A stretch of 62,363 bases of DNA, filler included, from Bipalium vagum (lineage: Eukaryota): assembly GCA_037834085.1 (NCBI GenBank). It is 3 parts of 3 records of this genome, joined end to end, with 100 filler letters (N's around TTAATTAATTAA, not from the genome) between each part and the next. Parts side by side here need not be neighbours in the genome. Positions count along the whole stretch, not along the records: positions 45,746 to 62,363 come from JBBMKC010102525.1; 2 more parts are not named here. One strand, 5' to 3'. Under the pieces are notes generated by a model. The model made no database searches and was not told the origin of the DNA. It worked only from the letters and a program-made list of their open reading frames with translations. A program made the translations under genes and the position numbers. How positions within the stretch are numbered: the stretch's first letter is position 1; the number at the start of each line of letters is the position of its first letter. This document shows, in pieces, positions 1 to 62,363 of the stretch.

Positions 1-2539
1 ACATAAAGATTTTCATTAATATCAAGATTCTTGTAGAAACAACACCGCAATTGAATTATTATTATTAAATGTTTTCTCGAAAGAAATGGGAAATCAATTT
101 TAACTTGATTCATTTGGTGAGACTACTCACAAATTACTTTTGCTTGGGGTATTGAATAAAAGGTATTGGAAAAAATTGTAAGAAAATCGCGAATATCTGG
201 AAGCAAATCAAATATTGACAGCTGCTCCATTTATAAATCTGATTCTGACGGTGTGAGTGGTTGTCGATGATGAAAGAAATTAGATTACAACTTCCACTAA
301 TGCACCATTTAATAATAAAATTCGTCGTACAGACCACAGAAATCTCAATGACAAATGGGCAGTAGTCAAACAAAAAAATTATGCGATTCATTGATAACTA
401 TTAATTGAGCATGACAGATACATATGATGTTGCATTCATCCTCATCTCCTGAGGCGAATCCGTTACGCCTAATTAGCTGCAAAAAGTCAACAGTTTTAAA
501 AAAAAACAAAAGTTACGATTTGCAAGCAGGAAAAATTTTTCGAACCGCAAAACAGAGTAATTGACAAAAACTTGACAATTTTCTATGAGAAACGGATCAC
601 AGATAATGATCAATGTTTATATATGCGGTATAAAAATTTGTGGAATTGCTCATTAGGAATAGGTACATCTAAAGAAAAATGAAAGACGTCGACAGAGATT
701 CTGTTTTGTTCACAGCTCTACTGCATTTTATATCTATAATAATCGAAAGAGTAAATTAAAACAAATTTCAAAAAAATATTAAATGATTTTTATATTTCGG
801 TTTTTTTATTAAATTATTCTTTGCAAAAGCTTAAATGGTAAATGAAATATCGAAGCTAAATATGTGTGATAAAACCTTTTGAAAATTATCATTTATATTC
901 ATTTTTATATTTTGAACAAATTAAAAGATTTTTACCTTCTGGTGCAAAGTTTTAGAATTTTTTGATTAACTGTTTTTTTTTGTTTAAATGAATAATAAAA
1001 TGAGCTCTATATAAAAATAAAATTTTATTCATCTAATATTTCATACTTTTGACCACTTTTATTGAGAATAAATGACAATAATGAAAATATTTTCTTGAAA
1101 TTACATTTTTCCGATTTTTTTTCATATGGATTATAAATAAAATAAGCTTTATTTTTATTTATGTAGGTTTATTTAAACAGATTTTTGAGTCTAATTGGTT
1201 CAGTTTTCAATATTAGATACCATAATCTATTATTTTCAAAAAAATACGAGAAACCTAAACACTCGATAAAAAATGTGTTGTAGAAAAATCATACATAATC
1301 AATAAATATGTTGAAGTTTCCTTGAGGCTTAAGTCGTACTTTACTTTTGCCGCTTGATATGCCAAATGCTCAACTTTAACTCTCAAGCAGCATGAACGAT
1401 GTTCATAACGGTCGAAATATTCTAACTAATAAAACATGTCGATTTATGGTTAACCTTTCTAATCAAATTTGATAAACTGAATCTGACTCGAAAATTTTTT
1501 GATGATGTCGGCACTACGGTTAACACAAATAAACTGAGGAAAAATGACTTAATCGACTTTCATCGGTATTTATAATATCTCTTACATACTTAATAACTTT
1601 TAATTAAAGTTAAAAGTAAATCTCTTACTTCGACTTAAATGAAGAGTTCTTTTTATAAAAAAATTGTATCAACCGACACAGAAACAAGTTAAAAGTATAA
1701 TTAATTACTTAAATTAATTAATTATTACAGACTCCCTTGTATTTATTTCTAACAACAACTGTCCCAGTAACGCAAACTGTAAATTACAGAGAAATAGTTT
1801 TAACTTTATTTCTGATTTTATCTGTATTTTTCTCCGTCCGTAGGTTACTACTTAATTTTCGGATAATAACGTCATTTTTACTATCTTACATCAACCTATC
1901 TGAATGATTTATGCTCACTGGTTAAATCAGACGCAATTTTTACCACAGTTCTGGGTACCTGATCTCATGAACTCTATTTTTTGTCATTAAATTGATTAAT
2001 AATCAAAATTCAATTAATTAATTGATTTAATAATATTATTATTGACTCAAAAATCTCTTATTTAACCTATTATTATCTATATCCTATTTCTTAGTGTTTT
2101 CTGAGCTCATTTCATCGATTATTTTTATTTATAATTTAATTAATATTTTTATCATATACATTCTTAAAGTCTAATTTAATTATACAATTATTTATACTCA
2201 TCATACCAAAAATTACAAAATGAATGTTAAAAAATGATACGTTGTTTCGAGAAGCGCTTCGTCGACCTACATTATGGCACTATTTTGATTCAACTTTTTA
2301 TTTAAAATCATTAAAGATTTCTAGAGACAAGTAAGAAACCAAATTCAATGTTATGATGCTTTAGAACCTATAACCATGAATTTTATATTTTTACTTTTCG
2401 GATATGTAAATAATCACAAAACCAATACTTTTTAACATTCGCTTTTTTATTTCTTGATTTACCAAAATTATTCAATCAAATACTGCAGTGATTTTTACTA
2501 ATGTTGAACTGTTTTTCAATAATGATGAACTCTTATTAT

Positions 2540-3300
2540 TATTATTATTATTATTAAATGGTTACAATAAACAAATAATTAAAAGATTACACTATAAAAA
2601 TACATCCAGTCAACAAGATTTAAATGTTCCATATGATTTCAATCTTTTTTCACATTTACAACTACCATTAGCTTATTGAATACTTCCTCTATCGGATTGA
2701 AAAAAGGTCAATACGGAAGTAGCAAGACATTCTCATGTCCTGATTCATTGAACCACCTTTTTACACCCACTTCCTTGTGGAATGAGACATTATCCATTAT
2801 TATAATTATATTTTAGAAAAAAAGTTTATCATTTTTGAAAGAGTTCAACACTATTGAAGAAGTATTCAACTTTAGTAAATCACTGTAGTACTAGATAAAT
2901 CATTGAAACTAACCAACTTGATAGAAAATAAAACTTCCATGGTATATTGTTTGATCAGCGTCGATATCTTTCCCATAAGCTTGGATTTTTTTATTTCTCT
3001 TATGTTTTTATTTTGGGATTCACAAACAGATTCTTTCATTTTAATTGATTGCTTTCGTTATCATTCATGAAAAAACCTAAAATCTATTATAACAGTTAAA
3101 GAGTTATTTGTACTTTGCAACCAGCAATGGGCTAAGTATCTTTGATGATATTCAAATATTTTATCAGCTATATTTTATTATTTCAGTTATTTTATTAATT
3201 TCTTGAATATTTCGAACCCTCTCCGTCTCTTGAAACTTTAAAGTGAAGTAACTGATAATCAACCTTAGAATTTGAGTACATTGTGTTATTGAAGAGTAAT
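2540..3300 (-). mobile_element. Degenerate Tc1/IS630-like transposase remnant
   Basis: Minus strand reads IIMDNVSFHKEVGVKRWFNESGHENVLLLPY*PFFNPIEEVFNKL (second catalytic D plus the P-Y-S-P-x-x-N-P-I-E motif); boundaries approximate. Confidence 0.65.
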
Positions 3301-3899
3301 ATTTTGGCCGAAGTTATTTTTCGGAATATAAATACAGTTCTCATTAATAATTATTAGTTAAATAAATATTAATTAAATTTAAGAATAAAAAATTACTTTA
3401 TTAGTAATTATTGATTTTTAATCAATAAAACTTCTTGAAAATCTCAGTGAGAAAAATAAAGTTCAAACTTTAGAAATTTTTAGTTGTTGTGTAAAATAAG
3501 AATATCATGATTGGTGGTATTACTGTTCAATAATAAACGTTTAACAGTAGTATATTATGGTATGTAAATCAGGGCAAAATTGTTATTTTTCACCAAATAT
3601 TTTTATGAAAACTGACTTTTTTGGTGATTTTTTTAATATTATTTTACTATCCAAGAATGTTTTTATTGTGATGATAATCAAATCAATAATTGTACCAGTA
3701 TTTATTAATAAAGTATCAATGTATTAGCAAATCTTCTTTTTTGTTTTACAAATCTTATAGATTAAGCCCAGAGAAATCTCAGTAGGTCAGATATACATCA
3801 AAAAAATCAGGAGAAAGAGAATCGCTAAAGTTTCGATTTAGTGATATCTGTAAGACAGATTTTGTAATCTCATATTACATTGATCTTGTATGTAGAGAA

Positions 3900-4150
3900 A
3901 AACAGAATAAAATTATATTCAACAGGATCAAGTTTTATAAACGACCTCACATTTATCAATGATAATCAATTAGTATTTCAAGCTTCATTAAATATATTCA
4001 ATAAATGTCAGTAAGAAAAGTAATAAGTAATGAGAATCAAAATCAGATTTGGAAGGTTTCTCACATATTTAACAGCAAAGGATAAATATAAGGGAATACA
4101 AGATATCCTAATATTAACTCTCTCAGGCCTTCATTCGTACTGAAAATAAC
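3900..4150 (+). mobile_element. Possible highly decayed non-LTR reverse transcriptase fragment
   Basis: FINDLTFINDNQLVFQASLNIFNK…DKYKGI loosely resembles the RT YADD region and the downstream YKYLG motif. Confidence 0.25.
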
Positions 4151-5309
4151 AAACACAATTTCAATTGAGATGAGCATTTCATTAATGAGTAATTTTGGTG
4201 AGATCGAACGATAATATTTCTTACATTTTATCTTTAAATTCTTTTTATCATTTAACAATTTAGCATTGTCATTCTATTTGAGGAAATAAATTTTAGATTT
4301 ATAGAATAACTAATTAACTTTCTCAGCATTTGACATGGGCAGTTGGGAAAATTGACATCTTAATTAATCGCTTAATTGGCTTATATTTTTTCGACAATAA
4401 AACAAAATATTGGATCATAATATTGATCGTCAATGTCCATTTGAAAATTTATATATTTACGATTATTAAAACAAAACATTTTAGTTTTTAAAATGGTAAA
4501 TTAAAATATTTCTATTATAATTATTCTATTTATTTATTATTAAGCTCCAATTAAAATATTTAACTATCATTTAATTAATTAAATGAAAGATTTTATTATC
4601 CAATCATGCAGCAGGTACTTTCTCTAAAAAATTAAGGCGCCAAATCTTTAGCAATTATTAATTAAAAATAAATTCGGAATTACAAGGTAAAAAAATTCAA
4701 AATCAAATATTAAATATTTTAATGAATTCTTGAAAGTGGGTTGACATATTTTCTTTATTTTGGAAAAATTAAAATTTTTTTTCAACAAATCTTCAACAAA
4801 AATTTAAAAAGAAAGAGTTGTGAATTGGAGTCAGTTAATAAATAAGGCTTTTTGGATGAATTATCTTTGAACTTTATATTGGTACATAAGTAAATTGAAG
4901 TTCAATAAAATTATAAATCTTTTGGATAAAATTCTGATTTTGGTAAATCTTGACACATTTAAACATTGCAAAAAAATTACAGGGTTTTCAACATAATTTA
5001 ATCTTTATACAACATATCTTAATCCTAATCAAAAATAATTTAATCATTGCACAATGTAATTTAATCTTTGTAAAAGTTAATTTAATCAAGAAAAAAATAT
5101 ACACTAAATATTTTATTAAAATAACAGACATATAATTTTTTTAATTACATTTAAAAATCTTCCCCTTTCAACCCTTTAACCGCAAATTCACGGACGTGGT
5201 TAAAAAAAACCAATGCAATCAGTTTCAGCTATTTTATTCATACATGTAAATATAGCTGATAATAGTTCATCGTTTGCATTTGGGTTTGTAGATTTAATAT
5301 ATAAAAATA

Positions 5310-6106
5310 TATTAAGTTGTACAAAAAGATTTTGTGAATTCTTTTTCACAAATTATAATACAATTATAGGAAAAAATAACAACAAGAAATAATTTATTAT
5401 TTTTAAAAATAAGAGTCGTTAATATGTGGTAAAACTCAAAATAAATTAAACCTTAATAATTCTACCAAATACTGATCATTATCTTTTTATCAAATCGATT
5501 TTTTCGGCACTTGTTGCACGAGGTTAGTCATGTAACATCCACTATTTACTTTTCCCTTAATTACTAAAATAGATTAATTTTTTATATTTAGTAACAGTAC
5601 GACACCAAAAGGAGTCATCTATAGGATTTTGCAAAAGATATTTACATATTTCCTTCCGCTTTTGAGATTGACGTTCCGATAACACATGCGGATCTAATAT
5701 AGATGGCTTACAGTTGTATCCAAGTTTTGTCAGATGTTGATTAATGGTGATTTTTGATGGTTCAATCATCGTATATAAAACGCGTGTGGGGGACAGAGCT
5801 TTATCTTCGAGATTAGTATCTCATTTTTAAAACTTTTTGAACCAATGTGAGACTGTACTATTGGTAACGAAACATTTTCCTTCAATATCATAATAGTGAA
5901 TCTCATTTTTCAATAATAATGAATTAAATCTCGAATTGCATTTTTTGTATTCATTTTACTATAATTATAAATTAGAAAATTTACAAATATAGTTCGATAT
6001 TAAAATATCAATGTTATCAATTATTTAAGAATTGTAATTAAAAATATTTATTTTGATGAACAAATATTAAACTATCAGAATCTCGGAATCTTTTGATATA
6101 ACAATA
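5310..6106 (-). mobile_element. Internally deleted mariner element
   Basis: ORF 5557-5769 (HLTKLGY…DPHVLSERQSQKRKEICKYLL…RTVTKYKKLIYFSN) is a degenerate WVPHEL…IVTGDEKWI region; imperfect TIRs TATTAAGTTGTACAAAAAGATT / TATTGTTATATCAAAAGATT. Confidence 0.65.
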
Positions 6107-8430
6107 GTTCAACTTTTATATTCATCAATTCCAGTCGGTAATCGGCAAAAAAGTGACTTTATAGAAGGTTCGAAAAGTCCACTCTGAAGTTTTGAAGGAT
6201 ATTTTTTTGACTTAAATTAGGAAAGAGTCTTGTGTATTTGAATTAGAAACTCTTGTGAAAAACAGGCTATAGATTTGAACATCTAATCAATTATAGGATT
6301 AATTCAAAAAATATGTATGATCCAGTAAATATTATTCCGATCTCAAAAGAACCGCTGAGAAATGATAAATAAATGAATTATAATAGGCAGAATTTAATTA
6401 TTTAAATAAAATTTCTTCATTAATTTTCTTAAGTAAATGAAGTCTATTATTTTAGAGCAGTTCTAATAGTTAATACAGCTAATTTATATATTATTTTATT
6501 TTTTATTTTTGTAATAGTCACTATTATCAATTTATGACTGTCTATTGCATTTTATATCAATTCATCGAAAAATTCGACATAAGAATTATATTAAATAATA
6601 ATAATTATTATTATTATTAAATTAAGTTAGTTAAATTTCTTGAAATATATTTTTAAAATATTTTTACATACTGTTAATTAATGTTATATTTACTCCATTT
6701 ATTTAGAATTAGTGGGTAATAACTAATGTTGACAAAATCTAGACAAGGTAAACAAATTAAAAATCTCAATTATTGATTATATGTAAATAAATTTATTTGT
6801 TTAGTTTGACTTAGTAATTTTTAATAATTTAATCAATAACAATATATAATGGTTAAACAAAAAAAAATCAACAAATTCGAAGATTATAAATCAACATTCA
6901 GGTCACAATTAATAAATAATAATTTTGACTTGGCTGTTGATTTTTTTTGAATTTTTCAATGCGAAAAAATTTAATTTTTTATCAAATTTTTTGCAATTTT
7001 ATTTTTAAAATCTAATTTATTATTTTTATTTTAGAATAATTATTACATTTTATTTTATTTTTATTATTATTTTTATTTTATTTATTATATTATTATATTA
7101 ATATATTATTATATATATTATTTTATTATTATTATATTATTTATTATTTGATAAGAAAATTATATGTGGATTTTCCAGTTTGTATTAAAATAGTTACCTT
7201 AATTTATATTATTATTCAACAATATTTTTTTTGCCTCATATTTTAATGATTACCAAAAAATGATCAAAACATAAAAATAATTTATTAATTAATATCAATT
7301 TAAAACAAAAATTAAAATATCCCCCATTTTTTTATTCAGTATTTTTTAGCTGTTAAAAACCAATTATTTCTCACTCCGTCTTTATAGAATTTAATTTGTT
7401 TAAAATATTTTAATTTTAATTATACTTTTTTTCTTCCTTCTCTCATTATACACATCGACCTTTAATTTTAATCAATCCCTGTTTATTGTTCATGTAATTT
7501 ATTTTCAAAATGTTTCTGAAGCAGCAATTGTAAAATGAGAGGATAAATTTTATATATAAATTTTATTTATTTATATATTTACCAATATGCAATGACATCA
7601 TGTTTGGCCTATATTGAAGGAGTGAGTGATAAATAATTAGATTAAGATTGTATGCATATATTATAAAAAGAACCATAAAATTTCTTATAAAATTAAAAAA
7701 AATTATTTTATGATGAAAGTCATGAAACTGAAAAGTTTCAAGTTGGTTGCATTATCGACCATATTTTATTTAAAAGATGTTTTAAAATAAATATTCGATT
7801 GTGAATTATTCTTGGAATTTTGAAACGTTGAATGTAAATTATTAATTTATAATAAATTATTTTCATGAAAAATATTGATTATGTTTGTGAAGTAAAAGAG
7901 TTTACTCATTTACTAATACTTTTACCCAGAATGCCTTGAAGAAATCAAATATATTGTTATTAAATAATCTATACATGATATTATCTCTATGTAATTAATT
8001 AAAAATTATTTGATTATATTTTTATTTTATACACATATTTAACATAAATTTAATTATGTTTTTAAAAATCTGACTTTATAGATTCAAAATTTTATTGTTA
8101 CAAAAAATTTATTATATATTAAAAAATTTCCTCTGAAAAATGTTATTTATTTAGATAGAAAATTTGGAGAAAAGATAGAAAGCTCCCCAAAAATTATTAC
8201 ATTAAAACTTTTCAAATTGTTTCTCATTACGGTGATCAGCATATAGAAAATATTATTTAATTTATTAAAGGAAAATTAAATAAAACTTTTTTAATAAGGT
8301 GATTATAGAAAAATAAAAATAATTAAAATTTAATTAAATCACATATTTTAAGCCCTGTAATAAAAAATATTAAATTAGTAAAAAGGAAATTTTTTATTTT
8401 TATTTCTTCAAGCCGATTTAGATTGCTTAT

Positions 8431-8500
8431 ACCAATCAAAATAATCGAGCCAATCAAATCAGCGAAAAACTTACTTACTCAATTGACTTCGTCTGATTGG
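8431..8500. promoter_or_regulatory. Cluster of three CCAAT (NF-Y-type) boxes upstream of dac
   Basis: CCAATC at 8432 and 8450 and reverse GATTGG at 8495-8500, 90-160 nt upstream of the ATG, in a locally GC-richer patch. Confidence 0.55.
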
Positions 8501-8591
8501 CTGTCGCAATGGTGAGTAGCGTTAATTTTGACTTGAGGTTCATTTAAATCTGGTTGCAGTGGTGAACAAATCATTATTTCATCACATCATT

Positions 8592-11500
8592 ATGGATTCA
8601 CCAATGGTTACATTAAGCCCTACTAATCAATCCAAACCAGTTTATTGCACCCCTAATCCTGTACCGAATATTCCCGAAAACAATCAAGTGTCGCTTATTG
8701 ATTATCGATGCGCAAAAATCGCTGCTTTTACTGTTGAGGGTCGTCAACTGATCTGTTTACCACAGGCGTTTGAATTATTCCTGAAACATTTGGTCGGTGG
8801 GTTGCATACAGTGTATACGAAATTGAAACGGCTTGAAATTGTACCGGTTGTTTGTAATGTGGAACAGGTGAGAATTCTGCGTGGTCTCGGAGCTATTCAA
8901 CCAGGGGTAAATCGATGTAAACTGATTGCGCCAAAGGAGTTTGATATCTTATTCGAAGATTGCACCAATTCAAGGTAAGGTATTGACAGGACAAATGTTA
9001 TTTTTGTTGAATAATTGGTTGATTTTCTTTCCAAAACATTTATTTGCTATTCAAAATTGGTACTCATGTTGTAATAGAGCAATTAACAAATATTTGAGAC
9101 TATTTGAGTTTCTACTCCCCGTTACCAAGAAGCAATAATGAATATATACATTAACTGGATATTCGATTTCGAGTTAACCAGTACTTGCGACTAGTAACGC
9201 CTTCTTACTTTTAATAATTAATGCATATTTGTTGATCTTTGCCTGGAATATTACTTGGAGTAAACTCTTAATATTTGCTTTTGTTGTTATATTAAATAAT
9301 CGAAATTTACTCATTAAAATATTCGATTACATTTCGAAATCCTCAATTATAACATGATTATTTTCATTCACTATAACCAGGACCAGAGAATTCTACGATT
9401 GTTAAATGTATTGTTAATATTTTATATTTTTCATATTAAATTATACAAAAGTATACAATTCTAGAACTTAGATCCAAGACTCCTTTTTGGTCAACGAAAT
9501 ATATCTAATCGATTGTGATAAATACAATCTTGAGAAATTCGTTGACAGAACTCCTTTAAAAATGAATATTTAATATTAAAATTAAATCCTTTTATATTTT
9601 ATTTTTACATGGAGAAAAACTTTTGGTAACAGAAAAATAAAATAATTTATTAAAAAATTTATTTTATAAAAATTTCATAGTTGATATTACGCAAAGTCAC
9701 TCAAACAAAAATACATTTCTTTCCACAAGGAAATTCAAGAACTGTTTGATAATATATATTAAAATATATAATAAAATAATAATACTAGGATGAAAAATGT
9801 TTTCCCATGAAATTCTCATCATTCTCAATTATTTTTCCTCTCATCCATATTTTATTATTCTTAGATATATAAATTAGTTTAGAAGAGAAAAAGTCAAAAT
9901 ATTAATCGCAATTTTTGTATTTTGAACTTGATAAAGATGTTGATTCCTTTAATGAATTTTCAACATCAAAAATTGCAGAAAACAATAAAATCAATCATAC
10001 ATTTCAGTGCCAGACCTGGGAGACCTTCTAAACGTGCTACGCTTCTTCCTGGAGATCTTAATATGTCTGAATCCATCAAAAGAACACACTACGATTTAGT
10101 AAACGATTGCATAAAATCTGGAGACTCAATAAATTCTTCATACCGATTATCATGTATTTATATTGAATAAAATGATTATAATCAAAACCTCATTGTAGAT
10201 GATGATGAAAAACGAATTTTCCTCCGAAATACGTTAGCACAGCACGGTTTCTGTCCTATTATACCTCCAAATTTGGGCTTCAGCTCAATGTTACCTTTTG
10301 GAATGGCAGGATCAATATTAAATCTTTTCCCTCATAATCAGTCCATTATAAAACAATTTTCAAATTTACCATCAATTAATAGAATAACACAAAAAGATCA
10401 AGCCTTGATCAATAAATCAAACTACTCAAAACTGAACAATTCCTTAATAATTCCAGGTCTCAACAAAGCAACAATAGATTGCAGTAAACAACCTTCACTT
10501 CTCATTATCATGAAATAATACCTTTTATTCAGACCTCAACTTGAACAATCAGTTTGATAACTCACTAATGTTGAATAACTTCAAAACTAACTTTGAAGAG
10601 AAGGACTCGATAAAGTAAGACTATAATAATATGAAAACAAATAACAATATATATTATTTAAGGTTATTGTCTCCTTCAAGTCTACCAAGTAAGATTTTTT
10701 GTTATCATTTTTTAAAATTTTTTTTTGATGAGTTGGAATTATAAAGTAAATAATAATTAATATTTACACAATAGATAAATCATCCGAAACAAATCTCAAC
10801 AAATCAAAGTCCTGCTTGTTTTCCGTAGACAATTTAGTTTTCGAAGGGAACTCAGAATCGAACATGGACTTGAATCCCTCTGTTTCAACTAATGAAAGCT
10901 TTACTAATGTTACAATCTCTTCGACAACGAGCACCAGTCCGGAAAACTTTGGAATGGGTTAATTTTTTAAAGCTTTATTGATCATTTATTTTCTTAAATA
11001 TATAGAAAAAGTCAACAAATTTCTCAGTAAAGAACAAGAATTTGTAAGACTTTTTCTACAGCATCAAATGAAAAGTAATAATAATAATATAAAACATATT
11101 TATATAGTATTTTTATCAGATAATAATGATGACAAGAATAAGCAATATGTTTGTGATCCAGTGAGAGAATTTTGGAAGATGAACATCAATATGAAACTTA
11201 ACCAAGCAAATCCCATGTATAATCCTGGTTTGTCGGAGTCTATGTCAAATGCTGGTGCAGACTGTAATACGAATTCATTCAACAATAACGTCACTGCACA
11301 ATCTTCGCAGCACTCCAATACAGAATGCAATTTGGAAATGCAGAAGAATTCAGATTTTCTATTTCCAGTTAAGAAAACAAGTCCTTTCATGATATCACAA
11401 GGACTTTCCTGGTTATTTCCTTCGGACAATACATCATTGAATAATTCACAAATGACACAATCCAGAATGAAATTATTTTCAACTACGAACAGTTTGCAAG

Positions 11501-11694
11501 GTAATTTTTAAAGGATTATATATTTTTTTTCATATTTACTGTACTTTCTAAAATCAATTTCCAATTATTTACATTTATATTTCACATCACTCTTTATCAG
11601 TATGTACGAATAGAAAATTTATTTAATAAAACAAAAAATTAATTAAATATCTCAAAACATATGGAATGTCAAATGCGACATTTTACAAGATAGA

Positions 11695-11750
<56 letters not shown>

Positions 11751-12268
11751 GTAAATATTTATAGATTTATCTTAAAATTGTCAATATTTAATTTAATTAT
11801 TTCAAGTAATATTAATTTTCCTAAACTTATATATATACGTTTCAAACTTTAATAAATCACTATTTTTTACTTTCTTCTAGAGATGAGCCAGTTTTGTTCA
11901 TTTCTTCATAATCGTTCATTCAATTCATTCACATCTTTTTCAAAATATTATTTTATTTCTCTTATTTAGAAATTACGATATTCTGAATATCTTAAAATTA
12001 TTTCTTATAATACATTGATGACGTTTTTTACAGTTTTCTTTTTTATAAATAATAAAATGAACTATAAACACGAGAAAAATTAGAATTGTTTCTAAACTTT
12101 TTTCAACCTCTTAAATAATCTTAATGGACCTTAAATTAACATATATACGCTATTGATATATGTTAGGAAGATAAATGTTTGTTTAATAATTATATATAAA
12201 TCTAATTATTATTATTTAATTTATTTTTCATTTTAGATTTATCAGTCAAACCAATAATAAAATCATAA
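8592..12268 (+). CDS. dac: Dachshund (Ski/Sno/Dac family) transcriptional cofactor; join(8592-8974,10008-10153,10199-10483,10533-10614,10663-10688,10775-10957,11006-11074,11120-11500,12237-12268), ~528 aa
   Basis: Exon 1 encodes the DD1/Box-N domain (…ICLPQAFELFLKHLVGGLHTVYTKLKRLEIVPVVCNVEQVRILRGLGAIQPGVNRCKLI…). Splicing AG|gtaagg…tttcag|T gives the conserved CTNSSARPGRPSKR. All junctions are GT-AG and phase-compatible (1587 nt, divisible by 3). The last exon is the least certain. Confidence 0.9.
11695..11750. repeat. (AAT)n microsatellite in the last dac intron
   Basis: About 18 perfect AAT units. Confidence 0.95.
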
Positions 12269-15189
12269 AAATTGTAGGGCAATTTCGCGGTGATGCAAAT
12301 TTATAAAATAGCATAATTGTATAGACATAATCTTTTATTCAATAAATATTAGTTTTATTTCAGTTTTTCATTTTTAGGAATGATGTACGAAATAATAATA
12401 TAAATAAATAATAATATTATTAATAAAACTAATGATAATGATAATAATAATAAAATAATTGTAATAATAAAAAAATGATATTATTATTAATAATAATGAT
12501 ATTAATAATAACTGTTATAAAATAATAATTAATAATAATAGTAATAATGATAAAAACAAAAATAAAAAACCAATGACATGACAGACGAACAGTATAACAT
12601 TGAAACTAACAATTTAAGTGTCAAATTTGCTCATTCATGCCTATTTAAAACGAATGGCTGATTTGTAATTGTCAATTTAAACGGTTTTCATTGACAACTG
12701 CTGATGAAGTCTCACCAGATGTTGGATTTTGTAGAAATTGACGGAGTTGTCAGACATTCGAAGATATTTTCATAAAATATTTTGATGGAAATCTTGAAAA
12801 TTTTTCGATATTTTAATAAACTCCTAATACTAACAGTAATTATATTGTAATAAAACAATGGATAAAATAATAAATACATAATTTTTCTTTCAATGTTTTG
12901 ATCAGTTTGTTTTTTTCTACGATAATGTTATATGATATAACTTATATCTATATATATATATTGCCAATATATCATGGATAGAATTCATATGGGATTTTAT
13001 AAGGTGGAATATAATTGTTGGGAAAATTATTTTTACACTTGTTACGTTACAAAAAATTTGAATGAAAAATCGAATTTTCAGGTTGAAATTCACACATCAA
13101 TTAGTCAGAATTATATTTTTATTATTATAATTATAATTTTATATATTTCAATAAATCAATATATAAAAATATTAATTAATACAGGAGAAGATTTTGAAGA
13201 TATAGGCTTTAGGTGGGATTTTCTGAGCAGTTGAAACAATTTTATTCCGTATTAAGGTTTTCATAATTAAAAATGGTTTTTCATATTTATTATTATTATA
13301 CTATTCATAGCATAAACAATAACGTGGCTAAAAATGAATAATTTTTAGGTAGAAAATGTATTGGATAGATCTGTTAAATTTTGAAATCTTTTCATTCTCA
13401 TTTAAAGAAGCTTTTATATACATAACAATTTATGAAATATCAATATTTCTTAAAAATCTTTAGATGATAATGTGAAATTTGAAGTTATTTCGATTTCGGA
13501 AATTGAACTTATTATTAGAAAAATGATGCTAATCAGACCACGGGAATGTATAATTTTAAAATAATATTTTATATTCATAATTTAGTGGTTTATTAATATT
13601 ATATGTATTAAATATTATCGAATTTAAATAATAAATTAATATAGAATAACAGGATTACCTAAAAAAAATAATTTTTATAATTAATGTAAAAATATAAATA
13701 TTTTCTATAAATTATTAAAGACATTAAAATTCCATGATCTGATAAAAAATGTTTGAATATTACGATTATTTATGTTACATAATAATTGTTTCAAATTATC
13801 TTCTCTTACTGATTACAAAACGATAGATGTTGAAATGGCGACAACATCATTAGAAATATAGTTAAAAATAGCATCTTTTATGAGATGGCCTGATAAGTAA
13901 TCAATCAATAGCTTAATAAAAATAATAATGAAAAGACACTGGTATATAATACCAGTTTTAATACAATAGTGACATTAATTCAACAAAAATCATTTACTTT
14001 CAATTAAAAAATCCTCATAATAGGTTTAGGTGTTATGAATGTGTTAAGAAGCCTACTAAATTTGGATCTATTTGTGTAGATTATTTATTCCCTATCAAAA
14101 TAATTACATTAAATAACTTATTAATCTGAATTCTCCCGTCAAAATTAATCTTCCGAATGATTGAAATTGTGAAATTTTTTTACTAGAATTAATTATAGAA
14201 ATTATATTGGTAAAATAAATATAAATTTGAAATCACACAAATTCCGATTATTTATATTATATTATATTTATACATTTTTATTAGCTCTATTAGCGTTTTC
14301 ATAATAATTTAAAATAATGTTTCGTCTCTCATTATTGAGTTCTTGGTCATGGAGTGATTAATTAGCATTAATTATTTTTTATTAATAAAATAATATCAGA
14401 TGCCTATTATTTATTTGAGTATGTACAATTAAAAACATGATAAAATAATACCCGACGTCACCATGTTAATTTACATGTTTGAGGTCGACGTACTGAACCC
14501 AAATCAAAACAGTAAACAAATAATTCGGGAAAATTGAATAATAATCAACTGAATAAGACCAGGGTAGATTTAAGACAGAATTTCATGAATAAATTTCACT
14601 GTGATTAGTGATTTAGCCAGGAGGTCCTCAGATCTGATAATCTTTCGAATTCGTAGGCAGTAACACTAATATCTGAATTGTATCTAATTTTGTTTCCACA
14701 GTACCTCATTTTGCTTTCGTTCAGTTTTCCATGGTTATTCGTCATTTAAAATACGAAGTTTCAAATAAAACCGGCTCATTTTCGTTTTAAAAGTGATTTC
14801 GTTTTATTTTATCATGTTTTTAGATGAACGGTCTTACTGAGGTCAAGCTGTATCAGAATTCTTTTATGAAAAATGATCTTTGGAGACCATTTGATTAGGA
14901 TTTCTTCTTCATCAATCAACTAATTAATTAGTAGTAATTAAAAATTAATAATAATAAATTAACTATGAAGTTTTATCAACTCTAGAGGCTGAGATTTAAG
15001 AAGAAAAAATTACACTTTTGAATTTGAATTAGCATTGTGGATCACAAATTTAATCTCGCGCCACACAATTATGATAGTTAATAATTAAATAAAACAAATT
15101 TTATTTTTAAGACATGATAATTTTCATTTATTTTAATTCAAATCTTTTTCTTTTATAATTTTTTCTCTTTCTTTCTAACTGAGCATAAA

Positions 15190-15950
15190 TACAGGATGGT
15201 CTCTAAAAGTCACTTTGCTATTTATAAATTGAAAAATATTGTCTGTTAATAAATTATTTTATTGTTTCTGATAAAATAAGTAAACAAAAATGAATTTTAT
15301 TTTAACTATTTATGAAGAATGATGTCACATAAATAACACAATTTTTCGTTTCGCAAGTGAAGGCTCTTTTTAAAAAATTTCTATGACAGCTCTTAGAACG
15401 TGCGAATGGCACCTATTGAAATTTTGCTTGAATGTTGTTCTTAAGCTGTGGAATAGTTCTGGGCTTGTTAGCATACAACAGGTCTTTCAGGTAACCTAAA
15501 ACGAAAAAGTCTGATACTATTATGTTTGAAAAATGTACAAGCCATTGAAAATCTGAATTTCCGAAAATTCTTCGCTTTCCAAAGAACTGACTTATCTACT
15601 CTATTGTTGTTCTGTCACTGTAACCAGTTTTCCCCGTATTGTTGCCACCATGTTTCAGACATATCATCTACCCCTGATTGCACAAAATTTAACAAAAAGT
15701 TTTCAATGCCGGTTGTCTGTGACTGTAACTGCATTTCCATTTTCGTCCTCCAAATGTAAGGGCCGATTATTTTCTCAGATTTTATTCAACATAAAACTGT
15801 GATATTAAGGGAATGCATTTCAAGAGAATGGTTCCCCCTCGGATTCTCAGTACCCCAAATTTTGTATTTTGCCTATTGACATAGGTATTCAGGTGAAAAT
15901 GCGACTTATCATCCCTTACTTATGTTGTGAAAAACGTTTTATATTTCTTT
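15190..15950 (-). mobile_element. Tc1/mariner-superfamily transposase remnant (HFHLNGYVNKQN-type)
   Basis: Minus strand: HFHLNTYVNRQNTKFWGTENPR…IIGPY…WWQQ…LKDLLYANKPRTIPQLKNNI; TA-CAGG terminal-like end near 15190. Confidence 0.7.
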
Positions 15951-16662
15951 TTCAACTCATCGAGTTTTTAAAATAAATAATAAATTTAAGAATATTTCAG
16001 TTTTAATATTTATTTATTTTACATTTACTATTTTTCTAAGACTTGATCAAACTCAAAATCGACCAAAATCATTATCACATTATTGGAATGTTTTCCTTTA
16101 ACATTAATTAAACGAAATCTTTTAATCAGATGGCTTGTCTAACCTATTTCCACCGAATTGTCTCTAACATGGACAGTATTGTTTTCAATTACTTCACCAA
16201 ATCGGAACTGGCTAATTCTACGTTTTCATTTTAAATATGCAGAAGGAATCTCACTATTGAATAAGCTGATGGTGTATAGAGGAAATGGATCATTTCAACG
16301 AATCCAAAGCCAATAGTAAAAAAAAATAATTTTATCCCATTCTTAAGTAAAGAAGTTAAAAAATCGATATTTTTAGGCAGGAGAAAGTTTATTAAATATT
16401 GTTAAGAAGTTTACATTGGTTAATGTCAAATATTAATTAAATTATAATCAATATACACGATCGTTACTTTGAGTAAATAATTATATTCTAATTTTATTTT
16501 TAATTAAATAAAATTAAGTAGAATCCATTTAAAATCCATTTCTGAATTCCAAAAAACGAAATTTACTTTAACTGAGAAATACAGAAAATATAAATTAATT
16601 AATAAAAAATATTGATTAATTATTGATGTTTTTAAATTATGTTCTCTTGAGTTATTAATTTT

Positions 16663-16875
16663 TTATTAAAAATTATATTTCTTATTAAAAATTATATTTC
16701 TTATTAAAAATTATATTTCTTATTAAAAATTATATTTCTTATTAAAAATTATATTTCTNNNNNNNNNNNNNNNNNNNNNNNNNNNNNNNNNNNNNNNNNN
16801 NNNNNNNNNNNNNNNNNNNNNNNNNNNNNNNNNNNNNNNNNNNNNNNNNNNNNNNNNNTATTAAAAATTATATTT
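16663..16875. repeat. 19-bp tandem repeat (TTATTAAAAATTATATTTC)n flanking an N gap
   Basis: About 5 copies before the gap and a partial copy after it. Confidence 0.85.
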
Positions 16876-18465
16876 TTATGTAAAGATTATGTTTTTATTT
16901 AAGATATTATTTTTTATTGAAGTTAAAATAGTTTTTTTTAAATGACACTACTAATGAAAAATTGATATAGTGTAAATAGTAAAATTTTTGCAGATTTGTG
17001 AGCATCGCTTTTAATGCAGCTTCAAAGAAAAATAATGGCACTATCATGTTGACCAATTGAAATCAGCATTTTGAGATAATTGTCTTTAAATTTAGACTGC
17101 AATACGGTATTGTCTCTTGGAACTTTTGGTACCATTTTGTTGAAATAATTTTTATAATCCGTTATCCATAACATTTCAAGTTGTCCTTTCTGTGCGGTGT
17201 TTATGTTGAGATAAAACCATAAGAATATTTAAAGAATAAATCTGATACTGTAATTTAATTAGTACATTTATAAAACTTTCTGTTATTGACTGTTCTTAAC
17301 TAAAATACTATTGGCCTACTAATTTTGCGACTTACCATGCTAAGGATTGAAATAATATATAATAATATAAATTAATAATTTTTTTTAATTACAACAATTG
17401 GGTTTGAAAGGAATTTTATCTAATTATAACTCTTTGATCGTAGCCATAGCTGGACTTTGACCAATCTGTTTTATCTATCCAAGATTAGAGGTTTGAGCTA
17501 AAAAACTTTCTTCACCTGACTGACTGGAGAGTATTATTCGAGTTCTCCAAGTTCTGACCAGATAAACTATAGAACAGATCTCAGAATTAAGGACTTGGAG
17601 AGAAAAGGATATTTGTAAAGAAAATATTGAACTGTTATTGAAAGTTATTGACTATCGGGAAGCTATTCGAAAGTTTATTAAAACAGAAAAATATTCTGTT
17701 TATAAAAAGATATTTGAGCCGTTTATTGGTGAATTATCTCTATGTTATATCATTAAAAGAATTGAACTCGGATCCTTATCGAGCTTGAAGACTAAAGATT
17801 GTTTATAGACCGTGATTTATCATCCTGAAACTTAAACCATAATAAATTTAATTGTTTAGATGGATCATCAATCATTTAATTTTATTTTCATTTAATTTGA
17901 TTTTCCTTCGTTCTATTTTATTGCACTTTGCTTATTCATCTATTCTGACATTGATATGAAATTCCCGGAGAAATTTGAAGGACATCGTGATATTTCTGTG
18001 TAGTGGTGGTGTCTTGATATTTCGTGAACTTGCTTGAAGATTGTTGTGATATTACAACTCTAGATATTATGTGTTACGATTGAATACAAATTTTAGACTT
18101 GTTATTTGTTTTATCGTAAAGACACAACTATAAGATTTCTTTGAAATCACATCTTACGACGAGCTTTGTTAATTATATACATATTAACAATAATTAATTT
18201 ATAAAGAAAACAAAAATAACAATTTTCATGTACACAAAAGAAAAAGCTTTAGCAGTTGTTATTGGAATTCTCTATCTATTATATCCATTCGGATCTTTCT
18301 TTAGTTTCAATAAAAATTTTTAAATACGATTTATTACTTTTGGGCTTTTTAAATCAAAAATATTCTCAAATTACTTTCTTATATAAAATTAGTGCAATTT
18401 TTTGCAAAAAAATACAATAATATTACAGTTTAAGGTTGACATGAGCAGTCAATTTAAAATAGTAA

Positions 18466-19756
18466 TACTATCTTCAAAAAGCAAGGTAACTTATAAATGA
18501 GAAACTCAGATAGATGTTGGAGTCCAAAACATGTTATTTCTATATTTCCACAACACCCATCTATATTTTTGACGAATTTCACTTTGATATGTTAAATAAA
18601 AAATAAGCAGCAGTTGTTTATTTACATCAATTAATTGACCATTTTACGATTTTTCAAAATATCTATTACAGAGCAAAAAAGTTGCATTAAATTTTGTTCA
18701 AGAAATGAAATCAATGCAACCAAATCTTTTCAAATGATGCAGAGAGCAGTTAGTGATCAATGCTTATCCAGAAAAAATATATTCGAGTGATATAAATTTT
18801 TCGGAGAAGGTTCTGAATACATAGAAGATGAAGCTGAAGATGATAACAAAAGGAAATGTGCAAAAAATAAGGACAAAGTTTTGGAAAATTGAGATCTCAC
18901 AGTAAAAGAGCTTATAGATGATGTAGGCATATCTATAGATTCAGTGATTGCAATTTTAAATGGCGTATTGAACCTAAAACGTTTTTCAGATAAGCTGATA
19001 CCAAATGATTTGATTTTTTGTAAAAACAGCATCGTGTTGATGTTGCTATAGAGATACTGAAGTAAGTAGAAAATGACCCAACATTCATCAAGTGTATTAT
19101 TATTGGTGATGAGGCATTGGTTTGCCAGTTTGATATGATGACAAAGCAACAGTCCGTTGAATGGCGAACTCACGATAAACCAAGACCTAAAATAGTTCGT
19201 CGACCGCAATCAAATATCAAGACCCTGTTAACAGTTTTTATAGATTATTGTGGTGTAGTTCATCATAAATTTCTTGCAGAAAGTTGTAAGGTAAATAAAG
19301 ATTATTATTTATAAGTTATGCGTCATTTACATAAGGCATTTCGTCAAAAAAGACCAGATTTGTGACTGGACAATTCATGGTTTTTACACCACTTCAACGC
19401 CTATTCTCATAATGCATTATTATTTGTGACATTTTATTCAAAAATTCAAATTTTACTTTGCATGCAGTATATTCTCCAGATCTTTCGACTTTTTTCTGTT
19501 CAATCTATTAAAGAAATCACTTCTATGAACCGGATTTGATTCGGTTGAATCGATAAAACAAAAATCGAAAGACGAACTTATGAACACTCTGAGAATTGAT
19601 TTTCAAGTGTTTTCTGAATTGATTCGACGTTGGCGCATGTGTATTGCAACAGGAGAAGAGTAGACAAAATAAAATTTTGAAGTAGACAAAATAAATTTTG
19701 GTGATTAAATAAATATTGTTTTATTTTGATCGACACCTTAATTTTTGAACATAGCA
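18466..19756 (+). mobile_element. Full-length (~1.29 kb) decayed mariner element
   Basis: TIR pair TACTATCTTCAAAAAGCAAGGT / TGCTATGTTCAAAAATTAAGGT. Transposase pieces IKFCSRNEINATKSFQMM, IIGDEALVCQFDMMTKQQSVEWRTHDKPRPK…LLTVFIDYCGVVHHKFL, WFLHH, YSPDL, with stops and frameshifts. Confidence 0.9.
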
Positions 19757-20002
19757 TATTTCAATTATATACTAATAGATAGTATTATCTTTTGGAGTGT
19801 AAAAATTTATTATAAAACGTTTTTATGATTTTATTAGATTAATTAATAATTAATTATATAGTGAAAACGTGTTTATTCGATAAGTAGAGGAGCATAAAAT
19901 GTTTGGATAAGACTGAGAATAAAAACTCAGAAAATTGGTTTCAAGATCTATGTGAAAATTTTTTTAAGGTTTTAATACCAAAGAAATTTATTTAACGTTG
20001 TA

Positions 20003-20380
20003 TATTGGGTTGTCTCAAGAGTTCTACAAGTGTTAAATACAACTTATATTTTTTGTTAAATATGATTATAAAAAATCTCAACGCTATACATCAAATGAGT
20101 CGTTAAATTTGATCTTCGGATTTTTTTGAATGACCGCCGTTTTCAATCAATTGATAAAATCAAAGAAGCATGTCAAGAGTCATTTGATTTAAAGGAACCT
20201 GAATGGTATTTTGAACAGTTTTGAAAGCTTGCTGACTTATGGTAGAAAGTGGAAAATAATGATGTATAGTATTTTATTAACATTGTTATAAATCTTAATA
20301 ATAAAATAAATTTATAATTTAAATAAATTTTGATTAATAATTAAATTTTTCTATTGCAGAAATTTTGGAAAAACCTAATA
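20003..20380 (+). mobile_element. Non-autonomous, MITE-like mariner derivative (378 bp)
   Basis: TIRs TATTGGGTTGTCTCAAGAGTTCTACAA / TATTAGGTTTTTCCAAAATTTCTGCAA; inside only the transposase C-terminus FLNDRRFQSIDKIKEACQESFDLKEPEWYF. Confidence 0.75.
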
Positions 20381-20589
20381 TTTGAAGATTTCTTTTGATT
20401 ATTAATTAAGCACTCACTAAATGGACTTTCTTTTAACTTATATTTTATTATTTTGTATAAATTTTAATTCCCATAAAACATTTCGTACATAATAATAATT
20501 AAAGTTACCATGAATGAAGATTTTCATAATGAAGATTTTCGTTCTTTATAGATATTTTTTATATTATTTTTATCCATTTTCTCTTCTTA

Positions 20590-21225
20590 ATTAAGAAATG
20601 GATATTCTTTGACGACACCAGAGGTTCCGGGGAGTGGGTATACAAAGATGCTCAACTAAGCACTGTTGCAAAGCAAGGAATTACTCCAAGGAAAGTAATG
20701 ATAATCTTCTGGTGGTCTGTGGCCGGTATTATTCATTATCATTTTTTGGATTTTGGAGAAACTGTCACAATGGAATCATATTGTGGTCAACTTGATGCTT
20801 GTCATGAAAAACTGAAGCAAAACGACCCTGCCTTGGTGAATCGCAACCGCCCTTACTTTTTCACAAAAATACGCGGCCACATATTGCTAAATTAATTCTA
20901 CAAAAATTACATGATCTTAATTACAAAACTTATCTTATATCCCAGATATATCTCCCACAGATTATCATCTGTTCCTGTCACTTGACAATTTCCTGCGAAA
21001 TAATAAGTTTAAAAATCATGATAATGTTTATCATACCTTCGCCTCTTTTATTGAATTCCGTGACCAGTACAATTTCAGAAACGGTATAAAGAAACTCGTA
21101 GGACGTTGGCAAATTGTTGCAGATGCCAATGGTGCATATTTTGATTAATAAAATTTTTTTGAATGACATTTCAACTTTTGATTTGTGAGATGAAAAAGCC
21201 ATAATACTTTTCCCTCAACCAAATA
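20590..21225 (+). mobile_element. 5'-truncated mariner, cecropia (Hsmar1-like) type
   Basis: KKWIFFDD…PRKVMIIFWWSVAGIIHYHFLDFGETVT…PALVNR…PDISPTDYHLFLSLDNFL…GRWQIVADANGAYFD*; 3' TIR at ~21199-21225. Confidence 0.85.
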
Positions 21226-22429
21226 TTTTCATAGTAAAAAAAAAGACAAATATTTATATCGTGAAATTTCGAAAATCAAATGCTTGATTGATTCGATCTA
21301 AAAAATTCTCTTGTTCAATTGTATATTGGATAAAAAGAAAATTTTCAACTGATGAAAGACGTTCAACAATTAAAATTCTAAACAAACAATCAACAAAATT
21401 TAATTAAATTCATTAACATTAAAAAATATTTATGTTTGTGTGCATCCGTAGGGGAGAAATATATCAACAAATGTACGACAGATGATGCCGAGTCTGGCTG
21501 ATAGCAAGAAGTCAATGAACTAGCAGATTGATTCCTAGACAAACAATCAATCAAGGGAATGAATACGGCAATATGATTATTGTCAACGAGCTCGTTTTAT
21601 AATACCTGTCGCTTGTCTGATATGACTTCAGAGTAAAATTAATAATTCAACCTGATATTCAATTTCAATAATGATACACCTCAAACATAAAACCGCTACC
21701 AAAATAAAAATCTATATGCAAACAATGTTTTGTAAAGAGTAGTTAATCTGGTGGTTGATTAAAACAAACTGAAACATTAATGTTTTTCACTAGTCAATTT
21801 CATAATTAAATCAATGTAACAAAAAAAAATAAATTAATTGTGAAAAAACGTATTCGCAGCTGTATATATTGGCACTAGTTTTATTTAATTTATTACAAAT
21901 TGCATTGAATATCTATGAGATTTGTTTAAATGGATACGTTTTACTCAACAGGGTCATTGTCATAAAAATGACAGATCCTGTCTGAATATTTAACTTGATA
22001 GCTTTTAAGAACAATGTAAACAAAATTTTGTAAAATAATGGTTTTAAATTTTTATTTAGGTACATAGAACCCACTTTTAAAATGAAGAATTATCTTATTT
22101 CATTCAATGGGTCTATTGAAAACCAAAGGAAAAAAAGAAATTATTCTTTAATTTTTATTACAAGGCTCCCTTAATTCTGATCTTTTATAAAAATAAATGA
22201 AAAGGTTCAAATTCAAACTTTTGGGGTTTTTAACATATTTGTATATATAAATATTGTCAGTCCGCGGATTTTAAATTCAATTTGTTTAAATAAACGATTT
22301 AGAAGGCGCTTAAAATAGAGAAATGAAGAATACACGTGGTATGTTTACTTTCTTATTTGGGATGGAGAAATTGTTATCTGAAATATTTGAAATACTAGTA
22401 GAACTTTGTTTTAATGATGCCCAGTCTTC

Positions 22430-23070
22430 ATTAAAGTCCTAATTCTGGCTTTAAATATTCAAATTGCGCAATTTCGGATTACATCAAAGAGAATAAGTCA
22501 ACGAAATGAGTCTGAAGATGGTGATTTGCAAAATATGTTAAATGAAAAACTCCTTCAAATGGTGAAGAAGTTAACTAAGGGCTTTCGATGGGGTTGGAGA
22601 AATTTTAAATGAAGAAAAATGAGTTCTACATGAGTTCAGTGAAAGTTCAGTTAGTGAGTGCTTAATTAATAATTGGTGTATTTCTGTCTTTAATTGTGAA
22701 GCACAACAAAGTTTTTAAAGGATAATTAGTAGGTACGATCAAAATTAGATTTATTTCAATATTCCAAAACAAAAGAAATCAAGACTTGATTCAGGAAAGA
22801 TATCGGAGAAATATTGAAAAGTTGAGTATCTTGAATTAAAAAGAAAATTGTAGAGCAATAATAATACGCAATAAAAATTGAATGATGGATTGATCAAGAA
22901 AGGCGTTCAATATGTGCAATATCACTATCCTGTAAGGAAATGATATACTGTAACTTTGCCTAAGCGTCAAGCTGTTTGTTTTCCCACATCCAATTTACTT
23001 TCCAAATATTCAAATCAACGGAAATTCTTCTTCATTCAAGTTACTCAAAACTCTAGACTATACATAATCA
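22430..23070 (+). mobile_element. Highly decayed mariner (Mos1-like) remnant
   Basis: Fragments EK*VLHEFSES and RIISRYDQN*IYFNIPKQKKSRLDSG resemble WVPHEL and IVTGDEKWIYFDNPKRKKSW. Confidence 0.5.
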
Positions 23071-23575
23071 TTCGAGATTTTAGATAATTCAGCTCTCAAA
23101 CATTTGTCAATGAAAGCGTTCATTCTGTAATTAGTTATCCTTAGGAATAAAATTTAGGTTTTAAGAGACACTGAAGCAGATAGTGCTTTTTTCAAAGGAA
23201 ATAGGTTAAATTTATTTCTTGGACAGTAACAATTTCAGTAGAAATGACAGTGTTTGATTTATCAGTTCTCATCAGATTTTTATTAATTCTTGATTTCATT
23301 TCAAATCGAGATCAGAAGAGATGTCCTATTCTAATGTTCATTCTTAAATTCTTATTTTAAAAATATTAAATTGAAAAATATTAAAAATATTTATTGTTAC
23401 CAATAAACAATTACAGTTTTAACTAGAGACCTGATAATTGCATTCATAATAAAACAAATAAAATAAAAACCAAAGTAATATTTTATGTTCAAAATTAGGT
23501 TAAATAAACTATGACTTTCTTTTTTCAATATTTATTTTTATTAAATTCAAGAAAACATAAATTTATATGAATAAT

Positions 23576-23675
23576 NNNNNNNNNNNNNNNNNNNNNNNNN
23601 NNNNNNNNNNNNNNNNNNNTTAATTAATTAANNNNNNNNNNNNNNNNNNNNNNNNNNNNNNNNNNNNNNNNNNNN
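23576..23675. other. Assembly spacer: N44-TTAATTAATTAA-N44
   Basis: 100-nt gap with a central six-frame stop linker at 23620-23631. Confidence 0.95.
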
Positions 23676-24559
23676 ATTTTTAATGACAAAATTAAAATAA
23701 CATTGTATTTAACGTTCAAATTTATTCCGAAAATATCGCACGCACCCTGTATGTTTTAAAGTCGTTTTTATAAAACGTATCTCTTCAATTTAATCTTGAA
23801 TAGTAATAATTCTTGTGAACATTTTTTATTTAAAGAATTTTATCATTGTGTTATATTAATATATTGATAATATATATTTCGTGAAATTTCGACGTGAGAT
23901 CAAGTCTGCCGATCTTCAAGTTCTGATAAATATAAATGTATCTCAAAAATATGATAACTGTTAATTAATGATTAGGTAGTTATTATAATTTTACTCTCAT
24001 AAGTTATTCACCTTAATTTAGCGAAAAAGCATTTAATGAGGAGCAAATCAGAATTTTTTTTTTTTTTTTAAATTTTATTTATAGTCATAAGTAGAATATT
24101 TATTTAAATATAATTATATTTGTACTTTTTTTTCGAAAATATTTACCAAAAATATTATTGATCATTAAAATGAGTATTTAATAAAACTGAAAGATATTCC
24201 AGTAATTATATTATTTTATTTATTTATTTTAATCTTAAAGGTCACACACAAAATTCCAAAATAAATATTAATCAATAAAATATTATAATTTTATAACTTT
24301 TATTTTTAATTATATTCTTCATTTTACTGTTTTATTCGTAATTTTTATTATTATTTATCGTTGTTTATTATTTTCTTTTCTTATATTATTTATATTTTCA
24401 TTAAGTAAAACCATAAAAATGATACTGATAAAACCAAAATTAAAATAATTTTTATTTTATTTTAAACTAAACTTATGATATACGGGGTGTGTGTAGTGTA
24501 TTTGATATTAAAATGTAATACCGCAAAGAATTATGAATTTTATATTGTTATCAAAATTA

Positions 24560-25308
24560 TGTTGTCTTTTATGTCAATTGGCAAAAAACTGCAAAAAGTT
24601 AAATATGACGTCAAAATTTTACCATTCAATCAGTTTCGCATTTTCCGATGAACTGTATTGCAGTAAACTCAATTTTCTTTGTAACCAATTCTTTCAAATA
24701 TTGGCTATTTTGTTAAGTTTGATGAGCAAAACCCATCTTTCAAAGCGTTGTCAAATGTGACTTTCCTTAAGTCTGTAAGGAACTTACAAGTCTTTTTTTA
24801 CTTAAACTATGTACTTGGTATAGTTTTAGATGATTGGTTGTGATTCGTTGAGAATCCTTACAATGAAGTTGTTGTTTTGGAACGATCTTCGCTGATTAAG
24901 TCTTTGATGGCGTCGTCATTGATAATCAGTGGATGGCCGGAGCGTTACTTATCTTTGAATGAAAATTTATACATTCAGAAAAATCACATTAAATTATTGT
25001 AACGTTCTTTTAATGCATACTATCAATACACTTCACATATTTCTTGTAAACTAGTGATGAATTTTTTCACTTTTGTTAATAGAAAAGACAAATATATTTC
25101 AAATGTTTGTTCAAATCTTTCGAATTAAATCTGAAAAAATTGAAAAAATGAAAAAAGCAGTTTATGAAATTAACTTTCCAATTGAAATTTGAATCCATCA
25201 ATCACTTTTAATATTTTCTAAACAATGGTTATTTTATATAGAATACAGTTAAATTGAATTTATATCTCTTTATATAAAATCGGTAATTACCTCTTGCCAA
25301 TTCAATAA
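24560..25308 (-). mobile_element. Decayed mariner 5' half
   Basis: Minus strand KDK*RSGHPLIINDDAIKDLISEDR (mariner RSGRP…DDD…LIEED linker); TIR-like end at ~25278-25308. Confidence 0.6.
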
Positions 25309-26076
25309 TTCATTCAAGATAGTTGTATTCAAAATTGATTTTCAATTCAAATTTTTGAAATTTTATCGAATGTATCCATACTTTTTTACAGATTTATGAT
25401 TGTGCTAAGTTACTTTATTAATATTATTATTTTTTTTTCTTTTTTTTTAAAATTATTTTTATTATTATTATTTTTTTTTATTATTATTATTATTACTATT
25501 ACTATTATATTATTATTATCATTATGTGTATTAAACACAGCATATTTTTATAAAAAATTGGACAGATATCTTGTGAAATAATGATAGAAGGTGCAAAAGA
25601 TATGAATGAAACCCAATAAAATAAATACTGCAACGAATAAATAAATCAATTCAGATGATTATATTTCTGAAGTCCAAAAAATAAAAGCAAGGATTGATCA
25701 ACCAGATATTCCTATTTCCTTAATTTCTAGTCAATTACTTTCAATCTATTTTTACAATTTCTCATAACATCGGTTTACTGATCATAATAAAAGGATTCCA
25801 TTAAAATATTGCCTTATATTAAAGTTAATTATTAATATAATAATATATATTATTAATATTGACAATATTTGACACTTGATTATCAAGCAGTAATCTCATA
25901 TTATATGCGTTTCAAATACATTTTTGGCTTACTTTTTAAATATATTTTACAATATTTTTTAAAAATCAGGAAAACATAAAAAACACTTAATCCAAAAGTC
26001 AAATTTTGATTTGCATTAAACTTTATTTATATGAATTTAAGTTCTGTTCAATTTCAATATAAGTAGATATCTATTT

Positions 26077-29000
26077 TCAGTAAATTTCTACTTTGCCAAG
26101 GAATCCAGATTTTAGAAACCTTCGAAATAAATTATAGAAATCATTCCAAGCACGGTCTGGAAGTCCCATCATCAGCCAATCTATTCTTCTATTCTTTCTC
26201 ACAGCTTCCATTACGTTGTAAAAGGTTTTATATTGAGTACTTGTAAGTTTAGCAGCCTTTTTATAGTCCTCAATAGTCAGGGACTCTAATAAATAAAGAA
26301 TAAATTAGATAAGAAATATTTCTAATAAAAATTTTTAAAAATAAGATTTGCTTTGAATTATTTCATACAATTTTCTATTCACACAAAACTCTAAAATTTG
26401 AGGTTCTGAATTTAAATAAAATAACCTTAAGAACAATGACAAAATATGTGATATTTTCAGAAAGTATTAAGGTAATTTGCATTTGAAAGAGGTAGACATA
26501 GCAGATCTATCAGATGTTCCCTGTTCCATAAAATTTGATAAAACATTAATATTTTTTATAAAATATTAAATTAAATTTTTAGAATGTTATAATACACAGT
26601 GTGACTTTTAAGTAGCTTTACAATTTTATGTACGAATAGCAAAAAAAGGGATTGATGTATTTAAAAACTTTTCATTCAAATAATTTTACATATTAAATTT
26701 TGTAGTTGAATTCGGATATTTACATCTTCTTACATATGGTCTAAATTATGATAAATATTATGTACATTATATTTATTCAACTCTGTCTCATGAAGCTATG
26801 TTGATTTTTCGATTTCCTTACAATCCATTTTTATGATTTAAAATTTTCCTTTTATAAAATATTTGGAATTTCTTTCAAATAATCTGTTTGTAAAAATTTT
26901 TGAAAAATCATAATTTCATTTTTTTTCGGATTAAATGTAAATATAAAGCCGTGATAATAATAATGTTTTGACACATTTCTCTTCATAATTAAAAGTGAAC
27001 AATGATTTTGATAATATACTTGATTTTCTAAAAATAGTATATCTTTAAAAATAATAAAGCAGTTCCATCATATATTTTTATTTCAAATGGACCATAAACT
27101 GATTTCGTATTTACATTTGAAACATCAATATTCTGTCTACTTCTCATATAATATTTCTCCTTTCTTATTTTCATTATTCAACATTAAAAAATTAGCTTTT
27201 TATTTCCTACATTTTCTATTATTTTTACTTTTATTGATCTTAATTTCAAAATTGTATGTAAAAACAAATAAGTAACCAATTATTCTCTACTGTCCTATTG
27301 TAGCTTTTCTTCTTCAATTTCATAAAACTAATAATGCATCTAATATATCTCAACCATTTGTTATTTGTACTAAAGTAAAAGTAAAATTCTATTTTATTTA
27401 CTCCTTTGTCGTTGTTGGTTTTAAAGAAATTTCTAAATAATTACTTATTTATTTGTTAAATCTTGCTGGGACGTATTTTTATTTAAATTTCATTGCGCTA
27501 TTTTTATACTTAGATGAAATGTTTGAATTTTTGTAGTAAATAATGTGATTTTAAATTAAATTAAAGAGTAAATTTTAATAATTTTTCTTCTTTTCAATAT
27601 ATAATAAAAAATATTTACATTATTCTTTCACATGTAAATTAAATAAAAATCAATAAGTTTTTAATATTTCCTGAAAGTAAATAAAGAAACGACTGAGATA
27701 ATTATATAAAGGAACATTTATTATTATTTTCTCTTGTAAAATACATTTCACAATATGTTGGAACAAATTTTAAAAATTGCAAACCAATTGCAATCTATTT
27801 TAATAAATAAATATGAGATTCATTTAAAACAAATGATAAACAAGAATAAATTGTTGAAAAAATTATATATTTAAAAAAATTTAATAAAATAATAAAAGAC
27901 TGAAAACCATAAGGTTGAAATTAAAAATAAAATAAAATCGATAGTATTTATTATTTAATTATAATAATAAAATGATATAGTGCTTTTAGAAATATCAACT
28001 AATATTTTTTTATAATAATTAAAAAAACCATAATAAATCACAACGAATAAAGATAATTGCCTTTTGATACAAAAGATCAAAGCTACAAATAGTTTTTCCA
28101 TTTACTGAGAATGATTAAAAAACTTTTACTTACCTACAAGCTTATCAGCCAAAACTTTTGGACTTTCATTTCCAAACAGTTTTGGAATTAAAGAACCCTG
28201 CCATTTCAAGAGAAATTGCTCCAATAAACTTACCGGGGGTCTATTTTCTGAAAATTTAACTAATATTATATATATAAATAATATGAATATATTAAAAATT
28301 TTTAAAATTAAATTATTATCAACAGCAGGCTTCTCACAATTAAAATATTTTTCATATTTATTTTAAATAATTTTTTTTTAAAAATATTTTTAATATTTTC
28401 CAAAAGTAAACTTTATTTATGATGCGATAATTAATTGTTCAAATTATTAAATTTGGATTGCTGGTTTATATATCATAAACCTATAATAATAGAAATTATT
28501 ATTTAATGTTGAAACATCCTTTTGAAAATTATTCTATAAATAATATTCGAAAAAAAAATAATATACGTGAGAGGTTTTTTGGTTGTTTTCCATATTATTA
28601 TAAATAAATTCTCACATTAATTTCACTTTCCACAAATATTTATGACAGTATTCTGAAATATTTATTGTAGACTTGTCTAAATGAATATGTAACTTAAGCT
28701 CGAATTTATTGTGGTTTGAGCCAACCAAAAATTAAGAAAAAATAATGGAATTAATTGCTTCTAATGGAAAATTTCTGATAGCAATTTATGTAAGGAAAAA
28801 ACATTTTTATTGAAAAAAAAATACACGAAAATATTAGAACTAATAATTCTGTAATGAATTCGTAATATTCTATTTATTTTATGATAATGATAATAATAAG
28901 TAAATTAATAAAAAAAGAATTTTACGTAAATTCACCTGGATAAATCAATATATTTTAAAAAACACATAATTGAAATCAATTTTTTCAAAAATATAAAATA

Positions 29001-32000
29001 TAAAAAGAATTTTATGAAAAAAGAATATTTAATGAAATTAAAATTTATTAATTGAAAATAAATAAGAAAAAGTAACAATCAATGAAACTTTTCAAATTTA
29101 ACATCCGTGTACGTAGTGGTCTCTTTTAAGTTAAAAGTTTCGCTTAATGAACTAAATAAGATTTTACAGTTTACATCTAAAACTGCAAAGACAAAACTTT
29201 TAAAATAAACCCTTCGTTAAGGCATTCAGTTTTCACTAAAATGGTATTGTAGATGGACGCATTATCAATCACAATTACTATGTTTCGTCCTTGTTGAACA
29301 ATCAACAGTTTTTCCAAAATAAAATCTGTGACAGTTTGAATTGTAAGCCCCGATTTTTAAGTCATAGACTATTTTATTATGGCATGAAATAGCACACAGA
29401 AGTGAAAAATTTCTGCCTTTTGAGTTAGGAATTTTTATCTTTTAGAAATGTATCGGTGAATATCCTCATTATTGAACCCAGCTTAGTCAATAAAAATTGG
29501 GTTAGAATCACTGATACTACAGATTGAATTACACTATACAACCCTTACATCTTTGTTTTGATTAGAGTTTCTATTTATTGGGATTTTGTTATCATTTTTC
29601 TTTAATAACCCACGTTCTTAATATTTCTTGAAATTGTTGACTGTTATGTTTGGAAGTTCTTGGATATGTCTTGTAATGCCGTGTTGGGACAAGTATTAAT
29701 AATGAGAGAACTTTTTCTTTAAGTAATCTCTGTCCTTCTTTGTTTCTTTTTTATCTGCAAAATCTTTAACGAGGATAAGTCATTTAAATGTCCATTTTCA
29801 TATTTGATACGAAGACGTTGATAAATGCTATTGGAGATACATAACAGTTGTATTACCTCATTTTTATTTTTTCGGTCTCCAATAAAGATTTAAAAACGGT
29901 TAACTTTTCTTTGGTAACTAATTTTCTTGTTTTTTGAATCTCAGAATTATTGGTTGTTATTTATACCTATTAATTAAACATATTATAAAAATGAAATTAT
30001 TTCAAGAAATATGCAAAAAGTGTTCAATAAAAATGAAAAGGGCTGTAATACTTCGGATATTGAAAGACTAAATTAGGAAAATTGAGAAAATATTCTAATA
30101 TGTATAAAATTTTAATATTTTAAAAGAAATTTGGACTTATTTTACATATGATTAGATATAAAATTTATTATAAATGTAATACTAAAAAAATGTGGAGGGC
30201 CTATGTTGCAAATTTTATTTAATATTTATTATCTGAATTAATAAATAATATATTTATTATTTTTAATTGTATCAATCAAAATGTGTACTTTAAGTCCATA
30301 AATATTATTATGCCTGTAACGTCCTCAATGAATTGAATCTTTTATAATTGTCTTGTTAATCTTTCCAATCTAGATTCGTGCTAAAATGTTTTCAGAATTC
30401 TCTAAAGTCTTAGATGACAGTAAATAGGGTTGGAATAATTTGTTTTTGTCATACAGATTTGATATCAGCTTCTGATAAATTAAAGATAATTCAATTATTA
30501 GCTATTTACATTAGTAGTAAGTCATGAAATCATTTATACAATTAAAATCTTATGTTGATATGCTTTGGTTTCAAATTCATTTTGGTACTCTTCATTTGAA
30601 ACACAAATATGAAAAAAAATTAAAATGATACAAACAATTAATTTTTAAAATTTCGCTTTTTAAATTAAAATGGATTTAAACAAGTCTGATTTTATAAAAT
30701 TAGGTAATTATTAATTTTTTATTTATTATTTTTATTATCATTATTTATCAATACTATTACTGTTTTATAAAAATTTAATACAAAATCAATTTTCACATTT
30801 TTAATTCTATTTTTTAATTTTAAAAATTTCAAAGCTTTAATAAATAATATTAAAATAATAATAAAAAAATATTAAAAATGTAACTTACGTGATAATATAT
30901 ATAAAGTTTAGGAAATAAAATCATTTGAAAACAATTTTTATCAAATTTTCAGGCGCTTTTAAAATTAATATTTTCACATTTTTAGACCTATATATGCTAT
31001 ATAAGTAAATTATTGAATAAAACGTGAAAAATTTTTCAAATTTTTTAATCCTATTATGAATTTTATATTTAAATTAAATTTATTTAATATTAAAAAACCT
31101 TATCGTAATACCATGGGATTTCGTAATTTGAAAATAGTAATTTAAAAGCGATGTATATTAAAATAAAGATATCTTAATAAAATAATAAAAATCATAAAAA
31201 AATGATAAATTAATAAAAATAGGCTAATTTTAAAATCTTAAGTTAAATAATAGAAAGTATAATAAGTGGGTTGTTTAATGTTCATAGTAGTAAGGAAAAA
31301 AGGTAAGCTTAAATTTATTGTTTTTCAAAATATTCTCCTTTAAGATGGATACATTTTTGCATTCGTGTCATTCAGTAAGCACACCATTTTTTCTAAAGCA
31401 AATCTTTATTCAGCACTCCGTTAAAAGTTGCATTTAAATATTCTTATTATTTTTCACTACAAGTCACTAATAAGCCTTTAATAAACCTAATTGATTTTTG
31501 GATATTGTTGTTTTGACAAAAGACACATGCATTCAAACAATAAAGACCGCTAAAGTGATATAATAATAATAAATTCTAAAATAATAATTAAATTATAATA
31601 ATATAATTATTAAAAGTGCAGAGATTATTAATACTAATAATAAAATTTTATTTTTTATCGTCTAATATGGACAATGGCGAATTACCAAGATTAGATCTGT
31701 TCGCAATTAGGTACTGATTTAGCATCATACGCCTAAACGGGAATTGGACTTCCCATATAAGAATATAGGTCTGCAACTTAGTAGTCGTCTAATCGGTATA
31801 AAAGGCATTGAAGTCTTCAATGAACTACCCACAAATTCAGTAGAGTTTTTTAAATTATTATTTTGGAAAGTCAGAAAAAACAAATTCTTGTTGACTATTT
31901 TTGTTCATTATTATGTGACAGAAGTCACCAAAAGGTCCTGTGTGGTTAGGGAGTTTGTAAGCGAACCAGTTCGGGTCCATCTAACGACCTGAGGATTCAT

Positions 32001-35000
32001 AGTCAGCAAAAAGGTGAGAGTTTACTTCATTATTATTCTTTTATTTTTCTTTAATAATTAACAATTACCATTTTGACAAACTATAATTGATAATCGATTT
32101 TTACAGTAAATATTGATTATTGACTTATTGATTGTTTTATATGTGATTTGGTTTTCATATTTATTGATAAATTGTTTCAATTTTTGATGACATTTGCGTG
32201 TTGAAATAGATTTTTTTGTTGTGCTTGGATATTATTGGACGTTGATTTGGATTGTGTTACTTTGTACTGATAAAATGAAGTTCTATCGTCACTTTTTATG
32301 TAAATTATTTTCAAATATGTTATTAACATAAGTGAAACGGCCAGAAATATCAGCAGCTAAGTGTCATGAAGTTTTCATATTAGTATAAAGCGTAAAATAT
32401 TTCAACAATTTTTAAATTAGCTTTTATACACGACCGATCAAAAGCATTAGGTAAGTACTCGTATTTTTATATATATCAAAAATAGAACACTTTGTTTATG
32501 AAAAATGTTTTACAGTTAATTTATCTATAAAATTTAACAATCATTTTCATATTTATTAGAACTAAGAAGAAATATTTATTTAGTAATGAATCATTACATT
32601 ACTAATGATTAAATTTTGGTTATCAAGTTTTTAAGAATGTAATGTAGTGTTGATAATTCATTGACTCCTTTTTATTCAGCACCTCTGTAAAATAATAAAT
32701 TTACAAATTAGTTGATAATATAAGATGAAGTCTTTTATAACTCATTGTTCTACGAACAATAACTGGTGGTTCTCTGCTTAATATCTTTTGAGGGGTAGTG
32801 TATTTAAAAATATTTTAAGCATTACACTACTTTTTTATTATTAGTACATTTTATTATTAGGTAAATGGTTCAGTAATTATTTAAATTTGTATTTTCAGAA
32901 ATTAATTAACTCAACAATGAAAAACATCAGAATATAAGCTTATGATTATTAAGGTTACTGAAAACAGATTGGAATGGAAAAACAGCAACATGTGATGGGA
33001 TCAATGAATCAAAGGTCAAACGTTTTAAAAAGGCAGAGAAATCTATGAGATAAAATTAAATGTAAATGTGATTATTTTCTCATGAAAAATCGAAATCTTG
33101 TTATTCGACTGCTAATTGCTTAAAAAAATAAATAAAAATGATTTTTAAAATAAAAATTTAAATGTTAAAATTAAATATAAAAATAAAATCAATTAATTTT
33201 TTAAAGTTGATAAAATTAAGTTTAATATTTTTGATAATTAATTTATCAACATATATAAAATATAATAATATAAAATTTAGATTAAATTAATAATTTTTAT
33301 TAAAAAAAACATTACATCTCGCAAAGCTGATAACTTAATTATTTATGAAAAATACTGTAATTAGGAACTTTGATCAATTCTATCTCAAAAAATATCTAAT
33401 GAAAATTGTTCAAATATAACATTCAGTCCTATATTTATTCTTGTAAAATATTTTCGAAAATTCATTGATAATAAGAGTACAGGTCTTCCTAAATATTTTT
33501 CTTGAAGTGCACTCCAAAAGTTTTTTCTGTCTAATAAATCTTTTGAAGAGAAGTAAATTGTGGTTCTAAAATCAGATGGAATCATTAAAATATATTATCA
33601 TATTGATATTCTTTTAAGATAATTTTGTCATTTCATTTATTTAATTTTCTCTATCACAATTTTTTAAATTAAACTTACAATTTTAATAGTGTTTATTTAG
33701 AAAAATAATATTAATTTCATATCATTAATATATTTATTTTATTAATATAATTCACTATATATACTGTGTGCTAAAATTACTCATCCCCCCACTTATAAAA
33801 ATGATAAAAAAACAATAATTTGAAATTTACAATTCCTATTAAGATAGTAGTATTAAAAACAAACATACAAATGTCAACAAAATAATTATTGTTTTGTGAA
33901 CTTCTAAGAGAGACTTTGTAAATCTAAGTTCTGTTGTTCTTGAAGCATGTAAGACTTGAATAAAGATTGTCTAATAGAATAGCAAATTTTTTTGTCCATT
34001 TTATATTATTTTGTTCTTGATTTTTTTACCCTAGGTAGCTCGAAATCTATGTATGATCTTTGTCCTATGAATAAATATAATTCACATTTTTTTGTACAAT
34101 ATTTTAATAAAAAAAACCCCGTTGGTAAAAGTTGATCGATAGAGATGTAAGTACTGCGAACTCTTATAAGAGAATTGATAGCTATATATACTCATTTTCA
34201 ATAAAAATCCATCAATAAAAACTGAAAAAATAAAACTATCAGATATATTTGTTCATTGCATAAAATACATTTATATAGAAAACATGTAGATGTCAGTAGC
34301 TTTTTAATATCTCCGCGTCTTGGGTTATTCTTAGCATACTATTATTTAGAAGAATGTACTTCCTCTTGAGTTATATTATGCCACATCTGTTGAAGAATAT
34401 TTTTTACTCCATCCAATATTTTAGTAGTACCAAGAACAGACCGTAACTGACGACATATGGTATCCTACACATGTTCCATAGAAGATAAATTTTGTGAATA
34501 TGTTGATCAAGTTATAATTTTCACACGAGTTTTGCAAAAATATTGCTGTTATTCGGCAATATAACTACTGTTTGGAAGTATTGCATTATTGAAGTAATGC
34601 GAGTCTCAGAATTTCATCGAGATATCGAAGAGAATTCAAATTACCTCATATACCTTATTTAAAAGAAAATTACCTAATCTAAGAGGTGACCGGAATCTAA
34701 ATCATATGATATCCCATACCATAACTCCAAATATTGTCAATAAGAAATTTTTTATTATTAAACGATTAATAAATGGTTATCTTGAGGCTTTTATTATCTT
34801 GATTATCTCAATACAAGCTCAATTATTTTAAAAGAAAGTTTGGTTAATTTAAATTTTATTTAGGCTTTTATCCTATTGTCTTAAATTATTCTTTAATTAG
34901 GTCATGAAATTTATATAAAATTTTCTAATTTTCTAATTATGAAACTTAATAATTAATTAACTAATAACAAAACTATTTAATATTTCATAATGATAATCTA

Positions 35001-38000
35001 CGTACAGATGACATATAATAGTTCCGAAATATTATATATGATCAATAATTTCTTGCTAAAATGTTATATAATTTTAATATAATGCGAAATAGTTCAGTCT
35101 TTGGTCTGTTAAAAAGTAATAAATTTTAATACTATGAGAGATGAGTTAATTTGGCTGGCTTATTAGAAATACATTTTCGAAGTTGTCAGAACTAATTTAT
35201 TAATTGTGTTACATAAAAAGGTTTCCAAAGTCAACTTTTTAATTTAATTTGATTAAAAAGGATATCACTTTTCCAAAATTAAAATATTTTTTAAAAAAGT
35301 TTGATCTTTTGAAATAGGAGCAGTATTTTAAAAAATTTTATGAAATAATTTATAACTACAAAGAAATAAAAATATTGTTTGACTAATTTATTAAATTAGT
35401 CAATATTTACCTTTCGATAAAGAAATATTTGGAAGTCTTTCTATAAAGAAATATTTTATTTTATATTTCTGAATATTTATTTTTAGCTGATATGACTACG
35501 TAAATAAGAAATTTGGGATTATTATTGTCCAAATATAAATTGAATGTGGTGCATCAGGAATGGGCAAAGTGAAGGGAATGTTATACGAAAAGTATTTAGA
35601 AGTAATAATATAAATACATTAGAAGAGAAAGTAGACCTCGATAGACTGGTTGAATACAAAGAAGAATAAAACCAGTACCCAAAAGACAGGGCTCCGCTAG
35701 TTGGGGAGTTAGAGGGAGCCTTATATTAAACGTTGGCAGCTATGATTCCCAAAGGTGCGCCTGGTGTAAAGATGAAGAGTGTGCAAAAGTGTGGAAATTC
35801 GTGAAGGAAGACTTGAATGGTGTGGAGGATGCTGAAGAGGTTGTATCTGTGATCGAAGGAAGAGATTTCTTTATAACGGCAGATCAAGTATAACGGTGAT
35901 AATTCAATAACAAAGACTCGAATGCTTATTAGATACGGAAGCTGGTGTCAGTGTGATAAGTAGGAAATTTTTGAATAAGCTTAAAGACATGGAAGTAGTA
36001 AGAAAGAATGACAGATTAAGGTATGCGAGCAAAAGCCAATTAAAAATATTGGGGGAAATGCCCAATTCTGGTGAGAGTAGCAAGTGAGTCAAAACTGGTG
36101 AACCTAACAGTAGTAGTGAAAGTCACACCGGATTTAATCCGGGGAATAAATCTCCAGAAGGTATTCGGATTTTGATTGGTTAAAGAAAATTCCTGGCAGA
36201 TGAAAACTGATGGAAATGAAAGAGAAGATTCATATATGTGTAATATTGAAAGGAAGTTTGGTAATGAAGTCAAGGAAGTGGAAATGTTTAAGATAGTTGT
36301 GGAGCTAACAGGAGTGACAAGCAACAGGCGGATTTTCCAAACATATTTCACCGCTTTAATTGTGCTGGTCGATTTCAGAAACCTGTGATGAATGGGACAG
36401 TAGACATTCTTATGGTGCAATATCTCTTTTACTAATAAGCAGGACCAAAGACTCTTAATAATGGAAATTTATTTACATTTCACAAAATTGGTACGAGATA
36501 AGTTTAAGAGAAATCGTCTCACATTTCGCAAAAAATTATTTTATAATTTTCGTGGTGTGAAGAAGGCTTGAAGCATCGTTCAATTAAATACTTCAATAAG
36601 AAAAGATTTTTTTCTTTATAATAATTTAAAATTAAAGTTTATCTAACGTCCTGCAATTACATACACTTATTTACATAATATTTTTATTTTTAAAATTTTT
36701 GTAAAATTTGAGTTTTATTTTCACTTATTTATTATTTATTTTTTTATTTCAATTTTATTTTATTTTCATTTTAAAATTATTTCTACTTTAAGAAATTTGA
36801 TTTTCTGAAATGCAATATTTATTGTCTGATTTGTTGCTTGATTAATTTATGAAAAAATATTAATTATAAATAAATATTAATTATTTTCAAAAGGTATAGA
36901 AAAATCTGAAGAATTTACTAATTGTAAATTTTTATCAAGATAATATTAAGATTTTTATATAATTATAATAAAATTTAATAAATATTATATTATTTTTATG
37001 AATTTGATAAATTTATATGACACTTCATTTGTAAACAATATCAGAGAAATTGACACAATATCCCATAGTATGCTTTCATTTTGTGTTGGAAAAATATTTA
37101 CTAAGCAAATAATTTTCTTAAACCAGTTTGGATAGTTAGCAATTGACAAATAACTCTAAGAATTACTAAATGCCCATACAGTGTAAAATATACTACTTAA
37201 TTAAAATATTAAACGGTAAATAAATGTAGAAAAATTAAAAATTGGCAATTCGTACAGATTTCTTTTAATCATGGAATAATTTGAATAGATATGAAAGTAT
37301 ATATACTATTTATTTATTTATTAATAAAAAAACAACAATATATATTATAATTTTCATATATTAACCCACTCAATATAAAATTTATTAAGTCTGCAAGTTA
37401 TTTTTTGCGCCATTTATATTTATTATATCCTATTAATAATATTAAGTTCAACCCGAAAGCTGTTTTTTTTTCATTACATACCCTATAATATTGATAATCT
37501 GTGTAATTGATTAAAACAAATAATCTTATTTTAGTATTCAATCAAAAATATTCCTGAAAATTTTATGTTGTTATGTTTTTAAACGTCAGAAGCGTCAATC
37601 ATACTGTAGTCTGAAAGGTTCTATGAAACTGAAGATAAATTGTTAAAATAGCTTCCCATCAATCAATAAATTTCATATTTGGTAAAAATAACTCATGGAT
37701 CTTGTTAAATTTATTCATCTCTTAACAAAGATTGGTTTTAATAATTGTTTAACCAAACTTAACTTACACAGTAAGACATTTTAAAGAAATATTCAATTTA
37801 CTTTTAATTAATCTTATATTAGAAACAATTTCTCTTTTATTAAAATCAATCCGACAATGACGCAAAAGATATTTGCTTTTAGTTTTTTAGTAACTTGAAG
37901 ATCAATATATTGAACTTCGTTTCTCTTATCATTTAGTATATATATTCTGAGCTTGTTTAATTTTAATTTCGCCCCATATTACCTGTGATATGCACACCTT

Positions 38001-41000
38001 TTTTAACCCAATTGTTGTGAATGAATTCAGCATTTAAAAATAGTACACACCAACATCAGATAAACAGATATGTTAAATGTTTGGAACTTTTTCAAGGATG
38101 ATCAACTTGATATTTATATAGATAAAAATTCTTAAATGGATACAGGGGATATTGGACGTACGTGCTTACTTATATATTCATGTAATCTGTCGATAATTTT
38201 ACATAAATGATGAGGAAATGCAGGAACCGTCAAATACAATTAGTACCGGTAATTTGAAGAAAGAATTTGAAGGATGAAAATTTTTTTTAATTCAATATAA
38301 TTTTCTTAAATTCAAAATTTAATTCAAAGCAAATAATAGTTTAATATTGGATCAGCTAATAATATATGATATCAATAATACGTTACTTTTGACAAATAAT
38401 AAACATTGATTTTCACTTTAATTTTCTAAACATTATTATTTAAATATAAATGTGAAAAAAATAGTTTCCTTTGTAATTCTTTTGGTGTTTTTTCTTACTA
38501 ACTATGAAAAAACTTTCATGGATTTTAAATAATTTTTAATAAAATCACATGAAATTTTGATAACTTCAATATAACGTACTAGCAATACAAAGAGCAGGAT
38601 CTTCGTCATATTTATCTGGACAATCATATTCTTCATCGCATATAAAATCAAAGCTTAAGCAAAGACCAGATTTGCAAGGCCATGGCCTACTTTCGGGGCA
38701 TACATTTCCAGGATTTCTTTTTATTCCTAAAATATTTGTTCATAAAATAAATAAATAAATTTATGAAAAGAAAATATGAATAATTTTTGCAAATTAATGA
38801 CACAGATATTGCAAAATTCGATCTTTTGGTATCTGAAATGCCAAGTCCAGAATTTAAAATTTCCTCGAAAATTTGCATAACCACGTGCAAAATTATGTTA
38901 ATGTTAAAGACGATTATTTTGAAAAAAAATATTTTTTGGTATTTTATTGATGTATAAAAATAAATTTTCTTATTGTAAATAAAGGATGACTTTTAATGAT
39001 TGCATGAAACTTTCTTAGGCATAGTTCAGTTAATTCCAATCTAAAAAACTCAAAATTTGGCAGAACTATATTTTATTATATAACAATCAATTTATTCACA
39101 AAAGATTTTCGAAGAAACATCCTTTGGCTTTCAAACAGGCTTTCAAACGTTTGGGAAAGTTATCCACAATTGCCGCTAATTCTGCAGTAGGAAATGAGTC
39201 TCAAGCTTTTTGAATATCGGTTTGTAATGTCTCCAAGTTGTTGTAGGAGTTCTTAAGTTTCTGTTCCATGATTCCCCAAATAGAGTAATTCATAGGATTT
39301 AAATCAGGCGAATTAGAAAGTCACGTATTTTTGTCCCAAAATGATGGAAAAAGTTCCTGGCACAACGCAATAGTGCTTGCAGCAGTCCTGTTGTAATGAT
39401 CAGTTGTCTTCACCAAAATATGTTTTAGCCCAAGGGTATAATACAGCTTTCAAAATGTCTTCTTAGTATCTTCTTGCATTCATTTTTACACCTCTTTCTA
39501 CAAAGACCAAAGGAGTTTTGCCAGAACCCGTTATACCATCCCAAACCAATACAGATTTTGGAAAACGACTTCGCATTACAATTGCGCGGTCTTTGGTACC
39601 TTTTTTCAGCAATTGTCTGTTATTCTGTGTGTTGCGACTGCCTTCTACCGTAAATATCTTTTCATCTGTAAACAATGTCAATTTATGGGGGCCCTGTGAA
39701 GTCAACTGCAACATTATCTTACATTTTTCCAATCGATTTTTCATCATCTTCGGATTTAGTGTTTGAGCTTTGCAGAATTTGTAAGAATAAAGCCCTAGAT
39801 CACTTTTCACAATTTTGTCAACAGAAGTTCTTCTGATATTCATTGATTTTGCTAAAGTTCGCTTTGAAATTGTTACATTGCGCTTAATGCGTTTTCTGAT
39901 GCGTTCCCGTATGTTTCTTGTAGTAGTAGTGACTTTTCTACCTCTTCCAGAACAGTCTGAATCAGATCCAAGCTCTACAAACCTCTTTATTGCCCGCGAG
40001 ACTGTTGATTGTGGAACTTTCAGCAGTTTTACTATAGCCGACTGTTACATTCTTTGTTTGTATAAATTCCAATATAGCAGTCCGAAGATGATTAAGTTTC
40101 ATTTTATTAAATATTATTAACAAAATAAGCAATCTATATTTATAAACGATTATCAATACAATAAGAATTAAAATTACATTAATACAACTTTCATATCATT
40201 AATCATCAGGTGAGCAAATTAAAATTACATTAATACAACTTTCATATCATTAATCATCAGGTGATGGGACTTGTTCAAAATAATATGCAATAATTAAAAG
40301 CCACCGTGTACTTAAATTTCCCCTTTGACAGGTAATTATTTTTGTCAGTTTTAATGAATTCTTATTTAATTATATTAACAAATTTTCAATGCCAACGTTA
40401 CATGTTTGGCTAATAAAATGCTGCGATTTTTCTTTTCTTTTCAATTAACAATTTATTATTAAATATTTACAAATAAATAAAAAACGTGTAACATAATTAG
40501 AGCATATTTAATTGTTAATTTCAAAATAAATTTTTTTTAGATTGATGGATGTTTAATTAACGTTTTTCAAATGAAAAGGACAATTTAAAAATTTTAAGCT
40601 TAAGACATCTTTCATTAAAAAACTTTCCATTAAATTTCATAAACTGTCGCCAACAAGAAGGTAACTTATAAATTCCAGTGTGATAAAAGTCTTATTTTCA
40701 AGAGATGAAGAATTTCTCAAAGACATCTTTCATAATGTCGTACTTGCTGAAGATACCTTCTTTGACGTTGCAAATAAAAACTAAATTAATTTTATAAAAT
40801 ATTAAAAATTAAAAATAAAGTTATTTAAAATAATTTATTTTTTAAATAAATATTAAAAATTAAAAATATTTTTATTTACAATTGAATAAATATATTTAAT
40901 TAAATATTTTAATAATTTCTAGTAAAAATCGACTCAAAACTGTTATTTTAAGTAAATTTTACTAACAAATTAAAGTCTAAGGTATTTAAAAACTAAAAGC

Positions 41001-43157
41001 TTACCGTTTTCCTTTGCTTGTATTTTTGATATAATTATATGAATTATCAAAAGAAAAAAGATGTTGAGAAACACTTTGAAACCTGAACAAAAAATATTGT
41101 TAATAACTAATAAAATTAAGTTTTAAGGATTTTAAGGATTATTTCGTGTTTTTTTTATTATTATGTTTATATTCATATATTATTATTAAATAGAATTTGA
41201 ATGTTGTGGAATGAATTAGCATTAGAAAATTAATTATTGAAGAAAATGATAATGTTCCTCTCTAAATATTCTCAAATTTTCTCAAACAAAAATGGTTATA
41301 TTCGAAGGATTGATTTCAAAATGAAATCAAACCATGGATTAGTTATCTTAGTAGCTAATAGATGAATTTAGAATGCAGAAAATAGCTATTTTTTCAATGC
41401 AGACATACTATCAAGTTAGAAATATGAAACATTTGTGTAATAATTACAATTTAATTATTTTTAATGTTATCAAACGCAGCTCGAAGAGCCGAAAGTTGAG
41501 AAAATTAGGACTAAGAAATTATTCGGACTACCACATTTTCAGTTCAAAATCAAATGAAGACAATGATTTCATTCAATGGATATCAAGAAGTGCTTGGACA
41601 ATTTCTTTCAGGAAAACCTCAAAGAAATTATTATTAAACTGAAATAATGACCTTATCATAACGTTGGTAATAAGAGGTGTACACCAATGTCTTTGAAGAA
41701 TAAAAATAATATTTGGTTACAAAAACAGTTGTTTAACTTTTTTAAAAATCAAAATAAGGAAAATTGACATTTGAAGATATCGTTTGATCAGTTTATATCA
41801 TGTTAATACAATCTGGAACTGATAAAATGGCATACTATATGAAAGATAACTATCACTCAGTTGCAAATTTGAAAAAAGGGGACATGAAATCATCAGAACA
41901 TATGAAGCCTATCAAAGAGACAAAGTAGTTACATCAAAATCTAATGAGAAAATCAAAAAGACAGAACCATCAGATAGCTTGTAATATATACGTAGATATC
42001 CGTGGACCGGGTGAAGAAACCACTATTATTACAATACTGATAGCTAAATTGAGAGGCAATTCAGACCTATAGGCGATTGGATGATTTCTACCGTAAATGA
42101 AAGATGACAAAATGACGGCGCCGAGATTCTTCTAGAGGTAGAATTTGTGCAAGATCGGATACTTCAAAAGACAATTGGATTGAGTTACACAGAAATTGTA
42201 TTCAGGATAAAACTAATACTAAAATTTGAAAAGTAATAACTACTTAAAATTTCATGAAAGCATTTTGTTTCAAATTTTTTGTATTTAGTATTATAGAAAT
42301 TAATTTAATGTATAATAAAATTTGATAACTTTAAAAAATTAATAAGAATAAAATTTAAAGATAATTTATGACATTTAAATTCCATTGTTTGATAAATTTG
42401 TTTGAATATTATGGTTATTGCTGAATGTTAATAAATTATTGAAAGAAATATTTCTTATGGATTACAAAGCAATAGATGTTAATAAACAATATTACCAAGT
42501 TCAGATACATAATGAAGCTACAGCAATACACAGATTTCAACTTTTTTATATTCTAAAGCCATTAAATTTATTTATTAGATAAAGTAACCTACGATACAAA
42601 TAATTCAGGCAGAACAAGTCACGCCTATAAATTTCAACAGGCAAAATATTCGTAATCTTAAAACAATCAACATAAATTTCTGCATTCTGTCTTTATTTAT
42701 CAAAAAACTTATTTTCCATTTGATCGTTAGACTTCGAATACTTCTTAATTACCCTTCAATGATGCTTCTAAATCTACAGATTGGCGATTACATTAATTAA
42801 ATTCATTGAGTATAAGATTCATTATCTCTTCAAATTTTATTGTCAAATGTTGTCTGGATTATTAAGGAAAATTGATATCTATATATTCCTAAAATTGCAC
42901 TAGTACTTAATGTCAATATTTCATAAAACTCGTAAGTCACGACTGTCAAAGGACTCTGATAAATAGTTTCATCGGCTTAAAAATAGATTTTTTTACTTGT
43001 TAATTAAATTGGTACATTTCATCCATCTGCTTTTAGATTATTTCAAAAATGTTAGGAATCGAACTTAGCCAGATTTTATTTTGTTCATTAATAAAAATGT
43101 TTTCTATAATTAAATGTTTTTAATTTATTCGAAATTTATTTATATTTGTTCATAAAC

Positions 43158-43197
<40 letters not shown>

Positions 43198-43396
43198 ATT
43201 ATTATTATTATTATTATTTATTATTATTATTATTAATATTTATTGATATTAATGTTATTATCTTCACAAAAGAATTGTAAATATTAATCAGAGTAACAAA
43301 TTTATTTGAACATCTTAGAGTCTTAACAATTTGATATACCTTTTATAAATGTTAATCTTAATTCATACCCGAGTAGCGGAATATATTAAATTTCAT
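26077..43396 (-). CDS. Prohormone-4 / IDLSRF-like secreted LDL-receptor class A domain protein; complement(join(26077-26285,28134-28247,38580-38726,41005-41082,43369-43396)), 191 aa
   Basis: All introns are phase 1, GT-AG. Product: MKFNIFRYSGFKVFLNIFFLLIIHIIISKIQA (signal peptide) KENGIKR NPGNV CPESRPWPCKSGLCLSFDFICDEEYDCPDKYDEDPALC (LDLa) IAKNRPPV…PKLFG…LVESLTIEDY…FLKSGFLGKVEIY*. This matches the prohormone-4 pattern LDLa-RPPV…KLFG…ESxTIED…GFL. Exon 1 is tentative. Confidence 0.85.
29100..29920 (-). mobile_element. Decayed Tc1/IS630-like transposase in a prohormone-4 intron
   Basis: PNSKGRNFSLLCAIS…DLKIGAYNS…VIVIDNASIY fragments. Confidence 0.5.
31262..31555 (-). mobile_element. Short mariner C-terminal remnant
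   Basis: …RMQKCIHLKGEYFEKQ, the typical mariner transposase end. Confidence 0.55.
33762..35162 (-). mobile_element. Decayed Tc1-like element (~1.4 kb)
   Basis: Imperfect TIRs GCTAAAATTACTCATCCCCCA / GCCAAATTAACTCATCTCTCA; transposase pieces GVMVWDII, STYSQNLSSMEHV*DTICRQL…LQQMWHNITQEEV. Confidence 0.7.
35500..36440 (+). mobile_element. Ty3/Gypsy-type gag-protease fragment
   Basis: Purine-rich island containing the retropepsin-like motif CLLDTEAGVSVISRKFLNKL (~35923-35985). Confidence 0.6.
39096..40310 (-). mobile_element. maT/DD37D-type (Bmmar1-like) Tc1/mariner element with near-complete pseudogenised transposase (ATG 40102, stop 39096)
   Basis: HTH VPQSTVSRAIKRFVELGS…GRGRK; LFTDEKIFTVE; VLVWDGITGSGKTPLVFV…GVKMNA; LQQD; SPDLNPMNYSIWGIME; FPKRLKACLKAKG; terminal TA-CACGGTGG at 40310. 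A 51-bp-period tandem duplication lies at 40166-40264. Confidence 0.9.
40600..40780 (-). mobile_element. Mariner C-terminal remnant
   Basis: KDVFEKFFIS*K*DFYHTGIYKLPSCWRQFMKFNGKFF. Confidence 0.6.
41380..42230 (+). mobile_element. Decayed Gypsy-like pol (RNase H end and integrase) remnant
   Basis: SRKLRKLGLRNYSDYHIF…NEDNDFIQWISRS resembles the RNase H C-terminus; later QSGTDKMAYYMKDNY and YVDIRGP resemble integrase Zn-finger and core start. Confidence 0.4.
43159..43240. repeat. (TTA)n microsatellite
   Basis: About 25 mostly perfect TTA units. Confidence 0.9.
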
Positions 43397-43989
43397 GAAG
43401 ACTTTTGAATATATTTAGTTATTTTCTACTAAAATAATAATATCAGAAAGACTAAAAATATATTGTCAATATGCTATTCTTATATGGTACATAACATAGT
43501 CTTAGTTCAATAAACCCAAATATTAATTTCTAAAATTTTGAAGCAAAGTATTGAAATCTTATAAAAGATTGATAGACTGAAGTATTGTTATCAAATTATT
43601 TACTAAGATTCTTGTAGACTAGACAATTATTTCCTTTTGTCACTGATAATTTTAAGGCACCATTAGGATGGACCGTCATATTGTATAGTATAATTATACT
43701 TCTTCTGATTATCATACAATCCTAATAGAACTATCTGTAACTATCACTGACAAAAATAAAGGAATTTTTTCTTACAACACATTGGCAATGATATGAAAGG
43801 AGTTTGGTTACATATATTCCATAATAAATAAACTATATAAATAATATTATTAATAATACTAAATTTTGAAATGTTTTATAAAACGAATATTCATGAAATA
43901 ATTTCAACAGTACTGTTATATAAAATATATCTATATATTATTTTTAGATTTAATGTGGTCTAGCTTTTAAATATATATAATCATTTCAT

Positions 43990-44240
43990 ATCTTAAAAGT
44001 ATCTTAGAGTTGAAAACGTGAAATTTGTTGAAAAATTATATAAGCCGGAAAATGTTCCTGAAGCCGGGCCAGTTGAAGATTTTTGAGTAGATTTGAAGCG
44101 AACTGTATATAATTAGAATTGGAGAGCCCAAAATTCTCAGAAACTTAAACAAAGAATATCTTATTGTTTAAAAAATGGATTTGAAGAATAGACAAGACAG
44201 AGATTCACCAAGACTGGACTATTTAGCCAGGTTTTAGGTC
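43990..44240 (+). mobile_element. Tc1/mariner-superfamily transposase 3' fragment
   Basis: PENVPEAGPVEDF*VDLKRTVYN*NWRAQNSQKLKQRISYCLK (cf. NPPNxPxxRPIEDFWxxLKRxVY). Confidence 0.6.
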
Positions 44241-45645
44241 AACAAAATATTTTAAAATTTTTGTATAAACAAGGCATTTATGATGACTTCAAATCTTTTT
44301 ACCCTTTTCTAATATCTTTGTCCATTTATTATTTATTAAACTTGAAAAATAGTCCGGTTTTTTATTTTTATGGTGTTATTATAAAAATATTGTGATAAAG
44401 CCATTAAATTCTTCCGTTTTAACCTTGAACCCAAAAGTTAGGAAGCATTCTTCGATAAATTGAGGTCACAAGAAATCTTGGTCACCTAATTTGATTCAAA
44501 AGTATACTGCCTATTGGATTTTGATATTTTTGTTTAGTTTTCTGCTTAGCTTAGCAGTAATAAAACGCCCGCATATATCAAACTTTATTTTGAGTCTTTC
44601 AAGAATGTACGTGAACCTGAAGCAAGTTTAATGAAAAATATCTTAAATAAATATTTATCAAGTTCTTGCACTCTTATTATTTTTATATTTTTCTTCAAAA
44701 ACTAATAATTAATAATAATTGAATTTCGCCTCAATTTTTATAATATAATTAAAATACATAAACAAGCATATATTTTGATGAATATTAATAATGTTATTAT
44801 AATAAATAAATAATTATATCTTATTAAATACTTATAATAACAAAAATGATATATAATTGTCAAAAATAGTTTTAGGACTTTTTCAAAAAACCTGGTGTGA
44901 TGAAAAAAGAATAGATAAGGAATCCCATTATCAAATTACATATAATCAAACTGTTCTCATCTCCATATCAATAATCGTCGCTGACCAGTGTCATTATTGA
45001 AAGGCTAGATATGAAAGATAACATTTAAATGAGTTAAATCAAAATTACACACCTTTATGCAGATCTGAAAGGAATGGTAAGACAAGTGCTTTAGGGTTTA
45101 TTATTTAATTTAAATGTATTAACATATAACATTAATTTTCAAAATATAAATAAATAAAAATTATTTAGAAAAAACAGAAATTTTACTAAAATCATTTTTC
45201 GAAGACAACACTAACATCTTTGTCTTAGATGTTTATTAAAACTTCAAAAGTAATATTAATGAATTTTTATCTTCGTTTTTCTAGAAATTTTACAATTCTT
45301 GTTTTTTATAAAAGACAGAATAATTATTATTTTAATCATTAGTGTGAAAATCATTTTTTGAGACTACCATCACATCATATATAAAAAATAAGAATTTTTA
45401 TTATACTAGAAAATTATTTTAATAAGATACCTGTTTAATTCTTATTTAAAATGACCTAAGTAAAATTTTCCAATTTAGATTGCCTAATATTTTGGAGAAG
45501 ATTTGTAAAACTGAGGAAGCTTTATCATCAACATGTATTAAGAATAATAATAATAATATTGTGATCAACAATGATTGTTTTTGAAGAATGAAGTATCTGA
45601 GCAAGTTGCCGTACTGTTATATGACGATCCTCATCAATGTGGACT

Positions 45646-45745
45646 NNNNNNNNNNNNNNNNNNNNNNNNNNNNNNNNNNNNNNNNNNNNTTAATTAATTA
45701 ANNNNNNNNNNNNNNNNNNNNNNNNNNNNNNNNNNNNNNNNNNNN
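45646..45745. other. Assembly spacer: N44-TTAATTAATTAA-N44
   Basis: Same linker as at 23576; 12-mer at 45690-45701. Confidence 0.95.
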
Positions 45746-46249
45746 AGCGTATATATTCTATACGATGTGTCCATAATAGCTATAGGCCGCCAAGAGGACA
45801 CCAAGTGGGATTCCGAATCTTTTCTCTGTTTAAGGATCAGTTTAGTCCTGAAGGACTTCCACTGATCGGGAATTTTTCGGAACTATTTTTTATTAATGGA
45901 AAACCATTAGAATGAACAGAAGTACGCGGTAGCTTTTACCAAAGGCAATCGTTCTTCAGTTGAAAATTCTAAATTTGGAACTGATTTAATATTTCTACGT
46001 TATAATAATTCTCAAAAGTTTAAAACACATTCACATTTTTACTATAATTCAGAAAAAAATATTCAACAATTTTTCCAAAAAAAGTGATAATTATGCATTT
46101 CAATTTAAGTCCACAAATATTAAAATTTATGAACTCATGATTTTTAAAAGAATTTTATTAAAAAGTCAAATGGACGAAGTTGACGTTTTTATGAAAAGAT
46201 TTTATCCAAATCTAAAATATGATGTAGAATTTTCAAATATTTTTTAAAA

Positions 46250-46810
46250 ATGGAAATTGAAAAAATTGAAAAACCAACTGCTCCTATTTACCCTAATTTA
46301 CAAAATAAGTTCATCTGTTAAGATGATGAAGGATTTTCTAATCAAACGAAGTTCATGGAGGATCTTCAATCCTCTAATCCATTAATTAATCCAGCGGAGC
46401 TTTATGATAATCCTATTATCATGCAATTGGAAAAAATAAAAATAGAAACTTTTATGAATGAGAAAAAATTATTAGAAAATTTATTACAACATTAAAAAAA
46501 ATTTTAATTTAAATATACTAAAATAGATTCATTTTAAAGATATGAATGTATTTGTATTGGAGATGTTTTAGGAATTGGATCAACGATTATGACTGCTGTA
46601 CCAACAATTGGAACTAGTTTATTAATATATATTCCTCTTTGAACTAGAATTTTAGGATCTGCAGAGTTATTTATTGGAGAAACAATTAGTAGAGGAATTA
46701 CTTCTAAACGAAAAAGAATTTGCAGAGAAATTTGTGCATCAATAGAAAATTCAATTTATAAAGTTTATTTATTTCAGATGAAAGCTTTAGATTAGAAGAT
46801 TAAAATAATT
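46250..46810 (+). pseudogene. Polinton membrane-associated protein (adintovirus 'GasderminX'-like), copy 1, decayed
   Basis: MEIEKIEKPTAPIYPNLQ…GIGSTIMTAVPTIGTSLLIY…LFIGETISRGITSKRKRICREIC…YLFQMKAL; colinear with the ORF at 60875-61288. Confidence 0.6.
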
Positions 46811-47204
46811 CATTTAAAGTAGGTATAAAATACATGTTTTATTTTTAAAAAAATGGATGCGAATGAAAATTTTAATAATCTTAAAAAACAAATTGAACAA
46901 TTAAAAAACTAGCTACAGTAAAAAATAAATTTGAAACTAATAAATTAGATCAATGGAAAGAAGAAAGAGGATTAACAATTGATTTAGATAAATTTTATAA
47001 ACTTGTTGTAGATAATGCAACAAAATTAAATGAAACTTAAAAAATTAGATGAAATCAAAACTAATCAAACGACAAATGTTGCAAAGATAAAAGATGAAGA
47101 TAATATTTTTACACCAAAAGATTTTGAAGTTACTGATGTATATAAAATTGTTGAAGAGAAATTTATTTAAGGCTTAAGAAATATTTAATATTATTTTAAT
47201 TTAT

Positions 47205-49035
47205 TAAGAAATATTTAACGCTTTTTCATTTTCTAACATTTTTTCATTTAATGAATTTCCTGGTAATCTTTCAAAAATTTCTTTAAAAATATTTGATTCG
47301 AATTTTTGTCTTAATGCTGCAACTCTTCCTCCTTTTACAGATTTTCTTTTAAACTTTCTAATAAATGGATTAGTATGAGAATAAATTTTTGTAGATTCTG
47401 ATAAGGATAAAATTTGTAAAGATTTATACCAAGCTTTTCTTGTTAAACCTGGTGCGGTAAAACAACATCTCGTATCTAATCCAAATGAATTTTAAAAATA
47501 GAATTAAATTTATAAACAAGAATTGCTAAAGATAGAACATCATTATTAAATATGGAAGCCATTCATTTTTTCTTTCTTCATAATTATTTAAATCTACCGA
47601 TGTTATTTCAAAATCTTGTCTTTTAAATTCTGGGGGTAAATAAAATGATTCACACCAATTCTTTAAAGATGATTTTAGAAATTGATAAGAACATCTGAAA
47701 TGAATTTTAAATTTTATTATTTCCACAACTTCCTCTTTAAACCTTTTTCTGTTAAAATTTTTTCTCAACTTTTTTAAAAGGGATTATTAAACTAATTATT
47801 TCTGAACTTGTTTTTAAGAATGGTTTATTTAATATTCTTAAGTTATTTGCTAAGACTAAATAATTATCAAATCCTGAATCATTGTGTGCAATTAATAAAA
47901 TATCATTTTTTGGTGTCGGTTCTCCTTTTTTATATTTTTTAACACATGACATATTTAAAATATTTTCTATCATTTCCTCTATACAATTTTTCCAATAAAA
48001 TATTTTATTTGATCTTTTACTCGATTTTCCAAATATGAAATATTTAAACATTCACCTGGTCCTTTGTAATTAATTCTTTATTTAATTTTAATAATTTTTC
48101 TACATTCGTAAAAGCGCAACCATAAGGTACTTGTTTTCCATTTTCAATTGTTGCTGTTTCCAAATCCCATACATAAACCTTGTGTGGTTCAAAATTTTCA
48201 TGAACGAAATTTTTAAATTCTGATATTTGTTTTATATCTTCTTCTTCACATGTTTTCCAAGATAATTTGTAATTTTCTTCAATTTCTTGAATAGATTCAT
48301 TTATATTTTATCTATTGACTAAACAGTAGTGTTTTTTATAATTATAAAAACAATATTTGAAAATTGATTTTGAGAATTTCTTACATAAATATGTCTATCT
48401 TTTTTTGAATAATATTGAATATTTGTTTGAAAACATTTTTTAAATTCTGAAATTCTTGCATTTGTCATTATTCCTCTTCTCTCTTTATAGTGATTTAAAA
48501 ATTTAATAAATAATTGTGTAATATCTTCGTCTCAAATTTTATTATTTTAAAGACAATAGCATTTTTAAAAACATAAATTGTCACTCGGTATAAAACAATA
48601 TTTTCCAAAATACTCATTGACTTTTTTAATATATCATTTGAACCCATTACAGATTCGAATTGAATAACATTCCTAAATCTGGTATCCAACTTGCGATTCC
48701 TTTAAATTCCAATTCTTCCATATCTAAATTTTCTTGACTTGAATTTAAGAAACCATTAACCATTTGTTTATTATAATAATTTTTAATATCTTCTCCATTC
48801 TTTTTATCAATAAAATCATTAATTCTAAGAGTACCAATAAAATCATTTTCAAAGACTTAGAAATATAAATTAGATTTTAGTTAAAACATTAAAAAATGAA
48901 ATAAGATTTTTATAAACATGATCATTATTTGAATTTATTCTTTCTGTTGATCTAAGTGAATTATTTAATAAATCAATAGTTTCATCAATTGAAACATTTA
49001 ATAAATTCGAATCACTTAATCATTCTCGAATTCAT
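47205..49035 (-). pseudogene. Protein-primed family B DNA polymerase, N-terminal and exonuclease part (polymerase palm missing)
   Basis: ExoI VYVWDLETA, ExoII LIAHNDSGFDNYLVL, FRCSYQFLKSSLKNWCESF, ExoIII YL..NDVLSL, CFTAPGL, pre-motif SVKGGRV; frameshifted; ends before the DxxSLYP motif. Confidence 0.85.
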
Positions 49036-49089
49036 TTTTTTAAAGAAAATTTAACTTTTTTAAAATTTTTAATTTTTAATTTATTTTAT

Positions 49090-51281
49090 TTTGTATCTTC
49101 TTCCATATGATGGAGATATAATTACTCTTGTCCTTGGAATTGCTGAGCAACTTGAGCTTTTTGTTGACGAAGATTTTGGAGTCTCCACATTTCTCCCACG
49201 GTTTCGAGACTTTTGTCCCCAAAAGAAGGTTGAGGCATGTGAAGAATTACGTGTTCACCATTGGGAGTGCGGGCAATAACGCTTCTATTTCGAATGACTT
49301 TCTTTGAAGAGATAGTATAGAGGTAGGAATTGTCAAGTTGTGGGGTCTGTGTTTCCTTTTTATTTTTTACCTTTAAATTTAGTTAATGGGGCATCAACAT
49401 CTAATATGTTGGTGATTGGTAGTGGTCGAAATGCATATGTAGTGTTTGCAACTTCAATGTTTATGTTTTCTGTGTGTGTTTCTGTAGGAAAAAACAATTT
49501 CTTAGCCCGTCGAACCAAACTCGGAAAACGCATGCGTTTCCGATTTTTCTTTGGTTTAGGCGTTGCTATGGGACTTGGTATATTATCTGGGAGTGAGATT
49601 GAATCAAGAGGAATTTTTTATGCTTGTCGTAAGGGTGGAGGTGGTGCTGGTAGATCAAATGGTCCATTTTCATTATCATCTATCGTCAAAATACAACCTT
49701 CGTATTCTGATGCGTCAAAAGAGATATTGGATGCCATTGATACAAGATTATGGTCTATAGCTGGGATATCACTGGTTGCTTTGATAGTATGTGGACACTG
49801 TGTTTGGTACTCTTTAACAATTTCTGTATCAGCCAATGGACTTCCTGTTGCTATTTTGTCATCAAATATTCTTTCTACTACAATTACAAAAAGGACAGTA
49901 GGATGGAGGTGGAGGAGGTGGATTTTCAATTTTTTCATTGATTCGGTTATCCTCAGCTATTGCGTTAGTGGTTTGCAATTCTCTTAGGGTATTTCATTCT
50001 ATTTTAAACCAAATTTCCCGGACGTAATGCGTGTTTTTATAGCATTGCAAGTCTCTTCAAACTGGACCTCTTTTGGTTGTAGATGCTAATTCTGGGACTT
50101 GTAGTTTGGTTGCGGTATTTGTAATTTTAGGATGCCCTTAGGTGATATCTTCATCATATTGCGTAAATATGGTAACATTTGAATGTCGATGTATCCTGCT
50201 AGAGTTTGAGTGGGTACTCTGCCTAGGGTTAATATATATTCCACCGGATTGGCTATTAGTACTTTTTCATTAAGGGCTTCTTTTAGGTATTCATATACAA
50301 GTGGTTCGTCAAGGCTGCTGATAAAGGCCTTGTCGACAATGCCTGTTTTTTGGTAGTTCATCTTAAAATACGCTCGTGGTGCTACTATGTGTCTTACAAT
50401 ATCTTGGCCACTGTAATCCATAACATGCATTGCTAATAAGACATGTTTGGATTGGTCAGTACCTAGTTTGTATGTAGTGAGGTTAGCGAAAACTACGTGG
50501 GATTGTATATCTTAAACTTATTTCTTAAACTTAGTATGGCTCTCTTGCTCTTAGAGCTTTAAATATTGAATCTTCATCATGCTGTAATTTGGATATCTTC
50601 TATGACTAAGACGGTATTCTGTTTCAGTGTTTCGAAACACAGGGACCGTGCTAAGCCAAGTAGATTGTTGCATTTTATTGTGTAGTACATATCTAATGTG
50701 ACTGGTTCAGCTATTCTTCATAATCGCAGGATAATGGAGTTAATGCACACATGCATGTGTATAGTCTCTCTTTCATATAATTGCTTAAAATGGGAAATAA
50801 CGTCTGCTAGGTAAAAGTATTTAGGGTGTAATATTTAGTGTATATACATGATTCTGCAACCTGTAGAGGAAAATTTGCAAGAGTTGGGAATATGTGTGTG
50901 TTCGAAACTAACACTGTTTACTTCTATGATGCCGGTTTGATATTTTAAATAGGCTAAGCATTCCTGGTAGGGGGTTTTATTAAATTTCTCAAATTGGATG
51001 ATGGCATCGGGTTTTGCTTCAGGGAAATATTTACTTAGTGGTATGTTAAGGGTTTTCTGCGCTGATGAGTATGAATTACTGGTTTGAGATTTGGAAGTGG
51101 AGTAGAAATTGCATTGTCGGGAAACAGTGAAACCAAGTTGTGTAGATTGCGACTTTTTGGACATGATTTGGCCTGAAATTAAGTAAAAACTAAGCACCAT
51201 TATAACATTTAAGATGAATAGATGTGTTTTACAGAATAAAAGAAAACATAATAATGAAATATCATTATTTGCTTCGCTCAT
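49090..51281 (-). pseudogene. Accessory ORF B (~700 codons, frameshifted): hydrophobic N-terminus, Pro-rich and basic C-terminal half
   Basis: ORF pieces 50835-51281, 50086-50430 and 49618-49938 are colinear; LFILNVIMVLSFYLISG leader; ENPPPPPPSY; PAPPPPLR; PKPKKNRKRMR. Confidence 0.5.
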
Positions 51282-51287
51282 TAATTG

Positions 51288-51950
51288 TCATAATTCTGTC
51301 ATTTCATACATTACAGGTTCTATTTTTTCAATAGTAGTACACAACTTTTTCTTAGCTATAAATTTTACCAAATAAAATCCAAAAAGGAATAGACTAATCA
51401 GGGAAATGAAACAGAAAATCACTATTAGTACCAAAAAGAATGGTTAGATAGGGGAATTCAAATCAAGAAAGATATCACGCATTATTTTATCATAATAGTT
51501 TTCTCTATTATTATTGTTAATGCTTTCAATAAAGAGATGATTCGTGGTAGCCTTTTAGAATCGTATTGAAATGCTCTGAGGATATTTTATTGATTATATT
51601 AGAATTATTTATTATTAATGGTAGGAAAAACGTATCTATTAACCACCAATTTAGTCGGTAATATATGTATTGTTCAAATTCTATCATGTGTCTACCATCT
51701 GCTAAATTATTTAAAACTATACTGGTATTGTTTTTAAATAATGCTCCGTATGATTTTTTGTGAGTATAAGGTTAATATATGGTTCAGATTATTTTCTCTA
51801 GATGGTGTACTACATATCTCTATATCCTGTTTTCCATAGAAGTTAAAAGAGGTAACTTTAAATTGTGAAATTTGACTTTATGTCTGATGAAACAGTATTG
51901 TAATCATGTATTGTAATATTGATAGGGTATTGTTGAGTTTTGTCAAGATA
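51288..51950 (-). pseudogene. Accessory ORF A: type-I membrane (env-like) protein remnant
   Basis: Ectodomain pieces with N-x-S/T sequons (NNT, NNS), then …DLNSPI*PFFLVLIVIFCFISLISLFLFGFYLV KFIAKKK LCTTIEKIEPVMYEMTEL*. Confidence 0.5.
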
Positions 51951-52149
51951 ACGTAATAGGATAGTTTAGGAGTTTGGTTTTAGGTGTGTAAAGGATATCT
52001 GTGAATCTTTTGTCAGAACCGAAACGCTAATATCAGTGGATGTTTTTAATTCAACTAGAATGGCAATGGTACGTAAGGGTGTAATGATGGCGGTATTGGT
52101 GTGAAACGCTATCAACTTAAAAGTTTTTACTTGTATACAACATAGGATT

Positions 52150-54340
52150 TTTTACTTTTTTCATAGTTTTCTTTCATTGCTTCTTGGTTATGTTTGATGG
52201 ATAGACCAGCCTTGCTCAATGCATCTTGAATTCTTTCTTTCATGATGGTTACGTAACCTGGTTACTCCATGTATTGGCTAATAGGTTTTTGAAAAATAAG
52301 ATCAATTGGCATGTTGGAATTTCTTAAATACATTAGATAAAATGGAATAAAGCCTGTTCCTAAATGAACGGCATTTCGATAGGCGAATAGGTATGATGGA
52401 ATATGAATATCCCAATCATTTTTTTAGTGTTTACGTATGAGGCTATCATGTTAGTTAAGGTATAATTAAATCTTTCTACCAAGCCATCAGTTTGTGGATA
52501 ATAGGGAGTTGTATTTAATTTTAATATGTTAAAATATGCGTTAATAGAGGCCAGTAATTCACTCAGAAACTCTTTTCCGCGGTCTGTGAGTAGCTTTCGT
52601 GGTACTCTATACCGGAATATGATATGCTCAACAAAAATTTTAGAGATAGTGTCTGCTTTGTGATTTGGCATGGAAAAAGCCTCTTGCCATTTAGTAAGAT
52701 AATCACTCACAACTAATATATAAACATTTCCTGAAATAGTTTGAGGAAGGGGTCCTACAATATCCATGGCTATCATTTCCATGCGAGCAGGGGGTACTGG
52801 CATAGGTTTAAGGGGTGCTTTTAATTTTCTTCCTGTGTTTCTACGGGTTTGGCAAATTTTACACGTGTTACCTCATTGCTTAATATCTTTTATCATATTT
52901 GGCCAATAATATTTTTGACTTATATGGGAACGGGTTTTACGATTTGATAGATGTTCACCGAGAGTTCCATCATGATATTGAACTAACACTGACTCTCGTA
53001 GGCTTTCTGGTACAAAAATGACTGAGTTCAGGTGCTCCTTATACTTGAGTAAACCTTCATCCCAATGAAGATTTTTTAATAACTTTGCATATGTATTTGT
53101 TGCAAGTGATGGGTTTTTTATATAAATATTAATTTTTTGTATTTCTGAGTCTTCTTTTATTACTTGTTTAAGATCGTCAAGGGTATTGAGTTTTTTGTTT
53201 GACTCATAAGATATACTTCAGTCATTCTGGATAGTGCATCTGCATTGTCGTTCGCCTTTCCTTTGCGGTAAATGATTTTATAATTGTATTCCTGTAATTT
53301 GAGTGACCAACGGATAAGGACCTACGGATTATGTATCTCTGTGCTTTTCTAAGTAAGCCAAGGTATTGTGATCAGTATATAAAATAAATTCTCGACCCCA
53401 TAAATGGGTTTAGAATTTTTTAACTCCGAAAATGACATTCTAACTCTATTACTGCATAATGCTTTTTATGGGATTTAAGACTTTTACTAGCTTAAGCAAT
53501 TGCGTAGTCTCTATTTTCATAATCTTTAAGCCTAAAACTGCTCCAATAGCAGTTCAACTTGCATCACACATAGGTTCAAATCATCGCCTAGGATCAGGGT
53601 AGCGTAGAATTGGTGATGATATTAAGAATTTTTTTAATTCGTCAAATGCTGTTTGATGATCAAGATTCCATTTAAATGTTTGTTCCTTTTTTAATTTTTT
53701 GTTAAGGGATGCTGCAATTTGAGCGAAATTTCTAACAAATCTTCGGTAATAGTTTGCTAAACCGAGAAATATTTGAACTCGCTTGGGTGTTTTGGGGGCA
53801 ATTGCATTTTTGACTTTTTCAATTATTTCGGGATCAGGTTCTATGCCATTTTGTGATATTATGTGGCCTATATATTTCATTGAATTTTTTCCCAATTCGC
53901 ACTTGGTGGGTTTTTTTTAAAAACCTGCTACTTTGATTCGTTTTAATACTTCTTTCATATCTTTCATGTGAGTTTCAAAGTCAGGAGAAAATCAACGATG
54001 TCGTCTATATACACCATTTTTGGATAGAGAAATCTAGGATTAAACCTGGAATTTTAGATAGGATATCCATGCCGATTATACATTCAAGTTCGTTATTTTC
54101 CATTACTTTTAATGTATGATATATATCGTAACCCATTGTTCGAATAATGCTTTTGCATGTTCATAGCAAGGGTACTGATTTACCATCTACGCATATTACT
54201 GATATTGGTGATGTATTTACAGTGGCTTCTTTTCTGTATTTAAAATTTGGGCGTCAATAAGGGAAATGTGTGCACCAGTATTTACCAGAGCCAGAACTGT
54301 GTTTATTGACTTTGATTGTAATCATAGGTCGAGTTTTGTT
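52150..54340 (-). pseudogene. Pol: aspartic protease, 5'-deleted RT, RNase H, integrase
   Basis: ALVNTGAHISLI (DTG to NTG); VYIDDI…KCE…YIGHIIS..GIEPDP…FLGLANYYRRFV; CDAS..AIGAVL; YTDH; ADALSR; H..H…YYWPNM…CKIC; AMDIVGPLP…LTDRGKEF…YYPQTDGLVERFN. Confidence 0.92.
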
Positions 54341-54469
54341 GATTATGAAAGAATATCTTACGCAATTTATACTAGGCGGTTACTATTTGCATGATTAAAA
54401 TAAAAAAAAATATATCTATTTGATCAAATAGTAATGGGACTTGTTGCATACTGATTGTGCCATTATATT

Positions 54470-54650
54470 CGGCTGTAGCCAATAAAGTAATGATTTCCGT
54501 TGATTGCTTATCTTTGACCATTTCTAACGCTGTTTGTTCATATATATTGCGATAAAATAGGTTTATATCAGGTCTTTTGAATAATATTTTAACTATTTCT
54601 GCATTTACTTCATAACGACTAGCAAGGTGGAGGGGTGTTTCATCATTTAA
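54470..54650 (-). pseudogene. Ankyrin-repeat segment inside the Gypsy polyprotein region
   Basis: NDETPLHLASRYEVNAEIVKILFKRPDINLFYRNIYEQTALEMVKDKQSTEIITLL: one full TPLHLA…EIVKIL…DIN repeat and a second TAL…EIITLL repeat. Confidence 0.8.
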
Positions 54651-54656
54651 ATATTC

Positions 54657-55810
54657 CTGTTTAAATACGCCTGTTTAAATACGCCTGTTTAAATACGCCT
54701 GTTTAAATACGCCTGTTTAAATACGCCTGTTTAAATACGCCTGTTTNNNNNNNNNNNNNNNNNNNNNNNNNNNNNNNNNNNNNNNNNNNNNNNNNNNNNN
54801 NNNNNNNNNNNNNNNNNNNNNNNNNNNNNNNNNNNNNNNNNNNNNNAAATGCAAGATTCTCTTTTACTTTATGTAATGTATCAGTTTTNNNNNNNNNNNN
54901 NNNNNNNNNNNNNNNNNNNNNNNNNNNNNNNNNNNNNNNNNNNNNNNNNNNNNNNNNNNNNNNNNNNNNNNNNNNNNNNNNNNNNNNNCCTGTTTAAATA
55001 CGCCTGTTTAAATGCAAGATTCTCTTTTACTTTATGTAATGTATCAGTTTTTGTTACTTGTTTTATGTATGGTATACTGTTTGCTATGGAATTCGGTTTT
55101 TTAATTTTGATTGTTGGTTTCTGGGTTTCTATTTCAGAACCCGAAACTTTATCGGTTTGTATTGTTTGGTTTCGTGCTTTTGATATTATTGATTTATCTA
55201 TGGGTGGAATTGTGACATATTCTGGGATATTAAGCTCATTATTTTAAATATTATTTTAAATATTCCTGTTTAAATACGCCTGTTTAAATACGCCTGTTTA
55301 AATGCAAGATTCTCTTTTACTTTATGTAATGTATCAGTTTTTGTTACTTGTTTTATGTATGGTATACTGTTTGCTATGGAATTCGGTTTTTTAATTTTGA
55401 TTGTTGGTTTCTGGGTTTCTATTTCAGAACCCGAAACTTTATCGGTTTGTATTGTTTGGTTTCGTGCTTTTGATATTATTGATTTATCTATGGGTGGAAT
55501 TGTGACATATTCTGGGATATTAAGCTCATTATTTTAAATATTATTTTAAATATTCCTGTTTAAATACGCCTGTTTAAATGCAAGATTCTCTTTTACTTTA
55601 TGTAATGTATCAGTTTTTGTTACTTGTTTTATGTATGGTATACTGTTTGCTATGGAATTCGGTTTTTTAATTTTGATTGTTGGTTTCTGGGTTTCTATTT
55701 CAGAACCCGAAACTTTATCGGTTTGTATTGTTTGGTTTCGTGCTTTTGATATTATTGATTTATCTATGGGTGGAATTGTGACATATTCTGGGATATTAAG
55801 CTCATTATTT
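54657..55810. repeat. 14-bp tandem array (CCTGTTTAAATACG)n plus three identical ~280-bp copies around two N gaps
   Basis: Identical ORF translations at 54849, 55355 and 55631; copies abut gaps, so probably assembly stutter. Confidence 0.85.
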
Positions 55811-57154
55811 TCCTCTGATTCTGGTGCATCTATATCTGTATGCCAATATTGGGGGTTCATTTGGGCTATTGGTTGATAATCTTGTTCTAGAATTTCTTGA
55901 AGTATTACATCTGTTTCGTCCATTTCCTGCCATGTGGATATTTTCCTGTTTTTCTGCTTGCATTGGTTTTTCTTTCTCCGATTCCATAGGAACTTCACAA
56001 TACTCTGGTTCAACATTGTCTGAATTGATTTGTGTTTCGTTTAATGTATCTGTCAAATCAATTATTTCGGTTAACATTGTTTGTTTTTGAGTACCATGGT
56101 AGTATACTTGAATTTTATTCGTTTTTCGGGGATTACATTCACAATCTATCAAATATTCATCATCATCGATTAATTTTCCAAATATTTATGGTAATAAGGT
56201 ATTTGGAAATTGTAGTTTTTCTACAGCCTTTTTTCGTAATTTATGAGTTTTACTATTAATGAGCATTATGTAAGTTTCGTTAGTATAATCCTGCATTTGT
56301 AATTGAACCGTTATTGTTTTATATCATTCTTGCTTTTTCTTATAGCTTGACCGTATTTTCTTAAGATAATTTCTAACCTCTTTGATAAACTACTGAAAAT
56401 TTTGCCCAATTTCGAAGTTTTTCAACTATTTTTTCTAGTGTCTTGACAGCTATTGGCATCCGCGCTATTTCATTTAGTATAGTTCTAATTTCATCATAAT
56501 CCAAATTGGTTTTTATTATTTCTTACTATTAGACTTCTATAAGACTATTATCTTGATTGAGTTTTGTCTGATAATAATATAAGTTAATTGGTCTTTTTAG
56601 ACATTTCTGTACACCAGTAATTATTTCATGTGCCATGGTTTTGGTTGTGGCTACATTTCGAACCATTAGATTATCTGGATATTGATAATATATGGTGAAT
56701 GTAGTTTCTATTGATGGCCAATCCCTTCCTAATTTTTGTAATAATTGCAACTCTATCGGAGAACTAACTTTATGATGTCGTAAGAAGTGTTTCACCTCTT
56801 CGATATTGTCAATTGGGGTTTCTCTTGTTATCCATTTTTTGCTATTTCATTGGCATTTCTAACTTCTATTACTCTATCAGAAATTATTGTAATGTGATTT
56901 AATATATCTTGTTCGGGATCTCCTAATCGTTCTACTTTGGCATATTCTTCAGTAAGGAGTGATTCTACCCTTTCAATATGTGACATGCGTACTTCAATTG
57001 TATCGTTGTTTTCCTCATTGTCATTTACAATATTTGTTTTAGGTGTCATTAAGGAAAAAATTCTCTGTAAGTATCCAAATTTTCATCAAATAAAACATTT
57101 AACTTTTCTCTCAACATTCACTTGTTGTCGTTGGGATGAATTAAAATTTATACT

Positions 57155-58105
57155 TCAACAAACATCTTTCACATGTCCTCTTTTTCCGCATTGTAAGCAT
57201 TGCAAATTATGCGCTCTACATTCGTTTGTATTATGGTTCCGACGCGCACATTTGGTACATTGTTTATTATTATTATTATAATCAAATTGCTTGTTTCCAT
57301 TGTTACACTCAAATTGTTTATGTCCACTATTATTATAATTATTTCTATTTTGGTACTGATTCATTCGTGTTCTCATTTGGTTACGTTAGTTATTTCCATC
57401 TAAAACATTATAAGGTTTAGTGCAATATTCATTAAATCGGACTTTTATCTATCGGGCATTCTCGGGGTCCATAAACCATTTCATTACATTTATAACATTG
57501 CATTTGATTACTATTATTTACTTAATTGGTGATTTTGGCATTAATCCAGCGGTCTGTGGACTCTTATTTATTACATTTACTGTTTTCATTTCAACAGCAG
57601 AATTATTGAATTATTTGCTCAAATGCTTCATGTCTATATAGCATGATAGCTGCTTTAATTTCATATCTTAATCCAGACCATCATTGGTCTTTTACTATAA
57701 CTTTAGTATTTTCGTCCCATTTATCTTGTAGACCGAAAGCTCTCTGAGCTACGGTTTTTAAATTGTGTATACTCTGATACTGTTTCATTCATTTTTTTGC
57801 TTTAAGCTATAAAATTGTTGCCTGAATAATTGGCCTATGTCACCTCTGAAAATTTGTTCCTCTAAAGCGGATTTAACTGATGTCCAATTATCATCTTTTC
57901 CGTTGGCTACTATATCTAAATATGTGTCTCTTGCTCTATTCTTTAAGTAAATGGATAGTCGGTTCATTTTTATTCTTTCTGTAAAACCATATGCGCGGTT
58001 TTTAACATAATAATTTGATAAAAAATCGGGTAATTCGGTTGGGTTTCCACTGTATGTATCCATTTTAATATAACCAGTATATTTTACCACTGTCATCATG
58101 ATCAC
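57155..58105 (-). pseudogene. Gag with two CCHC zinc knuckles
   Basis: DTYSGNPTELPDFLSNY…LSIYLKNRARDTY…W..VKSALEEQ…LKQK (retrotransposon gag); CTKCARRNHNTNEC and CLQCGKRGHVKDVC. Confidence 0.9.
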
Positions 58106-58866
58106 TTTCTGTCATTTTGATTAATTTACTTTTATTAATAGTTTCGGTTAAACGAGAACGAGTTATTAAAGGCTTTTCAACTATTAAACTTTGCTTTTAT
58201 TATTAACACGTATTATGAATTGATAAAAAATTTTCATCACATTATTTAGCTTCTTTTAAGGTGATTTTATTTTGATGCAAATAAAAATTGAACCATGATC
58301 TCTTTTACATTATTACTACGAAAAATTATATTTTTAACTTACAAAATAAGGAATGTTATAAGAAATCTCATTTTAATTTGTTCCTTTATTATATTTTCAA
58401 TGAAATCATAATTTTGTCACTAATTTATTGCAAATTTAGTAGATTTTAAAAATTTTCAAAATATTTTAAGTTACAAAATAATGTATTTAGAATAGATAAA
58501 CCAAAATGACCCTGGGGGTATGAGAACGGAATTTTAACCGTTTAATCATAGGCTTTTCATTTGAAATTATGAAACAGCAGATATTGGAAACTTTGGAAAC
58601 CTAACAACTTTGTCACCTTTTCTTTGAGAAAATATAATCATTATCTATATATTTATTACAAATTTTGTACAATGACAAAGTTCTTCAACGACGCTCAATT
58701 TGAACCGATTTTTCTTCAAAGTTTTCAAAGACTGTAGCAAGAAACTGTACACTTTCCATTATAGATTTCTTCATGACCAGGCCAACAGAACGAAATTAAA
58801 AAAAATTAAAGCTTATAATGAACAGGATCAAAAATATTCAAAATAATAAAACGACTGAAAAAAAAT

Positions 58867-59975
58867 TTATTTTTTTCGCTTTTTGTTTTTGGGAATTTTT
58901 TCCATTTCTTTTTTTCTATCCCACAGGAACAATAACTTCTCTTGAAGAAATTTGCACTCATTCATCAGAACACTGAAAGCATCATCTTTGACAATGTCCC
59001 GGACAAAGCGTACATATTCGTCGACGAAAGACTGAGTTTCCTCAATAATAATCACCAGCAATAGAAATTAAAAAATGAAACCTTTCTCTCAACATCATTA
59101 CGATTTCTCAGTGCTAATGAATATCTTTTCTCATACTCCATATTTCTGTTCTGTAGTTCCAATAACTCACGGTAGCGCTTTGTATAGATCGGATATAATT
59201 GATTATATTTTTCAACCAAGGTACTTGGTGTTAGTTTTGAAAATGTTGTCTCGCAATTCCTAAAATTATCAAAATATCAAGAGTAAAATAGTTTTATTAA
59301 AAGGCGATGTGTTGGTAAAATTCAAAAAGAATAATTACTTTGCAAAATCTTCTCTGAAACCATCCTGAAGGAAGTAAAATAATAATAATCAAATATTATC
59401 AATAATACCAAGTCGTCAGATTTTCTTTTTGACTTTTGACTCACTCTTGAAGATTTTACTGATATTGTTTGTGGAGGATTTATCTTTTTGTTTAAATCGC
59501 TTAAATTAGATTAAAGTGTTCTAACATTTTTTTGAAAATCTTACGAAAAATTTGCAATATAGCTAGATTTAAGATTGAGATGAAATTGACACTTTGTTTT
59601 AAAATCAATGAAAAAACTAAGAAATTCAAAAATACATGTAATTAAAATAAATTTTACTATCAAATTACTTCTTTCCAGAATACTTTTCAATATAAATATT
59701 AGAATCACTACTGGATATGTGATATTCGAAAACCTGGCATCTGCTTAAATCTTTATTATTAATAAGAAATTTCTAAACAGACATTAATATTTTAACAAAC
59801 TTAATTTTTATACCAAATTATTTTCCTCTAAAATAACAGTAAAATTATTTACCTAAATAAAATCCAATAAAATCCAATAAAAATTAAAACTAAATTACAA
59901 TACTTGGGATGAAAATTGTTCTATAATACTCAATAATTCATCAGATAAGGATAAGTAAAAAATATCTACATCCAT
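58867..59975 (-). CDS. Intact 8-exon gene, 251 aa, probable small ELL/occludin-homology protein; complement(join(58867-59040,59082-59259,59339-59364,59409-59499,59545-59616,59669-59772,59814-59852,59904-59975))
   Basis: Seven GT-AG introns of 41-79 nt join into a stop-free 756-nt CDS from ATG to TAA. C-terminus KYNQLYPIYTKRYRELLELQNR…FVDEYVRF…NECKFLQEKLLFL resembles the ELL/occludin domain; N-terminus IFYLSLSDELLSIIEQF resembles ELL-N; basic NLS-like tail KNKKRKK. Gene structure is strong, family call is moderate. Confidence 0.7.
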
Positions 59976-60874
59976 AAAGTTTTTTTAAAAATTCAAATTA
60001 ATCTCTTTTATAATATTATTTAAACAATATTTTGATTAATTAATATATTAAAATGCAACAATTTTATTAAAAATAATATTTTAAACTAATTAATTACAAA
60101 TGAAATAACATGTAAATTAAATAATCAAGTAATAAATTTTATAAATATTTCATATCAAAATATGATTTTCAATAGCTTTCTTTTAAAAATATTAAACGTC
60201 ATTAAAAATAGTAAATTTTTAATATTTTTTTTAATTAAGTTTAATTAATTTTAAATTAAAAAAATATTTTTCTATTATTAATTTTAAATCTTAAGTTAAT
60301 TCAAATAATTTTTCATCATTTGGTTTTGGATCATCTGGATTACTATATTTTAAAAATGCTTTTTCATTTTCTTTAATAATTAAAAATGATATTTCATTTG
60401 TTTTTAATGTGTTACCTATAATTGATGGAGTAATAGTTGATGTTAAATTAGAAGTATTTAAATCCAAAGTTAGAGATGGTGAAATAGGTTGTATACTACA
60501 ATCTATTGAAGGTTTTTTATCATGGAATTTGGACTACACCGATTCTAAACAACTTTGAGGTTTATTTATTTTCTTTATAATTTTTTTTTCATTTTTTATG
60601 CTTAGAGCATCAGTAACTGGTTTTTGAAAATATTTTAAATCTTGTTCTGATCTTCTTTCTGCTTTCCATTCATTTAATTGATTAGTTTCAAATTTATTTT
60701 ATCTAATAAATTTTTTAATATATTTAATATATATTTAAATTCTTTTTTTTAATTAAAACTATTTCACTTTTTTAATTTTTTACTCTTTCTCTTTATATTC
60801 TTTATTTAACTCTTGTTTCATTTCCTTTAAACTTCTTTTTTTCAATTTTTAATAATATTTCCTGATTTTATTTT

Positions 60875-61395
60875 TTAGATATTATCTTTACATCCAGTAA
60901 TTATTATTTTCGCTTCTTCAATTTCTTCATCGGATAAAATTTTATCTTCTATTGCTTTCATTTGAAATGAATAAAGTTTATTAATTGACGATTTTATTGT
61001 TTCACAAATTTTTCTACATATCTTTTTCTCTTTTGAAGTAACTCCTATACTAGTTGTTTCTCCGATAAATAAATTAAGAGCTCCAAAACTTGCAGTTCCA
61101 AAAGGAGAATAAATTAATAAGCCAGTTCCAAATGTTGGTATTCCTGTCATAATAGCAGTTCCAAGTCTTAAAATTCCTTCAATAAAAATACTTCCTAATT
61201 TTAAATAAGTATCTATAGAAAAATCTATATATTTAACTTTAAATTTCTTATAATGTTTTAATAAATCCTCTAAAAACTTTTTTCTCATTTATAAAATTTT
61301 TTTAGATCGGTCAAAGACCTTAAAAATTGTTCTTCATCTTCGTAAATAAATTTATTATTTTGAATACATGGTAAATAGGGACAGTTTGTTTTTCT
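60875..61395 (-). pseudogene. Polinton membrane-associated protein ('GasderminX'-like), copy 2
   Basis: ORF 60875-61288 has Gly-rich hydrophobic segments (LGTAIMTGIPTFGTGLLIYSPFGTASFGALNLFIG) and a KAIEDKILSDEE end; a frameshifted N-terminal part (EKQTVPIY…NKFIYEDE) lies upstream. Confidence 0.65.
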
Positions 61396-61859
61396 GTATG
61401 TCTTTCTTATAATTGTTCACTATTTAATGTATCCAATTTAGGTCGGACTCCAACTCTTAGGTGGTGCAAATAATAACAATCAGTAAAGCAGCAATTTGTA
61501 TATATCACACAATCACAAAAATACAGAATGATAATCAAAAGTCTGGGATCACAATTAATGTCTGAAATGTTTCACAAACTTTCAAGATCAAACTACTCCA
61601 CAAAATAAAATATAATCAAACAACAATAAAATCAAATAAATAATTAGAATAATAAGTATATCAAACAGCAATGTCAAATAAAAAGTCAATTATAATATAA
61701 TGTTTAATTCAAAGTCTAATTAAAACAAAATATTACAAAATATCAAAATTAATAATTACTTTTTTTTAAAAAAATAAATAAAGATAAAAGAAAATAGAAC
61801 AGTATTACGGTTTATCTTCCGCTAAAACTCCCGAGTTATCGTCTGATCTCACCTCATAA

Positions 61860-62363
61860 ATATTATTCTCACCATTTAAATCTATTAATCCATATACATT
61901 TGGATTAGTAAAATAAATTTCATTTTTAATAAATATTTCATCCGTCCATTTTGCTGTATATCCCTTATCGAATTTATTTTTATATTTAAAAATTCTTACC
62001 CTATCTAAAACTTTATACTTTGAGTTATTTTTATTATTATCATTAATATTATTCAAACTTTGTGGATTTTCACTAGCTTCTTTAGGTGTAAATTTAATCA
62101 TTCTGTGAATGTTATTATTATAATTATCAATTAATTGAGGTAATAAATTTAACCCTTTTCGGTTACCTTGTTCTGTAAACTTTTTGAACATCATATTCTT
62201 TAATGTTTTATTAAATCTTTCAATTACAACAGCTTTAAAGGTTGAATAAATTTCAATTTCATTATCTTTACAAAATTCTTTGAAGATTTTATTGTAGAAT
62301 TCTGTACCTTTATCAACCCATAGTTTATTAGGAATACGTTGATATGTTTCAAATATGTTTTCA
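61860..62363 (-). pseudogene. Polinton c-integrase (rve), partial, C-terminus interrupted
   Basis: PNKLWVDKGTEFYN…KAVVIERFNKTLK…LIDNYNNNIHRMIKFTP…DRVRI.KYKNKFDKGYTAKWTDEIF…YGLIDLNGE. Confidence 0.9.

Follow-up and report, generated by a model that had tools for sequence, protein, structure and literature searches.

The locus raises the question of what this element carries behind its integrase. In the window, the whole 62,363-nt stretch of Bipalium vagum DNA that was analysed, the original prediction placed two accessory ORFs there: a type-I membrane protein (ORF A) and a Pro-rich ORF with a PPxY motif (ORF B). Our overall explanation, to which we give about even chances, is that pol, A, a stop codon and B follow each other in one frame, and that B is a protein of catalytically disabled AlkB-like and ISG20-like folds that would be made by stop-codon readthrough and would act as an RNA-binding shield or adaptor.

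The host element is a decayed animal Ty3/gypsy (Metaviridae) copy on the minus strand. Gag is followed by the order protease, reverse transcriptase, RNase H and integrase, by which Ty3/gypsy elements are recognised. The parts outside the two accessory ORFs are as follows.

57155..58111, minus strand: broken remnant of gag, zinc knuckles included (Pfam Retrotrans_gag E 0.012, zf-CCHC_5 E 6.7e-4)
53230..54360, minus strand: protease, reverse transcriptase and RNase H remnants, broken and partly deleted (RT_RNaseH_2 E 7.2e-5; translation)
52148..53217, minus strand: integrase, zinc-binding part and core (Integrase_H2C2 E 6.7e-15, rve E 5.1e-9)
49188..49197, minus strand: remnant of the polypurine tract, GGGAGAAA, then the TG that opens a truncated 3' LTR (same junction in the relative L001, 5419-5434)

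The reverse transcriptase and RNase H remnants were placed near 53900-53230 (minus strand), and the 53230..54360 remnant holds a motif which we take to be that of a protease. The C-terminal GPF part of the integrase, present in L001, is missing from the window, where the last tblastx match to L001 stops at 52148. No LTR pair or PBS was found in the window; the polypurine tract and TG are present in the window and in L001, which lacks its 5' end. The window has a GC content of about 25%. The 3' region looks more like coding sequence than expected by chance: its four longest stop-free stretches come to 489 aa against a mean of 266, a value reached by none of 1000 dinucleotide shuffles. A codon-usage scan trained on gag and pol traced a single path of frames across the region, which shifts several times.

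Other features of the surroundings were recorded. Between the gag region and the protease lie an ankyrin-repeat fragment at 54372-54674 on the same (minus) strand as the element (Ank_5 E 1.5e-5), which may be an insertion or a captured domain, and, at 54632-55844, three copies of a 276-290-nt repeat with a 14-nt array holding N gaps, which may be partly an assembly artefact. Past the gag zinc knuckles, 55800-57082 (minus strand) contains a further 1.3 kb or so of coding-like sequence with no Pfam match. AT-rich DNA polymerase B remnants (DNA_pol_B_2 E 0.0019) occur at 47200-49080 (minus strand), adjoining the truncated 3' LTR, and at 60300-62363; integrase-like text at the window end is presumably of Polinton/Maverick origin, and 46446-47047 and 60578-61300 are inverted copies, 74-76% alike. 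Elsewhere in the window, exons at 8532-10170 (plus strand) read like what we take to be the animal gene dachshund, on which the assignment of the host to the animals was based, a Tc1/mariner-like transposase remnant (HTH matches) lies at 39463-40044 (minus strand), and further mariner-like pieces lie at 19066-21089.

Comparison with sister copies revealed that the 3' module is repeated. A total of 1028 contigs from run X1 fall on 49110-53300 and cover 30 of 30 bins; 576 of them are less than 90% alike, and X1 is possibly the window's own source, so that it is not independent. One X1 contig without differences spans 51248-52294, which holds the integrase end, ORF A and the ORF A stop. On this evidence the module belongs to a multicopy family and is not a join error. 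Among the 40 listed of 731 differences, seven lie at 50877-51312 and 49251, and six of these fall on third codon positions of the inferred frame; two listed differences inside 51771-51526 are at second codon positions, an outcome that speaks against the inferred frame in that stretch or stems from decay.

A metagenome scan with the integrase yielded 214 candidate stretches and from them one locus, L001, whose integrase is 74% identical to that of the window and whose 3' module is intact. In L001 the integrase, which contains the GPF motif, is followed in the pol frame by a signal-like segment and an ectodomain of about 450 aa; a Ser/Thr-rich stalk, a TM helix and a short tail lead up to a TGA, beyond which lies ORF B. 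ORF B of L001, which follows in the same frame as A after that single TGA, has 709 codons; it reads through the polypurine tract and stops in the first LTR bases (5419-5437), and two related proteins (P0003 and P0008) end in similar Gly-Glu words. The order pol, A, stop, B and polypurine tract is thus shown to be common to two elements, the window and L001, and the linkage of a two-gene 3' module to pol, on which the original prediction depended, is found again in the second element with the same order and frame. Downstream of the polypurine tract, inside or beside the 3' LTR of L001, 8.6 copies of a 64-nt unit (97%) occupy 5977-6525.

Likeness between the two elements is strong in ORF B and weak in ORF A. 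Over residues 69-369 the window ORF B matches that of L001 with z 10.2, 16.7 and 15.7, each unreached in 300 shuffles. ORF A matches at its C-terminal end only, with z 3.3 (51738-51559) and 4.8 (51554-51312), and window 52200-51750 has no significant match to L001 ORF A. The distance from the integrase end to the A stop is 858 nt in the window and 2005 nt in L001, so that about 1.15 kb is missing in the window; the losses comprise the GPF part of the integrase, the signal segment and some of the ectodomain.

51288..52148, minus strand: ORF A remnant with ectodomain end, TM helix (51443-51354), KKK, short tail and stop, frameshifted (alignment to L001 ORF A)

The end of ORF A was found as predicted, on the minus strand: hydrophobic 19-mers (Kyte-Doolittle up to 3.17) begin at 51443, KKK lies at 51353-51345 and the stop at 51290-51288. 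Only in L001 is the type-I anatomy present; the window ORF A lacks a signal peptide. In L001 the protein stands at the env position, in frame with pol, and carries the signal-like segment, five N-glycosylation sequons, three ectodomain Cys, the stalk, the TM helix and the short tail. These features, together with the wide occurrence of env-bearing gypsy elements in animals (PMC13524379), would also fit a genuine fusogen whose class is unrecognised or has diverged greatly, in which case the element would be an enveloped, infectious, errantivirus-like virus with B as a matrix-like protein. We consider this improbable. The F-type env is defined there by a furin site and a hydrophobic fusion peptide, and the gB-type by several conserved cysteine bridges (PMC13524379); L001 ORF A contains no R-x-K/R-R site, no internal hydrophobic peptide and only three ectodomain Cys, Pfam gave no fusogen match for A at E<=10, and the late-domain motif of B is not conserved. 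The original prediction that A resembles no known env therefore agrees with the absence of Pfam fusogen matches and of F-type and gB-type hallmarks. An ectodomain of about 450 aa is also unlike the short protein with a tiny ectodomain that characterises sORF2/FAST. An initial likeness to herpes gB was dropped: neither the PDB nor Pfam supported it, and in L001 the Cys are few and a motif recurs. An internal repeat suspected in ORF A of L001 was not significant (143 of 500 shuffles). In the structural model of L001 the A ectodomain has pLDDT below 50. A role of A in attachment or cell-to-cell passage, rather than as a class I or III fusogen, is conceivable at somewhat under even probability.

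The manner in which B is expressed was considered from the sequence around the A stop, where three features are placed.

51284..51294, minus strand: A/B junction, 11 bases identical to L001 around TGA; TGA-CAA-TTA fits CAR-YYA
51240..51279, minus strand: predicted hairpin 3' of the stop (-11.0 kcal/mol, z -2.5, 13 of 500 shuffles)
51162..51178, minus strand: splice-acceptor-like TTTCAG ending at 51173, then ATG at 51164 (same arrangement in L001: TTACAG at 3410, then Met)

CAR-YYA is a consensus for readthrough (PMC2194720, PMC3159437), and a stop followed by it occurs at 17 of 9610 stop triplets of the window. The eight flanking matches at the junction have p of about 3.5e-5 at a place fixed beforehand by the stop. 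The L001 junction reads TGA-CAA-TGG, which is not the full consensus, and its hairpin 3' of the stop is strong (-23.8 kcal/mol, z -5.0, 0 of 500 shuffles, below all 91 control tiles); that of the window is not outstanding (3 of 72 control tiles have a lower z; z -0.69 over 141 nt). The spacer from TGA to the Met shared by both elements is stop-free in each, as in 3.5% and 3.3% of shuffles. Both elements therefore show a single in-frame stop with a CAR-YYA or UGA-C context and a 3' stem-loop, the window with full CAR-YYA and a weaker hairpin, L001 with a partial context and a strong hairpin. Junction evidence comes from these two elements only, with genomic context from L001 and none from P0003, P0004, P0005 or P0008, and the case of Tca2 (PMC2194720) warns against equating an in-frame stop followed by a 3' structure with readthrough. 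The original prediction of an ORF B start 7 nt past the A stop holds in that an ATG is present at 51281, but this ATG has no counterpart in L001.

Other observations also count against readthrough: the hydrophobic spacer could misplace B, and an acceptor-like AG stands shortly before the Met in both elements. Alternatively, a spliced subgenomic RNA may be the sole source of B, which would then begin at the Met past the acceptor and be a free anti-silencing or RNA-protecting protein without relation to the membrane protein; the hydrophobic leader noted earlier would be a translated T-rich intron end. The ATG 9 nt past TTTCAG in the window, the ATG past TTACAG in L001 and a similar Phe/Ile-rich stretch before a Met in P0003 agree with this, as do the typical expression of ORF3s from spliced messages (PMC5408684) and the separate AlkB ORF of orchid gypsy elements (PMC9289625). 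Exclusive splicing leaves unexplained the shared frame, the stop-free spacer, the 11 identical bases, the hairpin and the third-position differences in the spacer, and we regard it as unlikely. Readthrough is favoured as the way in which B is made, with fair confidence, and both routes may be used.

The composition of B was examined next to its relatives.

50589..51044, minus strand: first domain of ORF B, predicted to be an AlkB/2OG-Fe(II)-type double-stranded beta-helix, lacking HxD (z 10.2 and 16.7 to L001 ORF B; L001 model fold)
49934..50565, minus strand: ORF B domain 2, predicted ISG20-like DEDDh fold without catalytic residues, frameshift near 50150-50120 (z 15.7 to L001; profile, Foldseek, Z, atlas)
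49880..49927, minus strand: ENPPPPPPSYCPFCNC, start of a variable linker, in frame, not conserved (PPSY at 49909-49898)
49440..49880, minus strand: variable acidic, Pro-rich and basic linker (PKPKKNRKRMR at 49560-49528; no significant match to L001)
49188..49440, minus strand: short frameshifted domain at the C-terminus, which ends at the polypurine tract (z 3.7 to P0005 for 49387-49274; alignment A1)

The description of ORF B as Pro-rich fits the variable linker, but the core of the ORF consists of two folds derived from enzymes. For the C-terminal domain, eight other frame and relative pairs were not significant. On the plus strand, a 223-aa stop-free frame at 49316-49987, antisense to the linker, was taken as a shadow of ORF B.

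The family of ORF B comprises five other proteins besides that of the window, at about 25-35% identity. A search of 1.84 billion representatives gave four matches at E<=0.001, of which P0003, P0004 and P0005, matching the central domain, are ORF B relatives (E 1e-12 to 2e-4); P0006, an LRR protein matching another query stretch at E 3e-4, was dropped as chance. A search with the L001 protein returned itself and P0008, which is close to L001, among 2318 candidates. None of these relatives carries a name. P0008 was left out of alignments A2-A4 as its N-terminal half is mis-called. Word-based protein searches with window pieces gave none among 1919 and none among 261 candidates, scans of viral contigs gave nothing, and prokaryote genomes gave 0 of 10 stretches. 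Neither Pfam nor NCBIfam contained a family at useful E for A or B pieces of the window or relatives.

Domain 2 is predicted, with near certainty, to have an ISG20-like (DnaQ-like) fold, and three lines of support point to it. The six-row profile A2 retrieved from the PDB a single sequence at E<=10, ISG20L2, with E 3.5e-5. Foldseek with the L001 model returned ISG20L2, DnaQ and ISG20 at E 6e-6 (best 6.4e-6) to 1e-4, with cupin/2OG proteins at about 1e-3, and L001 residues 762-930 align to ISG20 with Z 10.1 (rmsd 3.8, 149 aligned, VIA). In the atlas, a 141-aa window piece lies near the arenavirus nucleoprotein (top match, 0.93) and the RNase_T and DEDDh_C clusters. The assignment of domain 1 to the AlkB/2OG-type beta-helix is probably correct and comes from one model: L001 residues 561-732 match the bacterial prolyl hydroxylase 5iax (Z 9.7, rmsd 4.2, 146 aligned, VIA), P4H 2jij (Z 8.9) and ALKBH1 (Z 8.3), where VIA scores of Z 7-8 are common. 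That A-X-B model of L001, built from a six-row alignment, has a mean pLDDT of 46.8 and pTM of 0.30, with the B domains mostly at pLDDT 60-89. The atlas held no usable match for domain 1, single-sequence PDB searches gave chance matches only, and a single-sequence model of the 141-aa piece (pLDDT 33) had no match at Z>=5.

Neither domain is predicted to be catalytic, a conclusion that we hold with good confidence. Exo I sits on strand 1 of the DEDDh fold, and its acidic pair was found on the first strand in none of five members; the Exo II Asp and Exo III His are absent in comparison with 7yw5. For domain 1, an aligned HxD/E was found in none of four members, and the sole HxD of L001 falls within a predicted helix and has no counterpart in the other members; HxD..H is the iron-binding motif of AlkB (PMC9289625). 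One His of domain 1 is kept in four of four members and another in three of four, and domain 2 has one invariant Asp; domain 1 may bind metal. These residues and the intact folds would allow B to keep enzyme activity through substitute residues and to trim or demethylate RNA, as debated for Maelstrom, which lacks DEDD and is yet discussed as a nuclease (PMC7968707). Against this, the alignment holds no DEDD, no HxD and no conserved ECHC-type set, and we judge an active B to be quite improbable. A disabled pair of folds is the reading carried forward below.

The PPxY of the original prediction was found as PPSY at 49909-49898, slightly off the earlier 49898-49922, and the NLS-like PKPKKNRKRMR is present at 49560-49528 (minus strand). 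PPSY is in the family frame of ORF B, just behind the nuclease-like domain: its frame aligns with the last helix of that domain in two of three relatives (z 3.2 and 3.7; 1.7 in the third), and both stops of this frame upstream of the motif coincide with sites where most sister-copy contigs read another letter. A role of PPSY in recruiting Nedd4-type ligases for budding, for which the true frame, the disordered-looking linker and a rare run of five prolines (1 of 1000 shuffles) would speak, is nevertheless very improbable. The motif is absent at that place in all four relatives covering it (P0002, P0003, P0005 and P0008), and five members contain no PTAP or YPxL. A PPxY arises in 317 of 1000 dinucleotide shuffles (32%), and four occur in the six frames of the window. 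Among the relatives a PPxY occurs solely in P0003, where it is part of the folded nuclease-like domain. Conservation in relatives is also lacking for CPFC and the NLS-like string, and the PPxY appears to have no family-wide part.

Overall, these results are consistent with the following course of events. A long message would give a pol-A polyprotein, from which signal peptidase, acting at the internal signal-like segment, would probably free A as a surface glycoprotein. A minority of ribosomes is rather likely to read the TGA through and to make B as a cytosolic extension of A, and a spliced message may also give free B. B could bind element RNA or the particle, shield the RNA from host surveillance and hold it at A-bearing membranes, and A could act in attachment or cell-to-cell passage; to each of these last two steps we assign a little less than an even chance. 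That the whole constitutes an undescribed animal gypsy lineage that spreads between cells with a non-fusogen surface protein, whose readthrough tail is an AlkB-like/ISG20-like pseudo-enzyme gripping and shielding RNA at the membrane, is a speculative proposal that we think rather unlikely. If true, the module would be a new means of transmission and counter-defence, assembled from a pair of RNA-surveillance enzymes that have been disabled. Surveys of env-bearing animal gypsy elements seek F-type or gB-type env and would miss the A-B group, which would add a third kind of 3' membrane protein and a candidate readthrough site in an animal LTR element. The two folds united in ORF B are ones that viruses turn against the RNA defence of their hosts, and they have persisted across a long divergence (about 25-35% identity) despite lost active sites. 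With L001, a natural relative that is intact, direct tests of readthrough, of RNA binding and of what A does become possible.

Additional ORFs of the DEDD or AlkB kind have been described, as has env readthrough, each on its own. No description of the combined module was found in the literature searched; Repbase, subscription papers and the supplements of PMC13524379 lie outside that scope and could affect the judgement of novelty. Rotifer elements are known to carry DEDDy ORF3s and small TM ORF3s (PMC5408684, PMC5718144). The gypsy-like Juno and Vesta of bdelloid rotifers (PMC5408684) carry a DEDD-fold or TM ORF after pol, as here, but their nuclease is of the DEDDy/RNase D kind, keeps its residues intact and lacks a TM partner, whereas B is ISG20-like DEDDh with lost residues, fused to a beta-helix and placed behind a large type-I protein. 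The AlkB m6A demethylase ORF of orchid Ty3/gypsy elements (PMC9289625) likewise places a 2OG-Fe(II)-type fold in an extra gypsy ORF; it is an ALKBH5-like, active plant protein in a separate ORF with HxD..H intact, whereas the B likeness is at fold level only, in an animal element without HxD. The DEDDh fold is also used in or against host RNA defence by Maelstrom and by the arenavirus nucleoprotein exonuclease (PMC7968707), but the arenavirus domain is active and zinc-bound, whereas B is nearer ISG20/ISG20L2 by profile and fold and has no ECHC set.

For ORF A, errantiviruses with F-type or gB-type env (PMC13524379) are comparable, being animal gypsy elements with a type-I membrane protein behind pol; unlike their env, A has no furin site, fusion peptide or cysteine bridges, is in frame with pol and has a further ORF behind it. 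The Drosophila MDG1-group sORF1 and sORF2 (PMC11952523) resemble the present case in being two accessory ORFs, one a membrane protein, in elements without canonical env, but sORF2 is a short FAST-like protein and A has about 520 aa. A 3' ORF past a single in-frame stop in a leaky context, as at the A/B junction, is found in the pol/env stop suppression of SIRE1 (PMC2829016) and in CAR-YYA or UGA plus stem-loop signals (PMC2194720, PMC3159437). SIRE1 is a plant copia element in which suppression leads from pol to env, whereas in this animal gypsy element it would lead from a membrane protein to a cytosolic pseudo-enzyme.

Follow-up and report, generated by a model that had tools for sequence, protein, structure and literature searches.

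A probable dead Ty3/Gypsy-type element of Bipalium vagum with a ubiquitin-like domain and an ankyrin segment between zinc knuckles and protease

The closest described systems are Burro1-4/GYPSM1, giant Gypsy elements of Dugesiidae planarians with an internal region of up to 25 kb and an ORF1 of 4,900-5,100 aa (PMC6431247). According to the available text of that source, ORF1 of GYPSM1/Burro contains retrotrans_gag, two or three CCHC knuckles, MATH, Ubi2/SUMO-like and BCL2 domains, BIR, ankyrin repeats, env and PR-RT-RH-IN; env lies in-frame between BCL2 and the protease, and a dUTPase-like domain lies between PR and RT. The source describes one ORF for Burro, reports Burro fragments in decay in Dugesia japonica, considers that the elements may be proviruses, and leaves as an open suggestion that they meddle with host ubiquitination and apoptosis (PMC6431247). 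A further source, which mentions Burro, gives the planarian genome as >70% A/T (PMC11410931). For one Gypsy group, both an ankyrin and a ubiquitin-like domain are on record in the text of PMC6431247, the only paper found in our literature search to link either domain to a Gypsy polyprotein; Grohme 2018, Repbase and the supplements of PMC6431247 were outside the scope of this search and may describe such features. The sequence-only reading of our locus had proposed a retroelement lineage with a captured host-interaction module and had cited Burro without saying that the ankyrin and Ubi2/SUMO-like domains were reported there; annotation of the family with this domain, which the same reading had named as counting against it, exists in Burro/GYPSM1 at the level of the idea (PMC6431247).

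Two other systems are comparable in part. The GAG-ENV-POL errantiviruses of nematodes, bryozoans and flatworms also carry an acquired gene between Gag and Pol, in their case for a gB-type fusogen, with ankyrin, ubiquitin and Burro unmentioned in the available text (PMC13524379); no fusogen was detected in our window. The bdelloid rotifer LTR elements Juno, Vesta and TelKA resemble our locus in their extra 3' ORFs, which include small transmembrane proteins, but their cargo consists of separate ORF3s, and ankyrin is not mentioned in the text available (PMC5408684).

We analysed a window of 62,363 nucleotides of Bipalium vagum DNA (about 24% GC). The minus strand from about 58150 to 49100 is A-rich and has a GC content above that of the flanks, on which basis a single element of about 9 kb was delimited. 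Read along this strand, the order is Gag, knuckles, insert, repeat array with two gaps, ankyrin, protease, half of RT, RNase H, integrase, membrane-anchored tail and further ORF remnants, and the distance from the Gag start to the protease is 3,826 nt with the gaps taken at face value. Both the Pol order PR-RT-RH-IN and the capsid of Arc/Ty3 type upstream of pol are those of Ty3/Gypsy (Metaviridae). The pol segments which align to the database protein P0008 contain 6 frame changes and 7 stops. We regard the element as dead because of these stops and frame changes, 313 missing residues, a substituted catalytic residue in the protease, and the lack of an LTR pair in a repeat-finder and self-BLAST search of the window, the copy being decayed. 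On balance, the tract is probably the remains of a Ty3/Gypsy-type retroelement of an animal genome, a copy that is dead and has lost internal sequence. The density of stops and frame changes led us to reject a domesticated host gene. At about 49225-49185 (-), a purine-rich run followed by TG resembles, by eye, a polypurine tract and LTR start, of which a second copy was not found.

The Gag capsid region, together with a first, degenerate zinc knuckle, is located at 57456-58111 (-) and contains stops and a frame change (Pfam Retrotrans_gag E 0.012; tblastn of P0123 E 9e-25). In the relative P0124 the capsid has a fold like that of the Arc (dArc), PEG10 and MLV capsids. An N/Q-rich linker with two intact CCHC knuckles and one broken knuckle follows at 57062-57385 (-) (Pfam zf-CCHC_5 E 6.7e-4), in the arrangement of P0123. 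With four knuckle positions in all, of which two are still intact and the others degenerate, the insert begins after the fourth, not after the second as had been supposed. P0123, the closest Gag relative by score, has tandem repeats of about 19 residues after its knuckles (residues ~430-510), so repeat arrays in the post-knuckle region may be a trait of the lineage.

The insert, measured between the last knuckle and the point where the first repeat copy ends, is 1,526 nt long (~508 codons). The four colinear decayed ORF pieces of about 1.5 kb described earlier were recovered over this span, on the minus strand and from stop to stop, at 56828-57082, 56529-56846, 55805-56185 and 55546-56040. The earlier estimate of about 500 codons holds, whereas the description of the insert as unknown does not hold throughout: about 150 of the ~508 codons form a helical domain and a ubiquitin-like domain, the remaining ~350 having no family assigned. 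Concerning the first ~175 codons (56553-57080, -), no convincing Pfam or PHROGs family was found, and none of 283 candidates scored when the piece 56361-56846 was compared with a set of 5.8 billion sequences. A four-helix domain, TFIIS-N/IBD-like or a generic HEAT pair, is split over two frames at 56332-56552 (-); a profile built from three relatives ranks two colinear spots there at the top of its matches in the window, weakly (E 0.07 and 3.7). The ubiquitin-like (beta-grasp) domain at 56099-56320 (-) is matched by a profile made from the relatives P0124, P0130 and P0158 alone (E 1.7e-15) and also by a PDB profile search (E 0.0025). It is followed by an acidic low-complexity linker of about 181 codons (55555-56098, -), which has no Pfam family at E<=10 and corresponds to a stretch of P0124 with pLDDT <50.

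The relatives were collected with HMMER, using one reading frame against 1.84 billion representatives, which gave 35 matches at E<=0.001. The best-aligned stretch of P0124 falls in the insert, P0130 matches the insert too, and P0158 was added by a profile search, in which 7,997 candidates were scored and 3 matched, the two inputs included. Each of the three is a Gag protein with a capsid and a knuckle followed by a conserved module of about 160 residues; the modules are 45-48% identical among themselves and about 30-33% identical to the window. Their ubiquitin-like domain lies within ~700 residues of the protein start, which suggests compact elements. Judged by sequence comparison, the helical and ubiquitin-like module has evidently been inherited within a Gag lineage; as it is common to three database Gags, the insert is read as an ancestral Gag extension, in agreement with the earlier claim that it belongs to the lineage of the element. 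The three Gags differ from our copy in having no ankyrin. P0123 and P0126 had seemed, by eye, to end in the helical domain; the module profile scored neither of them, and this reading was rejected.

A structural model of the module, with P0124 as first sequence (pLDDT 75.7), contains four helices and a beta-grasp domain. The beta-grasp part aligns with the C-domain of ISG15 (Z 12.3, rmsd 1.7 over 76 of 77 residues), and Foldseek agrees on the ubiquitin fold. The helical part has no Pfam match; its model aligns with the Elongin-A TND (Z 9.0, rmsd 3.3 over 77 residues), the yeast LW domain (Z 8.5, rmsd 2.5 over 75), the IBDs of LEDGF (Z 8.2) and HRP2 (Z 8.1), and the HEAT solenoid of Importin-13 (Z 9.6), all of which are below the guide value for helical bundles of about 13 Z. 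TND/IBD structures make up 4 of the 25 matches of this domain and are tied with HEAT solenoids such as Importin-13. A preprint presents TNDs as binders of short motifs in elongation factors, and its available text names the TND and the IBD of LEDGF (10.1101/2025.08.28.672863). Downstream of the module, P0124, P0130 and P0158 have an invariant R-G-R-P motif (Pfam AT_hook at just E 0.81), which was not seen in the translation of the window. After its ubiquitin-like domain and linker, P0124 has a helical C-terminal region (residues ~830-985) with a weak bcl-2 match (NCBIfam E 0.013), and this is the order reported for Burro; as Bcl-2, the C-terminus of P0124 has no Pfam or PDB match and no usable Atlas match, and its model is mostly at pLDDT <50.

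Between insert and ankyrin lies a repeat array (54646-55811, -) of three identical 257-nt block copies, a 42-nt fourth piece and a 14-nt microsatellite, interrupted by two assembly gaps of 100 N each and of unspecified true length (54747-54846 and 54889-54988). The duplicated block and the 14-nt unit reported earlier are both present, in higher numbers: the block occurs three times with 0 mismatches, the 42-nt piece between the gaps belonging to the same block, and the unit occurs 10 times. Identical copies inside a heavily decayed element point either to a very recent origin or to an artefact of assembly.

The ankyrin segment, one repeat and a C-cap, is found at 54468-54648 (-) in the ORF 54372-54674. 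Pfam gives Ank_5 at E 1.5e-5 (25.6 bits, curated cut-off 27), Ank_2 at 7.6e-5 and Ank at 7.9e-4 for this ORF, the only one with Ank matches among the 24 ORF pieces scanned. In the PDB, 110 sequences match at E<=0.01; the best 60 of the 110 are mostly ankyrin or DARPin chains, and the best-aligned stretch is the last repeat plus C-cap. The best Atlas score is 0.98, with family agreement in all ten best matches. Across the six frames of the window the motif has a single occurrence. The ankyrin is genuine by three methods, though under the curated Pfam cut-off. The ankyrin identity proposed earlier is upheld; the segment is a repeat with its cap and not an array, possibly the end of a longer array of which the rest is hidden or lost at the gaps and the microsatellite.

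Several features make it likely that the ankyrin is an original part of the element. It shares the element's strand, and no gap separates it from protease-RT-RH-IN. The stretch of 16 nt that immediately precedes it is found three times in all, two of them upstream of the gaps. In base composition it resembles the element: its skew and its GC are both reached in 3 of 264 windows taken from outside, which gives a likelihood ratio of 12. An ankyrin foreign to the element, brought in by a scaffold misjoin at the gaps via the shared 14-nt microsatellite, by later insertion or by recombination between two elements, would agree with the two 100-N gaps and the three 100%-identical copies which adjoin the junction, and with the motif being absent from all 158 collected relatives, of which only four pol relatives extend to the protease. 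However, Gag and Pol keep their proper order and strand on the two sides of the gaps, the specific 16-nt variant stands on both sides of them, the composition fits, and, with no gap from ankyrin to integrase, even a misjoin would leave the ankyrin on a Gypsy pol; a foreign origin is accordingly quite unlikely. No relative with ankyrin adjoining the protease was found among the 158 collected proteins, and none of the 120 integrase matches has an Ank label in Pfam; two of the three word-index searches which yielded the pol and module relatives covered proteins up to 2000 residues. For the Gags with the module and for the integrase clade, no shared contigs could be established.

The protease follows the ankyrin, as had been claimed: the ankyrin cap ends ~45 codons before the first protease-aligned residue, and an aspartic protease remnant with a frame change, a stop and a substituted catalytic residue is present at about 54331-54026 (-), aligning to the proteases of P0008, P0010 and P0012 at E 4e-6 to 2e-3. 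The ankyrin ORF itself closes at a stop (54372), the protease is in other frames, and a T-run lies between them. These features would fit an ankyrin which is original to the element and forms the C-terminus of a separate Gag ORF, with Pol made via a programmed frame change; the ankyrin would then mostly remain a Gag tail and polyprotein cleavage would not be needed. P0124, P0130 and P0158, which end without a protease, and P0007, P0008, P0010 and P0012, Pol relatives predicted without Gag, fit this arrangement as well. Against this, pol has 6 other frame changes in 1.9 kb, so that one further change is expected from decay alone; Burro uses a single ORF in the text of PMC6431247; and gene calling or decay may have shortened the database proteins. 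We consider separate Gag and Pol ORFs unlikely; the one continuous polyprotein proposed earlier, with the ankyrin released by the protease, may have been the arrangement of the living element.

The 3' half of RT, RNase H and integrase, with the 6 frame changes and 7 stops in their aligned segments, occupy 52142-54017 (-); in comparison with P0008, a deletion has removed 313 residues between protease and RT. No Pfam match to a dUTPase was found in eight integrase-clade proteins scanned, and in the window the PR-RT interval is deleted. The ten nearest integrases (P0003-P0012) are 57-66% identical to that of the window, which groups with them in a quick tree (SH-aLRT 91; 120 rows, 149 columns); this ten-member group was defined after the tree, as the top ten matches. 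The slot before the protease varies in the clade, with a membrane domain in P0008 and a second protease in P0012, and this variability speaks for the ankyrin as a part of our copy. Upstream of its protease, P0008 also carries a second, homologous unit, which matches the tail of P0010 at E 2e-7. A scan of genome contigs gave two loci, L001 and L002, neither of which extends upstream of the protease. They are integrase-clade members (L001 1-4655, L002 1-1891) on short contigs filed in bacterial MAG records and are probably eukaryotic carry-over.

Downstream of the integrase, a decayed tail (51288-52100, -) has one transmembrane segment at 51440-51384 (hydropathy 3.17) and, in translation, ends in S/T-x-hydrophobic. 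A transmembrane segment after the integrase is found in 7 of the 10 nearest relatives vs 2 of 110 others with any such segment, and the layout of the window is that of these seven. An S/T-x-V/I/L ending, which may be read as a PDZ-binding motif, is present in 5 of the 10 and in 3 of the 110. In P0003-P0012, Pol is prolonged by a tail made up of a signal-like segment, an ectodomain and a transmembrane anchor; its end is frequently S/T-x-V/L, and it is a candidate non-canonical envelope or surface protein. Homology of the tails is not claimed, because profiles of the clade tails, run against the window in all six frames, gave no significant match, the best E being 0.2 or worse. The P0003-P0012 proteins share the integrase with our copy and differ from it in having no ankyrin and in tails without detectable homology to its own.

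The copy can now be set beside Burro/GYPSM1 as described in the available text. The two have in common Retrotrans_gag, several CCHC knuckles, an in-frame accessory region with a ubiquitin/SUMO-like domain and ankyrin, PR-RT-RH-IN and tandem repeats; the likeness in the ubiquitin-like domain is one of fold class, and in the ankyrin one of presence in the polyprotein, compared by description (PMC6431247). They differ in size, about 9 kb in all vs an internal region of up to 25 kb and ~500 accessory codons vs thousands, and our copy has one ankyrin repeat and cap and, after the integrase, a membrane-anchored tail and extra ORFs (PMC6431247). No Pfam match to BCL2, BIR or MATH/Smc was found in the window pieces scanned, where the gaps could hide sequence. 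Concerning env, there is no hydrophobic 19-mer of 2.0 or more between Gag and protease, the two that were found being 3' of the integrase. By size, by BCL2, BIR and MATH and by env the copy departs from Burro and is not classed as Burro. A true Burro, heavily deleted and with BCL2, BIR and env lost at the repeat array and gaps, would explain the shared Gag-CCHC, ubiquitin-like domain and ankyrin; a large pol deletion is already evident, the host is an AT-rich animal, and Burro fragments decay in Dugesia japonica (PMC6431247). This origin is nevertheless very improbable: BCL2, BIR, MATH and env matches are lacking in the window, the ubiquitin-like domain of the Gag relatives lies within ~700 residues of the protein start, and a post-integrase membrane tail is not part of the Burro description in the text of PMC6431247.

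We propose that the Gag frame carried an accessory cassette between knuckles and protease, made of the four-helix domain, the ubiquitin-like domain, the disordered linker and the ankyrin, in a polyprotein which would work like a small Burro type. This arrangement is also favoured by the Burro precedent, in which Gag-CCHC-Ubl-BCL2 and ankyrin are described in one ORF (PMC6431247). In the living element, we infer tentatively and at less than even confidence, the cassette may have served as a set of docking modules without catalytic activity, which entered the particle as part of Gag and were then cut loose by the protease that the element encodes. The ubiquitin-like domain, which is internal and would not offer a conjugatable terminus, and the ankyrin could act as adaptors or decoys for proteins of the ubiquitin/SUMO pathway, and the helical domain could contact transcription-elongation factors or the integrase.

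An ankyrin in a Gypsy polyprotein is already in print for Burro (PMC6431247) and will be no surprise to the specialist. The contribution of this locus is evidence for a Burro-style accessory cassette in compact elements and for its modular build: three other Gags share its helical and ubiquitin-like core with different tails. The suggested meddling with host ubiquitination and apoptosis (PMC6431247) becomes testable, because small natural domains are easier to study than a polyprotein of 5,000 residues. A wider and rather doubtful extrapolation is that of a widespread invertebrate Gypsy lineage which would carry its own LEDGF-like tether in Gag. The TFIIS-N/IBD-fold and ubiquitin-like domains, with the AT-hook-like motif of the relatives and a last module that can be exchanged (an ankyrin in our copy, a Bcl-2-like region in P0124), would direct integration towards transcribed chromatin with no need of a host factor; a non-canonical membrane protein would lie behind the integrase, and Burro would be the giant end-member. 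LEDGF is a host cofactor used by lentiviral integrase; should the helical domain be a genuine TND/IBD, the retroelement would encode its own counterpart of this cofactor. Among the papers listed in a literature search on this point, none joined 'TFIIS N-terminal domain' and 'retrotransposon'.

Beyond the tail, further decayed accessory ORFs with the strand bias of the element are located at 49122-51287 (-); they have no family match, and Pfam, PDB, NCBIfam, PHROGs and phage tblastn searches of them returned nothing. One of them, 50089-50511 (-), resembles by eye a catalytically dead DEDDh (REX4/ISG20-type) exonuclease, a resemblance to which the Pfam, PDB, NCBIfam, PHROGs and phage searches lent no support. 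Rotifer LTR elements carry DEDDy ORFs in the available text of PMC5408684. Rfam gave no match over 48000-62363.

The 3' end of the element adjoins another mobile-element remnant. Decayed pieces of a protein-primed DNA polymerase B (Pfam DNA_pol_B_2 E 0.0019) and an integrase-like ORF (rve E 0.063) are found at 47200-48600 (-) and 61805-62362 (-) and are suggestive of Maverick/Polinton remnants on both sides of the element. An inverted match of 73% between 46922-47035 and 60587-60700 may be due to chance. Elsewhere in the window there are exons of a Dachshund gene at 8532-11511 (+) (Pfam Ski_Sno_DHD E 1.8e-37), which mark the host as an animal and could serve to place it, a mariner transposase fragment at 20533-21089 (+) (Transposase_1 E 5.6e-18) and a Tc1-like HTH fragment at 39463-40044 (-). 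Upstream of Gag, at 58880-59300 (-), coding-like pieces with no Pfam match may be host exons or an accessory ORF.
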